Shown: piece after piece, positions 1 through 32,000 of the stretch | Position numbering within the stretch: position 1 is the stretch's first letter | Layout: each line of letters opens with the position of its first letter | From: an uncultured Saccharicrinis sp. | Lineage (GTDB): Bacteria; Bacteroidota; Bacteroidia; Bacteroidales; Marinilabiliaceae | Length of the DNA: 32,000 bases | Direction of reading: 5' to 3' | Assembly: GCA_963666825.2 (NCBI GenBank) | Contig: OY763044.2 | Coordinates: forward strand, 1,047,221 to 1,079,220 | Notes under the pieces: generated by a model | The model's database searches: none | What the model saw: the letters and a program-made list of their open reading frames with translations, nothing else | Told to the model about the DNA's origin: nothing | Position numbers and translations under genes: made by a program

Positions 1-1001
1 CAGATATTGCCTTGCTTAAAATAGAAGAAGATGGTTTAAGCTACCTAAATTATGGTAATTCTGATAATTTAAAAATTGGAGAATGGGTATTGGCAGTAGG
101 TAATCCTTTTAATCTAACTTCAACTGTAACTGCCGGTATTGTAAGTGCAAAATCCAGAAGTATAAATATTATTAGAAATAATAATCAACCAATGGGTATT
201 GAATCATTTATTCAAACAGATGCGGCTGTAAATCCAGGTAATAGTGGAGGCGCATTGGTTAATACATATGGAGATTTGGTAGGTATTAATACTGCTATTG
301 CTTCTAAAACAGGTTCGTATGCTGGTTATTCGTTTGCGGTGCCAGTAAGTATAATTCAAAAAGTTGTAGGTGATTTAAAAGAATTTGGTGAAGTACAAAG
401 AGCATTCATTGGAGTACAAATCAGAGGGGTGGATTCTGAACTTGCTAAAGAGCTTGACATTGATAAAGTAGAAGGTGTTTATGTTGACGCTGTAACTGTT
501 AACGGAGGAGCATATAAGGCTGGAATTGAGAAAGGTGATATTATTTTAAGTATAGATGGAATAAAAGTTAATACTAATTCTGAGCTAATAGAACAGGTTA
601 GTAAACATCGTCCTGGAGATAAAGTGAATTTATTTGTAAAAAGAGATGGAAAAAGTAAACAATTTACCGTAATTTTACGTAATAGTTACGGTTCAACTGA
701 ATTAGTTAAAGATAAAAAGGGAATATCAGATTTGTTAGGAGCTGAACTTAGAGAACTAACAGATAGTGAGAAAGAGAAATTAGGTGTTGGTTATGGTATG
801 AAAATTGTTGAACTAAACGGAGGTAAACTAAAGCAAAGTGGTATAAATGAAGGGTTTATAATTTTAAAGGCAAACAGGGTTCCTATTAAAACTATATCAG
901 ACTTAAAAAATGTAATCGCTACCACTGATGGAGGATTGTTTATCACCGGAGTATATCCAAATGGACAAGTTGCTTATTATGCTATTAATCTTGAAGATTA
1001 A
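1..1001 (+). CDS. htrA: HtrA/DegP-family periplasmic serine endoprotease, C-terminal ~330 codons (5' end lies outside the window)
   Basis: The frame is open to the window edge. From nt 3 it reads DIALLKIE, the catalytic-Asp motif of HtrA proteases. GNSGGAL is the catalytic-Ser motif. Two PDZ-like segments follow (GVYVDAVTVNGGAYKAGIEKGDIILSIDG and MKIVELNGGKLKQSGINEGFIILKANR). Confidence 0.9.
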   Translation, partial: DIALLKIEEDGLSYLNYGNSDNLKIGEWVLAVGNPFNLTSTVTAGIVSAKSRSINIIRNNNQPMGIESFIQTDAAVNPGNSGGALVNTYGDLVGINTAIASKTGSYAGYSFAVPVSIIQKVVGDLKEFGEVQRAFIGVQIRGVDSELAKELDIDKVEGVYVDAVTVNGGAYKAGIEKGDIILSIDGIKVNTNSELIEQVSKHRPGDKVNLFVKRDGKSKQFTVILRNSYGSTELVKDKKGISDLLGAELRELTDSEKEKLGVGYGMKIVELNGGKLKQSGINEGFIILKANRVPIKTISDLKNVIATTDGGLFITGVYPNGQVAYYAINLED

Positions 1002-1061
1002 TAAATAAAATTAATTTGTCTCAATGTATAATAAATTGTTGGATATTTTGTTTTAAAAGTA

Positions 1062-1069
1062 TAATTTTG
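1062..1069 (+). promoter_or_regulatory. candidate Bacteroidota -7 promoter box (TAATTTTG, consensus TAnnTTTG) for rpoD
   Basis: Exact match to TAnnTTTG, 24 nt upstream of the rpoD ATG. No well-spaced -33 TTTG was seen. Confidence 0.35.
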
Positions 1070-1092
1070 CGCCACATTTTGCATATTGGAAT

Positions 1093-1953
1093 ATGAGACA
1101 ACTTAAAATAACAAAATCAATTACAAATCGCGAGAGTGCTTCCTTAGATAAGTATTTACAGGAAATAGGTCGTGAAGAATTGATATCTGTAGAAGAAGAA
1201 GTAGAATTAGCTCAAAGGATCAAAAAAGGTGATCAAGTTGCTTTGGAAAAGCTAACAAGAGCAAACTTAAGATTCGTAGTTTCTGTAGCAAAGCAATATC
1301 AAAATCAAGGACTTAGTCTTCCTGACTTAATTAACGAAGGAAACCTAGGGTTGATTAAAGCTGCAGAGAAGTTTGATGAGACGAGGGGATTTAAGTTTAT
1401 CTCTTATGCAGTATGGTGGATTCGTCAGTCTATTTTACAGGCATTAGCAGAGCAATCAAGAATTGTTAGATTACCATTAAATCAGGTTGGATCGTTAAAT
1501 AAAATTAACAAAGCTTATTCTAAGTTCGAGCAGGAAAATGAACGTAAGCCATCTCCTGAAGAATTAGCTGATCAATTAGAATTACCTGTTGATAAAGTTG
1601 CTGATACTTTAAGAGTTTCTGGACGTCACATTTCTGTTGATGCACCTTTTGTTGAAGGTGAAGACAATAGTTTATTAGATGTTCTTGTTAATGGGGATTC
1701 TCCAAATGCTGATAAAACTTTAATTAATGAGTCTTTAGCTCGTGAAATTGAAAGAGCATTGGCTACATTAACTGAAAGAGAATCTGATATTATTAAGCTA
1801 TTCTTTGGTATTCAAACTCAGGAAATGACACTTGAAGAGATTGGAGAAAGATTTGGATTAACCAGAGAAAGGGTAAGACAAATTAAAGAAAAAGCAATTA
1901 GAAGATTAAGACATACTTCAAGAAGTAAGTTATTGAAATCTTATTTAGGATAA
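1093..1953 (+). CDS. rpoD: primary RNA polymerase sigma factor (sigma-70 family, Bacteroidota short form without region 1.1)
   Basis: Region 2 motifs are present ([28 protein letters not shown]). Region 4.2 HTH is [28 protein letters not shown]. The 286-aa length is typical of Bacteroidota sigma-A. Confidence 0.95.
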
Positions 1954-1976
1954 TTGTTTTAAGATATTTGATTAAA

Positions 1977-2006
1977 GGGGCTATCATAAACGATAGCCCC
2001 TTTTTT
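1977..2006 (+). terminator. rho-independent terminator after rpoD
   Basis: GGGGCTATC / GATAGCCCC 9-bp stem with a 6-nt loop, followed by TTTTTT. Confidence 0.8.
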
Positions 2007-2307
2007 GTATTTGCTTCTATAGATTTATTTCAAATTAGCATTCATATGCGAATTGTATTAATGAATTGATTAATTTTAAGCTGTAAATATTAGAATTCGT
2101 AATGATGCGTTATTTTATTTCTTCAAATCTTAATAAGTCAGGTAAAGGACTCTTTGAGTGCTGGATTTGTTGATATAAAATCTTTCCATTATAAGAATTG
2201 CATAATCTACTTCAATAAATGCAATTGTTCTATTCCTAAGTTTTAATAATACTATTGATGTGACTTTGTAATGATTGTCATAATAGTATATATGAATAAT
2301 TTTTCAT

Positions 2308-3108
2308 ATGGTTGGTAAAGTATTTGATATAAAGCGTTTTGCATTAAATGATGGGCCTGGCATAAGAACTACTGTCTTTTTTAAAGGATGTCCTCTTAAT
2401 TGTATATGGTGCCATAATCCGGAAAGTATCTCTCCTGAGGTTGAGGAATATGATCAAGAGCGTATACTTGATGGTAAAAGATATACTTACAAACAAAAAA
2501 TAGGAAAACTGCTTACCGTTTCTGAATTAGAATCTGAAATATTAAAAGATATACATTTCTATAATCAAAGTGGTGGTGGTGTTACATTCTCTGGAGGAGA
2601 GCCTTTATTTCAATGTGATTTTTTAATTGAAGAAATAAAAGCTTGTAAGAAAAACGGATTACATGTAACTATAGATACTACCGGATTGTGTAAAACAGAA
2701 AAGTTAGATGAAATCAATAGATATACTGATTTGTTTTTATATGATATAAAGTTTGTTAGTTCTGAGTTACATTTAGAATATACAGGAGTTAACAATCATC
2801 TTATTATTGATAATCTTGATTATTTATTAAGTAAAAATGCTAATATAATAATTAGAGTTCCTGTAATTCCAGGTGTTAATGATACTCCACAATGTATATC
2901 GGATTTAAAACTGTTTATAAAGGACAGATCACATCAAATTAAAGAATTGCATTTTCTGCCATTTCATAATATCGGATCATCTAAGTATGACAGATTTAAA
3001 AAAGACTATAGATTGAGAGGATTAAAAAGTCAAAGTGAAAATGATTTAATTTATCTAAAAGAAGATTTTAAATTATTAGGCATTAAAATACAAATTGGTG
3101 GTATTTAA
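2308..3108 (+). CDS. glycyl-radical enzyme activating enzyme (radical SAM, PflA-like short form)
   Basis: N-terminal FDIKRFALNDGPGIRTTVFFKGCPLNCIWCHNPE contains the CX3CX2C radical-SAM cluster motif. GGGVTFSGGEP is the SAM-binding motif. The gene lies 24 nt upstream of a glycyl-radical enzyme. Confidence 0.9.
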   Translation: MVGKVFDIKRFALNDGPGIRTTVFFKGCPLNCIWCHNPESISPEVEEYDQERILDGKRYTYKQKIGKLLTVSELESEILKDIHFYNQSGGGVTFSGGEPLFQCDFLIEEIKACKKNGLHVTIDTTGLCKTEKLDEINRYTDLFLYDIKFVSSELHLEYTGVNNHLIIDNLDYLLSKNANIIIRVPVIPGVNDTPQCISDLKLFIKDRSHQIKELHFLPFHNIGSSKYDRFKKDYRLRGLKSQSENDLIYLKEDFKLLGIKIQIGGI

Positions 3109-3132
3109 TATACTGCCTTAAATATTGTACGT

Positions 3133-5496
3133 ATGAATCAAAGAATACAAAAACTTCGTCAGCAAAGTTTACAAGCAATAAATACAATGTCTGTAGAAAG
3201 AGCTCGTTTGGTTACCGACTTCTATAAAAGTATTGAAGGATTAAATTATTCAGTGCCTGAAACAAGAGCACTTTCGTTTAAATATATATTAGAGCATAAA
3301 AAATTATGTGTAAATGAAGGAGAATTAATTGTTGGTGAAAGAGGTCCTGAACCAAAAGCTACTCCTACCTATCCTGAGGTTTCATTACATTCTTTAGATG
3401 ACTTACAAATTCTGGATCAGAGAGAAAAAGTAAGCTTTAAAGTTGATGAAGAAACCCGACAGTTATATGATTCTACAATAATTCCTTTCTGGGAAGGAAA
3501 AAGTAACAGAGATAAGATTATGGCCAGAATGACTCCTGAATGGCATGAGTCATACAAGGCTGGTATTTTTACTGAATTCCAGGAACAACGTGCTCCTGGG
3601 CATACTGTTTTGGGTGATAAGATATATCATAAAGGCATAAATGATATTATTAATGACATTCAATTAGTTAAAGAAAAATTAGATCAAGATTCTGATTCTT
3701 TAAATAAATCAAAGTTAGATGAGCTCAATGCAATGGAAATTGCAGCAAAAGCAATTGTAATGTATGCTTATCGAAATGCAGAATACTTGAAGGAGTTGGC
3801 AAGTGTAGAGATAGATGAAATAAGAAAGGCAGAATTAATGGAAATGGCTCAGGTTTGTATGAATGTTCCTGCAAATGCTCCACAAACATTTCATGAGGCT
3901 CTTCAATATTACTGGTTTGTTCATATTGGTGTTATAGCGGAAGTAAATCCATGGGATTCGTTTAATCCAGGAAGGTTAGATCAACATCTGTATCCATTTT
4001 ATATTAATGATTTAAAAAAGGGTAAATTAACAAAAGAGCGGGCAAAAGAACTATTAATGTCTTTCTGGGTTAAATTTAATAATCAACCAGCACCTCCTAA
4101 GAATGGTGTTACCGCTAAAGAAAGTAATACTTATACCGATTTTGCATTAATAAATTTAGGTGGTGTAAAAGCCGATGGTTCTGATGCTGTTAATGAACTA
4201 TCCTTTTTGATTTTAGATGTAATTGAGGAGATGAGACTGCTTCAGCCTAGTTCAATGGTTCAGATTAGTAAGGAAAATCCTGATGAATTTATTCACAGGA
4301 CATTACATATTACAAAGACTGGATTTGGACAGCCTTCTTATTTTAATACAGATGCTATAGTACAAGAGTTGGTTAATCAAGGTAAGGATATTGTTGATGC
4401 TCGTAATGGTGGTGCCAGTGGATGTGTTGAGTCTGGTGCATTTGGAACTGAGGCTTATTGGCTGACAGGTTATTTTAATATTCCAAAGGTTTTAGAAATT
4501 ACTTTGCATAATGGAATTGATCCTAAATCAGGTAAAAAATTAGGACTGGAAACAGGAGCATTAGATACTTTGGGTACTTATGAAAAATTATTGGATGCTT
4601 TTGAAAAACAATTGAATTATTTCTTAGATATCAAGATCGAAGGAAATAGAAGAATTGAAAATCTAATAATGAATGAATTACCAGTACCTTTCTTAAGTTT
4701 ATTTATAGAGGACTGTATAGGTAATGCTCAAGATTATAATGCAGGAGGAGCAAGATATAATACAAGTTATATTCAGGGTGTTGGTTTAGGTAGTATTACA
4801 GATTCATTAACATCAATACAATACCATGTTTATGATCAAAAAAACATTACACTGGATGAGTTGGTAAAAGCAACTGATTGTAATTTTAAGGGGTATGAAG
4901 AGTTGCGATATAACCTCATTTTTGAAACACCAAAATTTGGAAATGATGATGCCTATGCTGATTCTAATGCTGAAAAAGTATTTGAAATGTACTATGATGC
5001 TATAAATGGTAAGGAAAATTCAAGAGGAGGTACATTTAGAGTGAATCTTTTACCTACCACTTGTCATGTGTATTTTGGACAGGTTATGCAGGCTTCTGTA
5101 GATGGCCGTAAGGATGGAGAGCCTCTTTCAGAAGGTATTTCTCCAGTTCAGGGTGCTGATAAAAACGGACCTACAGCTGTTATAAATTCAATGTTGAAAA
5201 TAGATCATACAAGGACTGGAGGAACTCTTTTAAACCAGAAGTTTCTTCCTCAGTTTTTTGAAACAGAAGGTGGGATTATTAAACTTACTCATTTAATAAG
5301 AACTTACTTTAATCAATTAGGTCATCATATTCAGTTTAATGTCGTAGATGCAGATACATTAAGGGATGCTCAAAAACATCCTGAAAAATACCAGGATTTA
5401 ATTGTAAGGGTTGCTGGTTACAGTGATTATTTTAATGACTTGACAATAGAGTTACAAGAGGAGATCATTAAACGTACTGCTCAGTGTAATTTATAA
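3133..5496 (+). CDS. hypD: glycyl radical enzyme, dehydratase (PFL2) class; most likely trans-4-hydroxy-L-proline dehydratase (HypD type)
   Basis: C-terminal glycyl-radical motif RVAGYSDYF (G762). Thiyl loop GCVE (C431, E433). F149, H157, D275, S331, F337, Y447 and T642 are each identical to, and at a constant -3 offset from, the C. difficile HypD active-site residues as I recall them (F152, H160, D278, S334, F340, Y450, T645; C434/E436/G765). GRE membership is near certain; substrate assignment is less so. Confidence 0.75.
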   Translation: MNQRIQKLRQQSLQAINTMSVERARLVTDFYKSIEGLNYSVPETRALSFKYILEHKKLCVNEGELIVGERGPEPKATPTYPEVSLHSLDDLQILDQREKVSFKVDEETRQLYDSTIIPFWEGKSNRDKIMARMTPEWHESYKAGIFTEFQEQRAPGHTVLGDKIYHKGINDIINDIQLVKEKLDQDSDSLNKSKLDELNAMEIAAKAIVMYAYRNAEYLKELASVEIDEIRKAELMEMAQVCMNVPANAPQTFHEALQYYWFVHIGVIAEVNPWDSFNPGRLDQHLYPFYINDLKKGKLTKERAKELLMSFWVKFNNQPAPPKNGVTAKESNTYTDFALINLGGVKADGSDAVNELSFLILDVIEEMRLLQPSSMVQISKENPDEFIHRTLHITKTGFGQPSYFNTDAIVQELVNQGKDIVDARNGGASGCVESGAFGTEAYWLTGYFNIPKVLEITLHNGIDPKSGKKLGLETGALDTLGTYEKLLDAFEKQLNYFLDIKIEGNRRIENLIMNELPVPFLSLFIEDCIGNAQDYNAGGARYNTSYIQGVGLGSITDSLTSIQYHVYDQKNITLDELVKATDCNFKGYEELRYNLIFETPKFGNDDAYADSNAEKVFEMYYDAINGKENSRGGTFRVNLLPTTCHVYFGQVMQASVDGRKDGEPLSEGISPVQGADKNGPTAVINSMLKIDHTRTGGTLLNQKFLPQFFETEGGIIKLTHLIRTYFNQLGHHIQFNVVDADTLRDAQKHPEKYQDLIVRVAGYSDYFNDLTIELQEEIIKRTAQCNL

Positions 5497-5513
5497 TTTT
5501 AAGATTAGATAAA

Positions 5514-6788
5514 ATGAAGATTAGTAGTGTAGTTATTATATTCTTAATTTGCTTTTCAAGCATTGTTGCTGCTCAGGACGAAATACTAAAAGAGCTCCAA
5601 AGTTATAATCGATTACAAATTGAAAAGATTAAAACATTCGCCGGTTATAAAGAGTCTTTTTTAATTATGATGACTCAACCTTTGGATCATGAAAAACCAG
5701 AATTGGGCACCTTTACTCAACGAATTTGGTTGAATCATTTGGATGAGAAAGCTCCGATGGTAATGGTAACAGAAGGTTATTCCGCACCTAAGAATTATCA
5801 AACAGAGATAGCAAAAGAATTAAATGCAAATCAGATTATTGTTGAGCATAGATATTTTTTGGAATCAACTCCTAATCCTAAAGACTGGAAATATCTTACC
5901 GTAAAAAATGCAGCTGCAGATCATCATGATATTATTAAATTATTTAAAAATATTTATAAAGGAACGTGGCTTACAACAGGTATAAGTAAAGGAGGTCAAA
6001 CTACTCTTTTTCATAGAGCTTTTTATCCAAAAGATGTCGATGTTTCTGTTCCATATGTTGCACCTATTAATTTTTACAAAGAAGATACTAGGCTTCTTGA
6101 CTTTTTTAAGCAGGTAGGCACAAAAGAGGATAGAGACAAAATACATCAGTTTCAGCAATTGGTTTTAAAACGTAAGAAGGAATTGTTGCCTTTGTTTATA
6201 GATTATTGTGATAAGAATGGTTTATCTTTTTCAATGGGATATGAAAAAGCTTATGAATTAGCTGTATTAGAGTATCCATTTGCTTTTTGGCAATGGGGAA
6301 ATCCTGTAAGTGAGATTCCTACAGAAGGAGAATCTGATGATTTGATAATGGCTCATTTTATAAAAGGAGCAAGTCCTGATTATTTTGCCGACCAGGTAAT
6401 GAAACAATATGAGTCTTTCTTTTATCAGGCATATAAAGAATTAGGCTATTATAATTATGTACCCGGAGATTTAAAGCCATTAATGAATTGTGTAAAACAA
6501 GATACTATTTCAAATTGTGTTTTTGCACCCGGTGGTGATACATTGTCTTATAATAGAAATACAATGGCTGAGGTCAATAATCAGCTCCATAAGAAAAATC
6601 CTCGAATGGTTTTAATTTGTGGAGAATATGATCCCTGGGGGGCAACTTCTCTAGATGTTACAGGAATGAGTCATTCTCTTAAGATTATAAAGCCAAAGGG
6701 ATCTCATAAAGCAAGAATTAATAATTTACCTATAGAAACAAAAGAGGAAGTTTGGAGGCTGTTAAAAAAATGGATGAAAGTAGATTGA
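5514..6788 (+). CDS. secreted alpha/beta-hydrolase serine peptidase, S28/S37-like (prolyl-type peptidase family)
   Basis: Signal peptide MKISSVVIIFLICFSSIVAAQ. The family-typical N-terminal block QPLDHEKPELGTFTQRIWLNH is present. Nucleophile elbow GISKGG (GxSxG). The gene starts 17 nt after the GRE stop, so it is probably co-transcribed. Confidence 0.65.
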   Translation: MKISSVVIIFLICFSSIVAAQDEILKELQSYNRLQIEKIKTFAGYKESFLIMMTQPLDHEKPELGTFTQRIWLNHLDEKAPMVMVTEGYSAPKNYQTEIAKELNANQIIVEHRYFLESTPNPKDWKYLTVKNAAADHHDIIKLFKNIYKGTWLTTGISKGGQTTLFHRAFYPKDVDVSVPYVAPINFYKEDTRLLDFFKQVGTKEDRDKIHQFQQLVLKRKKELLPLFIDYCDKNGLSFSMGYEKAYELAVLEYPFAFWQWGNPVSEIPTEGESDDLIMAHFIKGASPDYFADQVMKQYESFFYQAYKELGYYNYVPGDLKPLMNCVKQDTISNCVFAPGGDTLSYNRNTMAEVNNQLHKKNPRMVLICGEYDPWGATSLDVTGMSHSLKIIKPKGSHKARINNLPIETKEEVWRLLKKWMKVD

Positions 6789-6817
6789 TACGTATATAGC
6801 TTTTTTAAATAAGATAT

Positions 6818-6853
6818 AAACGCTGCCATTATTTTAATGAGCAGCGTTTTTTT
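6818..6853 (+). terminator. rho-independent terminator ending the activase-GRE-peptidase operon
   Basis: AAACGCTGC / GCAGCGTTT 9-bp stem with a 14-nt loop, followed by a T7 run. Confidence 0.75.
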
Positions 6854-6961
6854 ATGTATAAAAACATGTTAAAAAACATTAATAAAAGTATTAAAGTGTA
6901 TAAAATTAATTATAACTTACACTAGTAAAACGGTAGGATAAGTAGTTTAAAATAAAAAATT

Positions 6962-7537
6962 ATGAAGAGTAAAATGAAATTGTATTTTTTTATTGGATTG
7001 TTTATCAGTGTTATAAACATTTCTTTAAGAGCACAGGTTGCTTTGACCTTAAAAAGTAATGAAAGTGTATTGAGTGTCGAAGGAACCTCTACTCTACATG
7101 ACTGGGAAATGAATGTTGAACAGATGGAGGGAAACATACTTATTTCCAGCATTGATAAAATAGAATCTATTCAACAGGGGGGAGAGATCTCTTTTAAGGT
7201 AAAATCTTTAGTAAGTGAACATAGTCTTATGAATAAAAAAGCATACAGTGCTTTAAACGAAGATAAGTATCCAATTATTAAGGGTAGAATTATAAGAGTG
7301 TTTTCTGTAGCTGGTGTACAAAAGGTTGAATTGGAATTAAGCACTGCCGGAGTGACTAAAGTTATCACCTCAAACTTTAAAAGCTCAAGATTGAATAATA
7401 ATCAAATTAAAGTAAATGGATATTTCGATTTTAAACTTACCGATTTTGATATTGATCCACCTGTAGCATTAATGGGAACCATAAAAACGGGAGATGCTGT
7501 TAAAGTAAAATATTCTCTTGTGTTTGAAGTAGAATAA
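6962..7537 (+). CDS. YceI-like periplasmic/secreted lipid (polyisoprenoid)-binding family protein
   Basis: Signal peptide present. It has a YceI-like SVLSVEGTSTLHDWEMNVEQMEGNI block and a C-terminal KLTDFDIDPPVALMGTIKTGDAVKVKYSLVF block. Family placement is by eye only. Confidence 0.6.
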   Translation: MKSKMKLYFFIGLFISVINISLRAQVALTLKSNESVLSVEGTSTLHDWEMNVEQMEGNILISSIDKIESIQQGGEISFKVKSLVSEHSLMNKKAYSALNEDKYPIIKGRIIRVFSVAGVQKVELELSTAGVTKVITSNFKSSRLNNNQIKVNGYFDFKLTDFDIDPPVALMGTIKTGDAVKVKYSLVFEVE

Positions 7538-7576
7538 TCAATAGAGTCAGCTTGTTAATAAACTAAAATTTGAATT

Positions 7577-8758
7577 ATGAAAAAAATCGTATTTTTATTA
7601 GCGTTATTTGTAAGTGTATTTACATTGCATGCTCAAAAATTTGAGTCTGAAAAATTTAATCATGAAGACTTTAAAGATGTTAAAGTGCGTGTAGGTGGTG
7701 CCTATGCTATTCAGCTACAGGCTATCGAACACGAGTTGGCAAGTTCTTCAACTGAAACTTTAAAAGATATTAAAAATAACTTTAATCTTCCTACCGCCAA
7801 TTTATCATTAAATGTTGATTTAGCTCCGGGAGTTCACTTATATGTTAACAATTATATGTCATCAAGACATCATGAGGAAGCTTGGGTTGAGGGAGGTTAT
7901 ATTACCTTTGATTACCTTCCATTCCTTCCATCTGCAGAAAATATAATGAAGTATTTAACGGTTAGAGTAGGGGTAATGAATCCTAACTATGGGGATGCTC
8001 ATTTCTACAGAAGTACTAATGGTTATGTAGTAAATAATCCTTTTGTGGGAAACTTTATTATGGATAATTATACTACTAATCCTGGTATGGAATTTCTATT
8101 TCGTAAAGATGGGATCATTGGCCTGGTTGCAGTTAATAATGGTCGTATGAACTATGGTAGAGGTAATAATATTGATCAGGATCTTGTATTTAACTGGAAA
8201 GCCGGTATTGATAAACAATTAAATGATGATTTAAGATTAAGAGCAACTATATCTGGTTTTCATGTTGGCGAAGGACATAGTGGTGTTTATTTGTGGGATG
8301 GAGATAGAGCTGGTGCAAGATATTACAATGTGATGCAATTAGATGGAGCAGATGATAATTTCAGATCAGGAAGATGGAGTCCAGGTAGTGGGCAAACTGA
8401 AATGAATACATATATGTTCAACCTATTTGCCAAATATAAAGGTCTTGAATTGTTTACAGTACTTGAAAATATGAAAGGTGTTAAAGGTGGAGCAGATCAA
8501 CATTTTACACAAATAGCTATTCAATTATTATACAGAACTGGAAGTGTTTATTTAGGAGGTAGATATAATAAGGTATCTAATAACGAAGATGACGAATCGA
8601 CTGTTGATCGAATAAACCTCGGTGGAGGATGGTTCATGACTTCTAATATTGTTTTTAAATTGGATTATGTAATTCAAAATTATGATGGTCCGGCTCATGG
8701 ATATGCTGATGGTGGTGGTTTTGACGGTTTTGTTATAGAAGCTGCAATTGCATTCTAA
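7577..8758 (+). CDS. outer-membrane beta-barrel (porin-like) protein, function unknown
   Basis: Signal peptide MKKIVFLLALFVSVFTLHAQ. The sequence is Gly/Tyr/Asn-rich with alternating beta-strand patterning and ends in a C-terminal aromatic (…EAAIAF), as in OMPs. Confidence 0.6.
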   Translation: MKKIVFLLALFVSVFTLHAQKFESEKFNHEDFKDVKVRVGGAYAIQLQAIEHELASSSTETLKDIKNNFNLPTANLSLNVDLAPGVHLYVNNYMSSRHHEEAWVEGGYITFDYLPFLPSAENIMKYLTVRVGVMNPNYGDAHFYRSTNGYVVNNPFVGNFIMDNYTTNPGMEFLFRKDGIIGLVAVNNGRMNYGRGNNIDQDLVFNWKAGIDKQLNDDLRLRATISGFHVGEGHSGVYLWDGDRAGARYYNVMQLDGADDNFRSGRWSPGSGQTEMNTYMFNLFAKYKGLELFTVLENMKGVKGGADQHFTQIAIQLLYRTGSVYLGGRYNKVSNNEDDESTVDRINLGGGWFMTSNIVFKLDYVIQNYDGPAHGYADGGGFDGFVIEAAIAF

Positions 8759-8772
8759 GAATTAATGAAGTA

Positions 8773-8803
8773 AACCTGATGGTAGGGTTTTAGCCATCAG
8801 GTT
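8773..8803 (+). terminator. intra-operon hairpin after the barrel gene (no adjacent T-tract; attenuator or mRNA-stabilising stem rather than a strong terminator)
   Basis: AACCTGATGG / CCATCAGGTT perfect 10-bp stem with an 11-nt loop, followed by ATACTCTTCTTT. Confidence 0.4.
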
Positions 8804-8859
8804 ATACTCTTCTTTAATAAGTATAAGAATTAGGATAGTGAAGAATAAGGAGCAATGTA

Positions 8860-9444
8860 ATGGACAGGCTAAAAATATTTATAAGATATATATGGCTAAT
8901 TTTGATAATGTGTTTTCCTTTTCAATGTACTAAAGCAAGTATTGGAGAAGGCGAATATTTATTTAGTTCAATCATTATCAAAGGAACAACCAATGTAAAT
9001 AAATTTTTAATTGAATATCATAATGATACATTTACACCTTTTTCTGTAAATAACACAAAAGAAGATTCTTTAATATTATCAATACCTGCTGAGAAATTTA
9101 CGGCTGAATCTAAGTTGATGCTTTCAGATTTTTTAGCATTAATCAATGCCTCAGAGTATCCTTATATTAATATTATTATCAGGGATAAATTGAATCGTGA
9201 TTTCTTTAATATTTCAAAAGGAGCCCAAAAGGAAATACTTGTTGGGGTCAATGGTGTAACTAATTCTTATTTTTGTAATACAGATTTACAAGAAACATTT
9301 CAAAATAAGTGGTACTTTTCTGGAGAATTAAATATTAAACTTTCAGATTTTAATATAGAGCCACCAGAAAAATTCTTTGGATTGGTTAAAGTAAAGGATA
9401 CGGTAAGTATTTCTTTTAAAATTCTGTTTGTTATAGAAAACTAA
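8860..9444 (+). CDS. divergent YceI-like paralogue
   Basis: The C-terminal block KLSDFNIEPPEKFFGLVKVKDTVSISFKILF aligns with KLTDFDIDPPVALMGTIKTGDAVKVKYSLVF of the 6962-7537 product. It has a hydrophobic N-terminus and a similar length (194 vs 191 aa). Confidence 0.5.
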   Translation: MDRLKIFIRYIWLILIMCFPFQCTKASIGEGEYLFSSIIIKGTTNVNKFLIEYHNDTFTPFSVNNTKEDSLILSIPAEKFTAESKLMLSDFLALINASEYPYINIIIRDKLNRDFFNISKGAQKEILVGVNGVTNSYFCNTDLQETFQNKWYFSGELNIKLSDFNIEPPEKFFGLVKVKDTVSISFKILFVIEN

Positions 9445-9454
9445 GGATGGGAAA

Positions 9455-9883
9455 ATGAAATTTAGTACTAAAATAAGATATGGGATTAGAGCTATGGTAT
9501 CTATTGCCAGTGAGCATTCTGGTAACGGTGTTTTTCAAAAGGAAATAGCCGAAAATCAGATGATTTCCATCAAGTATCTGGACCAGATTATAAGTGCTTT
9601 AAAGGCTGCTGAATTGATCGTAAATGTTAGAGGTAAAAAGAGTGGATATATTCTGACAAAAGAGCCTTCTGAAATTAAAATGCTTGATATATACAGTGCT
9701 TTTGAAGGTGGAATTTATGTAATAGATTGTTTGAATGATGCTGTGCAATGTGATTTTCAAGATAAATGTAAATCATTGTTGTTTTGGGAAAGTTTAAATA
9801 AACTAATTCATAATTATTTTACAACAGTCACCTTGCAAGATGTACTGGATGGTAAGATGCCTGCTGAGATAAATTTATTATAA
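9455..9883 (+). CDS. Rrf2-family transcriptional regulator with a three-Cys (Fe-S type) motif
   Basis: N-terminal MKFSTKIRYGIRAMVSIA plus a winged-HTH (FQKEIAENQMISIKYLDQIISALKAAELI). C92-X6-C99-X5-C105 sits at the position of the IscR/NsrR cluster ligands. The gene starts 10 nt after the preceding gene. Confidence 0.9.
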   Translation: MKFSTKIRYGIRAMVSIASEHSGNGVFQKEIAENQMISIKYLDQIISALKAAELIVNVRGKKSGYILTKEPSEIKMLDIYSAFEGGIYVIDCLNDAVQCDFQDKCKSLLFWESLNKLIHNYFTTVTLQDVLDGKMPAEINLL

Positions 9884-9887
9884 AAAG

Positions 9888-9920
9888 AAACGCTACCAAC
9901 TTATCGTAGGTAGCGTTTTT
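9888..9920. terminator. bidirectional rho-independent terminator between the convergent Rrf2 gene and TonB-dependent receptor 1
   Basis: AAACGCTACC / GGTAGCGTTT 10-bp stem flanked by an A-run on one side and a T-run on the other. Confidence 0.8.
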
Positions 9921-9943
9921 ACTTTATAATTATATTGTTAAAT

Positions 9944-12325
9944 CTATAAGTTGATATTAAAACCAGCTAAGTATAGAGCTCCTATTTTATCCATGAAAAC
10001 ATATTCTTGAGTATCATTATCAAGTACATTTCTTGCATTTATAAATACGTTAATATTTTCGCTTACCTTATAGTTTACTTTAGTATTTAATAAAAATTTA
10101 CCATTTATATGTCCTGTGTATTTAGGATCAGCAGGTCTTGAAGAGCTTGTGTCGTATTGACTATATAAATAGTATTTGTCGTAATAGTATCCCTGAGCTG
10201 TAATATCCATTTTTTTGAATGGTTTATAGGTTAGAGCAAGACTGCCCCAAAATGTAGGAATAGCTTCATTATCCACATCGTCTTTATAATTATCTTTTGA
10301 TGGTTGAGCATCTGATGTGTAATATGCCTTAGGTGGAGTACCAGTTGCATAATATGCTACAACATCTGTTTGAAGTGCGATTGTATTTTCTGTTCCTTGA
10401 ATTAAAGCAATATCATTTCTATTGTAATCCATAAAATTGTCTACAGTAGTTTTTTGATAGGTAACATGAGCTTTCATAAAAAGTTTTTCAGATAGAACCA
10501 TATCAGCACTAATCGTTAATCCATATTGTTTACTCTCGATATCTAAGGGTCTATGAGATGTGTATAAAGTTGTTTTAGGATTAATATTGTAGTTAGCATC
10601 GTAAACAACAGTTCTCATACTATCTGGCATTAAAGCACTAAAGTCTTTGGCTGTATTGTAAAAAGCTTCAATATCAATTAGTAATTTTTTGGATGGACGT
10701 GTTCTGAATCCTAGTTCTATCATATCCATCGTCATTAGGTTGGGATTGTCACTTCCTGAAAAACGTACATACTCTGGAGATCCTAAACCATCACGATCCC
10801 ATGTATAATTACTAAAGGCATTAATCATAAAAGTACTTTGATTTGCTCTGGAGTAAACAGCTCTTACTAAGTTGTTATCATTAATTTTATAAGATGCAAT
10901 AAATTGATAAGATGGTTTCCATTCGTCAGGAACATTGTATTTTTCTGTTCGAAGAGCAGCTACTAACCTTAGTTTTTCAATTGGGTTATAATCAAAGCGT
11001 GCACTTACAGCATAGTTTCTTAGTGCAACTCTTTTATTGAAATATCCATCACCAATATTATCAATGTAATCTCTGTCATCATAATAAACCGACTGGTAAC
11101 TTAAGCCTGGACGTATATTTAATTTATTAAATTTTAATAGGTAGTCAAGTGAGATATTATATTGTTCAGTAGCTTGAACCCAACCTTTGTGCCCTTTATT
11201 AAAGTTCTGAATTACATTGTTTGAAGCCATTTGTAGGTTGAAACCATAAATGTTCCCAATCAGATTAGTGTAATAACCGTAAGATAAACGATCGTTATAT
11301 GGAGTTGGATTATCACCAATTGTTGAAGTACAAGCCAGATCATCTAAATATCCTGCACTTAAATTAAATGATAAATCATCATTTGCTTTAAAATCAACAT
11401 AAGCGTTTACGCCCATCTTTTCTTTAGCTCTTCCTGAATCATCAAAAAGTTCAGATGCAACATCATTACTCCATTTTAAATCATCATTTCTTTGTCCGTA
11501 TGTTTCCAGATCAAGATATTCATCATCATAAAAAGCATATATTTTATCAGTGTATCTGTCACGTTGTTCAAAATAATATGCAACTCCAGCAGCAAACTTG
11601 TCATTAAAACTTTTGCGGATACTAAAATCTCCGATATAAGAAGATAAAGAACCTGCTTGAAAATTAGCTGAAACAAGAGGTGATTCTGTAGATGTCTTTT
11701 TCGAGATAAGGTTTATTACACCATTTACGGCATTAGGTCCATATAATGCACTGCAGGGTCCTCTTACAATCTCAATTCTATCTAATTCACCTAGACTAAT
11801 TGGAAGAGTTTCCCATAGTATTCCTCCCATACCATAATTAAATACAGGTCGACCGTCGATCATTACTAAAGTTGTAGTGTTTTCTGCGTAGATTAACATG
11901 TTATTCATTGGCATGTTTTGCCCACCTCTAATCTGTACATCATAGTTACCATTTGTTTTTTCGCGAACAATTACGCCTGGAACCATTCTTAATGCCTCTT
12001 CTATCGAGGTTGCACCATTGGTTATTATCTCGTCATAACTTAATACTGTAGTTGATAAAGGTGAGTCAAATAAACTTTCCTCAGATTTAGATGCAGATGT
12101 TACATCTTTATTCAATAGCATTTCATATAACTCTTCCATTGTAGATGCACCTACAATATCCATAAGTTTCATGATCTCTTCCAAATCATAGGCAGATAGT
12201 TCCTCTATGTTCATTTGTAAAACTTCTTCGCGAGAAAGTGTATTTACATCTTTTTTTGTTTCCTGGGCAAATATTGATATCGAAAACATCAATATGAATA
12301 GGGCGTATAAATATTTATTTATCAT
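9944..12325 (-). CDS. TonB-dependent outer-membrane receptor (paralogue 1) with an acidic N-terminal extension
   Basis: Signal peptide present. Plug motifs EEALRMVPGVIV, LVMIDGRPV and DRIEIVRGPCSALYGPNAVNGVINLI are followed by a ~600-aa barrel. There is no SusC-type carboxypeptidase-regulatory domain and no SusD neighbour. Confidence 0.9.
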   Translation of the reverse strand: MINKYLYALFILMFSISIFAQETKKDVNTLSREEVLQMNIEELSAYDLEEIMKLMDIVGASTMEELYEMLLNKDVTSASKSEESLFDSPLSTTVLSYDEIITNGATSIEEALRMVPGVIVREKTNGNYDVQIRGGQNMPMNNMLIYAENTTTLVMIDGRPVFNYGMGGILWETLPISLGELDRIEIVRGPCSALYGPNAVNGVINLISKKTSTESPLVSANFQAGSLSSYIGDFSIRKSFNDKFAAGVAYYFEQRDRYTDKIYAFYDDEYLDLETYGQRNDDLKWSNDVASELFDDSGRAKEKMGVNAYVDFKANDDLSFNLSAGYLDDLACTSTIGDNPTPYNDRLSYGYYTNLIGNIYGFNLQMASNNVIQNFNKGHKGWVQATEQYNISLDYLLKFNKLNIRPGLSYQSVYYDDRDYIDNIGDGYFNKRVALRNYAVSARFDYNPIEKLRLVAALRTEKYNVPDEWKPSYQFIASYKINDNNLVRAVYSRANQSTFMINAFSNYTWDRDGLGSPEYVRFSGSDNPNLMTMDMIELGFRTRPSKKLLIDIEAFYNTAKDFSALMPDSMRTVVYDANYNINPKTTLYTSHRPLDIESKQYGLTISADMVLSEKLFMKAHVTYQKTTVDNFMDYNRNDIALIQGTENTIALQTDVVAYYATGTPPKAYYTSDAQPSKDNYKDDVDNEAIPTFWGSLALTYKPFKKMDITAQGYYYDKYYLYSQYDTSSSRPADPKYTGHINGKFLLNTKVNYKVSENINVFINARNVLDNDTQEYVFMDKIGALYLAGFNINL

Positions 12326-12334
12326 TTGTGTTGT

Positions 12335-12838
12335 TTATTTTATTTCAATTCCTAGGGCTATAAGTTTTTGATCTACATTCAATTTGTGCGATATGATGTT
12401 TTGTCGAGAAATTTCATATTGCATTTTACCTCCTTGTAATGTGTAGTTTATACCAGCTCCTTTATTACATGCATTAGAGTTTTCGCAAATAATAAGTGTG
12501 GGTTTATTGGAGAAATAGTTTTTAGCTTCATCTATAGTTGAAGACTTTGATGGCGGGATGTAAAAAATATTTGCATCAGAGGCATCTTTTATATCTTTTA
12601 CGCTTTTAACAACAATGGTTCGGTTGTTTATTTTTCGCGCTCCGGCTAGTTTATTTAGTTCTGGAATTATTTCATCATTTCCAAGAATTCCAATGATGAA
12701 TTCTTCTTGATTTGATTGATTAGGCCATTCAATATATTTAGCAAAGTTAAACATAAACAATGCTTTAAACATTGATTGTTGCCCAGATATGGATAATGAT
12801 ATAAAAATCATTGCCACAACTATTAATCTTTTCTTCAT
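12335..12838 (-). CDS. YfiR-like (DUF4154) periplasmic protein, paralogue 1
   Basis: Signal peptide, then FKALFMFNFAKYIEWP (the family-typical xNFxKYVEWP block). The C-terminal MQYEISRQNIISHKLNVDQKLIALG aligns with ITFEANLDSIARSGVRVHPSVLKLA of P. aeruginosa YfiR as I recall it. Its stop lies 9 nt before the receptor start. Confidence 0.75.
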   Translation of the reverse strand: MKKRLIVVAMIFISLSISGQQSMFKALFMFNFAKYIEWPNQSNQEEFIIGILGNDEIIPELNKLAGARKINNRTIVVKSVKDIKDASDANIFYIPPSKSSTIDEAKNYFSNKPTLIICENSNACNKGAGINYTLQGGKMQYEISRQNIISHKLNVDQKLIALGIEIK

Positions 12839-12871
12839 GGTTGAGATTTTTGTTCTGGATTAATTATCAAT

Positions 12872-12881
12872 TGCGTATTCG
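12872..12881 (-). promoter_or_regulatory. conserved 10-mer (CGAATACGCA on the coding strand) in the leader of module 1; identical copy at 16043-16052
   Basis: TGCGTATTCG is exactly identical in both module leaders. In both it is preceded (coding sense) by AACCTTTT at an 11-12 nt distance and followed by AAAAA(T/C)CTCAA. Confidence 0.35.
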
Positions 12882-12924
12882 TAACATTTGGGAAAAGGTT
12901 TCAGGTAAATGAAATATTTATATC

Positions 12925-12955
12925 AGGCAGGAAATTAGTGAATTAGTTCCTGCCT
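12925..12955 (-). terminator. hairpin between the two YfiR-like/receptor modules (no clear U-tract)
   Basis: AGGCAGGAA / TTCCTGCCT 9-bp stem with a 13-nt loop, 12 nt downstream of the receptor-2 stop. Confidence 0.4.
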
Positions 12956-12966
12956 AAAGAATATTA

Positions 12967-15486
12967 TTAAAATTTAAAGTTTACACCTGCAAAAATCATG
13001 ATTGGCATTTTATCCATGTAAGCAAATTCATTAGAATCCTGATTTAATAAGTTTTTACCAGTAATGTGGAAAGCCAAATTTTCAGTTGCCTTATAGGATA
13101 CCTTTGTATTGAAAATTATTTTACTATCAATGTCTACGTTTCCATATTGATTTTCAAATGTTTGATCTCCATAGAAATAAGCATTTGGTAAAATTTCAAT
13201 TTTTTTACAAGGACGATAAGTTATTGATAGTCCACCATAATATGATGGTGTAGCTTTGTGTTCGTAGTTGTTTTTATAGTTGTCAGGAACAGCATCTGTA
13301 GTGCTTGCAATAACATAATCAACCTGAGTTGGATCAATAGTTCCTCCTAATACTCCTGCTCCAAATTCTGTTAATGCACTTCCAATTTTTGTTTCCAGGT
13401 CAGGATCGTACATCATTGAACCAGCTTGATATGTAACAACATCATCACGACTTACTTGATTATAGTTATCTAGTTTTGTTTGTTGAACTGAGATATGTCC
13501 ATTCAATATTAATTTTTCAGATATAATCCAGTCTGCTGATATTGAAATACCTTTTTGTTTGCTTACCAAATCCATGTTCATGTATTGCATATTTACAATT
13601 CCATTTACATCAGGAGTTGCTAGTCCGCCTATTACAGCTAAAGGATTAAATACAGCTAGTGAAGTTTGAGCAGGCATTAAAGCTCCAAAGTTTTCAGATT
13701 TATTATAATAAGCTTCAAAATCTATTAATATGTTTTTAGCAGGACGAACTCTGTATCCTAGTTCAAACATGTCAGTGGTCATCAAATCATAGTTTTTATC
13801 ACCATCAAACTGCATTACTTTAGGAAAAGATCGATTAACAATATTCCATGTGTAATTAGAGTGTGCATTTACAAGAAATGGAGATTGATTTGCTCTTGAA
13901 TATACTAAACGAAATAAATGGTTGTCATTTAATTTATATGAACCAATAAATTGCCACGAAGTATATAAGTCATCTGGGTGATTATATTTTTCAGTTCTTA
14001 ATGCAGCAATAAAACGAAGTTTTTCAGTTGGTTTATAATCAAAACGTAAACTACCAGCCATAATTTCAATGTCTTTTCTTCCATTTAAATATCCTCTGCC
14101 TGTTGATAGAATATAAGGTGAATCGTCATATGAAATATGTTGATAGTTAATTCCTGGACGGATATCAAGCTTATCAAGTTTTAAGTTGTATTCAGCTAGG
14201 GCATTGTATTGTCGAAGGTCTAATTCAAAACCTTCATTTCCTGTCATATAGTCAATGTCTCCGCCGTTGTAGTTTGCTTGTAAAGTAAAATCTTTAATTT
14301 GAGCTCTTAAATCAATGTAGCCTGTTTTCGAGATCTTACCTGAATATGGAGTTGGCATGTCACCCATAGTTGATGTCAAAATATCAGAATTTTGATATCC
14401 TCCATTAATGCTAATACTTGATGTAGTATTAGGTGTTAATTCCAGGTATCCGTTTATAGCATATCTTTCTTTAGAATTTTCTGGATGAAGAAAAATATCA
14501 TCAGGGCCATAAATGGTAATGATTTCTCCATCATCATTTGTTCCTGTTTCGCCTACTTCAGGAAATACTTTGTATGAATTTCCATTGTCAACAGCATATA
14601 AATTTCTTAGTTGTTCCATTGAGTAATATCCATTACCTACAGACTCACCATTAAGCAGATATTTATTAGAACCATCACTGTTTAATCCATTGTAAACATA
14701 GATTTTATCGGTTTCTCTGTCTCTGGTTTCGTAATTTGCAGTGATACCAAAAGCGAGGATATTATTTACTTGTTTGCGGAAGGCCACATCGCCAATGTAA
14801 GAATTCATACTTCCTGCTTGCAGATTTCCTGAAACAAGTGGCGTTTCATTAGTGATATCAACTGTAATAATATTGATAACACCCGATACTGCATTAGGAC
14901 CATATAAAGCACTTGACGGACCTCGAACAACTTCAATGCGGTCAACATCTTCAAAACTTACAGGTAATGATTCCCATAATGTACCACCATGAGAGTAGTT
15001 AAATACTGGTCGGCCATTAATCATTACAAGTGTTTGAGAGTTTTCAGAGTAAAGCATCATATTTTTACCCGGTATGTTGTCATTACCTCTGATATGAACA
15101 TCAAAATTCCCGTTTGTTTTTTCACGAACTATTACACCCGGAACCATTCTTAATGCTTCTTCAAAACAAGTTGCTCCGGAAGCAAGAATTTCATCATGGC
15201 TGAGTACGGTTGTAGAAAGAGGTGAATCAAATAAGCTTTCTTCGGATTTTGATGCAGATGTAACATCTTTATTTAAAAGTAATTCATATAATTCTTCAAT
15301 GGTAGAAGCGCCAACAATATCCATCAATTTCATGATTTCTTCTAAATCGTAGGCAGATAATTCTTCTATGTCCATTTGTAACACTTCCTCCCTGGTAAGT
15401 GTATTTACATCTTTTTTTGTTTCTTGAGCATATACCGACAATGAAAATATCAGTATTAGCACTAGTGATATATATTTATTTAACAT
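12967..15486 (-). CDS. TonB-dependent outer-membrane receptor (paralogue 2) with the same acidic N-terminal extension
   Basis: Same architecture as 9944-12325. Plug motifs EEALRMVPGVIV, LVMINGRPV and DRIEVVRGPSSALYGPNAVSGVINII are present. It ends in a C-terminal …GVNFKF. Confidence 0.9.
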   Translation of the reverse strand: MLNKYISLVLILIFSLSVYAQETKKDVNTLTREEVLQMDIEELSAYDLEEIMKLMDIVGASTIEELYELLLNKDVTSASKSEESLFDSPLSTTVLSHDEILASGATCFEEALRMVPGVIVREKTNGNFDVHIRGNDNIPGKNMMLYSENSQTLVMINGRPVFNYSHGGTLWESLPVSFEDVDRIEVVRGPSSALYGPNAVSGVINIITVDITNETPLVSGNLQAGSMNSYIGDVAFRKQVNNILAFGITANYETRDRETDKIYVYNGLNSDGSNKYLLNGESVGNGYYSMEQLRNLYAVDNGNSYKVFPEVGETGTNDDGEIITIYGPDDIFLHPENSKERYAINGYLELTPNTTSSISINGGYQNSDILTSTMGDMPTPYSGKISKTGYIDLRAQIKDFTLQANYNGGDIDYMTGNEGFELDLRQYNALAEYNLKLDKLDIRPGINYQHISYDDSPYILSTGRGYLNGRKDIEIMAGSLRFDYKPTEKLRFIAALRTEKYNHPDDLYTSWQFIGSYKLNDNHLFRLVYSRANQSPFLVNAHSNYTWNIVNRSFPKVMQFDGDKNYDLMTTDMFELGYRVRPAKNILIDFEAYYNKSENFGALMPAQTSLAVFNPLAVIGGLATPDVNGIVNMQYMNMDLVSKQKGISISADWIISEKLILNGHISVQQTKLDNYNQVSRDDVVTYQAGSMMYDPDLETKIGSALTEFGAGVLGGTIDPTQVDYVIASTTDAVPDNYKNNYEHKATPSYYGGLSITYRPCKKIEILPNAYFYGDQTFENQYGNVDIDSKIIFNTKVSYKATENLAFHITGKNLLNQDSNEFAYMDKMPIMIFAGVNFKF

Positions 15487-15500
15487 GGATTTGTCTTCAA

Positions 15501-16004
15501 TTATTTTACTTCAATTCCTAAAGAGATTAATTTTTGGTCAACTTTTAATTGGTGAGATTCAATGTTTTTTCTACAAATCTCATACTTTAGTTTTCCTTCT
15601 AGTAAAGTGTAGTTAATTGCAGTACCATCTGCACATGCACCCTTTTTTTCACTAACAATTAATGTTGGTTTGTTGTTAAAAAAAGAAACGACTTCACTTA
15701 TGTTACCTGATTTAGATTCAGGAATAAAAAATAATTGAGCATTAGATACTTCAGAGGGAGATTTAACACTCTTTACAACAATGCTTTTGTTGTTAATTTT
15801 TTTTGAACTGGCTAGCTTTTTAAGCTCAGTAACAATATCATCATTACCATAAACACCAATGACGAACTCATTTTGATTTGATAGGTTGGGCCATTCAATG
15901 TATTTTGCAAAATTAAACATAAATAGTGCTTTAAACATTGATTGTTGGCCGGTTAGGGATAATGTCAGAACCAACATTACCAATACAGTCAACTTTTTCT
16001 TCAT
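15501..16004 (-). CDS. YfiR-like (DUF4154) periplasmic protein, paralogue 2
   Basis: 167 aa, colinear without indels with the 12335-12838 product and sharing the same FKALFMFNFAKYIEWPN block. Its stop lies 14 nt before the receptor-2 start. Confidence 0.75.
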   Translation of the reverse strand: MKKKLTVLVMLVLTLSLTGQQSMFKALFMFNFAKYIEWPNLSNQNEFVIGVYGNDDIVTELKKLASSKKINNKSIVVKSVKSPSEVSNAQLFFIPESKSGNISEVVSFFNNKPTLIVSEKKGACADGTAINYTLLEGKLKYEICRKNIESHQLKVDQKLISLGIEVK

Positions 16005-16042
16005 TTTAATAATTTGAGGTTTTTATTGTTTTATGTGATGCA

Positions 16043-16052
16043 TGCGTATTCG
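16043..16052 (-). promoter_or_regulatory. second copy of the conserved leader 10-mer (module 2)
   Basis: TGCGTATTCG lies 39-48 nt upstream of the 16004 start. AAAAGGTT is at 16065-16072, as at 12893-12900. Confidence 0.35.
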
Positions 16053-16421
16053 ATACTAAAAAGTAAAAGGTTACCTTATTTAGATGAAATTAATATTAAA
16101 ATAATAAGGTATAATCAGTATAAAATGTGGTTTAAACTAAAGCTACCCCATATAGGATAATAGTAGTTGAGGTTTTGTTGTTTAATAATATATTGAAAAT
16201 AAGAATGATGTATGTTTTCTTGAATCGATTTGTTGCATTGTGTTTAGAAAAAAAGTTTGAGTTATTATATGAGTGTTATTTAGTTGAATTTGTAGTAAGT
16301 TTTGATAAACGCTCTGTTTTTTTACATTAAAATTAAAACATTAAGCACTTTCACGTGTTTAATTTCCCTTTTGTTAAGAAAAAATATTGGTTTATAAATA
16401 TATCATTTCTCAACAATTATT

Positions 16422-16429
16422 TACCTTTG
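16422..16429 (+). promoter_or_regulatory. candidate -7 promoter box (TACCTTTG) for tnaA, implying a ~260-nt leader
   Basis: This is the only exact TAnnTTTG match I found on the + strand of the 690-bp intergenic region. Confidence 0.35.
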
Positions 16430-16694
16430 CAGAGAAATCATTTTAAAAAGAAATTTTGGAAACACTTATGAAAATATTATCATTTTTGCCACTTCATCGG
16501 TTCCAGAATATTAAAAACAGAGATTCTTTTTGCAAATAAATTCCATTGTAAGACTACTTTAAGATATCTTACAAAACTCAGTTTTATTATTTATTGTCAG
16601 TTTTAAGATTATGATATCAATTGATCTTTAGTGATTAATTGGATTGTTATCTGTATGCTGATGTTATGTTTAATTGTGACATTATTATCATTAA

Positions 16695-18110
16695 ATGTCA
16701 ACAAAATTAATTGTCATGGAATTACCATTTGCAGAATCATATAAAATAAAGATGGTTGAACCCATCAGAAAGAGTACTCGAGAAGAACGAGAGAGGTGGA
16801 TTAAGAAAGCAAATTACAATTTATTTAATTTGAAAAGTAATCAGGTGTTTATTGACTTGCTGACAGATAGTGGAACCGGTGCTATGAGCGACCGTCAGTG
16901 GGCAAGCATGATGCTTGGGGATGAAAGTTATGCAGGCGCTTCGTCGTATTACAATTTAAAACAGTCAATTAAAAACATCTTAGGCTTTGATTACTTTTTA
17001 CCAACGCATCAAGGACGAGCTGCTGAAAATGTTTTGTTCTCTGCCTTAGTATCAGAAGGGGATGTTGTACCCGGAAATACACATTTTGATACAACAAAGG
17101 GACATATTGAGTTTCGAAAAGCATCTGCTATAGATTGTACAATAGATGAGGCGTTCGATACAACTATTTATCATCCCTTTAAAGGAAATATAGATTTAAA
17201 TAAATTGGAGAATGTATTTATTCAGTATACCAATAAAAAAATTCCTTGTATCATTGTAACAGTTACCTGTAACTCTTCCGGAGGACAGCCGGTATCAATG
17301 CAGAACCTAAAAGAGGTTTATGAGTTGTCTAAACAATATGGAATTAGAGTAATTTTTGATTCAGCTCGTTTTGCTGAAAATGCATATTTTATTAAAACGA
17401 GAGAAGAAGGGTATGCCCATAAAACAATTAAAGAGATTGTTGCAGAAATGTATACCTATGCTGATGGAATGACCATGAGTAGTAAAAAGGATGCAATCGT
17501 TAATATGGGTGGTTTTATTGCTTTACGAGAAGAAGACTTGTTTAAAAAAGCAGCTCAGTTTAATATTATTTACGAGGGATACATCACTTATGGAGGAATG
17601 TCAGGTCGTGATATGAATGCTTTGGCACAAGGTTTGGATGAGGGAACGGAGTTTGATTATTTGGAAACAAGAATCAAGCAAATTGAATATTTAGGTAACA
17701 GATTAAAAGAATTTGGTGTTCCGGTGCAGGAACCATTTGGTGGGCATGCTATTTTTGTGGATGCCAAACGTTTTTTACCACATTTACCAGTAGAACAGTT
17801 CGTAGCACAAACATTGGCTATTGAGTTATATAAAGAGGCTGGAGTGAGAGGAGTGGAAATAGGAACCTTATTGGCTGATAGAGATCCCAAAACAAGAGAA
17901 AATAGATATCCAAAATTGGAACTATTGCGATTGGCCATTCCTAGAAGAGTTTATACAAACAATCATATGGATGTGATTGCGGTTGCATTAAAGAATGTGT
18001 ATGATCGAAGAAATGAAATAAAAACGGGCTATATGATTGTGAATGAAGCACCAATTTTGCGTCATTTTACCGTAGAGTTAGCTCCATTTCAAAATGAAAT
18101 GAGTTATTAA
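16695..18110 (+). CDS. tnaA: tryptophanase (tryptophan indole-lyase), PLP-dependent beta-eliminating lyase
   Basis: FIDLLTDSGTGAMS, PTHQGRAAE, DSARFAENAYFIK (tyrosine phenol-lyase has DATRCVENAYFIK), the PLP-Lys block MSSKKDA, and LRLAIPRRVYTNNHMD. The true start may be the second Met at 16716 (MELPFAESYKIKMVEP). Confidence 0.9.
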   Translation: MSTKLIVMELPFAESYKIKMVEPIRKSTREERERWIKKANYNLFNLKSNQVFIDLLTDSGTGAMSDRQWASMMLGDESYAGASSYYNLKQSIKNILGFDYFLPTHQGRAAENVLFSALVSEGDVVPGNTHFDTTKGHIEFRKASAIDCTIDEAFDTTIYHPFKGNIDLNKLENVFIQYTNKKIPCIIVTVTCNSSGGQPVSMQNLKEVYELSKQYGIRVIFDSARFAENAYFIKTREEGYAHKTIKEIVAEMYTYADGMTMSSKKDAIVNMGGFIALREEDLFKKAAQFNIIYEGYITYGGMSGRDMNALAQGLDEGTEFDYLETRIKQIEYLGNRLKEFGVPVQEPFGGHAIFVDAKRFLPHLPVEQFVAQTLAIELYKEAGVRGVEIGTLLADRDPKTRENRYPKLELLRLAIPRRVYTNNHMDVIAVALKNVYDRRNEIKTGYMIVNEAPILRHFTVELAPFQNEMSY

Positions 18111-18152
18111 GAAAAAAGTTTTGTGTAAATACTTTGTATTAGTTTGAGTAAG

Positions 18153-18183
18153 AGAGAGACGTGTTTAACATGTCTCTTTTTTT
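18153..18183 (+). terminator. rho-independent terminator after tnaA
   Basis: GAGACGTG / CATGTCTC stem (one G-U pair) with a 5-nt loop, followed by a T7 run. Confidence 0.7.
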
Positions 18184-18261
18184 ATACAATATTCTGTGTT
18201 CTTAGTTAGGGATCTTATTAGATTTTATTCCAAAAGATTGGATTTTGAAGAACAAAGCTGT

Positions 18262-18269
18262 TAATTTTG
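18262..18269 (+). promoter_or_regulatory. candidate -7 promoter box (TAATTTTG) for the DUF4382 lipoprotein gene
   Basis: Exact TAnnTTTG match. A TTTG lies at 18244-18247, but its spacing is shorter than the canonical ~19-21 nt. Confidence 0.35.
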
Positions 18270-18303
18270 TGTCATACATATACACAACACAAAAAATATT
18301 ATT

Positions 18304-19167
18304 ATGAAGCAAACATTAAAATTGTTTACAGGAATTTCCGTGCGAAAAAATGAGGGTAACTTTCTAAAGATGACAAAAGTGTTTTTAGCATTATTTGTTA
18401 TTATAATAGGAGGTTTTATGTACTCTTGTTCTGATGATGATAACGGTACTGCAAAGTTGAGTTTAAGATTGACTGATTCACCTGCTGAGTTTGAAGAAGT
18501 ATTGATCGATGTTCAGGAAGTTAAAGTGAGTTTTCAGTCAGAAGATGATGAAAATGTAAGCTGGATTACCTTAGACGGATTGGAGCCGGCAGTCATAGAT
18601 TTACTTACGCTTACCAATGGAACTGATATTTTATTAGCAGAAGAGGAATTGCCGGTAGGAACAATATCTCAAATCAGGTTAGTGTTAGGGGATAATAATC
18701 AAGTTAAAGTTGATGGAGAGTATTATGATATTAAAACGCCATCGGCACAACAATCTGGTTTAAAATTGAATGTTCATGCGGAATTGCAAGCTGGTTTGAC
18801 ATATAAAATGTGGCTTGATTTTGATGCTGGCAGATCAATCGTTGAAAAAGGAAATGGAAGTTATTCTTTAAAACCTGTGATTAGAACATTTACAGAGGCT
18901 ACAAGTGGAGCAATAAAAGGAATGGTTTCTCCAATTGAGTCAAATGTATACATACATGCTATATCTGAAGATTTGGATACAATTTCTACTTACGCTGATT
19001 CAGAAACCGGTTACTTTTTAATAAGAGCTTTAGATGAGGGTGAGTATAAGTTAAAGTTTTTACCTGTAGATGGTTTTCTGGAAAAGGAAATAGAAGATGT
19101 ACCTGTTACAATTGGAAATGTAACAGATGTGGGAGATGTTGAAATAGAAGCAGAGGTAATAGAATAA
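18304..19167 (+). CDS. DUF4382-type lipoprotein with a C-terminal carboxypeptidase-regulatory-like beta-sandwich
   Basis: An internal Met at 18370 gives a classical lipoprotein signal (MTKVFLALFVIIIGGFMYSCSDDD). LRLTDSPAEFEEVLIDVQEVKV and LKLNVHAELQAG are DUF4382-like. The C-terminal GAIKGMVSP…GYFLIRALDEGEYKLKF resembles CarboxypepD_reg. Confidence 0.65.
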   Translation: MKQTLKLFTGISVRKNEGNFLKMTKVFLALFVIIIGGFMYSCSDDDNGTAKLSLRLTDSPAEFEEVLIDVQEVKVSFQSEDDENVSWITLDGLEPAVIDLLTLTNGTDILLAEEELPVGTISQIRLVLGDNNQVKVDGEYYDIKTPSAQQSGLKLNVHAELQAGLTYKMWLDFDAGRSIVEKGNGSYSLKPVIRTFTEATSGAIKGMVSPIESNVYIHAISEDLDTISTYADSETGYFLIRALDEGEYKLKFLPVDGFLEKEIEDVPVTIGNVTDVGDVEIEAEVIE

Positions 19168-19194
19168 TAACAGATTATTCATAATGAGATTAAG

Positions 19195-19224
19195 AAGAGA
19201 AGCTATTTTTGCTTCTCTTTTTTT
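19195..19224 (+). terminator. rho-independent terminator after the lipoprotein gene
   Basis: AAGAGAAGC / GCTTCTCTT 9-bp stem with a 7-nt loop, followed by a T-run. Confidence 0.75.
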
Positions 19225-19333
19225 ATTTATAATCATTTAATAATAAAAAATAGGTGTTTAGGAAATGACTTTTTTGTAACTTTTAAGTAAATTCTTAGCT
19301 ATAAAAGAATGACCAAATTTTAAAGATGTATTA

Positions 19334-21037
19334 TTGAATGAGATGGTAGAGTTTAAAGAAAAACATCTTAAGAGACTTGTTGTATATATTTTAACAGGTG
19401 TTTTTATCTTTTTGTTATTTGATTTTTATCAGGAGGTTCAAACGATAAAAAAGAATAAACAAGAAATATTAGGTAATGCTGCCTATCAAACATTCTTTAA
19501 GAATCTGTTGTATAGGCGTTGGGTAGCTATGCATGGTGGAGTTTATGTTCCTGTAACTTCGGATACGCCATCTAATCCATATTTAGATGTTGAAAATAAA
19601 GATGTAATTACCACAGATAGTTTGAGGCTTACTTTAGTTAATCCGGCTTATATGACTCGTCAGGCTTTTGACTTAAGTAATAAGTTAGGCGCTGAAGAGG
19701 TAGAAAAGATTACCAGTCTGAATCCAATTAATCCGGCGAACGCTCCTGATCCCTGGGAAGCAAAGGTCCTGAGAATGTTTGAAAATGGAACTGAATCATA
19801 TTCGGAGTTTGATACGATAAATGGACGGGAATTCTATCGATATATGCACTCGTTGGTAGTAGAAGAGTCTTGTTTGCAATGTCATCAATACCAGGGGTAT
19901 AAATTAGGTGATCTAAGAGGTGGTATATCTGTTGCAATATCTACAGAGATTTATAGAGAAAGAGGTGAGCGTTTCATATGGTCGGAGGCACGCTCAAATC
20001 TGTTTATATTTATCTTGCTTATAGGAGTTGTATCTGCATTTTATTGGTATGTTAAACGAATGCTTAATAAGGAATTAAGTTTAAAGCGCGAAAAAGATCT
20101 TAAGAATATAGAGATAGAGCAATTTTTTGAACATACGCCGATAAGTATATTTGTTGTAAATGATAATATGCATTTAATAAATGCAAATACATTGGGAAAA
20201 GAGATTATTGGAGTAAATAAATTACCACGTAATAAAATTACAATAGGGCAGGCTATTGGATGTGGATACTTTGAGCAGGTAGGAGCATGTACTAATTATT
20301 TGAAATGTTGTACAAAATATCAAAAAGGGAAAAAATGTTCTTTAGCTGAGATGATTAAATATGCTTTAGCTTCCGGTCGCAATCAATTTAAAAAAGAGTT
20401 ATTTATAGATATTAATTCCGGAACAGAAATAGAGAAGAGAAGCTATGTTGTTTCAATAGTTCTGCTTAATCAGGATAATCATAAGAATGTGCTTCTTATG
20501 ATGGATGATGTTACCGAAACAGCTAAGAATGCAAAAGAACTCAAAAGGATAAATGCTCGTTTAAAAAGTGTTGAGAGTATTATTTATTATAAAGCCAAAT
20601 CAACAAATGATTTATTGGATGGTGCTTTAAAAGAAATCATTAATTATACCAGTAGTGATACAGGTGCTGTTTACCATTATGATAGTATTAAAGACTTGTT
20701 TATATTGAATAACTGGTCAGATTCATATAGTCTTACGTTGGATAATCATTCTAATTTGTCTTCAGATCTGGAGTGTTTGTCAAGTGCGGTAAAATTACGT
20801 CAGCCAATCATTCGTAATAAACCAAATAAAGGTTATTCTTTTTACAAGAAGGGAGCTAATAAAGACTTAAAGTCCCTTGCAATTCCAATTATTCGAGATG
20901 GAAAAATATTGGCAGTAGTTTGGGTGGCCAGTAAAACAAAGAGTTATTCTGATTTTGATGCACAGCAGATTACTTTGTTGCTTGATGCAACCTGGGTTTT
21001 ATTTGAGAGGATGAATCTAATGGAAAAAGCACTCTGA
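19334..21037 (+). CDS. membrane sensor protein: TM - DUF3365 (Tll0287-like c-type heme domain) - TM - PAS-like (Cys-rich) - GAF; no recognisable output domain
   Basis: NPANAPDPWEAKVL…FYRYMHSLVVEESCLQCH…GDLRGGISV is the DUF3365 signature, including the CxxCH heme motif at 19871-19885. Two hydrophobic helices span residues ~14-32 and ~222-240. The C-terminal GAF-like region includes …LAIPIIRDGKILAVVWVAS…. The track start is TTG; the first ATG is at 19343. Confidence 0.8.
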   Translation: MNEMVEFKEKHLKRLVVYILTGVFIFLLFDFYQEVQTIKKNKQEILGNAAYQTFFKNLLYRRWVAMHGGVYVPVTSDTPSNPYLDVENKDVITTDSLRLTLVNPAYMTRQAFDLSNKLGAEEVEKITSLNPINPANAPDPWEAKVLRMFENGTESYSEFDTINGREFYRYMHSLVVEESCLQCHQYQGYKLGDLRGGISVAISTEIYRERGERFIWSEARSNLFIFILLIGVVSAFYWYVKRMLNKELSLKREKDLKNIEIEQFFEHTPISIFVVNDNMHLINANTLGKEIIGVNKLPRNKITIGQAIGCGYFEQVGACTNYLKCCTKYQKGKKCSLAEMIKYALASGRNQFKKELFIDINSGTEIEKRSYVVSIVLLNQDNHKNVLLMMDDVTETAKNAKELKRINARLKSVESIIYYKAKSTNDLLDGALKEIINYTSSDTGAVYHYDSIKDLFILNNWSDSYSLTLDNHSNLSSDLECLSSAVKLRQPIIRNKPNKGYSFYKKGANKDLKSLAIPIIRDGKILAVVWVASKTKSYSDFDAQQITLLLDATWVLFERMNLMEKAL

Positions 21038-21044
21038 TATAATT

Positions 21045-23984
21045 CTAACTACTTCTTGGGTCAGGAATAATAGGCATCTTAGCCATTTTTTCAACTTCGA
21101 TACTTGCAAAACCAAACTCTTCAGTTATACGACCCAGTATAAGATACATGCCATAGCCTTTAAACGGATAAGCTTGCAAAGAAGGAGGGAAGTGGGTTGT
21201 GTCGTAAAAATTACCATCTACATCAATAAAAGTAGCAAAGTGCATCAGTTGCTTTCTGACGGTTCTTACATATTTGATGCAGACCAGTTGTCCAATCATA
21301 CGTACTCTTTTCCCAACGTGATGTATGAGATCCTTTGCTTTTAATCCTCCTCTGAAAGTGGTTTGTAACAGGTCAAAGTAAGATAAAGTCACAGGAAAGC
21401 CAATTAGCTCTATCTCGTCATAGGCATCTTCAACCTTATTACGCGCAAGTTGAGGTAGTTGATATTTTTTTTGAGGTAAAGAAAAAAGAGGTTGTGAGCT
21501 TGGTTTCTTCTTGCCAGGAGTGAGTAGAAGGTGCATTTCCCAAAGAAGTTCGCTTTTGCTTTTGTTGGTAAATCGTAGTGCTCCGGTTCTGATTAATATC
21601 ACCATGCTTTCTCTTCCTGCTCCGGTTCGTTTTATGAAGTCTTCCAGATTCTTATAGAGTCCGTTTAATTCTCTTTCGTGATCAATCAACTTAGCTATTT
21701 TTGACTCCAGATTTTGAACATGTATAAAACCCAGGTAAATATCACTTCCTTTAATTGATGTGGTATAAAAGCTGTTGTTTACACAAGGTTGATGAACAAT
21801 GGCCCCTTGTCGTCGAGCCTCGTTTACATAAACCCAGGTTTGATAAAAACCTCCGAAATTATTAATTACGGCAACCATAAACTCTAAAGGATAATGAGCT
21901 TTTAAGTATAAACTTTGGAAGCTTTCAACTGCATATGATGCTGAGTGTGCTTTTGAGAATGAATATCCGGCAAAAGATTCAATTTGTCGCCATACTTCGT
22001 GAGTGATTTTATCGGGATAACCTTTTTGTCTGCAATTGCTGAAGAACTTATCCACAATGCGTTGGAATTCTTTTTTTGAACGGTATTTTCCACTCATGGC
22101 GCGACGAAGTACATCTGCATCAGCTAAATCGAGCCCGGCAAAATGGTGACAAACTTTTAGTACATCTTCCTGATAGACCATAACGCCGTAGGTTTCTTCC
22201 AGCTGTTCCTTCATTACCGGATGCAGATAAGCGATGTTGTTGGGATTATGAAAGCGCTGTATGTATTCGCGCATCATACCCGAACGGGCTACTCCCGGAC
22301 GAATAATAGAACTGGCAGCAACAAGGGTGAGGTAATTGTTACACTGTAGTTTCTTTAATAACCCACGCATGGCAGGACTCTCAATGTAAAAGCAGCCGTT
22401 GGTTTCTGCATCCTGAAGCTGATCTTTTACTTGTTTGTCGGCCATGAACTTTTCAACCTGGTGGATATCGATGTCTATACCTTTATTTTGAAGAACAATC
22501 TGCGTACAGTCTTTAATGTGTCCAATTCCTCTTTGCGAAAGAATATCCAGCTTTTCAAAACCAATATCCTCTGCAATATACATGTCCCACTGTGTGGTAG
22601 GAAAGCCTTTGGGTGGCAAATCTAATGCTGTATAGCAGGTAATAGGATCTTCAGATATCAATACTCCTCCGGCATGAATAGTTCTCAGGTTTGGGAAGTC
22701 TGTCATTAATGAGCCTATTGTATTGATTTTTTGCTTGATCTGATCATCTTTAGCCATTTCAGGATAGTCAATCATCTGGTCAATTTCTTCTTTGGGTAAA
22801 CCATATACCTTTCCTAATTCACGGATGATGGACTTACCCTTGAATGTACTCATTGCACCCAACAAAGCAGTGTGCTGCGTTCCGTATCTTTTAAAAATAT
22901 AGTCCTGAACATCCTCCCGCTCTTTCCACGAATAATCTATGTCAAAATCAGGAGGAGAGGAACGTTTGGGGTTTAAAAAACGCTCAAAATACAGGTTTAG
23001 CTTGATGGGATCAACATCGGTTATTTTTAAACAGAAGGCTACAATGCTGTTGGCACCACTGCCTCGTCCTACATGATAAAAACCTCTCGACATGGAATAC
23101 CTGATAATGTCCCAGGTAATTAAAAAATAAGCAGCAAATCCTAGTTTGTTAATAATGTGTAGCTCTTTATTAATTCTTTCACGAGCAAAAATATTGTTGG
23201 CACCATAGCGATAAAGCATGCCATCTAAAGTTAGTTTTTCAAGAAGCTTCTTATCGTCGTAAAAGCTCCCGGTAAATGTTTTTTTGTTACGAATTGCAGT
23301 GAAATCAAAGTCAAAACTACATTCTTTTAATAGTTCTTCAGTGGTTTTTATAATCTCAGGAAACTGACTGTAGCTTTGTTTTATTTTATCAGGCGAGCAT
23401 AGTGTGTCATTAATATGTCCGGCATCTTCAGGAGTAAGCTGGCTTAATAATATGTTCTTATCTATGGCCCTAAGGTGACGATGTAAAGAGTAACCTTCCT
23501 CATTACAGAAAGTAGCAGGTTGCCATATCACCAGTTTGTGTTGATGATAGCGAAACGATGACGAAATCAATTTACGAAGTTGTAGCGGTTGAATGCCTAC
23601 AAATTCATTTTCCTGTAAATCTTTAGGTTGTATGCTGCCATAAGGATAAATGACATAGGTGTGGTCAAATACTTTGGGTTTGTTAGGTAGTGTTGTATTT
23701 GTAAGATTATGGCGGGTTAAAAAATTATTAAGCTCAAGGTATCCCTGGTTGTTTTTAGCAATGCCAATGTATAGTAGTTTATGGTCTCTTCTGAATTCAA
23801 TGCCGGCTAAAGCAGTAATCCCAACTTCGCGACAAGCTTTTATAAAATCAAACAATCCGGTACTGTTGTTAATATCAGTAAGGACTAATGTTTTTATGCC
23901 TAAAGAAGATGCTTTTTTAGCCAATTCTTCCGGAGACATAACACCGTATCGTAAACTGTAATATGTATGTGTATTTAAGTGCAT
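21045..23984 (-). CDS. dnaE2: error-prone DNA polymerase III alpha-subunit paralogue (DnaE2/ImuC type)
   Basis: N-terminal PHP domain (MHLNTHTYYSLRYG). Pol IIIalpha palm motif GRGSGANSIVAFCLKITDVDP…PDFDIDY. At 979 aa it is shorter than replicative Bacteroidota DnaE. It lies downstream of a Y-family polymerase and next to an S24 repressor. Confidence 0.85.
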   Translation of the reverse strand: MHLNTHTYYSLRYGVMSPEELAKKASSLGIKTLVLTDINNSTGLFDFIKACREVGITALAGIEFRRDHKLLYIGIAKNNQGYLELNNFLTRHNLTNTTLPNKPKVFDHTYVIYPYGSIQPKDLQENEFVGIQPLQLRKLISSSFRYHQHKLVIWQPATFCNEEGYSLHRHLRAIDKNILLSQLTPEDAGHINDTLCSPDKIKQSYSQFPEIIKTTEELLKECSFDFDFTAIRNKKTFTGSFYDDKKLLEKLTLDGMLYRYGANNIFARERINKELHIINKLGFAAYFLITWDIIRYSMSRGFYHVGRGSGANSIVAFCLKITDVDPIKLNLYFERFLNPKRSSPPDFDIDYSWKEREDVQDYIFKRYGTQHTALLGAMSTFKGKSIIRELGKVYGLPKEEIDQMIDYPEMAKDDQIKQKINTIGSLMTDFPNLRTIHAGGVLISEDPITCYTALDLPPKGFPTTQWDMYIAEDIGFEKLDILSQRGIGHIKDCTQIVLQNKGIDIDIHQVEKFMADKQVKDQLQDAETNGCFYIESPAMRGLLKKLQCNNYLTLVAASSIIRPGVARSGMMREYIQRFHNPNNIAYLHPVMKEQLEETYGVMVYQEDVLKVCHHFAGLDLADADVLRRAMSGKYRSKKEFQRIVDKFFSNCRQKGYPDKITHEVWRQIESFAGYSFSKAHSASYAVESFQSLYLKAHYPLEFMVAVINNFGGFYQTWVYVNEARRQGAIVHQPCVNNSFYTTSIKGSDIYLGFIHVQNLESKIAKLIDHERELNGLYKNLEDFIKRTGAGRESMVILIRTGALRFTNKSKSELLWEMHLLLTPGKKKPSSQPLFSLPQKKYQLPQLARNKVEDAYDEIELIGFPVTLSYFDLLQTTFRGGLKAKDLIHHVGKRVRMIGQLVCIKYVRTVRKQLMHFATFIDVDGNFYDTTHFPPSLQAYPFKGYGMYLILGRITEEFGFASIEVEKMAKMPIIPDPRSS

Positions 23985-24004
23985 TTCTTTTAGTTTTCAG
24001 ATAA

Positions 24005-24049
24005 CAGTCTTCAGTCAACTGCTAACTGGAGACTGCCAACTGCATACTG
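24005..24049. repeat. 7-nt-periodic tetramer array in the dinB-dnaE2 spacer: CAGT x2 then ACTG x5 (+ strand)
   Basis: CAGT occurs at 24005 and 24012. ACTG occurs at 24018, 24025, 24032, 24039 and 24046. On the mRNA strand this reads CAGU x5 followed by ACUG x2. Confidence 0.7.
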
Positions 24050-24071
24050 AGGGCTGTTTTACTTTCAATGT

Positions 24072-25223
24072 CTAATGCATGGCAGCAGCTCTGCCAATGG
24101 CATCTTTTCCATAGCGTTTTCTTATTCTATCCATAGTTTGGTACAGGTTAACTGTTTCAGGAGTGTCTTCAAATAAATTAAGTTGTTGTGTACCGCTAAT
24201 TAAACTGCTGAGTCTGATTCCCAGTAAGCGGATGAGCATTCGTCGGGTGTAAACTCGTTTAAAAAGATCCTGAGCAATAGAAATAATATCATGATCAAAG
24301 GAGGTGTAAGCCACTCTTTTTTGAAGAGAATGCGTGTCGAAATTTGAATATTTTATTTTTACAGAAATACAGCCTGTTAATTTTTGCTTGCTACGAAGTT
24401 CAAAGGCCAGTTTCTCCGACATACGAATAATAAGTTCATTTAAATACCTGATGTCGGTAGTGTCCTGTTCAAAAGTACGTTCAGTACTAATTGATTTTTG
24501 CTCTGTATATCTGATAACAGGAGTGGGATCTATGCCATTGGCTTTCTTCCAGATCATGATTCCGTTTTGCCCCAGTACACGTTGCATCATGTCAATAGGA
24601 ATCTGACTTAATGTTTCAATGTTTATAACACCCATAGAACGTAATAATTGATAGGTTTTAGGACCTAACATAGGAATCTTCTTTATTGAAAGAGGGTTTA
24701 AAAAGGGTTGTACAGATGTTGGTATTATTTCCAGTTCTCCATTGGGTTTTGCTTCGCCGGTTGCAATTTTAGATACGGTTTTGTTCACCGATAAGCCAAA
24801 TGAAATAGGCAATCCTGTTTCTTTGATAATGGTTTGACGCAGTTCTTTACTCCATTTTAAACAACCAAAAAAGCGATCCATCCCTGTTAAATCCAGGTAG
24901 TGCTCGTCAATGGATGCTTTTTCATAAACGGGAGCTTTTTCAGCTATGATTTCAGTTACAATACGTGATTGTTTGGAGTATTCATCCATGTCACCTCTGA
25001 TGAAGTAGGCATCACTACATAGTTGACGTGCCATTTTCATGGGCATAGCTGAGTGTACGCCAAATTTACGAGCTTCATAACTGCATCCGGCAACAACACC
25101 ACGATCAGACATGCCCCCAATAATAACAGGTTTCCCATTTAAAACGCTGTTATGTAATCTCTCTACCGACACAAAAAATGTGTCCAAATCCATATGTACT
25201 ATTTGTCGTTGACTACCAGACAT
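24072..25223 (-). CDS. dinB: Y-family DNA polymerase (Pol IV/DinB-like) with intact catalytic acidic residues
   Basis: VHMDLDTFFVSVE (canonical D-x-D…E block), SIDEHYLDLTG (catalytic D/E), and the little-finger region. Its 383-aa length fits DinB rather than the catalytically dead ImuB. Confidence 0.85.
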   Translation of the reverse strand: MSGSQRQIVHMDLDTFFVSVERLHNSVLNGKPVIIGGMSDRGVVAGCSYEARKFGVHSAMPMKMARQLCSDAYFIRGDMDEYSKQSRIVTEIIAEKAPVYEKASIDEHYLDLTGMDRFFGCLKWSKELRQTIIKETGLPISFGLSVNKTVSKIATGEAKPNGELEIIPTSVQPFLNPLSIKKIPMLGPKTYQLLRSMGVINIETLSQIPIDMMQRVLGQNGIMIWKKANGIDPTPVIRYTEQKSISTERTFEQDTTDIRYLNELIIRMSEKLAFELRSKQKLTGCISVKIKYSNFDTHSLQKRVAYTSFDHDIISIAQDLFKRVYTRRMLIRLLGIRLSSLISGTQQLNLFEDTPETVNLYQTMDRIRKRYGKDAIGRAAAMH

Positions 25224-25236
25224 CTTTTTTATAAAA

Positions 25237-25253
25237 TGATTAGAAAATAATCA
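25237..25253. promoter_or_regulatory. candidate operator 1: TGATTA-N5-TAATCA perfect palindrome
   Basis: Lies 14-30 nt upstream of the dinB-like ATG, in the divergent control region shared with the S24 repressor gene. Confidence 0.45.
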
Positions 25254-25266
25254 AAGTTGTGTTTAT

Positions 25267-25290
25267 AATATAATCAAAAATGATTATATT
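25267..25290. promoter_or_regulatory. candidate operator 2: AATATAATCA-AAAA-TGATTATATT perfect 10-bp inverted repeat
   Basis: Uses the same TAATCA/TGATTA hexamers in the opposite arrangement. Lies 44-67 nt upstream of the dinB-like ATG. Confidence 0.45.
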
Positions 25291-25321
25291 TGGAAATATT
25301 AGTCTGGGTGATTTTGCTTTT

Positions 25322-25338
25322 TGATTAGTATATAATCT
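25322..25338. promoter_or_regulatory. candidate operator 3: TGATTA-N5-TAATCT (11/12 palindrome)
   Basis: Lies 60-76 nt upstream of the repressor ATG at 25398. Confidence 0.4.
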
Positions 25339-25397
25339 GAATAAAGTGGAACATCTTCAGTTATTTGAGTTGTTAATATCTTTTTTATTGAATAGCT

Positions 25398-26204
25398 ATG
25401 TTTTTTAGTTCGAATATTAAATTTTTGAGAAAGCGCCGTAAGCGAACACAGGATGATGTTGCTGTAGCTTTAGATATGAAACGATCCACTCTGAGTGGGT
25501 ACGAAAATGGTGTGGCACAGCCCAGTGTTTCTGTGTTGGTTGCTTTTTCAGGCTATTTCAATGTGGCAATAGATACCTTAATAAAGATTGACTTAACATC
25601 ATTAAGAGAGAGTCAGCTGACTCAGCTGGAAAATGGATTTGATGTATTTTTAAAAGGAAGTGGGTTGAGGGTTTTGGTTTCAACTGTAGATTCGGATAAT
25701 AGAGAAAATATTGAATTGGTGCCGGAAAAAGCAAAAGCAGGATATACAACAGGTTTCTCTGATCCTGAATATGTTAAGGATTTACCAGTGTTTCAATTGC
25801 CTTTTTTATCCAGTGAAAAGAAATATCGGACCTTTCAGATATCCGGAGATTCCATGCTTCCTATTCCTAGTTCATCCTGGGTTACAGGAGAATTTTTACT
25901 TGACTGGCGGAATATCAAAAGTGGAACCCCATGTATTATTGTAACGCAGGATGATGGTGTAGTATTTAAAATTGTTGAAAATAAACTGGAGGATGAAAAG
26001 GTGTTGAGGTTGCATTCGTTGAATCCGCTTTATAAGCCCTATACTATAGCTGCAGAAGGTGTTTGTGAGGTTTGGCAGTTTGTACACTATATCAGTAATG
26101 TTATGCCTGAAAATCAAGAGGAATCTATTGATTTGGAGCAAACTGTGGTTGGTTTGCAGCAGGAAATTATTCGTATTAAGGAACGTATGGGTTGGAAAGA
26201 ATAA
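25398..26204 (+). CDS. LexA/CI-like autocleavable repressor: XRE-type HTH + S24 peptidase domain
   Basis: N-terminal HTH (IKFLRKRRKRTQDDVAVALDMKRSTLSGYENGVAQPS). A possible Ala-Gly cleavage site sits in PEKAKAGYTTG. The S24 Ser motif is ISGDSMLP and the Lys block is VVFKIV. The gene is divergent from dinB-dnaE2. Confidence 0.85.
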   Translation: MFFSSNIKFLRKRRKRTQDDVAVALDMKRSTLSGYENGVAQPSVSVLVAFSGYFNVAIDTLIKIDLTSLRESQLTQLENGFDVFLKGSGLRVLVSTVDSDNRENIELVPEKAKAGYTTGFSDPEYVKDLPVFQLPFLSSEKKYRTFQISGDSMLPIPSSSWVTGEFLLDWRNIKSGTPCIIVTQDDGVVFKIVENKLEDEKVLRLHSLNPLYKPYTIAAEGVCEVWQFVHYISNVMPENQEESIDLEQTVVGLQQEIIRIKERMGWKE

Positions 26205-26300
26205 TTAGCACTGTATTGTTTGTTTTAAAAGATGAGTATAAAAGAGCTATTTTTCTTCTGTTATAGGGCAGTATTGGGGGTTTAAGTGCTTATGATTTAC

Positions 26301-26308
26301 TATATTTG
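26301..26308 (+). promoter_or_regulatory. candidate -7 promoter box (TATATTTG) for the DUF554-kinase-murU-nhaA gene string
   Basis: Exact TAnnTTTG match, 54 nt upstream of the 26362 start. Confidence 0.4.
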
Positions 26309-26361
26309 GCAAAAATGTAAAAAATAGTTTTACGAAGCTTTGATTTTAATCTGAAACAGCA

Positions 26362-27048
26362 TTGATTACCGGCACAATAATAAATATATCAACTGTACTT
26401 CTGGGAAGTTTAATAGGTATTCTTTTCCGCTCAAAATTACCTGAGCGTTTTATTAAGATTGTTTTTCAGGGAATAGGTCTTTTCACTATTGTACTTGGAG
26501 TGTCTATGTCGCTAAAAAGTAATCATTTGTTGGTTATGGTTTTTAGCCTGATTGTAGGTGGAATTGTGGGAGAGTTGCTTCGTCTGGAAACAAAAGTGGA
26601 GGGTGTGGCTAATTATCTGAAAGATAAATTTAAGTTAGGAAACGAGCGTTTTTCAGAAGGAATGGTTACTGCATTTTTATTGTACTGCATGGGATCAATG
26701 ACTATTCTGGGAGCGATTGAAGAGGGGATAGGTAATGGTTATGATTTATTACTTACCAAATCAATTATGGATGGATTTGCCAGTATCGCATTGGCTTCTG
26801 CATTTGGTGTGGGCGTAGCTTTCTCAGTTGTGCCTTTGTTAGTGTATCAAGGTGGGTTAACGGTTTTAAGTACCTTTTTAGGTGATTATTTTTCTGATAT
26901 AATAACTAATGATATGACAGCGGTGGGAGGTGTGTTATTGGTTGGATTAGGAATTAATATATTAGAAATAAAGAAAATTAAAGTATTGAATTTGCTACCT
27001 GCAATATTAGCCGCTATAGCTTTATCGTGGTTGTATATGCAGTTTTAA
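26362..27048 (+). CDS. DUF554 (YdfK/YqgA-like) integral membrane protein
   Basis: MITGTIINISTVLLGSLIGILFRSKLPERF matches the conserved DUF554 N-terminus. The protein is multi-helix and hydrophobic throughout. The start codon is TTG. Confidence 0.75.
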   Translation: MITGTIINISTVLLGSLIGILFRSKLPERFIKIVFQGIGLFTIVLGVSMSLKSNHLLVMVFSLIVGGIVGELLRLETKVEGVANYLKDKFKLGNERFSEGMVTAFLLYCMGSMTILGAIEEGIGNGYDLLLTKSIMDGFASIALASAFGVGVAFSVVPLLVYQGGLTVLSTFLGDYFSDIITNDMTAVGGVLLVGLGINILEIKKIKVLNLLPAILAAIALSWLYMQF

Positions 27049-27058
27049 CAATAGATAT

Positions 27059-28483
27059 ATGAAGTTAGAAAAACAGCAATTGTTAATGGAAATGTTTACC
27101 CAATGGGCGGGAGGAAAAGTGGAATCTTTATCCTTGCTTCCTCCATCGGGATCCTATAGAGAATATTTACGTATTTGTGGTGGTGGTAAATGTGCGTTGG
27201 GTGTTTCTAATGCAGATGTTAAAGAGAATAAAGCTTTTCTTGGTTTTTCTGAGCATTTTCATGCTCAGGGTTTAAAAGTACCTCAGGTTTACGCTCAAAA
27301 TCTGGATGAGGGAATTTATCTGGTTGAAGATTTGGGTAGTGTAACACTATTTGATTTTTTGCAGGAAAACAGGGTTGGGGATGATATGTCACCATCTTTA
27401 ATCGATTTATATAAAAAAACAATAAAAGAGTTGATTCAATTTCAACTCAAAGGAACAGAAGGTCTTGATTTTGATTTGTGTTATCCTCGAAAGGCTTTTG
27501 ATCGCCAATCGATGTTGTGGGATCTTCATTACTTCAAATATTATTTCTTAAAGTTGGCGCAGGTTCCGTTTGATGAGCAGGTGTTGGAAGATGACTTTGA
27601 TAAATTAATAGATTTTCTGTTGGAAGCTGAGCATCATTATTTTTTATATCGTGATTTTCAATCCCGAAATATTATGGTGAAGCAAGGTGAACCTTGGTTT
27701 ATTGATTATCAGGGGGGGCGAAAAGGAGCTTTGCAATATGATCTGGCATCATTGCTTTATGATGGTAAAGCAGATATTCCTCCTAAAGTAAGGGAAGATT
27801 TGTATTCTTATTATGTAGATGAGCTTAAAAAAGTTAAAGATATTGACGAAACAGCCTTTAAAAATCATTTTACAGGCTATGTATATATTCGTATCATGCA
27901 GGCTATGGGAGCTTATGGTTTCAGGGGTTTTTATGAGAAGAAAGAGCATTTCTTAAAAAGCATTCCTTATGCCTTACAGAATATTTCATATTTGTTAGAA
28001 AATAGTCCTTTACCTATTGATACACCTGAATTAAAAAAGGTATTAAGTTCATTAATTGAAAATGAGAAATTAAAAAAGATCAATGCTTTAACTGTTACCA
28101 TTAATAGTTTCTCTTATAAAAGAGGAATTCCTTTTGATATGAGTGGAAATGGAGGTGGATTTGTGTTTGATTGCAGAGCCATTCATAATCCGGGAAGATA
28201 TGCTGAATATAAGCATATAACAGGTAGGGATGAGCCTGTAATTGAATTTCTTTCAAAAGAACCTGAAATGAAACAGTTTTTAGATTCTGTTTTTGCTTTA
28301 GTTTCTCAATCTGTAGAGAAATATATAGAGCGAAATTTTAAACATTTGATGGTGAATTTTGGTTGTACTGGTGGTCAGCATCGTTCTGTATATAGTGCTG
28401 AAAGATTAGTTGATTATCTTAGTTCAAAGTATCCTGTATCTATTAAAATCCGACATATAGAGCAGGAGATAAAGAAAGGTTAA
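27059..28483 (+). CDS. fusion protein: AmgK-like anomeric amino-sugar kinase (APH fold, res ~1-330) + RapZ C-terminal-like domain (res ~343-465)
   Basis: Kinase part: LVEDLGSVTL, catalytic loop YRDFQSRNIMV, and FIDYQGGRKGALQYDLASLL. C-terminal part: SFSYKRGIPFD…FVFDCRAIHNPGRY…ITGRDEPVIEFL…MVNFGCTGGQHRSVYSAERLVDYL aligns block by block with E. coli RapZ SFGFKHGIPID…YVFDVRFLPNPHW…MTGLDKPVAAFL…[24 protein letters not shown]. Confidence 0.85.
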   Translation: MKLEKQQLLMEMFTQWAGGKVESLSLLPPSGSYREYLRICGGGKCALGVSNADVKENKAFLGFSEHFHAQGLKVPQVYAQNLDEGIYLVEDLGSVTLFDFLQENRVGDDMSPSLIDLYKKTIKELIQFQLKGTEGLDFDLCYPRKAFDRQSMLWDLHYFKYYFLKLAQVPFDEQVLEDDFDKLIDFLLEAEHHYFLYRDFQSRNIMVKQGEPWFIDYQGGRKGALQYDLASLLYDGKADIPPKVREDLYSYYVDELKKVKDIDETAFKNHFTGYVYIRIMQAMGAYGFRGFYEKKEHFLKSIPYALQNISYLLENSPLPIDTPELKKVLSSLIENEKLKKINALTVTINSFSYKRGIPFDMSGNGGGFVFDCRAIHNPGRYAEYKHITGRDEPVIEFLSKEPEMKQFLDSVFALVSQSVEKYIERNFKHLMVNFGCTGGQHRSVYSAERLVDYLSSKYPVSIKIRHIEQEIKKG

Positions 28484-28487
28484 AGTT

Positions 28488-28637
28488 ATGGGAAAGACTA
28501 TGTGCAAGAAGGACAAGAAAGACAAGAAAAAAGATCTTGATCCTCAGCAGCAAGAAGAGAAGAAGTTTAGATGTAAAAAATGTAATGCAACATCTAATAA
28601 GGAAAAGAAATTGTGTAAACCAACTAAAAATCAATAG
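28488..28637 (+). CDS. unannotated 49-codon Lys-rich, 4-Cys small ORF (possible zinc-ribbon-like micro-protein)
   Basis: ATG at 28488, 4 nt after the kinase stop. TAG at 28635-28637, 7 nt before the next ATG. Translation: MGKTMCKKDKKDKKKDLDPQQQEEKKFRCKKCNATSNKEKKLCKPTKNQ. It is below the ORF-track length cutoff and fills the intergenic gap exactly. Confidence 0.35.
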   Translation: MGKTMCKKDKKDKKKDLDPQQQEEKKFRCKKCNATSNKEKKLCKPTKNQ

Positions 28638-28644
28638 TTAATTA

Positions 28645-29370
28645 ATGAATGCATTGATATTTGCAGCTGGTTTAGGTACAAGATTAGCTCATTTGACAAA
28701 AGAAATACCAAAAGCCTTGGTAGAAGTTGATGGTAAACCAATGTTGTTGCATGCCATTGAAAAGATGATTTCTGTTGGTGTTACCCGTATCGTTATTAAT
28801 ATGCATCATCATGCAGATAAAGTGAAGGCATTTGTGGAGGGATTGGATTTTAAAGGAGTTGAGATTTTTTTGTCGGATGAGAGTAATGAATTATTAGAAA
28901 CCGGAGGTGGGCTAATAAAGGCTGCACCTCTTTTTGATATGTCAAAACCAATCATATTATATAATTCGGATGTAATTACAGGTGCTGATTTAAATAATAT
29001 GGTTTCGTTTCATGAAAAAAATAAAGGCCTGGCTACCTTAATGATTAAAAAGCGTGATACTTCGCGTTATTTTTTATTTGATAGTCAATTTAGGTTATCT
29101 GGTTGGGAGAATATTTCAACCGGAGATAAGATTATAACAAGAGAAAATACGTTTTTAGATTCTTATGCTTTTTCAGGTATACATATTGTTAATCCTGAAA
29201 TTATAGAATTATTGGGCAAGGAACGTAAATTTTCTATTACACAAGGTTATTTAGATCTTTCTGAGCAGTATCTAATATATGGATGGAAAGATTGGAGTGA
29301 GTATTGGTTTGATATTGGTACTCCTGAGAAATTAGCTTCTGTAAATCAATTTTTTAAAGAGAGTAGTTAA
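28645..29370 (+). CDS. sugar-1-phosphate nucleotidyltransferase, MurU-like (MurNAc-1-P uridylyltransferase candidate)
   Basis: N-terminal MNALIFAAGLGTRLAHLTKEIPKALVEVDGKPML (the GxGTRL nucleotidyltransferase motif). It is 241 aa and lies downstream of an AmgK-like kinase, as in the AmgK-MurU recycling pair. Confidence 0.75.
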   Translation: MNALIFAAGLGTRLAHLTKEIPKALVEVDGKPMLLHAIEKMISVGVTRIVINMHHHADKVKAFVEGLDFKGVEIFLSDESNELLETGGGLIKAAPLFDMSKPIILYNSDVITGADLNNMVSFHEKNKGLATLMIKKRDTSRYFLFDSQFRLSGWENISTGDKIITRENTFLDSYAFSGIHIVNPEIIELLGKERKFSITQGYLDLSEQYLIYGWKDWSEYWFDIGTPEKLASVNQFFKESS

Positions 29371-29406
29371 TTATATAATTTAAAATTTTTAAGGGAAAAA
29401 GGGATT

Positions 29407-30774
29407 ATGACAAGTAATGAGAGTTTAAGTCAACAAAGCTTTTATCAACGGTTTTTTAAAGGAATAACGAGTGGAAGTTCCTTGTTGATGTTTGCGACTT
29501 TAGTTGCCGTAATTTGGGCTAATGTACATCATCATTCTTATGAAGGAGTATGGCATGATTTATTTTCATTAGAGGTACATGCTTTAAGTTTGAAAATGAG
29601 TTGGCATCATTGGATTAATGATGGTTTGATGGCCATTTTCTTTTTTGTGGTTGGATTGGAAATTAAAAGGGAGTTTTTGGCCGGGGAGTTAAGTTCTATT
29701 AAGCAGGCATCGCTTCCTATTTTTGCTGCAGTTGGCGGAATGGTTATTCCGATTATTTTATTTTTCTTATTTGGTTTAGAAGGTGAAGCAGGTAATGGTT
29801 GGGGAATTCCTATGGCTACAGATATTGCCTTTTCTTTGGGTATTTTGGCCATGTTAGGTAAAAGAGTTCCTTTAAGTCTTAAGGTTTTTCTTACAGCACT
29901 GGCTATTGTAGATGACCTTGGAGCTGTAATGGTAATTGCATTGTTTTACGGAGGGGAGCTTCAGTGGACTTATTTGGCTATTGCATTTGGATTGTTAGCT
30001 ATTTTGGCTATTGCTAACTTTTTAAATATTCAGGATTTGAAGTTGTATACTTTTGTAGGGTTTGTAATCTGGTTCTTGTTTATTGAGTCTGGTGTTGACG
30101 GACCGGGGTCAGGTTTGCATGCTACCATTGCAGGTGTACTAATTGCATTTACAATTCCTGCTCGTCCAAAAGTTAAAGTTGATCAGTTTCTTTCAAGGAT
30201 AAGTAAAGAAACAAAACACTTTCAGGGAGGAAGTAGTCATGATAATGCCATAGTTTTAACTTCGGAACAGATGCATGCGGCTGATGAGATAGAAAATGCC
30301 GTCTCTAAAGTTCGTAGTCCTTTGCAGTTTATGGAACATCAGTTTCATGGTTTCATAAGTCTTTTTGTTCTTCCTTTGTTTGCTCTGGCAAATGCCGGAG
30401 TTGTTTTGGGCGGTGGACATGGAGATGGGACCATAGGTATGGTATCACTTGCCATTGCATTTAGTCTTGTTTTTGGAAAGGTTATAGGTATTACATTGTT
30501 TTCCTGGTTAGCTGTTAAATTAAGAATCTCAATTAAGCCTCATGGAACATCATGGTTGTCATTTATAGGACTAGGTATGTTAGGTGGAATTGGTTTTACA
30601 ATGTCAATATTTATTGCAAGTTTAGCTTATCCAAATTCACCGGAAATTTTAAATCAAGCTAAAATTGGAATTTTATTAGGTTCAATAGTGGCTGGTGTTA
30701 TGGGGTATTTTACTTTAAAATATTCTCTTAAAAGGGATGAAGAGATGGTAAATAAAGGAGAGAAGATAAAGTAA
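29407..30774 (+). CDS. nhaA: Na+/H+ antiporter NhaA
   Basis: WINDGLMAIFFFVVGLEIKRE and ATDIAFSLGILAMLG are the signature NhaA motifs (conserved Asp pair region ALAIVDDLGAV). About 12 TM segments. Confidence 0.95.
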   Translation: MTSNESLSQQSFYQRFFKGITSGSSLLMFATLVAVIWANVHHHSYEGVWHDLFSLEVHALSLKMSWHHWINDGLMAIFFFVVGLEIKREFLAGELSSIKQASLPIFAAVGGMVIPIILFFLFGLEGEAGNGWGIPMATDIAFSLGILAMLGKRVPLSLKVFLTALAIVDDLGAVMVIALFYGGELQWTYLAIAFGLLAILAIANFLNIQDLKLYTFVGFVIWFLFIESGVDGPGSGLHATIAGVLIAFTIPARPKVKVDQFLSRISKETKHFQGGSSHDNAIVLTSEQMHAADEIENAVSKVRSPLQFMEHQFHGFISLFVLPLFALANAGVVLGGGHGDGTIGMVSLAIAFSLVFGKVIGITLFSWLAVKLRISIKPHGTSWLSFIGLGMLGGIGFTMSIFIASLAYPNSPEILNQAKIGILLGSIVAGVMGYFTLKYSLKRDEEMVNKGEKIK

Positions 30775-30805
30775 TGATTAGTAATAATATCTAAATATAA
30801 ATAAG

Positions 30806-30831
30806 AAAGGAGCCGTTTGGCTCCTTTTTTT
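30806..30831. terminator. bidirectional rho-independent terminator between nhaA and the convergent small HTH gene
   Basis: AAAGGAGCC / GGCTCCTTT stem with a GTTT loop, A-run upstream and T7 downstream. Confidence 0.8.
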
Positions 30832-30833
30832 GT

Positions 30834-31106
30834 TTACATATATTCATGAACTTCTTTTTTGCCTTCTAAAAGGTCTTTTGCGTACTCTAGTATTGTTGTA
30901 TCATCCAATTCAACTATTCCACCGTCAGGACCTGGTTCAGTGTGTATACCAACGCTTTTACCTCTTTCGTAGTTTTTACCACCAAAATAATTTCGAACAG
31001 TTTCAACTGTTAAATTTAAATCTTCAGCAATGGTTCTAATACTACCATCAGGAAGACTGTCCTTTAGTTTTCTTAGCTGGTTGAATGTGATCGTTGTAGT
31101 GCTCAT
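30834..31106 (-). CDS. small (90 aa) putative HTH DNA-binding protein
   Basis: SIRTIAEDLNLTVETVRNYF looks like a helix-turn-helix. The ORF has its own terminator and an AT-rich upstream region. I did not recognise a family. Confidence 0.5.
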   Translation of the reverse strand: MSTTTITFNQLRKLKDSLPDGSIRTIAEDLNLTVETVRNYFGGKNYERGKSVGIHTEPGPDGGIVELDDTTILEYAKDLLEGKKEVHEYM

Positions 31107-31239
31107 AAGCCTTTAGTATTAAAAATTTGAAGTGTTTTAAAGTTAAAAAATAAAATCATATTTTAAAAATATTTAACAATTATAAAACACGTAAATTCAG
31201 AAAAAATACTATTGAAATGCTTTAAAAGCACTAGTTTTA

Positions 31240-31935
31240 TTAGGGTAGCATAACTTTTGCTGCCAGAAAAATAAGAGTAAAACTTAATATTCCGGTAAAA
31301 ACAATTGTTATTACAGAATTAAAACCAAATTGCTCAGCAATTCCTCGGCTAAGACCTTTTTTATTGAAATAAGTTAATCTGACAAAGCGAGGTATTAAAA
31401 CAGAGTATAACTTATAAATCCCAAATCCCAATAGAGCACCTAAAATCATTCCTCCAACAACATCACCAGGATAGTGTACACCAAGATATACTCTGGAGTA
31501 TGCTATGATTATGGCCCATATATAAATGAAGGTTGAATATCCTTTATTTCGGAATAATAATGAAGTAAATACTGCAAGCCCCATAGTATTGGTTGCGTGT
31601 GATGAAACAAAACCATATTTACCACCCCTGTAACCATGTACTGTTTTTATAAAATCTTTTAATAATGGATCGTGAGTAGGACGAAAACGTTCAAAACCAT
31701 GTTTAAATACTTCAGTTGAAATTTGATCACATAAAACTACTAATACAATTAATGATAAAACAGTGATCCAACTCTGACTCTTTTGGCTTTTGATTATGGC
31801 GTATAGAAGTATAGCATAAAGTGGAATCCAGATTAGTGTACTGGAAATAATCCAAAATGAATTGTCCCAAAAATCAGTATGAAAATAGTTTATCAGTTGT
31901 AGAAGTTGGCTATCAAATTCAATTAGTTTATTCAT
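31240..31935 (-). CDS. PAP2-family membrane phosphatase (BcrC/PgpB-like, candidate undecaprenyl-diphosphate phosphatase)
   Basis: All three acid-phosphatase motifs are present: KHGFERFRP (KX6RP), SSH (FVSSHATN) and SRVYLGVHYPGDV (SRX5HX3D). Multi-TM protein. Confidence 0.85.
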   Translation of the reverse strand: MNKLIEFDSQLLQLINYFHTDFWDNSFWIISSTLIWIPLYAILLYAIIKSQKSQSWITVLSLIVLVVLCDQISTEVFKHGFERFRPTHDPLLKDFIKTVHGYRGGKYGFVSSHATNTMGLAVFTSLLFRNKGYSTFIYIWAIIIAYSRVYLGVHYPGDVVGGMILGALLGFGIYKLYSVLIPRFVRLTYFNKKGLSRGIAEQFGFNSVITIVFTGILSFTLIFLAAKVMLP

Positions 31936-32000
31936 GAGTTTATAATTTGTGTTTCATTTGCCAAAAAGAACTTGCAAAATATATGTTTTCAATAACTAGT

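Follow-up and report, generated by a model that had tools for sequence, protein, structure and literature searches.

Tandem pairs of YfiR-like protein and TonB-dependent receptor genes as a possible signalling core in Bacteroidota

The window, meaning here the whole 32-kb stretch of DNA that was analysed, contains two genes for YfiR-like proteins, each followed directly by a gene for a TonB-dependent receptor, and raises the question of what such a pair does with no cyclase or kinase gene beside it. In the ORF list the four genes form two modules on the minus strand, Y1 then T1 and Y2 then T2 (Table 1; Y and T are used below for the two protein types), with intergenic gaps of 14 nt (TTGAAGACAAATCC) and 9 nt (ACAACACAA). 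Y1 and Y2 are 63% identical, and T1 and T2 align end to end with 47% identity. The coordinates, lengths and gaps are exactly those given in the initial annotation of this DNA.

Table 1. Position of the genes, protein segments and sequence elements of the two modules in the window.
Feature	Position	Strand	Description
Promoter-like element 5' of Y1	16047..16072	(-)	Bipartite, AACCTTTT-N12-CGAATA; CGAATA ends 42 nt from the ATG
Y1	15501..16004	(-)	167 aa; predicted periplasmic YfiR-fold (DUF4154) protein with predicted type I signal peptide, without lipobox Cys
T1	12967..15486	(-)	839 aa; predicted TonB-dependent outer-membrane receptor
T1 N-terminal extension	15268..15426	(-)	Residues 21-73; acidic, helix-prone repeats of LxEELxxLMxIVGAS type, before the TonB box
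T1 TonB-box-like segment	15247..15267	(-)	DVTSASK, residues 74-80; aligned to CirA
T1 plug domain	14878..15234	(-)	Residues 85-203, Pfam Plug
Hairpin just 3' of the T1 stop codon	12923..12957	(-)	11-bp stem, GGCAGGAA.../...TTCCTGCC
Promoter-like element 5' of Y2	12876..12900	(-)	Bipartite, AACCTTTT-N11-CGAATA; CGAATA ends 37 nt from the ATG
Y2	12335..12838	(-)	167 aa; predicted periplasmic YfiR-fold (DUF4154) protein, Y1 paralogue
T2	9944..12325	(-)	793 aa; TonB-dependent receptor, T1 paralogue
T2 N-terminal extension	12107..12265	(-)	Almost identical to the T1 extension

Both Y proteins match the Pfam family PF13689 (DUF4154, YfiR/HmsC-like) over its full length (profile positions 3-142 of 143), with 109.4 bits (E 2e-31) for Y1 and 107.9 bits (E 6e-31) for Y2 against a cutoff of 24.9 bits. 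A structure of Y1 predicted with AF2 (pLDDT 87.6, pTM 0.82) had YfiR as each of its top 13 Foldseek matches in the PDB (E 4e-7, TM 0.66-0.79), and YfiR was the sole match in a PDB profile search with Y (E 4e-5). Hydrophobic N-terminal signal peptides could be read from the Y1 and Y2 sequences (MKKKLTVLVMLVLTLSLTG/QQ and MKKRLIVVAMIFISLSISG/QQ), without a lipobox cysteine, and both products are predicted to be soluble proteins secreted to the periplasm. In Pfam family and in fold they agree with YfiR, which relates them to the YfiBNR (TpbB, Pseudomonas aeruginosa), E. coli DgcN and Yersinia HmsCDE systems, but they share only about 14% sequence identity with YfiR and did not reach its equivalog model NF053586 (24.0 and 23.4 bits for Y1 and Y2, cutoff 85). 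YfiR of P. aeruginosa has two conserved disulfide-forming cysteine pairs; these are not kept in Y1 and Y2, which have two cysteines each with one position in common, and the family alignment contains no invariant cysteine column.

The TonB plug domain (PF07715) was found in T1 (E 3e-23) and T2 (E 3e-20), and the barrel domain (PF00593) in T2 (E 4e-12), the T1 barrel being below the Pfam threshold. The plug match and the full-length homology to the barrel-positive T2 place T1 among the predicted TonB-dependent receptors, and the family calls of the initial annotation hold for Y (HMM and predicted fold) and for T (HMM). Matches to T1 in the PDB covered the plug region only, and phmmer aligned T1 VTSASKSEESLFDSPLSTTVLS with the TonB-box region of CirA, in which VVTAS is part of the TonB box. 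The SusC/SusD type of pair was not recognised: no CarboxypepD_reg match was found in T1 or T2 and no SusD neighbour in the window, and the SusC/RagA signature TIGR04057 gave 17.4 bits in T1 (cutoff 46.2) and no match in T2.

The two receptors differ mainly outside their periplasmic parts. Judged from the substitution pattern, purifying selection holds the N-terminal extension constant between them: residues 21-95 are 95% identical, though 12 of the 25 four-fold sites differ (78 of 142 gene-wide), and the acidic extension is conserved across Y-linked receptors from several Bacteroidota orders. The barrels, with indels in barrel and loops, drop to 37-52% identity while the periplasmic parts are conserved, in agreement with the earlier argument that two diverged copies serve two specificities, and we propose that the T1 and T2 ligands differ because barrels and loops have diverged. 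Between paralogs within one genome, identity is 0.78-0.97 for the extension, 0.34-0.63 for the barrel and 0.62-0.96 for Y; six genomes have Y paralogs of 86-96% identity beside barrels of 34-63%, and this near identity of Y beside diverged barrels argues that Y is not the determinant of ligand specificity.

An extra N-terminal region before the TonB box (T1 residues 21-73) is also a feature of the FecA/FecR/FecI and FpvA transducers, and the ECF-like promoter elements ahead of the window receptor operons add to this likeness. The FecA-type transducers differ, however, in having an STN domain, where the window extension is an acidic helical-repeat sequence, and STN (PF07660) was absent from T1 and T2 at E<=0.01. 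They also differ in gene content, since anti-sigma (FecR) and ECF sigma genes are not adjacent to the modules, none being found in the window or in the annotated flanks of the related loci L001-L005, and the conserved periplasmic partner is instead a soluble YfiR-fold protein. The sole sigma gene of the window (1093-1953) contains regions 1.2, 2, 3 and 4 and is therefore not of the ECF class.

The promoter-like pattern AACC-N15/16-CGAATA has three matches in the window, versus 0.04 expected, and is kept 5' of the Y genes in nearly all Marinilabiliaceae loci. Promoters of ECF sigma factors combine a -35 region containing AAC and a -10 region containing CGxA with a T-tract (PMC5758882); the Y-upstream elements resemble these and could function as promoters dependent on a sigma factor. 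The hairpin downstream of T1 (-16.6 kcal/mol, z = -5.1, equal stability in 0 of 200 shuffles by RNA folding) probably serves for termination or processing between the two modules, and was missed by a consensus terminator scan because its loop is 13 nt long. Each module is best explained as a two-gene operon with its own putative promoter.

The modules had been described as having no YfiN, YfiB, GGDEF or kinase gene, and this absence extends to the entire 32-kb window, where a domain search found no GGDEF, EAL, HisKA, HATPase, HAMP or OmpA-like genes and hence neither the domain of a YfiN-type PAS-HAMP-GGDEF cyclase nor that of a YfiB OmpA-like lipoprotein. A haem sensor gene at 19334-21037 had been singled out in the initial annotation. 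Its domain description stands: the product is a membrane protein whose Tll0287-like domain, with the haem-c motif CLQCH, is periplasmic and whose GAF domain is cytoplasmic, and no output was recognised in it. The tie of this gene to the modules is unsupported, because it has no similarity to the Y-associated sensors described below and is syntenic in the closest relatives only.

Whether the pair is conserved was examined in 77 Bacteroidota loci, taken from the best 80 of at least 542 matches and not a random sample. In this set T adjoins Y in 51 of the 77 loci, with one to three tandem modules per locus, and a T homologue lies directly downstream of 60 of the 97 related Y genes at a median gap of about 12 nt, so that the adjacency is conserved in other genomes. 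The pairing is far beyond chance, with co-occurrence statistics that are confounded by phylogeny, and is kept in Marinilabiliales, Bacteroidales, Salinivirgaceae and Cytophagales. Each module is passed on as one unit, with agreement in 50 of 60 best-match tests, and each receptor retains its own Y without sharing, a pairing that a pure common-messenger model does not require and that counts against it.

A third conserved partner was found in part of the family. An inner-membrane sensor of HAMP type lies beside Y or Y-T in 30 of the 77 loci (again from the best 80 of at least 542 matches), and all 30 sensor-module ORFs in the ±10 kb flanks are within 3 kb of the Y or Y-T core. The outputs of these sensors, verified by Pfam, vary among MCP, hybrid kinase, GAF and SpoIIE phosphatase; their input is one common periplasmic 4HB-like/HAMP module, and the first 215 aa are homologous across output types (E 1e-16 to 1e-98). 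Eighteen loci have Y and a sensor without an adjacent receptor, and one locus (L067) encodes a DUF4154-coiled-coil-TM-HisKA-HATPase fusion adjoining a receptor; the YfiR fold therefore acts on transducers. The description of the modules as lacking a partner is thus right for the window, which has no cyclase or kinase, but not for the family, and the 30 loci and the fusion lend comparative support to the initial idea that the role of YfiB, the outer-membrane input, is filled by the receptor. Since GGDEF was never among the outputs seen, c-di-GMP, the read-out first considered, is unsupported.

Two results count against a sensor partner in the present lineage. Sensors of the Y-associated type are absent from all 19 Marinilabiliaceae-type loci, and the sensor-module profile had no match in any reading frame of the 32-kb window. 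In addition, of the 32 positions that sensor-linked Y proteins conserve, about 8 are substituted in a lineage-specific way in the Y proteins of Marinilabiliaceae, suggesting that their binding to such sensors may be lost.

The best reading of the pair, which we hold to be about as probable as its negation, is a relay from receptor to YfiR-like protein to sensor, the downstream partner not being adjacent in the window. T would be a transducer-like TonB-dependent receptor that binds an external ligand; a TonB- or ligand-dependent movement of the plug region would alter the exposure of the acidic extension before the TonB box, and the exposed extension would capture or release Y. Whether Y is free or bound would then decide how active an inner-membrane transducer is, much as YfiR governs YfiN. 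For other Bacteroidota this transducer would be the TM-4HB-like-TM-HAMP sensor encoded next to the modules, whose output is of the MCP, kinase, GAF or SpoIIE type, and the ECF-like promoters ahead of both modules suggest that the output could feed back through an alternative sigma factor.

Two known systems are precedents for a messenger in the periplasm that links a protein of the outer membrane to an inner-membrane sensor or kinase. YfiBNR has the same logic, with a soluble periplasmic protein placed between a component of the outer membrane and an inner-membrane transducer that contains HAMP, and its YfiR-YfiN core is modular, occurring with kinase or MCP outputs and usually without YfiB (Malone et al. 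2012). It differs in its outer-membrane partner, an OmpA-like lipoprotein where an energised TonB-dependent receptor is found here, and in the periplasmic module of YfiN, which is PAS-like, whereas the Y-associated sensors are 4HB-like with a GGDEF output in none of the surveyed loci; the window modules differ further in having no adjacent transducer. In Cycloclasticus sp. P1, PahS/PahP/PahK/PahR form an experimentally supported route from a TonB-dependent receptor through a docked periplasmic alpha/beta protein to an inner-membrane histidine kinase (Wang et al. 2023, PMC10570129), a paper in which neither YfiR nor DUF4154 is mentioned. The order receptor, periplasmic protein, kinase is also that of the colinear T-Y-kinase clusters in two of our loci (L049 and L059); in the window the first two members are present and the kinase is absent. 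PahP, likened to Y from its published description, differs in being a 318-aa two-lobed substrate-binding protein that binds the ligand itself, where Y is a single lobe of 167 aa.

That property of PahP fits an alternative which we consider unlikely, in which Y is an uptake accessory, a periplasmic ligand-binding shuttle or chaperone that accepts the substrate from the receptor for delivery to a transporter or enzyme of the inner membrane and has no part in signalling in this genome. A separate Y for every receptor, the divergence of Y1 from Y2 and the lack of a sensor near any Marinilabiliaceae module would be in keeping with such a role. However, no inner-membrane transporter gene was found co-conserved with the pair in the examined neighbourhoods, ligand-specific binding proteins should show the reverse of the pattern seen in several genomes, where Y paralogs are better conserved than barrels, the single lobe of Y offers no cleft between two lobes as true binding proteins do, and in other loci members of the family have specific links, or a fusion, to signal transducers.

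The 18 receptor-less sensor loci and the kinase fusion also speak against a gatekeeper role, in which Y would attach to its own receptor at the N-terminal extension or the TonB box and would influence nothing beyond TonB coupling or the stability of that receptor, with no downstream partner, and we know of no TonB-dependent receptor that requires such a factor. We regard this role as improbable, even with the tight translational coupling (gaps of 9-14 nt), the co-inheritance of modules, the 39 of 77 loci that consist of Y and T and nothing else, and four positions (K25, A26, L27 and E37) that are conserved in receptor-linked Y proteins only and grouped on one helix. A canonical YfiBNR-type c-di-GMP system with cyclase and lipoprotein encoded elsewhere is very improbable, as DUF4154 membership and the YfiR fold are outweighed by the equivalog score (24 bits, cutoff 85), the unconserved cysteine pairs, the absence of a GGDEF partner among the sensors checked in the 77 loci and a conserved neighbour that is a receptor and no OmpA-like lipoprotein.

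The pairing of a YfiR-like protein with a receptor is not wholly new. The best-scoring NCBIfam models for the window proteins were NF053591 (TOL_0243 family YfiR-like periplasmic protein; Y1 109.4 and Y2 100.5 bits, cutoff 125) and NF053590 (TOL_0244 family TonB-dependent receptor; T1 134.7 and T2 132.5 bits, cutoff 645, the plug region alone aligned), whose type locus is in Thalassolituus oleivorans; with scores below the cutoffs, Y and T are related to these families but outside the equivalogs. There, as in the window modules, the YfiR-like gene adjoins the receptor gene, and the model names indicate that curators had already recognised the pair. The proteobacterial TOL_0244 model begins at T1 residue 68 and so does not include the long Bacteroidota extension of the window receptors. 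TOL_0244 shows induction on long-chain alkane and similarity to OmpS, an alkane sensor. These models and the characterised PahS/PahP/PahK relay make the novelty smaller than the initial annotation implied; what stands of it is that no functional study of TOL_0243, or of a DUF4154-receptor pair, was found in the literature.

In a wider and somewhat more tentative form of the relay reading, Y-T would be the core of a widespread Bacteroidota cell-surface signalling system, in which an acidic-repeat extension of a new type captures or releases a YfiR-fold messenger, and this messenger in turn governs 4HB-HAMP sensors whose outputs (chemotaxis, two-component and partner-switching phosphatase) are interchangeable. 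In Marinilabiliaceae the target of the messenger may be an ECF sigma factor acting on the promoters of the modules themselves, and tandem modules would form an array of ligand-specific antennae for one pathway. To our knowledge, the routes established so far by which TonB-dependent receptors signal to the cytoplasm use an STN domain and then an anti-sigma factor. A relay of the kind proposed would be a second, mechanistically different route, and would carry the YfiR messenger principle, so far tied to Proteobacteria and their control of c-di-GMP, over to Bacteroidota and to outputs of the chemotaxis, kinase and phosphatase types. With 23,886 clusters at 50% identity matching the Y profile, the family is large, and the modules have been multiplied in marine Bacteroidota that degrade polysaccharides and proteins, where the relay could explain the sensing of substrates that never freely enter the periplasm. 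Experimental handles are offered by the conserved extension, by the promoter-like element kept 5' of the Y genes and by the helix of Y that is a candidate for contact.

The second-best structural neighbour of Y1 by Foldseek was RmSBP of Rhodothermus marinus (PDB 5Z6V, 6K1X and 8WGL; TM 0.55-0.58), which was not among the PDB profile matches at E<=1, sequence similarity to Y1 thus being undetected. No receptor link has been reported for RmSBP, but its genes are reported near MCP genes, as in the Y-MCP loci.

Each of the two modules consists of a gene for a YfiR-like protein (Y1 or Y2) followed by a gene for a TonB-dependent receptor (T1 or T2), with open reading frames exactly as in the initial annotation and intergenic gaps of 14 and 9 nt. 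The family assignment was borne out by full-length matches to Pfam DUF4154 "YfiR/HmsC-like" (E = 2e-31 for Y1 and 6e-31 for Y2), and a TonB Plug domain was found by Pfam in both receptors, with an additional TonB barrel match in T2; pairwise alignment joined T1 to T2 end to end. The N-termini of Y1 and Y2, read from the sequence, are plain signal peptides lacking a lipobox cysteine, which predicts soluble periplasmic proteins. The AlphaFold2 model of Y1 was confident (pLDDT 87.6, pTM 0.82), and its 13 best PDB matches were P. aeruginosa YfiR (TM 0.66-0.79, ~14% identity), followed by a single-domain "substrate-binding protein" of Rhodothermus marinus, reported near MCP genes, and by single lobes of ABC-type binding proteins. 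The receptors resembled solved structures in the plug only. The Y proteins therefore fall within DUF4154 and the T proteins within the TonB-dependent receptors, outside canonical YfiR, the TOL_0243/0244 equivalogs, FecA-type transducers and SusC/D. Tandem DUF4154 domains, two or three per protein, were found in four proteins of the representative search (P0058, P0084, P0144 and P0203), which may stand between the single-lobe YfiR fold and periplasmic binding proteins with two lobes. A tblastn search of plasmids with Y1 gave no match.

At least 542 relatives of Y are present in species-representative genomes, and the best 80, from 77 loci, were taken for a census; all 80 belong to Bacteroidota, from several orders. 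A T homologue lies directly downstream of 60 of 97 Y genes and the order is T-Y in others, so that the pairing described in the initial annotation is conserved. In close relatives, two or three modules stand in tandem with the same synteny, between DUF4382/tnaA and the Rrf2 regulator, while a relative at 44% identity has one pair between sbcCD and glyS. Recurring in different gene surroundings, the pair is an autonomous unit. Module members are also co-inherited, with agreement in 50 of 60 best-match tests.

In other loci a third component adjoins Y or the Y-T pair, namely an inner-membrane protein with a common N-terminal module composed of TM1, a periplasmic stretch of ~170 residues bearing the motif SKMLxKNWVF (a weak Pfam 4HB_MCP_1 match), TM2 and HAMP. 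The outputs of these sensors differ, comprising an MCP signalling domain, a hybrid histidine kinase, GAF(-PAS) or a GAF-PAS-SpoIIE phosphatase, while the first 215 residues are homologous across all of them (E from 1e-16 to 1e-98). All 30 sensor-module ORFs in the ±10 kb flanks lay at most 3 kb from a core of Y or Y-T, in gene orders that include MCP-Y-T (locus L027), sensor-Y-T-Y-T (L038, L041), T-Y-hybrid kinase (L049, L059), Y-Y-sensor-T (L030) and Y-T-sensor with SpoIIE (L070, L074). Classified with the sensor-module profile (A2), 39 of the 77 loci contained Y and T only, 18 Y and a sensor (T being one gene away in two of these), 12 all three components and eight Y alone. The first class took in all 19 loci of Marinilabiliaceae type, among them the window, which comes from an uncultured Saccharicrinis sp. 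of this Bacteroidota family, and genes for GGDEF, EAL, HAMP, HisKA, HATPase and OmpA-like proteins were absent from the 32-kb window. The initial description of modules without a cyclase or kinase partner thus holds for this lineage but not for the family. When searched against a collection of 5.8 billion proteins, the A2 profile gave one unrelated short match whether the threshold was E<=1e-5 or E<=10, a result limited by the word-index search. A comparison of conserved columns between Y proteins linked to sensors and those with receptors only, aimed at signs of retained sensor binding, was confounded by phylogeny.

In one locus (L067) DUF4154 (residues 40-185) is fused to a kinase, in the order signal/TM segment, DUF4154, a Q/E/K-rich, coiled-coil-like stalk of ~150 aa, TM (338-356) and HisKA-HATPase. 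This fusion to a histidine kinase beside a receptor gene is a Rosetta-stone argument for the fold as a periplasmic input to signalling that works alongside receptors of this kind. The best-supported explanation, to which we give about an even chance, is a relay from receptor through Y to an inner-membrane transducer: a ligand-gated, TonB-energised receptor would be the outer component, Y would pass the signal on, and the downstream partner in this genome would not be adjacent to the modules. In the main rival, which we consider possible but clearly less probable, Y serves uptake only, as a shuttle for the substrate or as a chaperone. The absence of a sensor from the Marinilabiliaceae-type loci can be read this way; the Y-linked sensors and the kinase fusion give real comparative support to signalling.

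The module paralogs are old: the T1 and T2 proteins are 47% identical, and Y1 and Y2 63%. The divergence of the receptors is uneven, with 95% identity in residues 21-95, 68% in the plug and 37-52% in the barrel, which also shows large indels. Four-fold degenerate sites differ at 12 of 25 positions within residues 21-95 and at 78 of 142 gene-wide; synonymous sites are as diverged in this segment as in the whole gene, indicating purifying selection and not gene conversion. By phmmer, the T1 segment VTSASKSEESLFDSPLSTTVLS aligned with a segment of CirA that contains its TonB box, which assigns the TonB-box position to residues 75-79 of T1. Residues 21-73, which are acidic, helix-prone and built of repeats of the type LxEELxxLMxIVGAS, thus form an extension that precedes the TonB box on its N-terminal side. 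This is the topology of TonB-dependent transducers but, unlike theirs, the extension is not an STN domain. It is common to Y-linked receptors of several orders, in a shorter form of two or one "LEELMxIxVxSxSK" units in receptors in T-Y order and in those adjoining kinase or SpoIIE sensors, and the proteobacterial TOL_0244 model begins only at T1 residue 68.

The same gradient was found within genomes carrying at least two modules, where paralogs are 78-97% identical in the extension, 64-89% in the plug and 34-63% in the barrel. The Y paralogs of these genomes are 62-96% identical, and in six genomes Y proteins of 86-96% identity accompany barrels of 34-63%. This pattern fits variable extracellular ligand-binding surfaces with a constant periplasmic interface, and argues against Y as the determinant of ligand specificity. 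In the relay, Y would likely dock on the extension. A gatekeeper role of Y confined to the receptor could use the same interface, and is unlikely beside the sensor-linked loci.

Several known systems are comparable. The relay would be analogous to YfiB-YfiR-YfiN, except that its outer component would be a TonB-energised receptor. Malone et al. 2012 presented YfiR-YfiN[PAS/HAMP] as a core that is ancient and modular, is joined to kinase, MCP or GGDEF-EAL outputs and usually lacks YfiB; they nowhere mention TonB-dependent receptors. A canonical YfiBNR c-di-GMP system is highly improbable here, and c-di-GMP, unlike signalling as such, is not indicated. The closest characterised analogue is the PahS-PahP-kinase PahK relay of Cycloclasticus, encoded by three clustered genes and demonstrated by SPR, co-IP, two-hybrid and FRET (Wang et al. 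2023, PMC10570129); PahS is a TonB-dependent receptor, and PahP, a two-lobed periplasmic binding protein, differs in architecture from Y. The pairing itself is not entirely new, since a curated database already recognises it: the NCBIfam models "TOL_0243 family YfiR-like periplasmic protein" and "TOL_0244 family TonB-dependent receptor" were the best for Y and T, with scores under their cutoffs. TOL_0244 is sevenfold induced on n-C28 alkane and ~40% similar to the Alcanivorax receptor OmpS, which senses alkanes; no discussion of TOL_0243 was found in the searchable literature. Literature searches with DUF4154, YfiR + TonB-dependent, YfiR-like and TOL_0243 returned no functional study of a DUF4154-receptor pair. 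As far as could be found, the conserved non-STN extension, the specific family of 4HB-HAMP partners whose outputs are interchangeable, the fusion of DUF4154 to a kinase and an ECF-like promoter element are undescribed, and these four features render the hypothesis directly testable.

This element, (G/T)(A/T)AACCTTTT-N11-12-CGAATA, precedes both Y genes, 37-42 nt from the ATG. The 10-mer CGAATACGCA occurs in the window only at these two sites (0.01 expected), and the pattern AACC-N15/16-CGAATA has three matches against 0.04 expected. In Marinilabiliaceae (loci L002 and L006-L023) almost all Y genes have the element 24-60 nt upstream, and 24 of 35 CGAAT sites upstream of Y genes have AAC 19-24 nt further upstream (background 11.4%). 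It resembles ECF-sigma promoters, which have AAC at -35, then a T-tract, a 14-17 nt spacer and CGxA at -10 (PMC5758882), and is unlike the usual Bacteroidota housekeeping promoter, suggesting a putative ECF-type, sigma-dependent promoter and making an alternative sigma factor a possible output. Neither an ECF sigma gene nor an anti-sigma gene was found near element-bearing Y genes. With the same element before each Y gene, the modules look like separate, co-regulated transcription units. The T1 stop codon is followed by a stable hairpin (-16.6 kcal/mol, z = -5.1), which the terminator scan did not call owing to its loop size. The sigma-70 promoter scan performed no better than on shuffles, Rfam gave no riboswitch or RNA family (whole window at the gathering threshold; 690-nt leader at E<=1), and the leader contained no convincing small ORFs. 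The third AACC-N15/16-CGAATA match is antisense within the 3' end of the LexA-like gene; it may be fortuitous, or else a promoter of antisense or ECF-dependent type. In a relative with an identical Y1 protein (L006, 13105-13166), the region upstream of Y2 shows single-base differences from window positions 12839-12966, with CGAATACACA in place of the 10-mer.

Features of the window and of related loci (L-numbers)
Feature	Location	Strand	Remarks
Y1	15501-16004	minus	167 aa, DUF4154
T1	12967-15486	minus	839 aa, TonB-dependent receptor
Y2	12335-12838	minus	167 aa, DUF4154
T2	9944-12325	minus	793 aa, TonB-dependent receptor
Promoter-like bipartite element	16047-16072	minus	Upstream of Y1
Promoter-like bipartite element	12876-12900	minus	Upstream of Y2
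Third AACC-N15/16-CGAATA match	26168-26193	minus	Exact
HypD radical-SAM activase	2308-3108		
Glycyl-radical trans-4-hydroxy-L-proline dehydratase HypD	3133-5496		NCBIfam equivalog, 1215 bits (cutoff 1100)
S37-type peptidase	5514-6788		
Rrf2-family (IscR/CymR-like) regulator	9455-9883	plus	Convergent with last receptor gene; counterpart L001:19581-19988
Tryptophanase TnaA	16695-18110	plus	Equivalog, 886 bits (cutoff 750)
Tll0287/GAF membrane protein	19334-21037	plus	TM 11-29, 215-233
DnaE2-like error-prone polymerase	21045-23984	minus	
ImuB/Y-family IMS protein	24072-25223	minus	
LexA-like HTH-S24 peptidase repressor	25398-26204	plus	Divergent from polymerase/IMS genes
Sensor ORFs	L036:10550-12478; L038:6459-8402; L027:8111-9649; L049:10505-14383; L070:12852-15968		25 others
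DUF4154-kinase fusion	L067:3836-5785	plus	Immediately upstream of receptor L067:6138-8546

Among the other genes of the window, the Tll0287/GAF protein combines a periplasmic Tll0287-like domain, in which there is a CLQCH haem-c motif, with a GAF domain in the cytoplasm, and no output was recognised in it. On present evidence it was rejected as the missing partner, having no similarity to the Y-associated sensors at E<=10 and being syntenic only in the closest relatives, loci L006-L010. Reading the ligand from the neighbours (tnaA, hypD, the peptidase, Rrf2 and, in relatives, haem- and PQQ-type receptor genes) was also rejected, as their synteny is confined to Marinilabiliaceae and is absent from L003-L005. 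The Rrf2 regulator is syntenic in close relatives, where extra receptor genes lie nearby (with HmuY, or with GSDH/cytochrome c). TnaA is divergent from Y1 across the 690-nt intergenic region and syntenic with the modules in Labilibacter (L002), though not in L001 or distant relatives. YfiR reportedly binds L-Trp and vitamin B6, and the neighbourhood of TnaA may be a coincidence. The window also carries an SOS-mutagenesis-type cassette (21045-26204) and an anaerobic hydroxyproline/peptide catabolism cluster (2308-6788).

What the first reader, a model, noticed from the sequence alone, without database searches (positions are those of the whole stretch)
27059..28483. AmgK-like amino-sugar kinase fused to a RapZ C-terminal domain, next to a MurU-like nucleotidyltransferase
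Residues 1-330 are an APH-fold kinase resembling AmgK, the anomeric MurNAc/GlcNAc kinase of the AmgK-MurU peptidoglycan-recycling bypass. They carry YRDFQSRN and IDYQGG…YDLASLL. Residues ~343-465 (nt 28085-28453) align block by block with the C-terminal domain of RapZ. In enterobacteria that domain binds the sRNA GlmZ and has been reported to sense GlcN6P. The usual P-loop N-domain of RapZ is thus replaced by a different kinase fold. The catalytic-loop His of the H-x-D motif is Tyr here. The gene sits in a tight string: DUF554, this gene, a 49-codon ORF, a MurU-like gene and nhaA. The fusion suggests one of two things. The RapZ-C fold may be a sugar-phosphate-binding module regulating or channelling UDP-MurNAc salvage. 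Alternatively it may link cell-wall sugar recycling to RNA-level control of amino-sugar synthesis.
Basis: partly seen in the sequence, partly recalled or inferred. Interest (0 to 1): 0.7.

Follow-up and report, generated by a model that had tools for sequence, protein, structure and literature searches.

The report
Sugar kinase carrying a RapZ-type domain
This gene encodes a cell-wall-sugar salvage kinase (AmgK-like) with the sugar-phosphate-binding C-terminal domain of RapZ attached; this domain is a regular third part of a kinase-plus-uridylyltransferase pathway in Bacteroidota and their relatives, yet databases often mislabel the protein as an RNA-degradation adaptor.

Summary
ORF 27059..28483 (474 aa) has an APH-fold kinase domain whose closest curated family is AmgK, and a true RapZ C-terminal domain (Pfam PF22740, E=1e-34; predicted fold TM 0.91 to E. 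coli RapZ-CTD). A MurU-like nucleotidyltransferase gene lies 161 nt downstream.

The protein is one member of a very large family. It occurs in at least 543 species genomes across Bacteroidota, Ignavibacteriota, Calditrichota and Fidelibacterota bins. These include gut Bacteroides, Phocaeicola, Parabacteroides and Prevotella.

The new result is that the RapZ-C module always sits between the two enzymes, in three arrangements:
- fused to the kinase, as here;
- fused to the nucleotidyltransferase, with the kinase as a separate gene;
- in a kinase–RapZ-C–nucleotidyltransferase triple fusion.

The phosphate-binding loop C436-T-G-G-x-H-R-S443 is invariant. E. coli His190 is an invariant Gly here, the RNA-binding tail is absent, and a Gly-rich insertion is added.

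My best reading is that RapZ-C is a phospho-amino-sugar-binding module built into UDP-MurNAc salvage, and not an RNase adaptor. Whether it regulates or catalyses is open. I found no paper that mentions this domain on AmgK. NCBI labels many members 'RNase adapter RapZ', which is wrong. This is a new variant of a known kind, of moderately high interest.

The parts
26301..26308 (+). TATATTTG, which fits the Bacteroidetes-type -7 promoter box (TAnnTTTG). It lies 53 nt upstream of the DUF554 start and may be the promoter of the gene string.
   Evidence: Sequence read. The consensus is from my own knowledge of Bacteroides promoters. This is an inference and was not tested.
26362..27048 (+). DUF554 membrane protein, first gene of the co-directional string.
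   Evidence: PF04474 E=6.9e-77. It lies upstream of the fusion gene only in Marinilabiliales-type loci (9 of 80), so it is a lineage-specific neighbour.
27059..28483 (+). Gene for the 474-aa AmgK-like kinase + RapZ-C fusion protein (coordinates include the stop codon).
   Evidence: AlphaFold2 model pLDDT 90.8, pTM 0.79.
27059..28048 (+). APH-fold kinase domain, residues 1-330, AmgK-like.
   Evidence: PF01636 E=4e-11. NCBIfam AmgK NF045759 E=1.9e-17, 63 bits against a cut-off of 550. Foldseek top hit 3csv, E=1e-12. Alignment to 3csv.
27647..27670 (+). Catalytic loop Y197-R-D199-F-Q-S-R-N204. The catalytic Asp and Asn are kept; the usual His is Tyr.
   Evidence: Invariant R198-N204 and nearly invariant Y197 in 50 family members. 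3csv has HRDFHAQN.
27701..27718 (+). I215-D216-Y-Q-G-G220, the equivalent of the metal-binding 'DFG' Asp motif.
   Evidence: D216, Q218, G219 and G220 are invariant. It aligns with IDFQDA of 3csv.
28088..28459 (+). RapZ C-terminal domain, residues 344-467.
   Evidence: PF22740 E=1e-34. The domain-only model (pLDDT 91.6) matches E. coli RapZ-CTD 5o5s with TM 0.91, rmsd 1.8 A and 36% identity.
28142..28159 (+). Family-specific Gly-rich insertion S362-G-N-G-G-G367, absent from E. coli RapZ.
   Evidence: There is a 5-residue gap in E. coli RapZ at this point in the alignment. G365, G366 and G367 are invariant and N364 nearly so.
28160..28195 (+). F368-V-F-D371-C372-R373-A-I-H376-N-P-G379: the remodelled 'lid' of the pocket. 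D371 corresponds to E. coli D182 (dimer contact) and R373 to R184. G379 replaces E. coli His190.
   Evidence: Residue mapping, taken from the alignment. D371, C372, R373, N377, P378 and G379 are invariant and H376 nearly so. Roles of the E. coli residues are from PMC5737377, PMC7073468 and PMC9841335.
28364..28387 (+). Phosphate-binding loop C436-T-G-G-Q-H441-R442-S443, corresponding to E. coli C247, T248, G249, H252 and R253. It lies between strand 429-436 and helix 442-457.
   Evidence: C436, T437, G438, G439, H441, R442 and S443 are invariant. Mapping. Secondary structure. The pocket binds sulphate/malonate in E. coli RapZ (PMC5737377).
28488..28637 (+). Conserved 49-aa Lys-rich protein with four invariant cysteines (C6, C29, C32, C43; zinc-ribbon-like spacing).
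   Evidence: A similar 39-57 aa ORF starts from 4 nt before (one locus, overlapping the stop) to 78 nt after the fusion gene's stop, mostly within 31 nt, in 28 of 84 loci, whether or not the MurU-like gene follows. In the alignment of 17 orthologues, M1, C6, C29, C32 and C43 are invariant. No Pfam or NCBIfam hit.
28645..29370 (+). MurU-like sugar-1-phosphate nucleotidyltransferase (241 aa).
   Evidence: PF00483 E=1e-21. The best NCBIfam family is MurU NF045761, 118 bits against a cut-off of 250. PDB: P. putida MurU 4y7t E=7e-18, but plant mannose-1-P guanylyltransferases score higher. It lies directly downstream of the fusion gene in 44 of 80 species loci.
29407..30774 (+). NhaA Na+/H+ antiporter, last gene of the string. 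Probably a neighbour only.
   Evidence: PF06965 E=3e-137. It is linked only in close relatives (9 to 11 loci).
30806..30827 (.). GC-rich hairpin with flanking T/A runs between the convergent genes. Likely the terminator of the string.
   Evidence: 9-bp stem with 5 GC pairs. The terminator-like sites the scan reported between 26362 and 30774 all lie inside coding sequence.

Best explanation
The gene encodes the form of the anomeric amino-sugar kinase (AmgK-like, APH fold) that is standard in Bacteroidota and related phyla.

**Pathway (inferred).** Together with the MurU-like nucleotidyltransferase encoded just downstream, it most likely converts salvaged MurNAc (possibly also GlcNAc) to the sugar-1-phosphate and then to the UDP-sugar. 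That product feeds peptidoglycan synthesis. No activity was measured.

**Role of the RapZ-C domain.** It is a dedicated third module of this two-enzyme pathway, not an RNase adaptor.
- It keeps the phosphate-binding loop of RapZ (C436-T-G-G-x-H-R-S443).
- It has a remodelled lid: a Gly-rich insertion, Cys372, and His190 replaced by Gly.
- It lacks the RNA-binding tail.
- I infer that it binds a phosphorylated amino sugar or UDP-sugar (for example GlcN6P, MurNAc-6P, MurNAc-1P or UDP-MurNAc).
- I infer that it thereby tunes or couples the kinase and uridylyltransferase steps to the precursor pool. The conserved CTD self-association surface (D371 = E. coli D182) may help assemble the complex.

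**Shown:** the domain identities, the conservation pattern, the three architectures and the gene linkage.
**Inferred:** the substrate, ligand binding and the regulatory role.
For: **Domains.**

**Kinase probably active.** D199, N204 and D216 are invariant.

**Closest curated families.** These are AmgK and MurU in every architecture tested. In Parabacteroides distasonis the neighbour scores 146 bits to MurU, against 86 bits for the next family.

**Linkage to the MurU-like gene.**
- The MurU-like gene is directly downstream in 44 of 80 species loci across several phyla. No other neighbour is family-wide.
- The module order is fixed (kinase, RapZ-C, nucleotidyltransferase) in three architectures: APH-RapZ_C plus NTP_transferase; APH plus RapZ_C-NTP_transferase (L085/L086; 387-aa protein in at least 9 contigs); and triple fusions of 714-768 aa in four separate 50%-identity clusters, on contigs up to 102 kb.

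**Pocket conservation.** Five of six E. coli pocket residues, plus K170, D182 and R184, are conserved or invariant. They are also present in the other architectures.

**Literature.**
- RapZ-CTD alone binds GlcN6P, and the pocket is conserved beyond Enterobacteriaceae whereas the RNA-binding region is not (PMC7073468).
- The pocket binds sulphate/malonate (PMC5737377).
- The anabolic AmgK/MurU route is reported for Bacteroides sp. (PMC8054146).
- T. forsythia AmgK/MurU are functional in E. coli (PMC10941766, PMC13041923).
- Parabacteroides, in the same family as Tannerella, has this fusion type next to the MurU-like gene.

**Parallel in Firmicutes.** The RapZ homologue YvcJ is encoded next to GlmR and binds it. 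GlmR is reported to be an accessory GlcNAc-1-P uridyltransferase (PMC7525490, PMC10128056).
Against: - The kinase and the nucleotidyltransferase score far below the NCBIfam equivalog cut-offs for AmgK and MurU (63 against 550; 118 against 250).
- In the PDB sequence search the neighbour is closer to mannose-1-P guanylyltransferases than to P. putida MurU. The sugar is therefore not established.
- In 32 of 76 informative loci the MurU-like gene is not adjacent.
- His190, which is essential in E. coli RapZ, is Gly here. Ligand specificity may therefore differ, and binding is not shown.
- I could not confirm that the experimentally used T. forsythia AmgK carries this domain.
- No data distinguish a regulatory role from a catalytic or purely structural one.
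Confidence: 0.55

Rival explanations
1. The RapZ-C domain is itself an enzyme. It would be a Cys-dependent phosphatase or phosphotransferase acting on an amino-sugar phosphate. One candidate reaction is dephosphorylation of MurNAc-6P to MurNAc, the step done by the HAD phosphatase MupP in Pseudomonas. The three modules would then make up a complete salvage line.
For: - C436-x5-R442-S443 is invariant. It sits on a strand-loop-helix element, the local arrangement of Cys-x5-Arg phosphatases (my own knowledge).
- In E. coli RapZ, C247A and even C247S abolish activity. The authors suggest a 'specialised catalytic function' and report a 'chemically transformed product' of GlcN6P in the pocket (PMC9841335).
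- B. subtilis YvcJ is reported to have phosphatase activity (PMC7525490, citing Luciano 2009).
- The fixed position of the domain between two enzymes in the triple fusions fits a third catalytic step.
Against: - Foldseek with the domain-only model finds only RapZ. There is no PTP, LMW-PTP, ArsC or rhodanese fold with E<0.1.
- No general-acid residue has been identified.
- The YvcJ phosphatase activity has not been assigned to the C domain.
- No activity data exist for this family.
Confidence: 0.17
2. The RapZ-C domain binds RNA, as in enterobacterial RapZ. It would link cell-wall sugar salvage to post-transcriptional control of amino-sugar synthesis.
For: - The domain is homologous to the RNA-binding CTD of RapZ.
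- K170, R184, R196 and R211 correspond to basic residues here.
- A Lys-rich Cys4 mini-protein is encoded immediately downstream. It could in principle bind nucleic acid.
Against: - The C-terminal tail consensus RxRxKNxQxRHRTxxKRK is absent; the protein ends ...IRHIEQEIKKG (PMC7525490).
- H190 is G; K194 is E; R238 is F (invariant); K251 is Q; K270 is V.
- The RNA-binding region and GlmY/GlmZ are restricted to Enterobacteriaceae (PMC7073468).
- No Rfam family was found in the window.
- The C domain has only a slight excess of basic residues (18 K+R against 15 D+E).
Confidence: 0.05
3. The kinase and nucleotidyltransferase pair activates a substrate other than MurNAc. Candidates are GlcNAc or GalNAc, another hexose, or a non-sugar alcohol as in the LicA/LicC choline pathway. 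The product would serve glycan, capsule or lipid-head-group synthesis. RapZ-C would still be an accessory ligand-binding module.
For: - Both enzymes are far below the AmgK and MurU equivalog cut-offs.
- The best PDB sequence matches of the neighbour are mannose-1-P guanylyltransferases.
- APH-fold kinase plus NTP_transferase pairs exist for other substrates; LicA and LicC appear among weaker hits.
- No other peptidoglycan-recycling gene is linked in the 80 loci.
Against: - AmgK and MurU are the top curated families by a clear margin in every member tested.
- The literature treats the Bacteroides and Tannerella homologues as AmgK/MurU, and the T. forsythia pair incorporates MurNAc probes (PMC8054146, PMC10941766).
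- RapZ-family proteins are otherwise tied to amino-sugar metabolism (PMC7073468, PMC7525490).
Confidence: 0.18
4. RapZ-C serves only as an oligomerisation or scaffold element. It would bring the kinase and nucleotidyltransferase together through the CTD dimer interface and would bind no ligand.
For: - The E. coli CTD dimerises on its own, and D182A abolishes self-interaction (PMC7073468, PMC5737377). D371 is invariant here.
- The domain can be attached to either enzyme.
Against: The loop C436-S443 and the Gly-rich insertion are invariant across phyla and across architectures. That is hard to explain by scaffolding alone.
Confidence: 0.05

Closest known systems
AmgK-MurU anabolic peptidoglycan-recycling bypass (Pseudomonas putida PP_0405/PP_0406; also Legionella, Caulobacter, Tannerella forsythia)
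   Same: - An APH-fold kinase with an intact catalytic Asp/Asn and metal-binding Asp.
- An adjacent small NTP_transferase-fold gene.
- AmgK and MurU are the best-matching curated families.
- The pathway is reported in Bacteroides sp. and in T. forsythia (PMC8054146, PMC13046382).
   Different: - Proteobacterial AmgK is a single-domain protein of about 38 kDa (PMC11957156). This protein carries an extra 130-residue RapZ-C domain.
- The catalytic-loop His is Tyr.
- Scores are far below the equivalog cut-offs.
- The third Pseudomonas component, the HAD phosphatase MupP, has no counterpart in the locus.
RapZ (YhbJ), RNase adaptor and GlcN6P sensor of Escherichia coli
   Same: - The C-terminal domain is homologous: 36% identity, TM 0.91.
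- The phosphate-binding loop C247, T248, G249, H252, R253 is conserved, as is the dimer-contact Asp.
   Different: - The P-loop NTPase N domain is absent and an APH kinase takes its place.
- His190 is Gly.
- There is a 5-residue Gly-rich insertion.
- The basic RNA-binding tail is absent.
- No GlmY/GlmZ system exists outside Enterobacteriaceae (PMC7073468).
YvcJ-GlmR (YvcK) pair of Firmicutes
   Same: A protein containing RapZ-C with a kinase-like domain is encoded next to an enzyme that forms a UDP-amino-sugar, and cooperates with it. GlmR is an accessory GlcNAc-1-P uridyltransferase, and YvcJ binds GlmR in a UDP-GlcNAc-dependent way (PMC10128056, PMC7525490).
   Different: Both partners are non-homologous to those here: a P-loop domain instead of APH, and a CofD-like GlmR instead of an NTP_transferase fold. 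The parallel is an analogy I draw, not a demonstrated relationship.
Other APH-kinase plus nucleotidyltransferase salvage pairs (LicA/LicC for choline; NahK-type anomeric hexosamine kinases)
   Same: The same two folds act in the order kinase then nucleotidyltransferase.
   Different: The matches are weaker. To my knowledge none carries a RapZ-C module.

Membership tests
AmgK (N-acetylmuramate/N-acetylglucosamine 1-kinase; NCBIfam NF045759, NF045698) | APH / protein-kinase-like fold | tested here: met
   PF01636 E=4e-11. Foldseek top hit is the AmgK-like 3csv, E=1e-12.
AmgK (N-acetylmuramate/N-acetylglucosamine 1-kinase; NCBIfam NF045759, NF045698) | Catalytic-loop Asp and Asn, and the metal-binding Asp | tested here: met
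   D199, N204 and D216 are invariant in 50 members. The preceding His is Tyr.
AmgK (N-acetylmuramate/N-acetylglucosamine 1-kinase; NCBIfam NF045759, NF045698) | Whole-protein score at or above the curated equivalog cut-off | tested here: not met
   63.4 bits against 550, and 45.9 bits against 500. For P. distasonis, 71 bits against 550. AmgK is nevertheless the best kinase family by many orders of magnitude.
AmgK (N-acetylmuramate/N-acetylglucosamine 1-kinase; NCBIfam NF045759, NF045698) | Genomic pairing with a MurU-type nucleotidyltransferase | tested here: met
   Directly downstream in 44 of 80 species loci. Also fused in triple-fusion proteins.
AmgK (N-acetylmuramate/N-acetylglucosamine 1-kinase; NCBIfam NF045759, NF045698) | ATP-dependent phosphorylation of MurNAc/GlcNAc at C1 | not testable with these tools
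   Needs an enzyme assay. Indirect support: T. forsythia AmgK/MurU work in E. coli (PMC10941766). I could not verify that that protein has this architecture.
RapZ (RNase adapter; NCBIfam NF003828 / PRK05416) | [quoted passage not shown] | tested here: not met
   The NCBIfam match covers only model positions 114-277. The N-terminal 330 residues are an APH kinase.
RapZ (RNase adapter; NCBIfam NF003828 / PRK05416) | RapZ C-terminal domain (PF22740) fold | tested here: met
   E=1e-34. TM 0.91, rmsd 1.8 A to 5o5s.
RapZ (RNase adapter; NCBIfam NF003828 / PRK05416) | Sulphate/malonate pocket residues H190, T248, G249, H252, R253 plus C247 | tested here: inconclusive
   Five of the six are conserved and invariant. 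H190 is an invariant Gly, with a nearly invariant His three residues earlier.
RapZ (RNase adapter; NCBIfam NF003828 / PRK05416) | Basic C-terminal RNA-binding tail (RxRxKNxQxRHRTxxKRK) | tested here: not met
   The protein ends IRHIEQEIKKG. The consensus is from PMC7525490.
RapZ (RNase adapter; NCBIfam NF003828 / PRK05416) | Whole-protein score at or above the curated cut-off | tested here: not met
   114.8 bits against 244.
MurU (MurNAc-alpha-1-P uridylyltransferase), for the neighbouring gene 28645..29370 | NTP_transferase fold, with MurU as the best curated family | tested here: met
   PF00483 E=1e-21. NF045761 is top at 118 bits, the next non-MurU family at 81 bits.
MurU (MurNAc-alpha-1-P uridylyltransferase), for the neighbouring gene 28645..29370 | Score at or above the equivalog cut-off; UDP-MurNAc-forming activity | tested here: not met
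   118 bits against 250, and 114 against 370. In the PDB sequence search, mannose-1-P guanylyltransferases score above P. putida MurU. The activity is not testable here.
Cys-x5-Arg phosphatases (PTP / LMW-PTP / ArsC type), considered for the RapZ-C domain | C-x5-R-(S/T) signature on a strand-loop-helix element | tested here: met
   C436-TGGQH-R442-S443, between strand 429-436 and helix 442-457.
Cys-x5-Arg phosphatases (PTP / LMW-PTP / ArsC type), considered for the RapZ-C domain | Overall fold related to a known Cys-phosphatase superfamily | tested here: not met
   Foldseek against the PDB returns only RapZ below E=0.1. No phosphatase fold appears.

The most novel reading that the evidence does not exclude
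RapZ-C is an ancient module that handles amino-sugar phosphates. Its original job is to work with a kinase and an enzyme that forms UDP-amino-sugars.

- The AmgK-like / RapZ-C / MurU-like system of Bacteroidota and relatives (with RapZ-C fused on either side, or on both) and the Firmicute YvcJ-GlmR pair would be two independent realisations of one design.
- RNA binding in enterobacterial RapZ would be a late add-on.
- In the strongest version the domain is catalytic, through its invariant Cys-x5-Arg loop. It would supply or edit the phospho-sugar, for example as a MurNAc-6P phosphatase replacing MupP. The triple fusions would then be a three-enzyme salvage line.
Probability: 0.25. Interest if true: 0.8.

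Novelty: new variant of a known kind. Interest (0 to 1): 0.6.

Why it matters
**An open question about RapZ.** RapZ/YvcJ proteins are conserved widely, but their function outside Enterobacteriaceae is unresolved. The role of the conserved pocket and its essential cysteine is also open (PMC9841335, PMC7073468). Here the same C domain is attached to a different kinase fold, or directly to a sugar-nucleotide-forming enzyme, in thousands of genomes. That makes a concrete hypothesis testable with simple biochemistry: the domain's core function is to bind or process a phospho-amino-sugar in UDP-sugar synthesis.

**Medical and technical relevance.** The proteins occur in abundant gut and oral Bacteroidales (Bacteroides, Phocaeicola, Parabacteroides, Prevotella). 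In these organisms MurNAc salvage bears on fosfomycin tolerance, on cross-feeding (Tannerella is a MurNAc auxotroph), and on the metabolic labelling tools that use Tannerella AmgK/MurU.

**Annotation.** Many members are named 'RNase adapter RapZ' in RefSeq. That name is misleading and should be corrected.

Tried and rejected
1. **T. forsythia AmgK architecture.** I tried to establish whether the experimentally used T. forsythia AmgK has the RapZ-C domain.
   - The key papers (Hottmann 2021, Wodzanowski 2022, Hyland 2024) are not held.
   - No supplementary files are held for the JACS paper.
   - A second homology search, seeded with a Paludibacteraceae member, returned Bacteroides and Muribaculaceae names but no Tannerella.
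   - The nearest I got is Parabacteroides distasonis, in the same family (Tannerellaceae), which has the fusion followed by the MurU-like gene.
2. **Cys-phosphatase fold.** I tested whether RapZ-C is a Cys-phosphatase fold, using a domain-only model and Foldseek. It is not: only RapZ is found, then insignificant hits including PFK.
3. **Other conserved partners.** I looked for phosphatases, AnmK, MurQ or transporters by clustering all neighbouring ORFs in 80 loci. Only the MurU-like gene is family-wide. DUF554, DUF218, NhaA, a 236-aa ORF cluster I read from sequence as YebC-like (11 loci, not scanned against Pfam) and others are lineage-specific.
4. **RNA elements and tRNAs in the window.** None were found.
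5. **Sigma-70 promoter scan.** It is not informative here: 18 sites found against 21 expected. Bacteroidota use a different consensus.
6. **Possible vestige of the RapZ N domain.** The apparent extension of RapZ homology upstream of the Pfam boundary (residues 300-343) could be such a vestige. The similarity is weak (LPIDTPEL against LIVDTSEM). In the split architecture the C domain starts right at the first strand. I do not rely on this.
7. **Stand-alone RapZ in these genomes.** I could not test this. Only one scan of the species-genome collection was allowed, and it was used for the fusion itself.


Full report
**1.

The ORF at 27059..28483 (+) is real and encodes 474 residues.

- Pfam places a RapZ C-terminal domain (PF22740) at residues 344-467, with E=1e-34 and 119.8 bits against a gathering score of 27. 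It places an APH phosphotransferase domain at residues 55-253, E=4e-11.
- NCBIfam's best hits are RapZ, but only model positions 114-277 (the C half), and then the two AmgK equivalog models at E=1.9e-17 and 4.7e-12.
- Against PDB sequences, residues 314-468 match E. coli RapZ (5o5o, E=1.5e-18). Residues 33-308 match 3csv, an AmgK-like 'aminoglycoside phosphotransferase' from Silicibacter (E=8.6e-15).
- An AlphaFold2 model built on 50 family members is confident (pLDDT 90.8, pTM 0.79). Foldseek puts 3csv first and also finds RapZ.
- A model of residues 335-474 alone (pLDDT 91.6) superposes on the crystal structure of the E. coli RapZ C-terminal domain, 5o5s, with TM 0.91, rmsd 1.8 A and 36% identity.
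- The His-to-Tyr change in the catalytic loop is real (HRDFHAQN in 3csv, YRDFQSRN here). It is a family trait.

**2. Surroundings**

Five co-directional genes have gaps of 10, 4, 7 and 36 nt:

| Gene | Coordinates |
|---|---|
| DUF554 membrane protein | 26362..27048 |
| the fusion gene | 27059..28483 |
| a 49-codon ORF | 28488..28637 |
| an NTP_transferase-fold gene | 28645..29370 |
| nhaA | 29407..30774 |

- The best curated family for the NTP_transferase-fold gene is MurU: 118 bits, with the next unrelated family at 81 bits.
- A GC-rich hairpin follows nhaA at 30806..30827. The scan also reported terminator-like sites between 26362 and 30774, but all of them lie inside coding sequence.
- TATATTTG at 26301..26308 fits the Bacteroidetes -7 box. 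That consensus comes from my own knowledge and the site is untested.
- No Rfam family or tRNA is present in the window.

**3. It is a member of a very large family**

- Both homology searches were capped at 8000 scored candidates, and all 8000 passed the E-value limit set for that search (1e-5, 1e-10). Every one of the 120 best in each carries PF22740 plus PF01636.
- The closest relatives are Saccharicrinis and Plebeiibacterium (Marinilabiliales): 96-99% identity on 5.9-6.1 Mb chromosomes.
All 80 loci kept are essentially full-length matches. They span Bacteroidota, Ignavibacteriota, Calditrichota, Fidelibacterota/Marinimicrobia and Chlorobiota, plus some bins labelled Elusimicrobia or Methylomirabilis.
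- Gut and oral Bacteroidales have it too: Bacteroides gallinaceum, B. finegoldii, Phocaeicola, Muribaculaceae, Paludibacteraceae, Parabacteroides distasonis and Prevotella oral taxon 299.
- Source names vary: 'phosphotransferase', 'RapZ C-terminal domain-containing protein' and, wrongly, 'RNase adapter RapZ'.

**4. Both halves are under strong constraint**

In 50 sequences at 58-88% identity, the invariant positions are:

- Kinase half: R198-D-F-Q-S-R-N204 (Y197 nearly invariant), D216, Q218-G-G-R221, and Y227-D228.
- RapZ-C half: S350-F-S352, G365-G-G367, F370-D-C-R373, N377-P-G379, and G435-C-T-G-G439 followed by H441-R-S-V444.

The catalytic Asp and Asn and the metal-binding Asp of APH-type kinases are therefore intact. 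The kinase is probably active.

**5. The key result: three architectures with one module order**

I searched 1.84 billion representative proteins with the C domain alone. This gave 3424 relatives, 256 of them at E<=1e-30. Most of the best 150 are proteins of about 475 aa with the domain at about residues 340-475. Others differ:

- **Triple fusions.** Four separate clusters (P0158, P0196, P0206, P0216; 714-768 aa) have APH, RapZ_C and NTP_transferase in one chain. They recur in independent assemblies. P0158 has five members of 722 aa, on contigs up to 102 kb.
- **Split form.** P0133 (387 aa, at least nine contigs) is RapZ_C fused to NTP_transferase. A separate 335-aa APH kinase gene lies 55 nt upstream (loci L085, L086).

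The module order is always kinase, RapZ-C, nucleotidyltransferase, and the break point can fall on either side of RapZ-C. The pocket motifs are kept in all of them, and their best curated families are again AmgK, RapZ (C half) and MurU.

Among the 80 species loci, the MurU-like gene is directly downstream in 44. It is absent there in 32, and 4 contigs are too short to tell. Clustering all neighbouring ORFs shows no other family-wide partner.

This is classical fusion and neighbourhood evidence that RapZ-C belongs functionally to the kinase/nucleotidyltransferase pathway.

**6. What the RapZ-C domain keeps and what it has lost**

The roles of the E. coli residues below come from the literature:

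- The malonate/sulphate pocket is formed by H190, T248, G249, H252 and R253, with C247 adjacent (PMC5737377, PMC9841335).
- The isolated CTD binds GlcN6P (PMC7073468).
- C247A and C247S are inactive. The authors raise a catalytic role and report a 'chemically transformed product' of GlcN6P in the pocket (PMC9841335).
- D182 is needed for CTD self-association (PMC7073468).
- K170, R184, K194, R196, R211, R238 and K251 line the RNA path (PMC9841335).
- The RNA-binding tail has the consensus RxRxKNxQxRHRTxxKRK and is not conserved outside enterobacteria (PMC7525490, PMC7073468).

Mapping through the alignment:

| E. coli RapZ | This protein | Status |
|---|---|---|
| C247, T248, G249, H252, R253 | C436, T437, G438, H441, R442 | conserved; all invariant in the family |
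| K170, D182, R184 | K354, D371, R373 | conserved |
| H190 | G379 | changed; invariant Gly, with a nearly invariant H376 three residues earlier |
| K194 | E383 | changed |
| R238 | F427 | changed; invariant Phe |
| K251 | Q440 | changed |
| K270 | V460 | changed |

- The protein ends IRHIEQEIKKG, without the basic tail.
- A five-residue Gly-rich insertion (S362-GNGGG367), invariant in the family, sits just before the strand that carries D371, C372 and R373.
- In short, the phosphate-binding loop is preserved, the lid is remodelled, and the RNA-binding features are largely gone.

**7. Mechanism**

*Best explanation (confidence 0.55).* This is an AmgK-like anomeric amino-sugar kinase. Together with the MurU-like enzyme it salvages MurNAc (and perhaps GlcNAc) into the UDP-sugar. 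RapZ-C serves as a built-in phospho-sugar- or UDP-sugar-binding module that couples the two steps to the precursor pool or coordinates them.

Support from the literature:
- The anabolic AmgK/MurU route is stated to occur in Bacteroides sp. (PMC8054146).
- T. forsythia AmgK/MurU convert MurNAc probes when expressed in E. coli (PMC10941766, PMC13041923).
- Parabacteroides, in the same family as Tannerella, has exactly this fusion. Its stop overlaps the start of the MurU-like gene by 4 nt.
- A suggestive parallel exists in Firmicutes. The RapZ homologue YvcJ is encoded next to GlmR and binds it in a UDP-GlcNAc-dependent way. GlmR is reported to be an accessory GlcNAc-1-P uridyltransferase (PMC7525490, PMC10128056). 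Two unrelated kinase-type domains and two unrelated uridyltransferases are thus found with the same C domain. This is my inference, not a published claim that I found.

*Rivals.*
- **(a) The domain is catalytic (0.17).** The invariant C-x5-R-S loop lies on a strand-loop-helix element. The E. coli C247S result and the reported phosphatase activity of YvcJ point the same way. However, Foldseek finds no Cys-phosphatase fold.
- **(b) RNA binding (0.05).** The losses listed in section 6 disfavour it.
- **(c) A substrate other than MurNAc (0.18).** Both enzymes are far below the equivalog cut-offs. In the PDB sequence search the neighbour is nearer to mannose-1-P guanylyltransferases than to P. putida MurU.
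- **(d) Pure scaffold (0.05).** This does not explain the invariant pocket.

**8. Comparison with what is known, and novelty**

- The protein works like AmgK but is not an NCBIfam equivalog. It also has an extra domain.
- It is not RapZ. It lacks the P-loop N domain and the RNA-binding tail, and it falls below the RapZ cut-off.
- The architecture is catalogued in databases. Full-text searches found no paper that mentions AmgK together with RapZ. Searches pairing RapZ or AmgK with Bacteroides found nothing that discusses the fusion. The library does not hold most subscription papers, so an existing description cannot be excluded.
- I rate it a new variant of a known kind. It is ordinary as a gene in this genome, since thousands of genomes have it. 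It is informative about the unresolved core function of RapZ-family C domains.

**9. Limits**

- No activity, ligand or complex was measured.
- The relative placement of the two domains in the model could not be inspected; only summary scores are returned.
- Whether these genomes also have a stand-alone RapZ was not tested.
- Whether the T. forsythia enzyme used experimentally has this domain was not established.

Noticed in passing
window 28488..28637 (+); also L001, L005-L013, L015, L017, L022, L035-L061, L082: The 49-codon ORF is a real, conserved small gene. A Lys-rich protein of 39-57 aa with four invariant cysteines (C-x17-25-C-x2-C-x10-C, zinc-ribbon-like) starts from 4 nt before (one locus, overlapping the stop) to 78 nt after the stop of the fusion gene, mostly within 31 nt, in 28 of 84 loci. 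It is also present in Prolixibacteraceae, where the MurU-like gene is not adjacent. Its linkage is therefore to the fusion gene. It has no Pfam or NCBIfam match.
   Followed up: partly
L089 5986..7416 (Parabacteroides distasonis WP_005858754.1); L090 5986..7416 (Bacteroides finegoldii WP_237923178.1): RefSeq names these kinase + RapZ-C proteins 'RNase adapter RapZ'. They lack the P-loop N domain and the RNA-binding tail, so this is a propagating misannotation.
   Followed up: yes
L089 8166..9197: In P. distasonis an endonuclease/exonuclease/phosphatase-family gene (PF03372) follows the MurU-like gene after 15 nt. It is a possible phosphatase partner of the pathway in that lineage.
   Followed up: partly
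P0161 (570 aa), P0157 (718 aa, Paludibacteraceae), P0210, P0143, P0247: Further RapZ-C architectures exist: HEAT repeats + RapZ-C; 3'-5' exonuclease (PF01612) + APH + RapZ-C, which recurs in six cluster members; and proteins with long unassigned N-terminal regions.
   Followed up: partly
window 21045..26204: A damage-inducible mutagenesis cassette: a DnaE2-like polymerase (21045..23984, -) and a Y-family polymerase (24072..25223, -), divergent from an HTH_3 + Peptidase_S24 LexA-like repressor (25398..26204, +).
   Followed up: no
window 9944..16004 (-): A tandem duplication of a two-gene unit: a YfiR/HmsC-like DUF4154 protein (167 aa) followed by a TonB-dependent receptor (793 and 839 aa).
   Followed up: no
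window 2308..5496 (+): A glycyl-radical enzyme (PFL-like, 787 aa) with its radical-SAM activase directly upstream. The substrate is unknown.
   Followed up: no
loci of Prolixibacteraceae / Draconibacterium type (14 of 80, e.g. L045): A DUF218 (ElyC/YdcF-type) gene lies divergently upstream of the fusion gene in 14 loci. In 11 loci a 411-aa protein with no Pfam match lies downstream.
   Followed up: partly
window 28142..28159 (residues 362-367): An invariant Gly-rich insertion, SGNGGG, distinguishes the fusion-family RapZ-C domain from E. coli RapZ. It lies next to an invariant Cys372 that is Val in E. coli.
   Followed up: partly
window 6962..8758 (+) and 30834..31106 (-): Three ORFs (191, 393 and 90 aa) have no Pfam match. 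The 90-aa ORF is also called as a gene in the near-identical genome L004.
   Followed up: no
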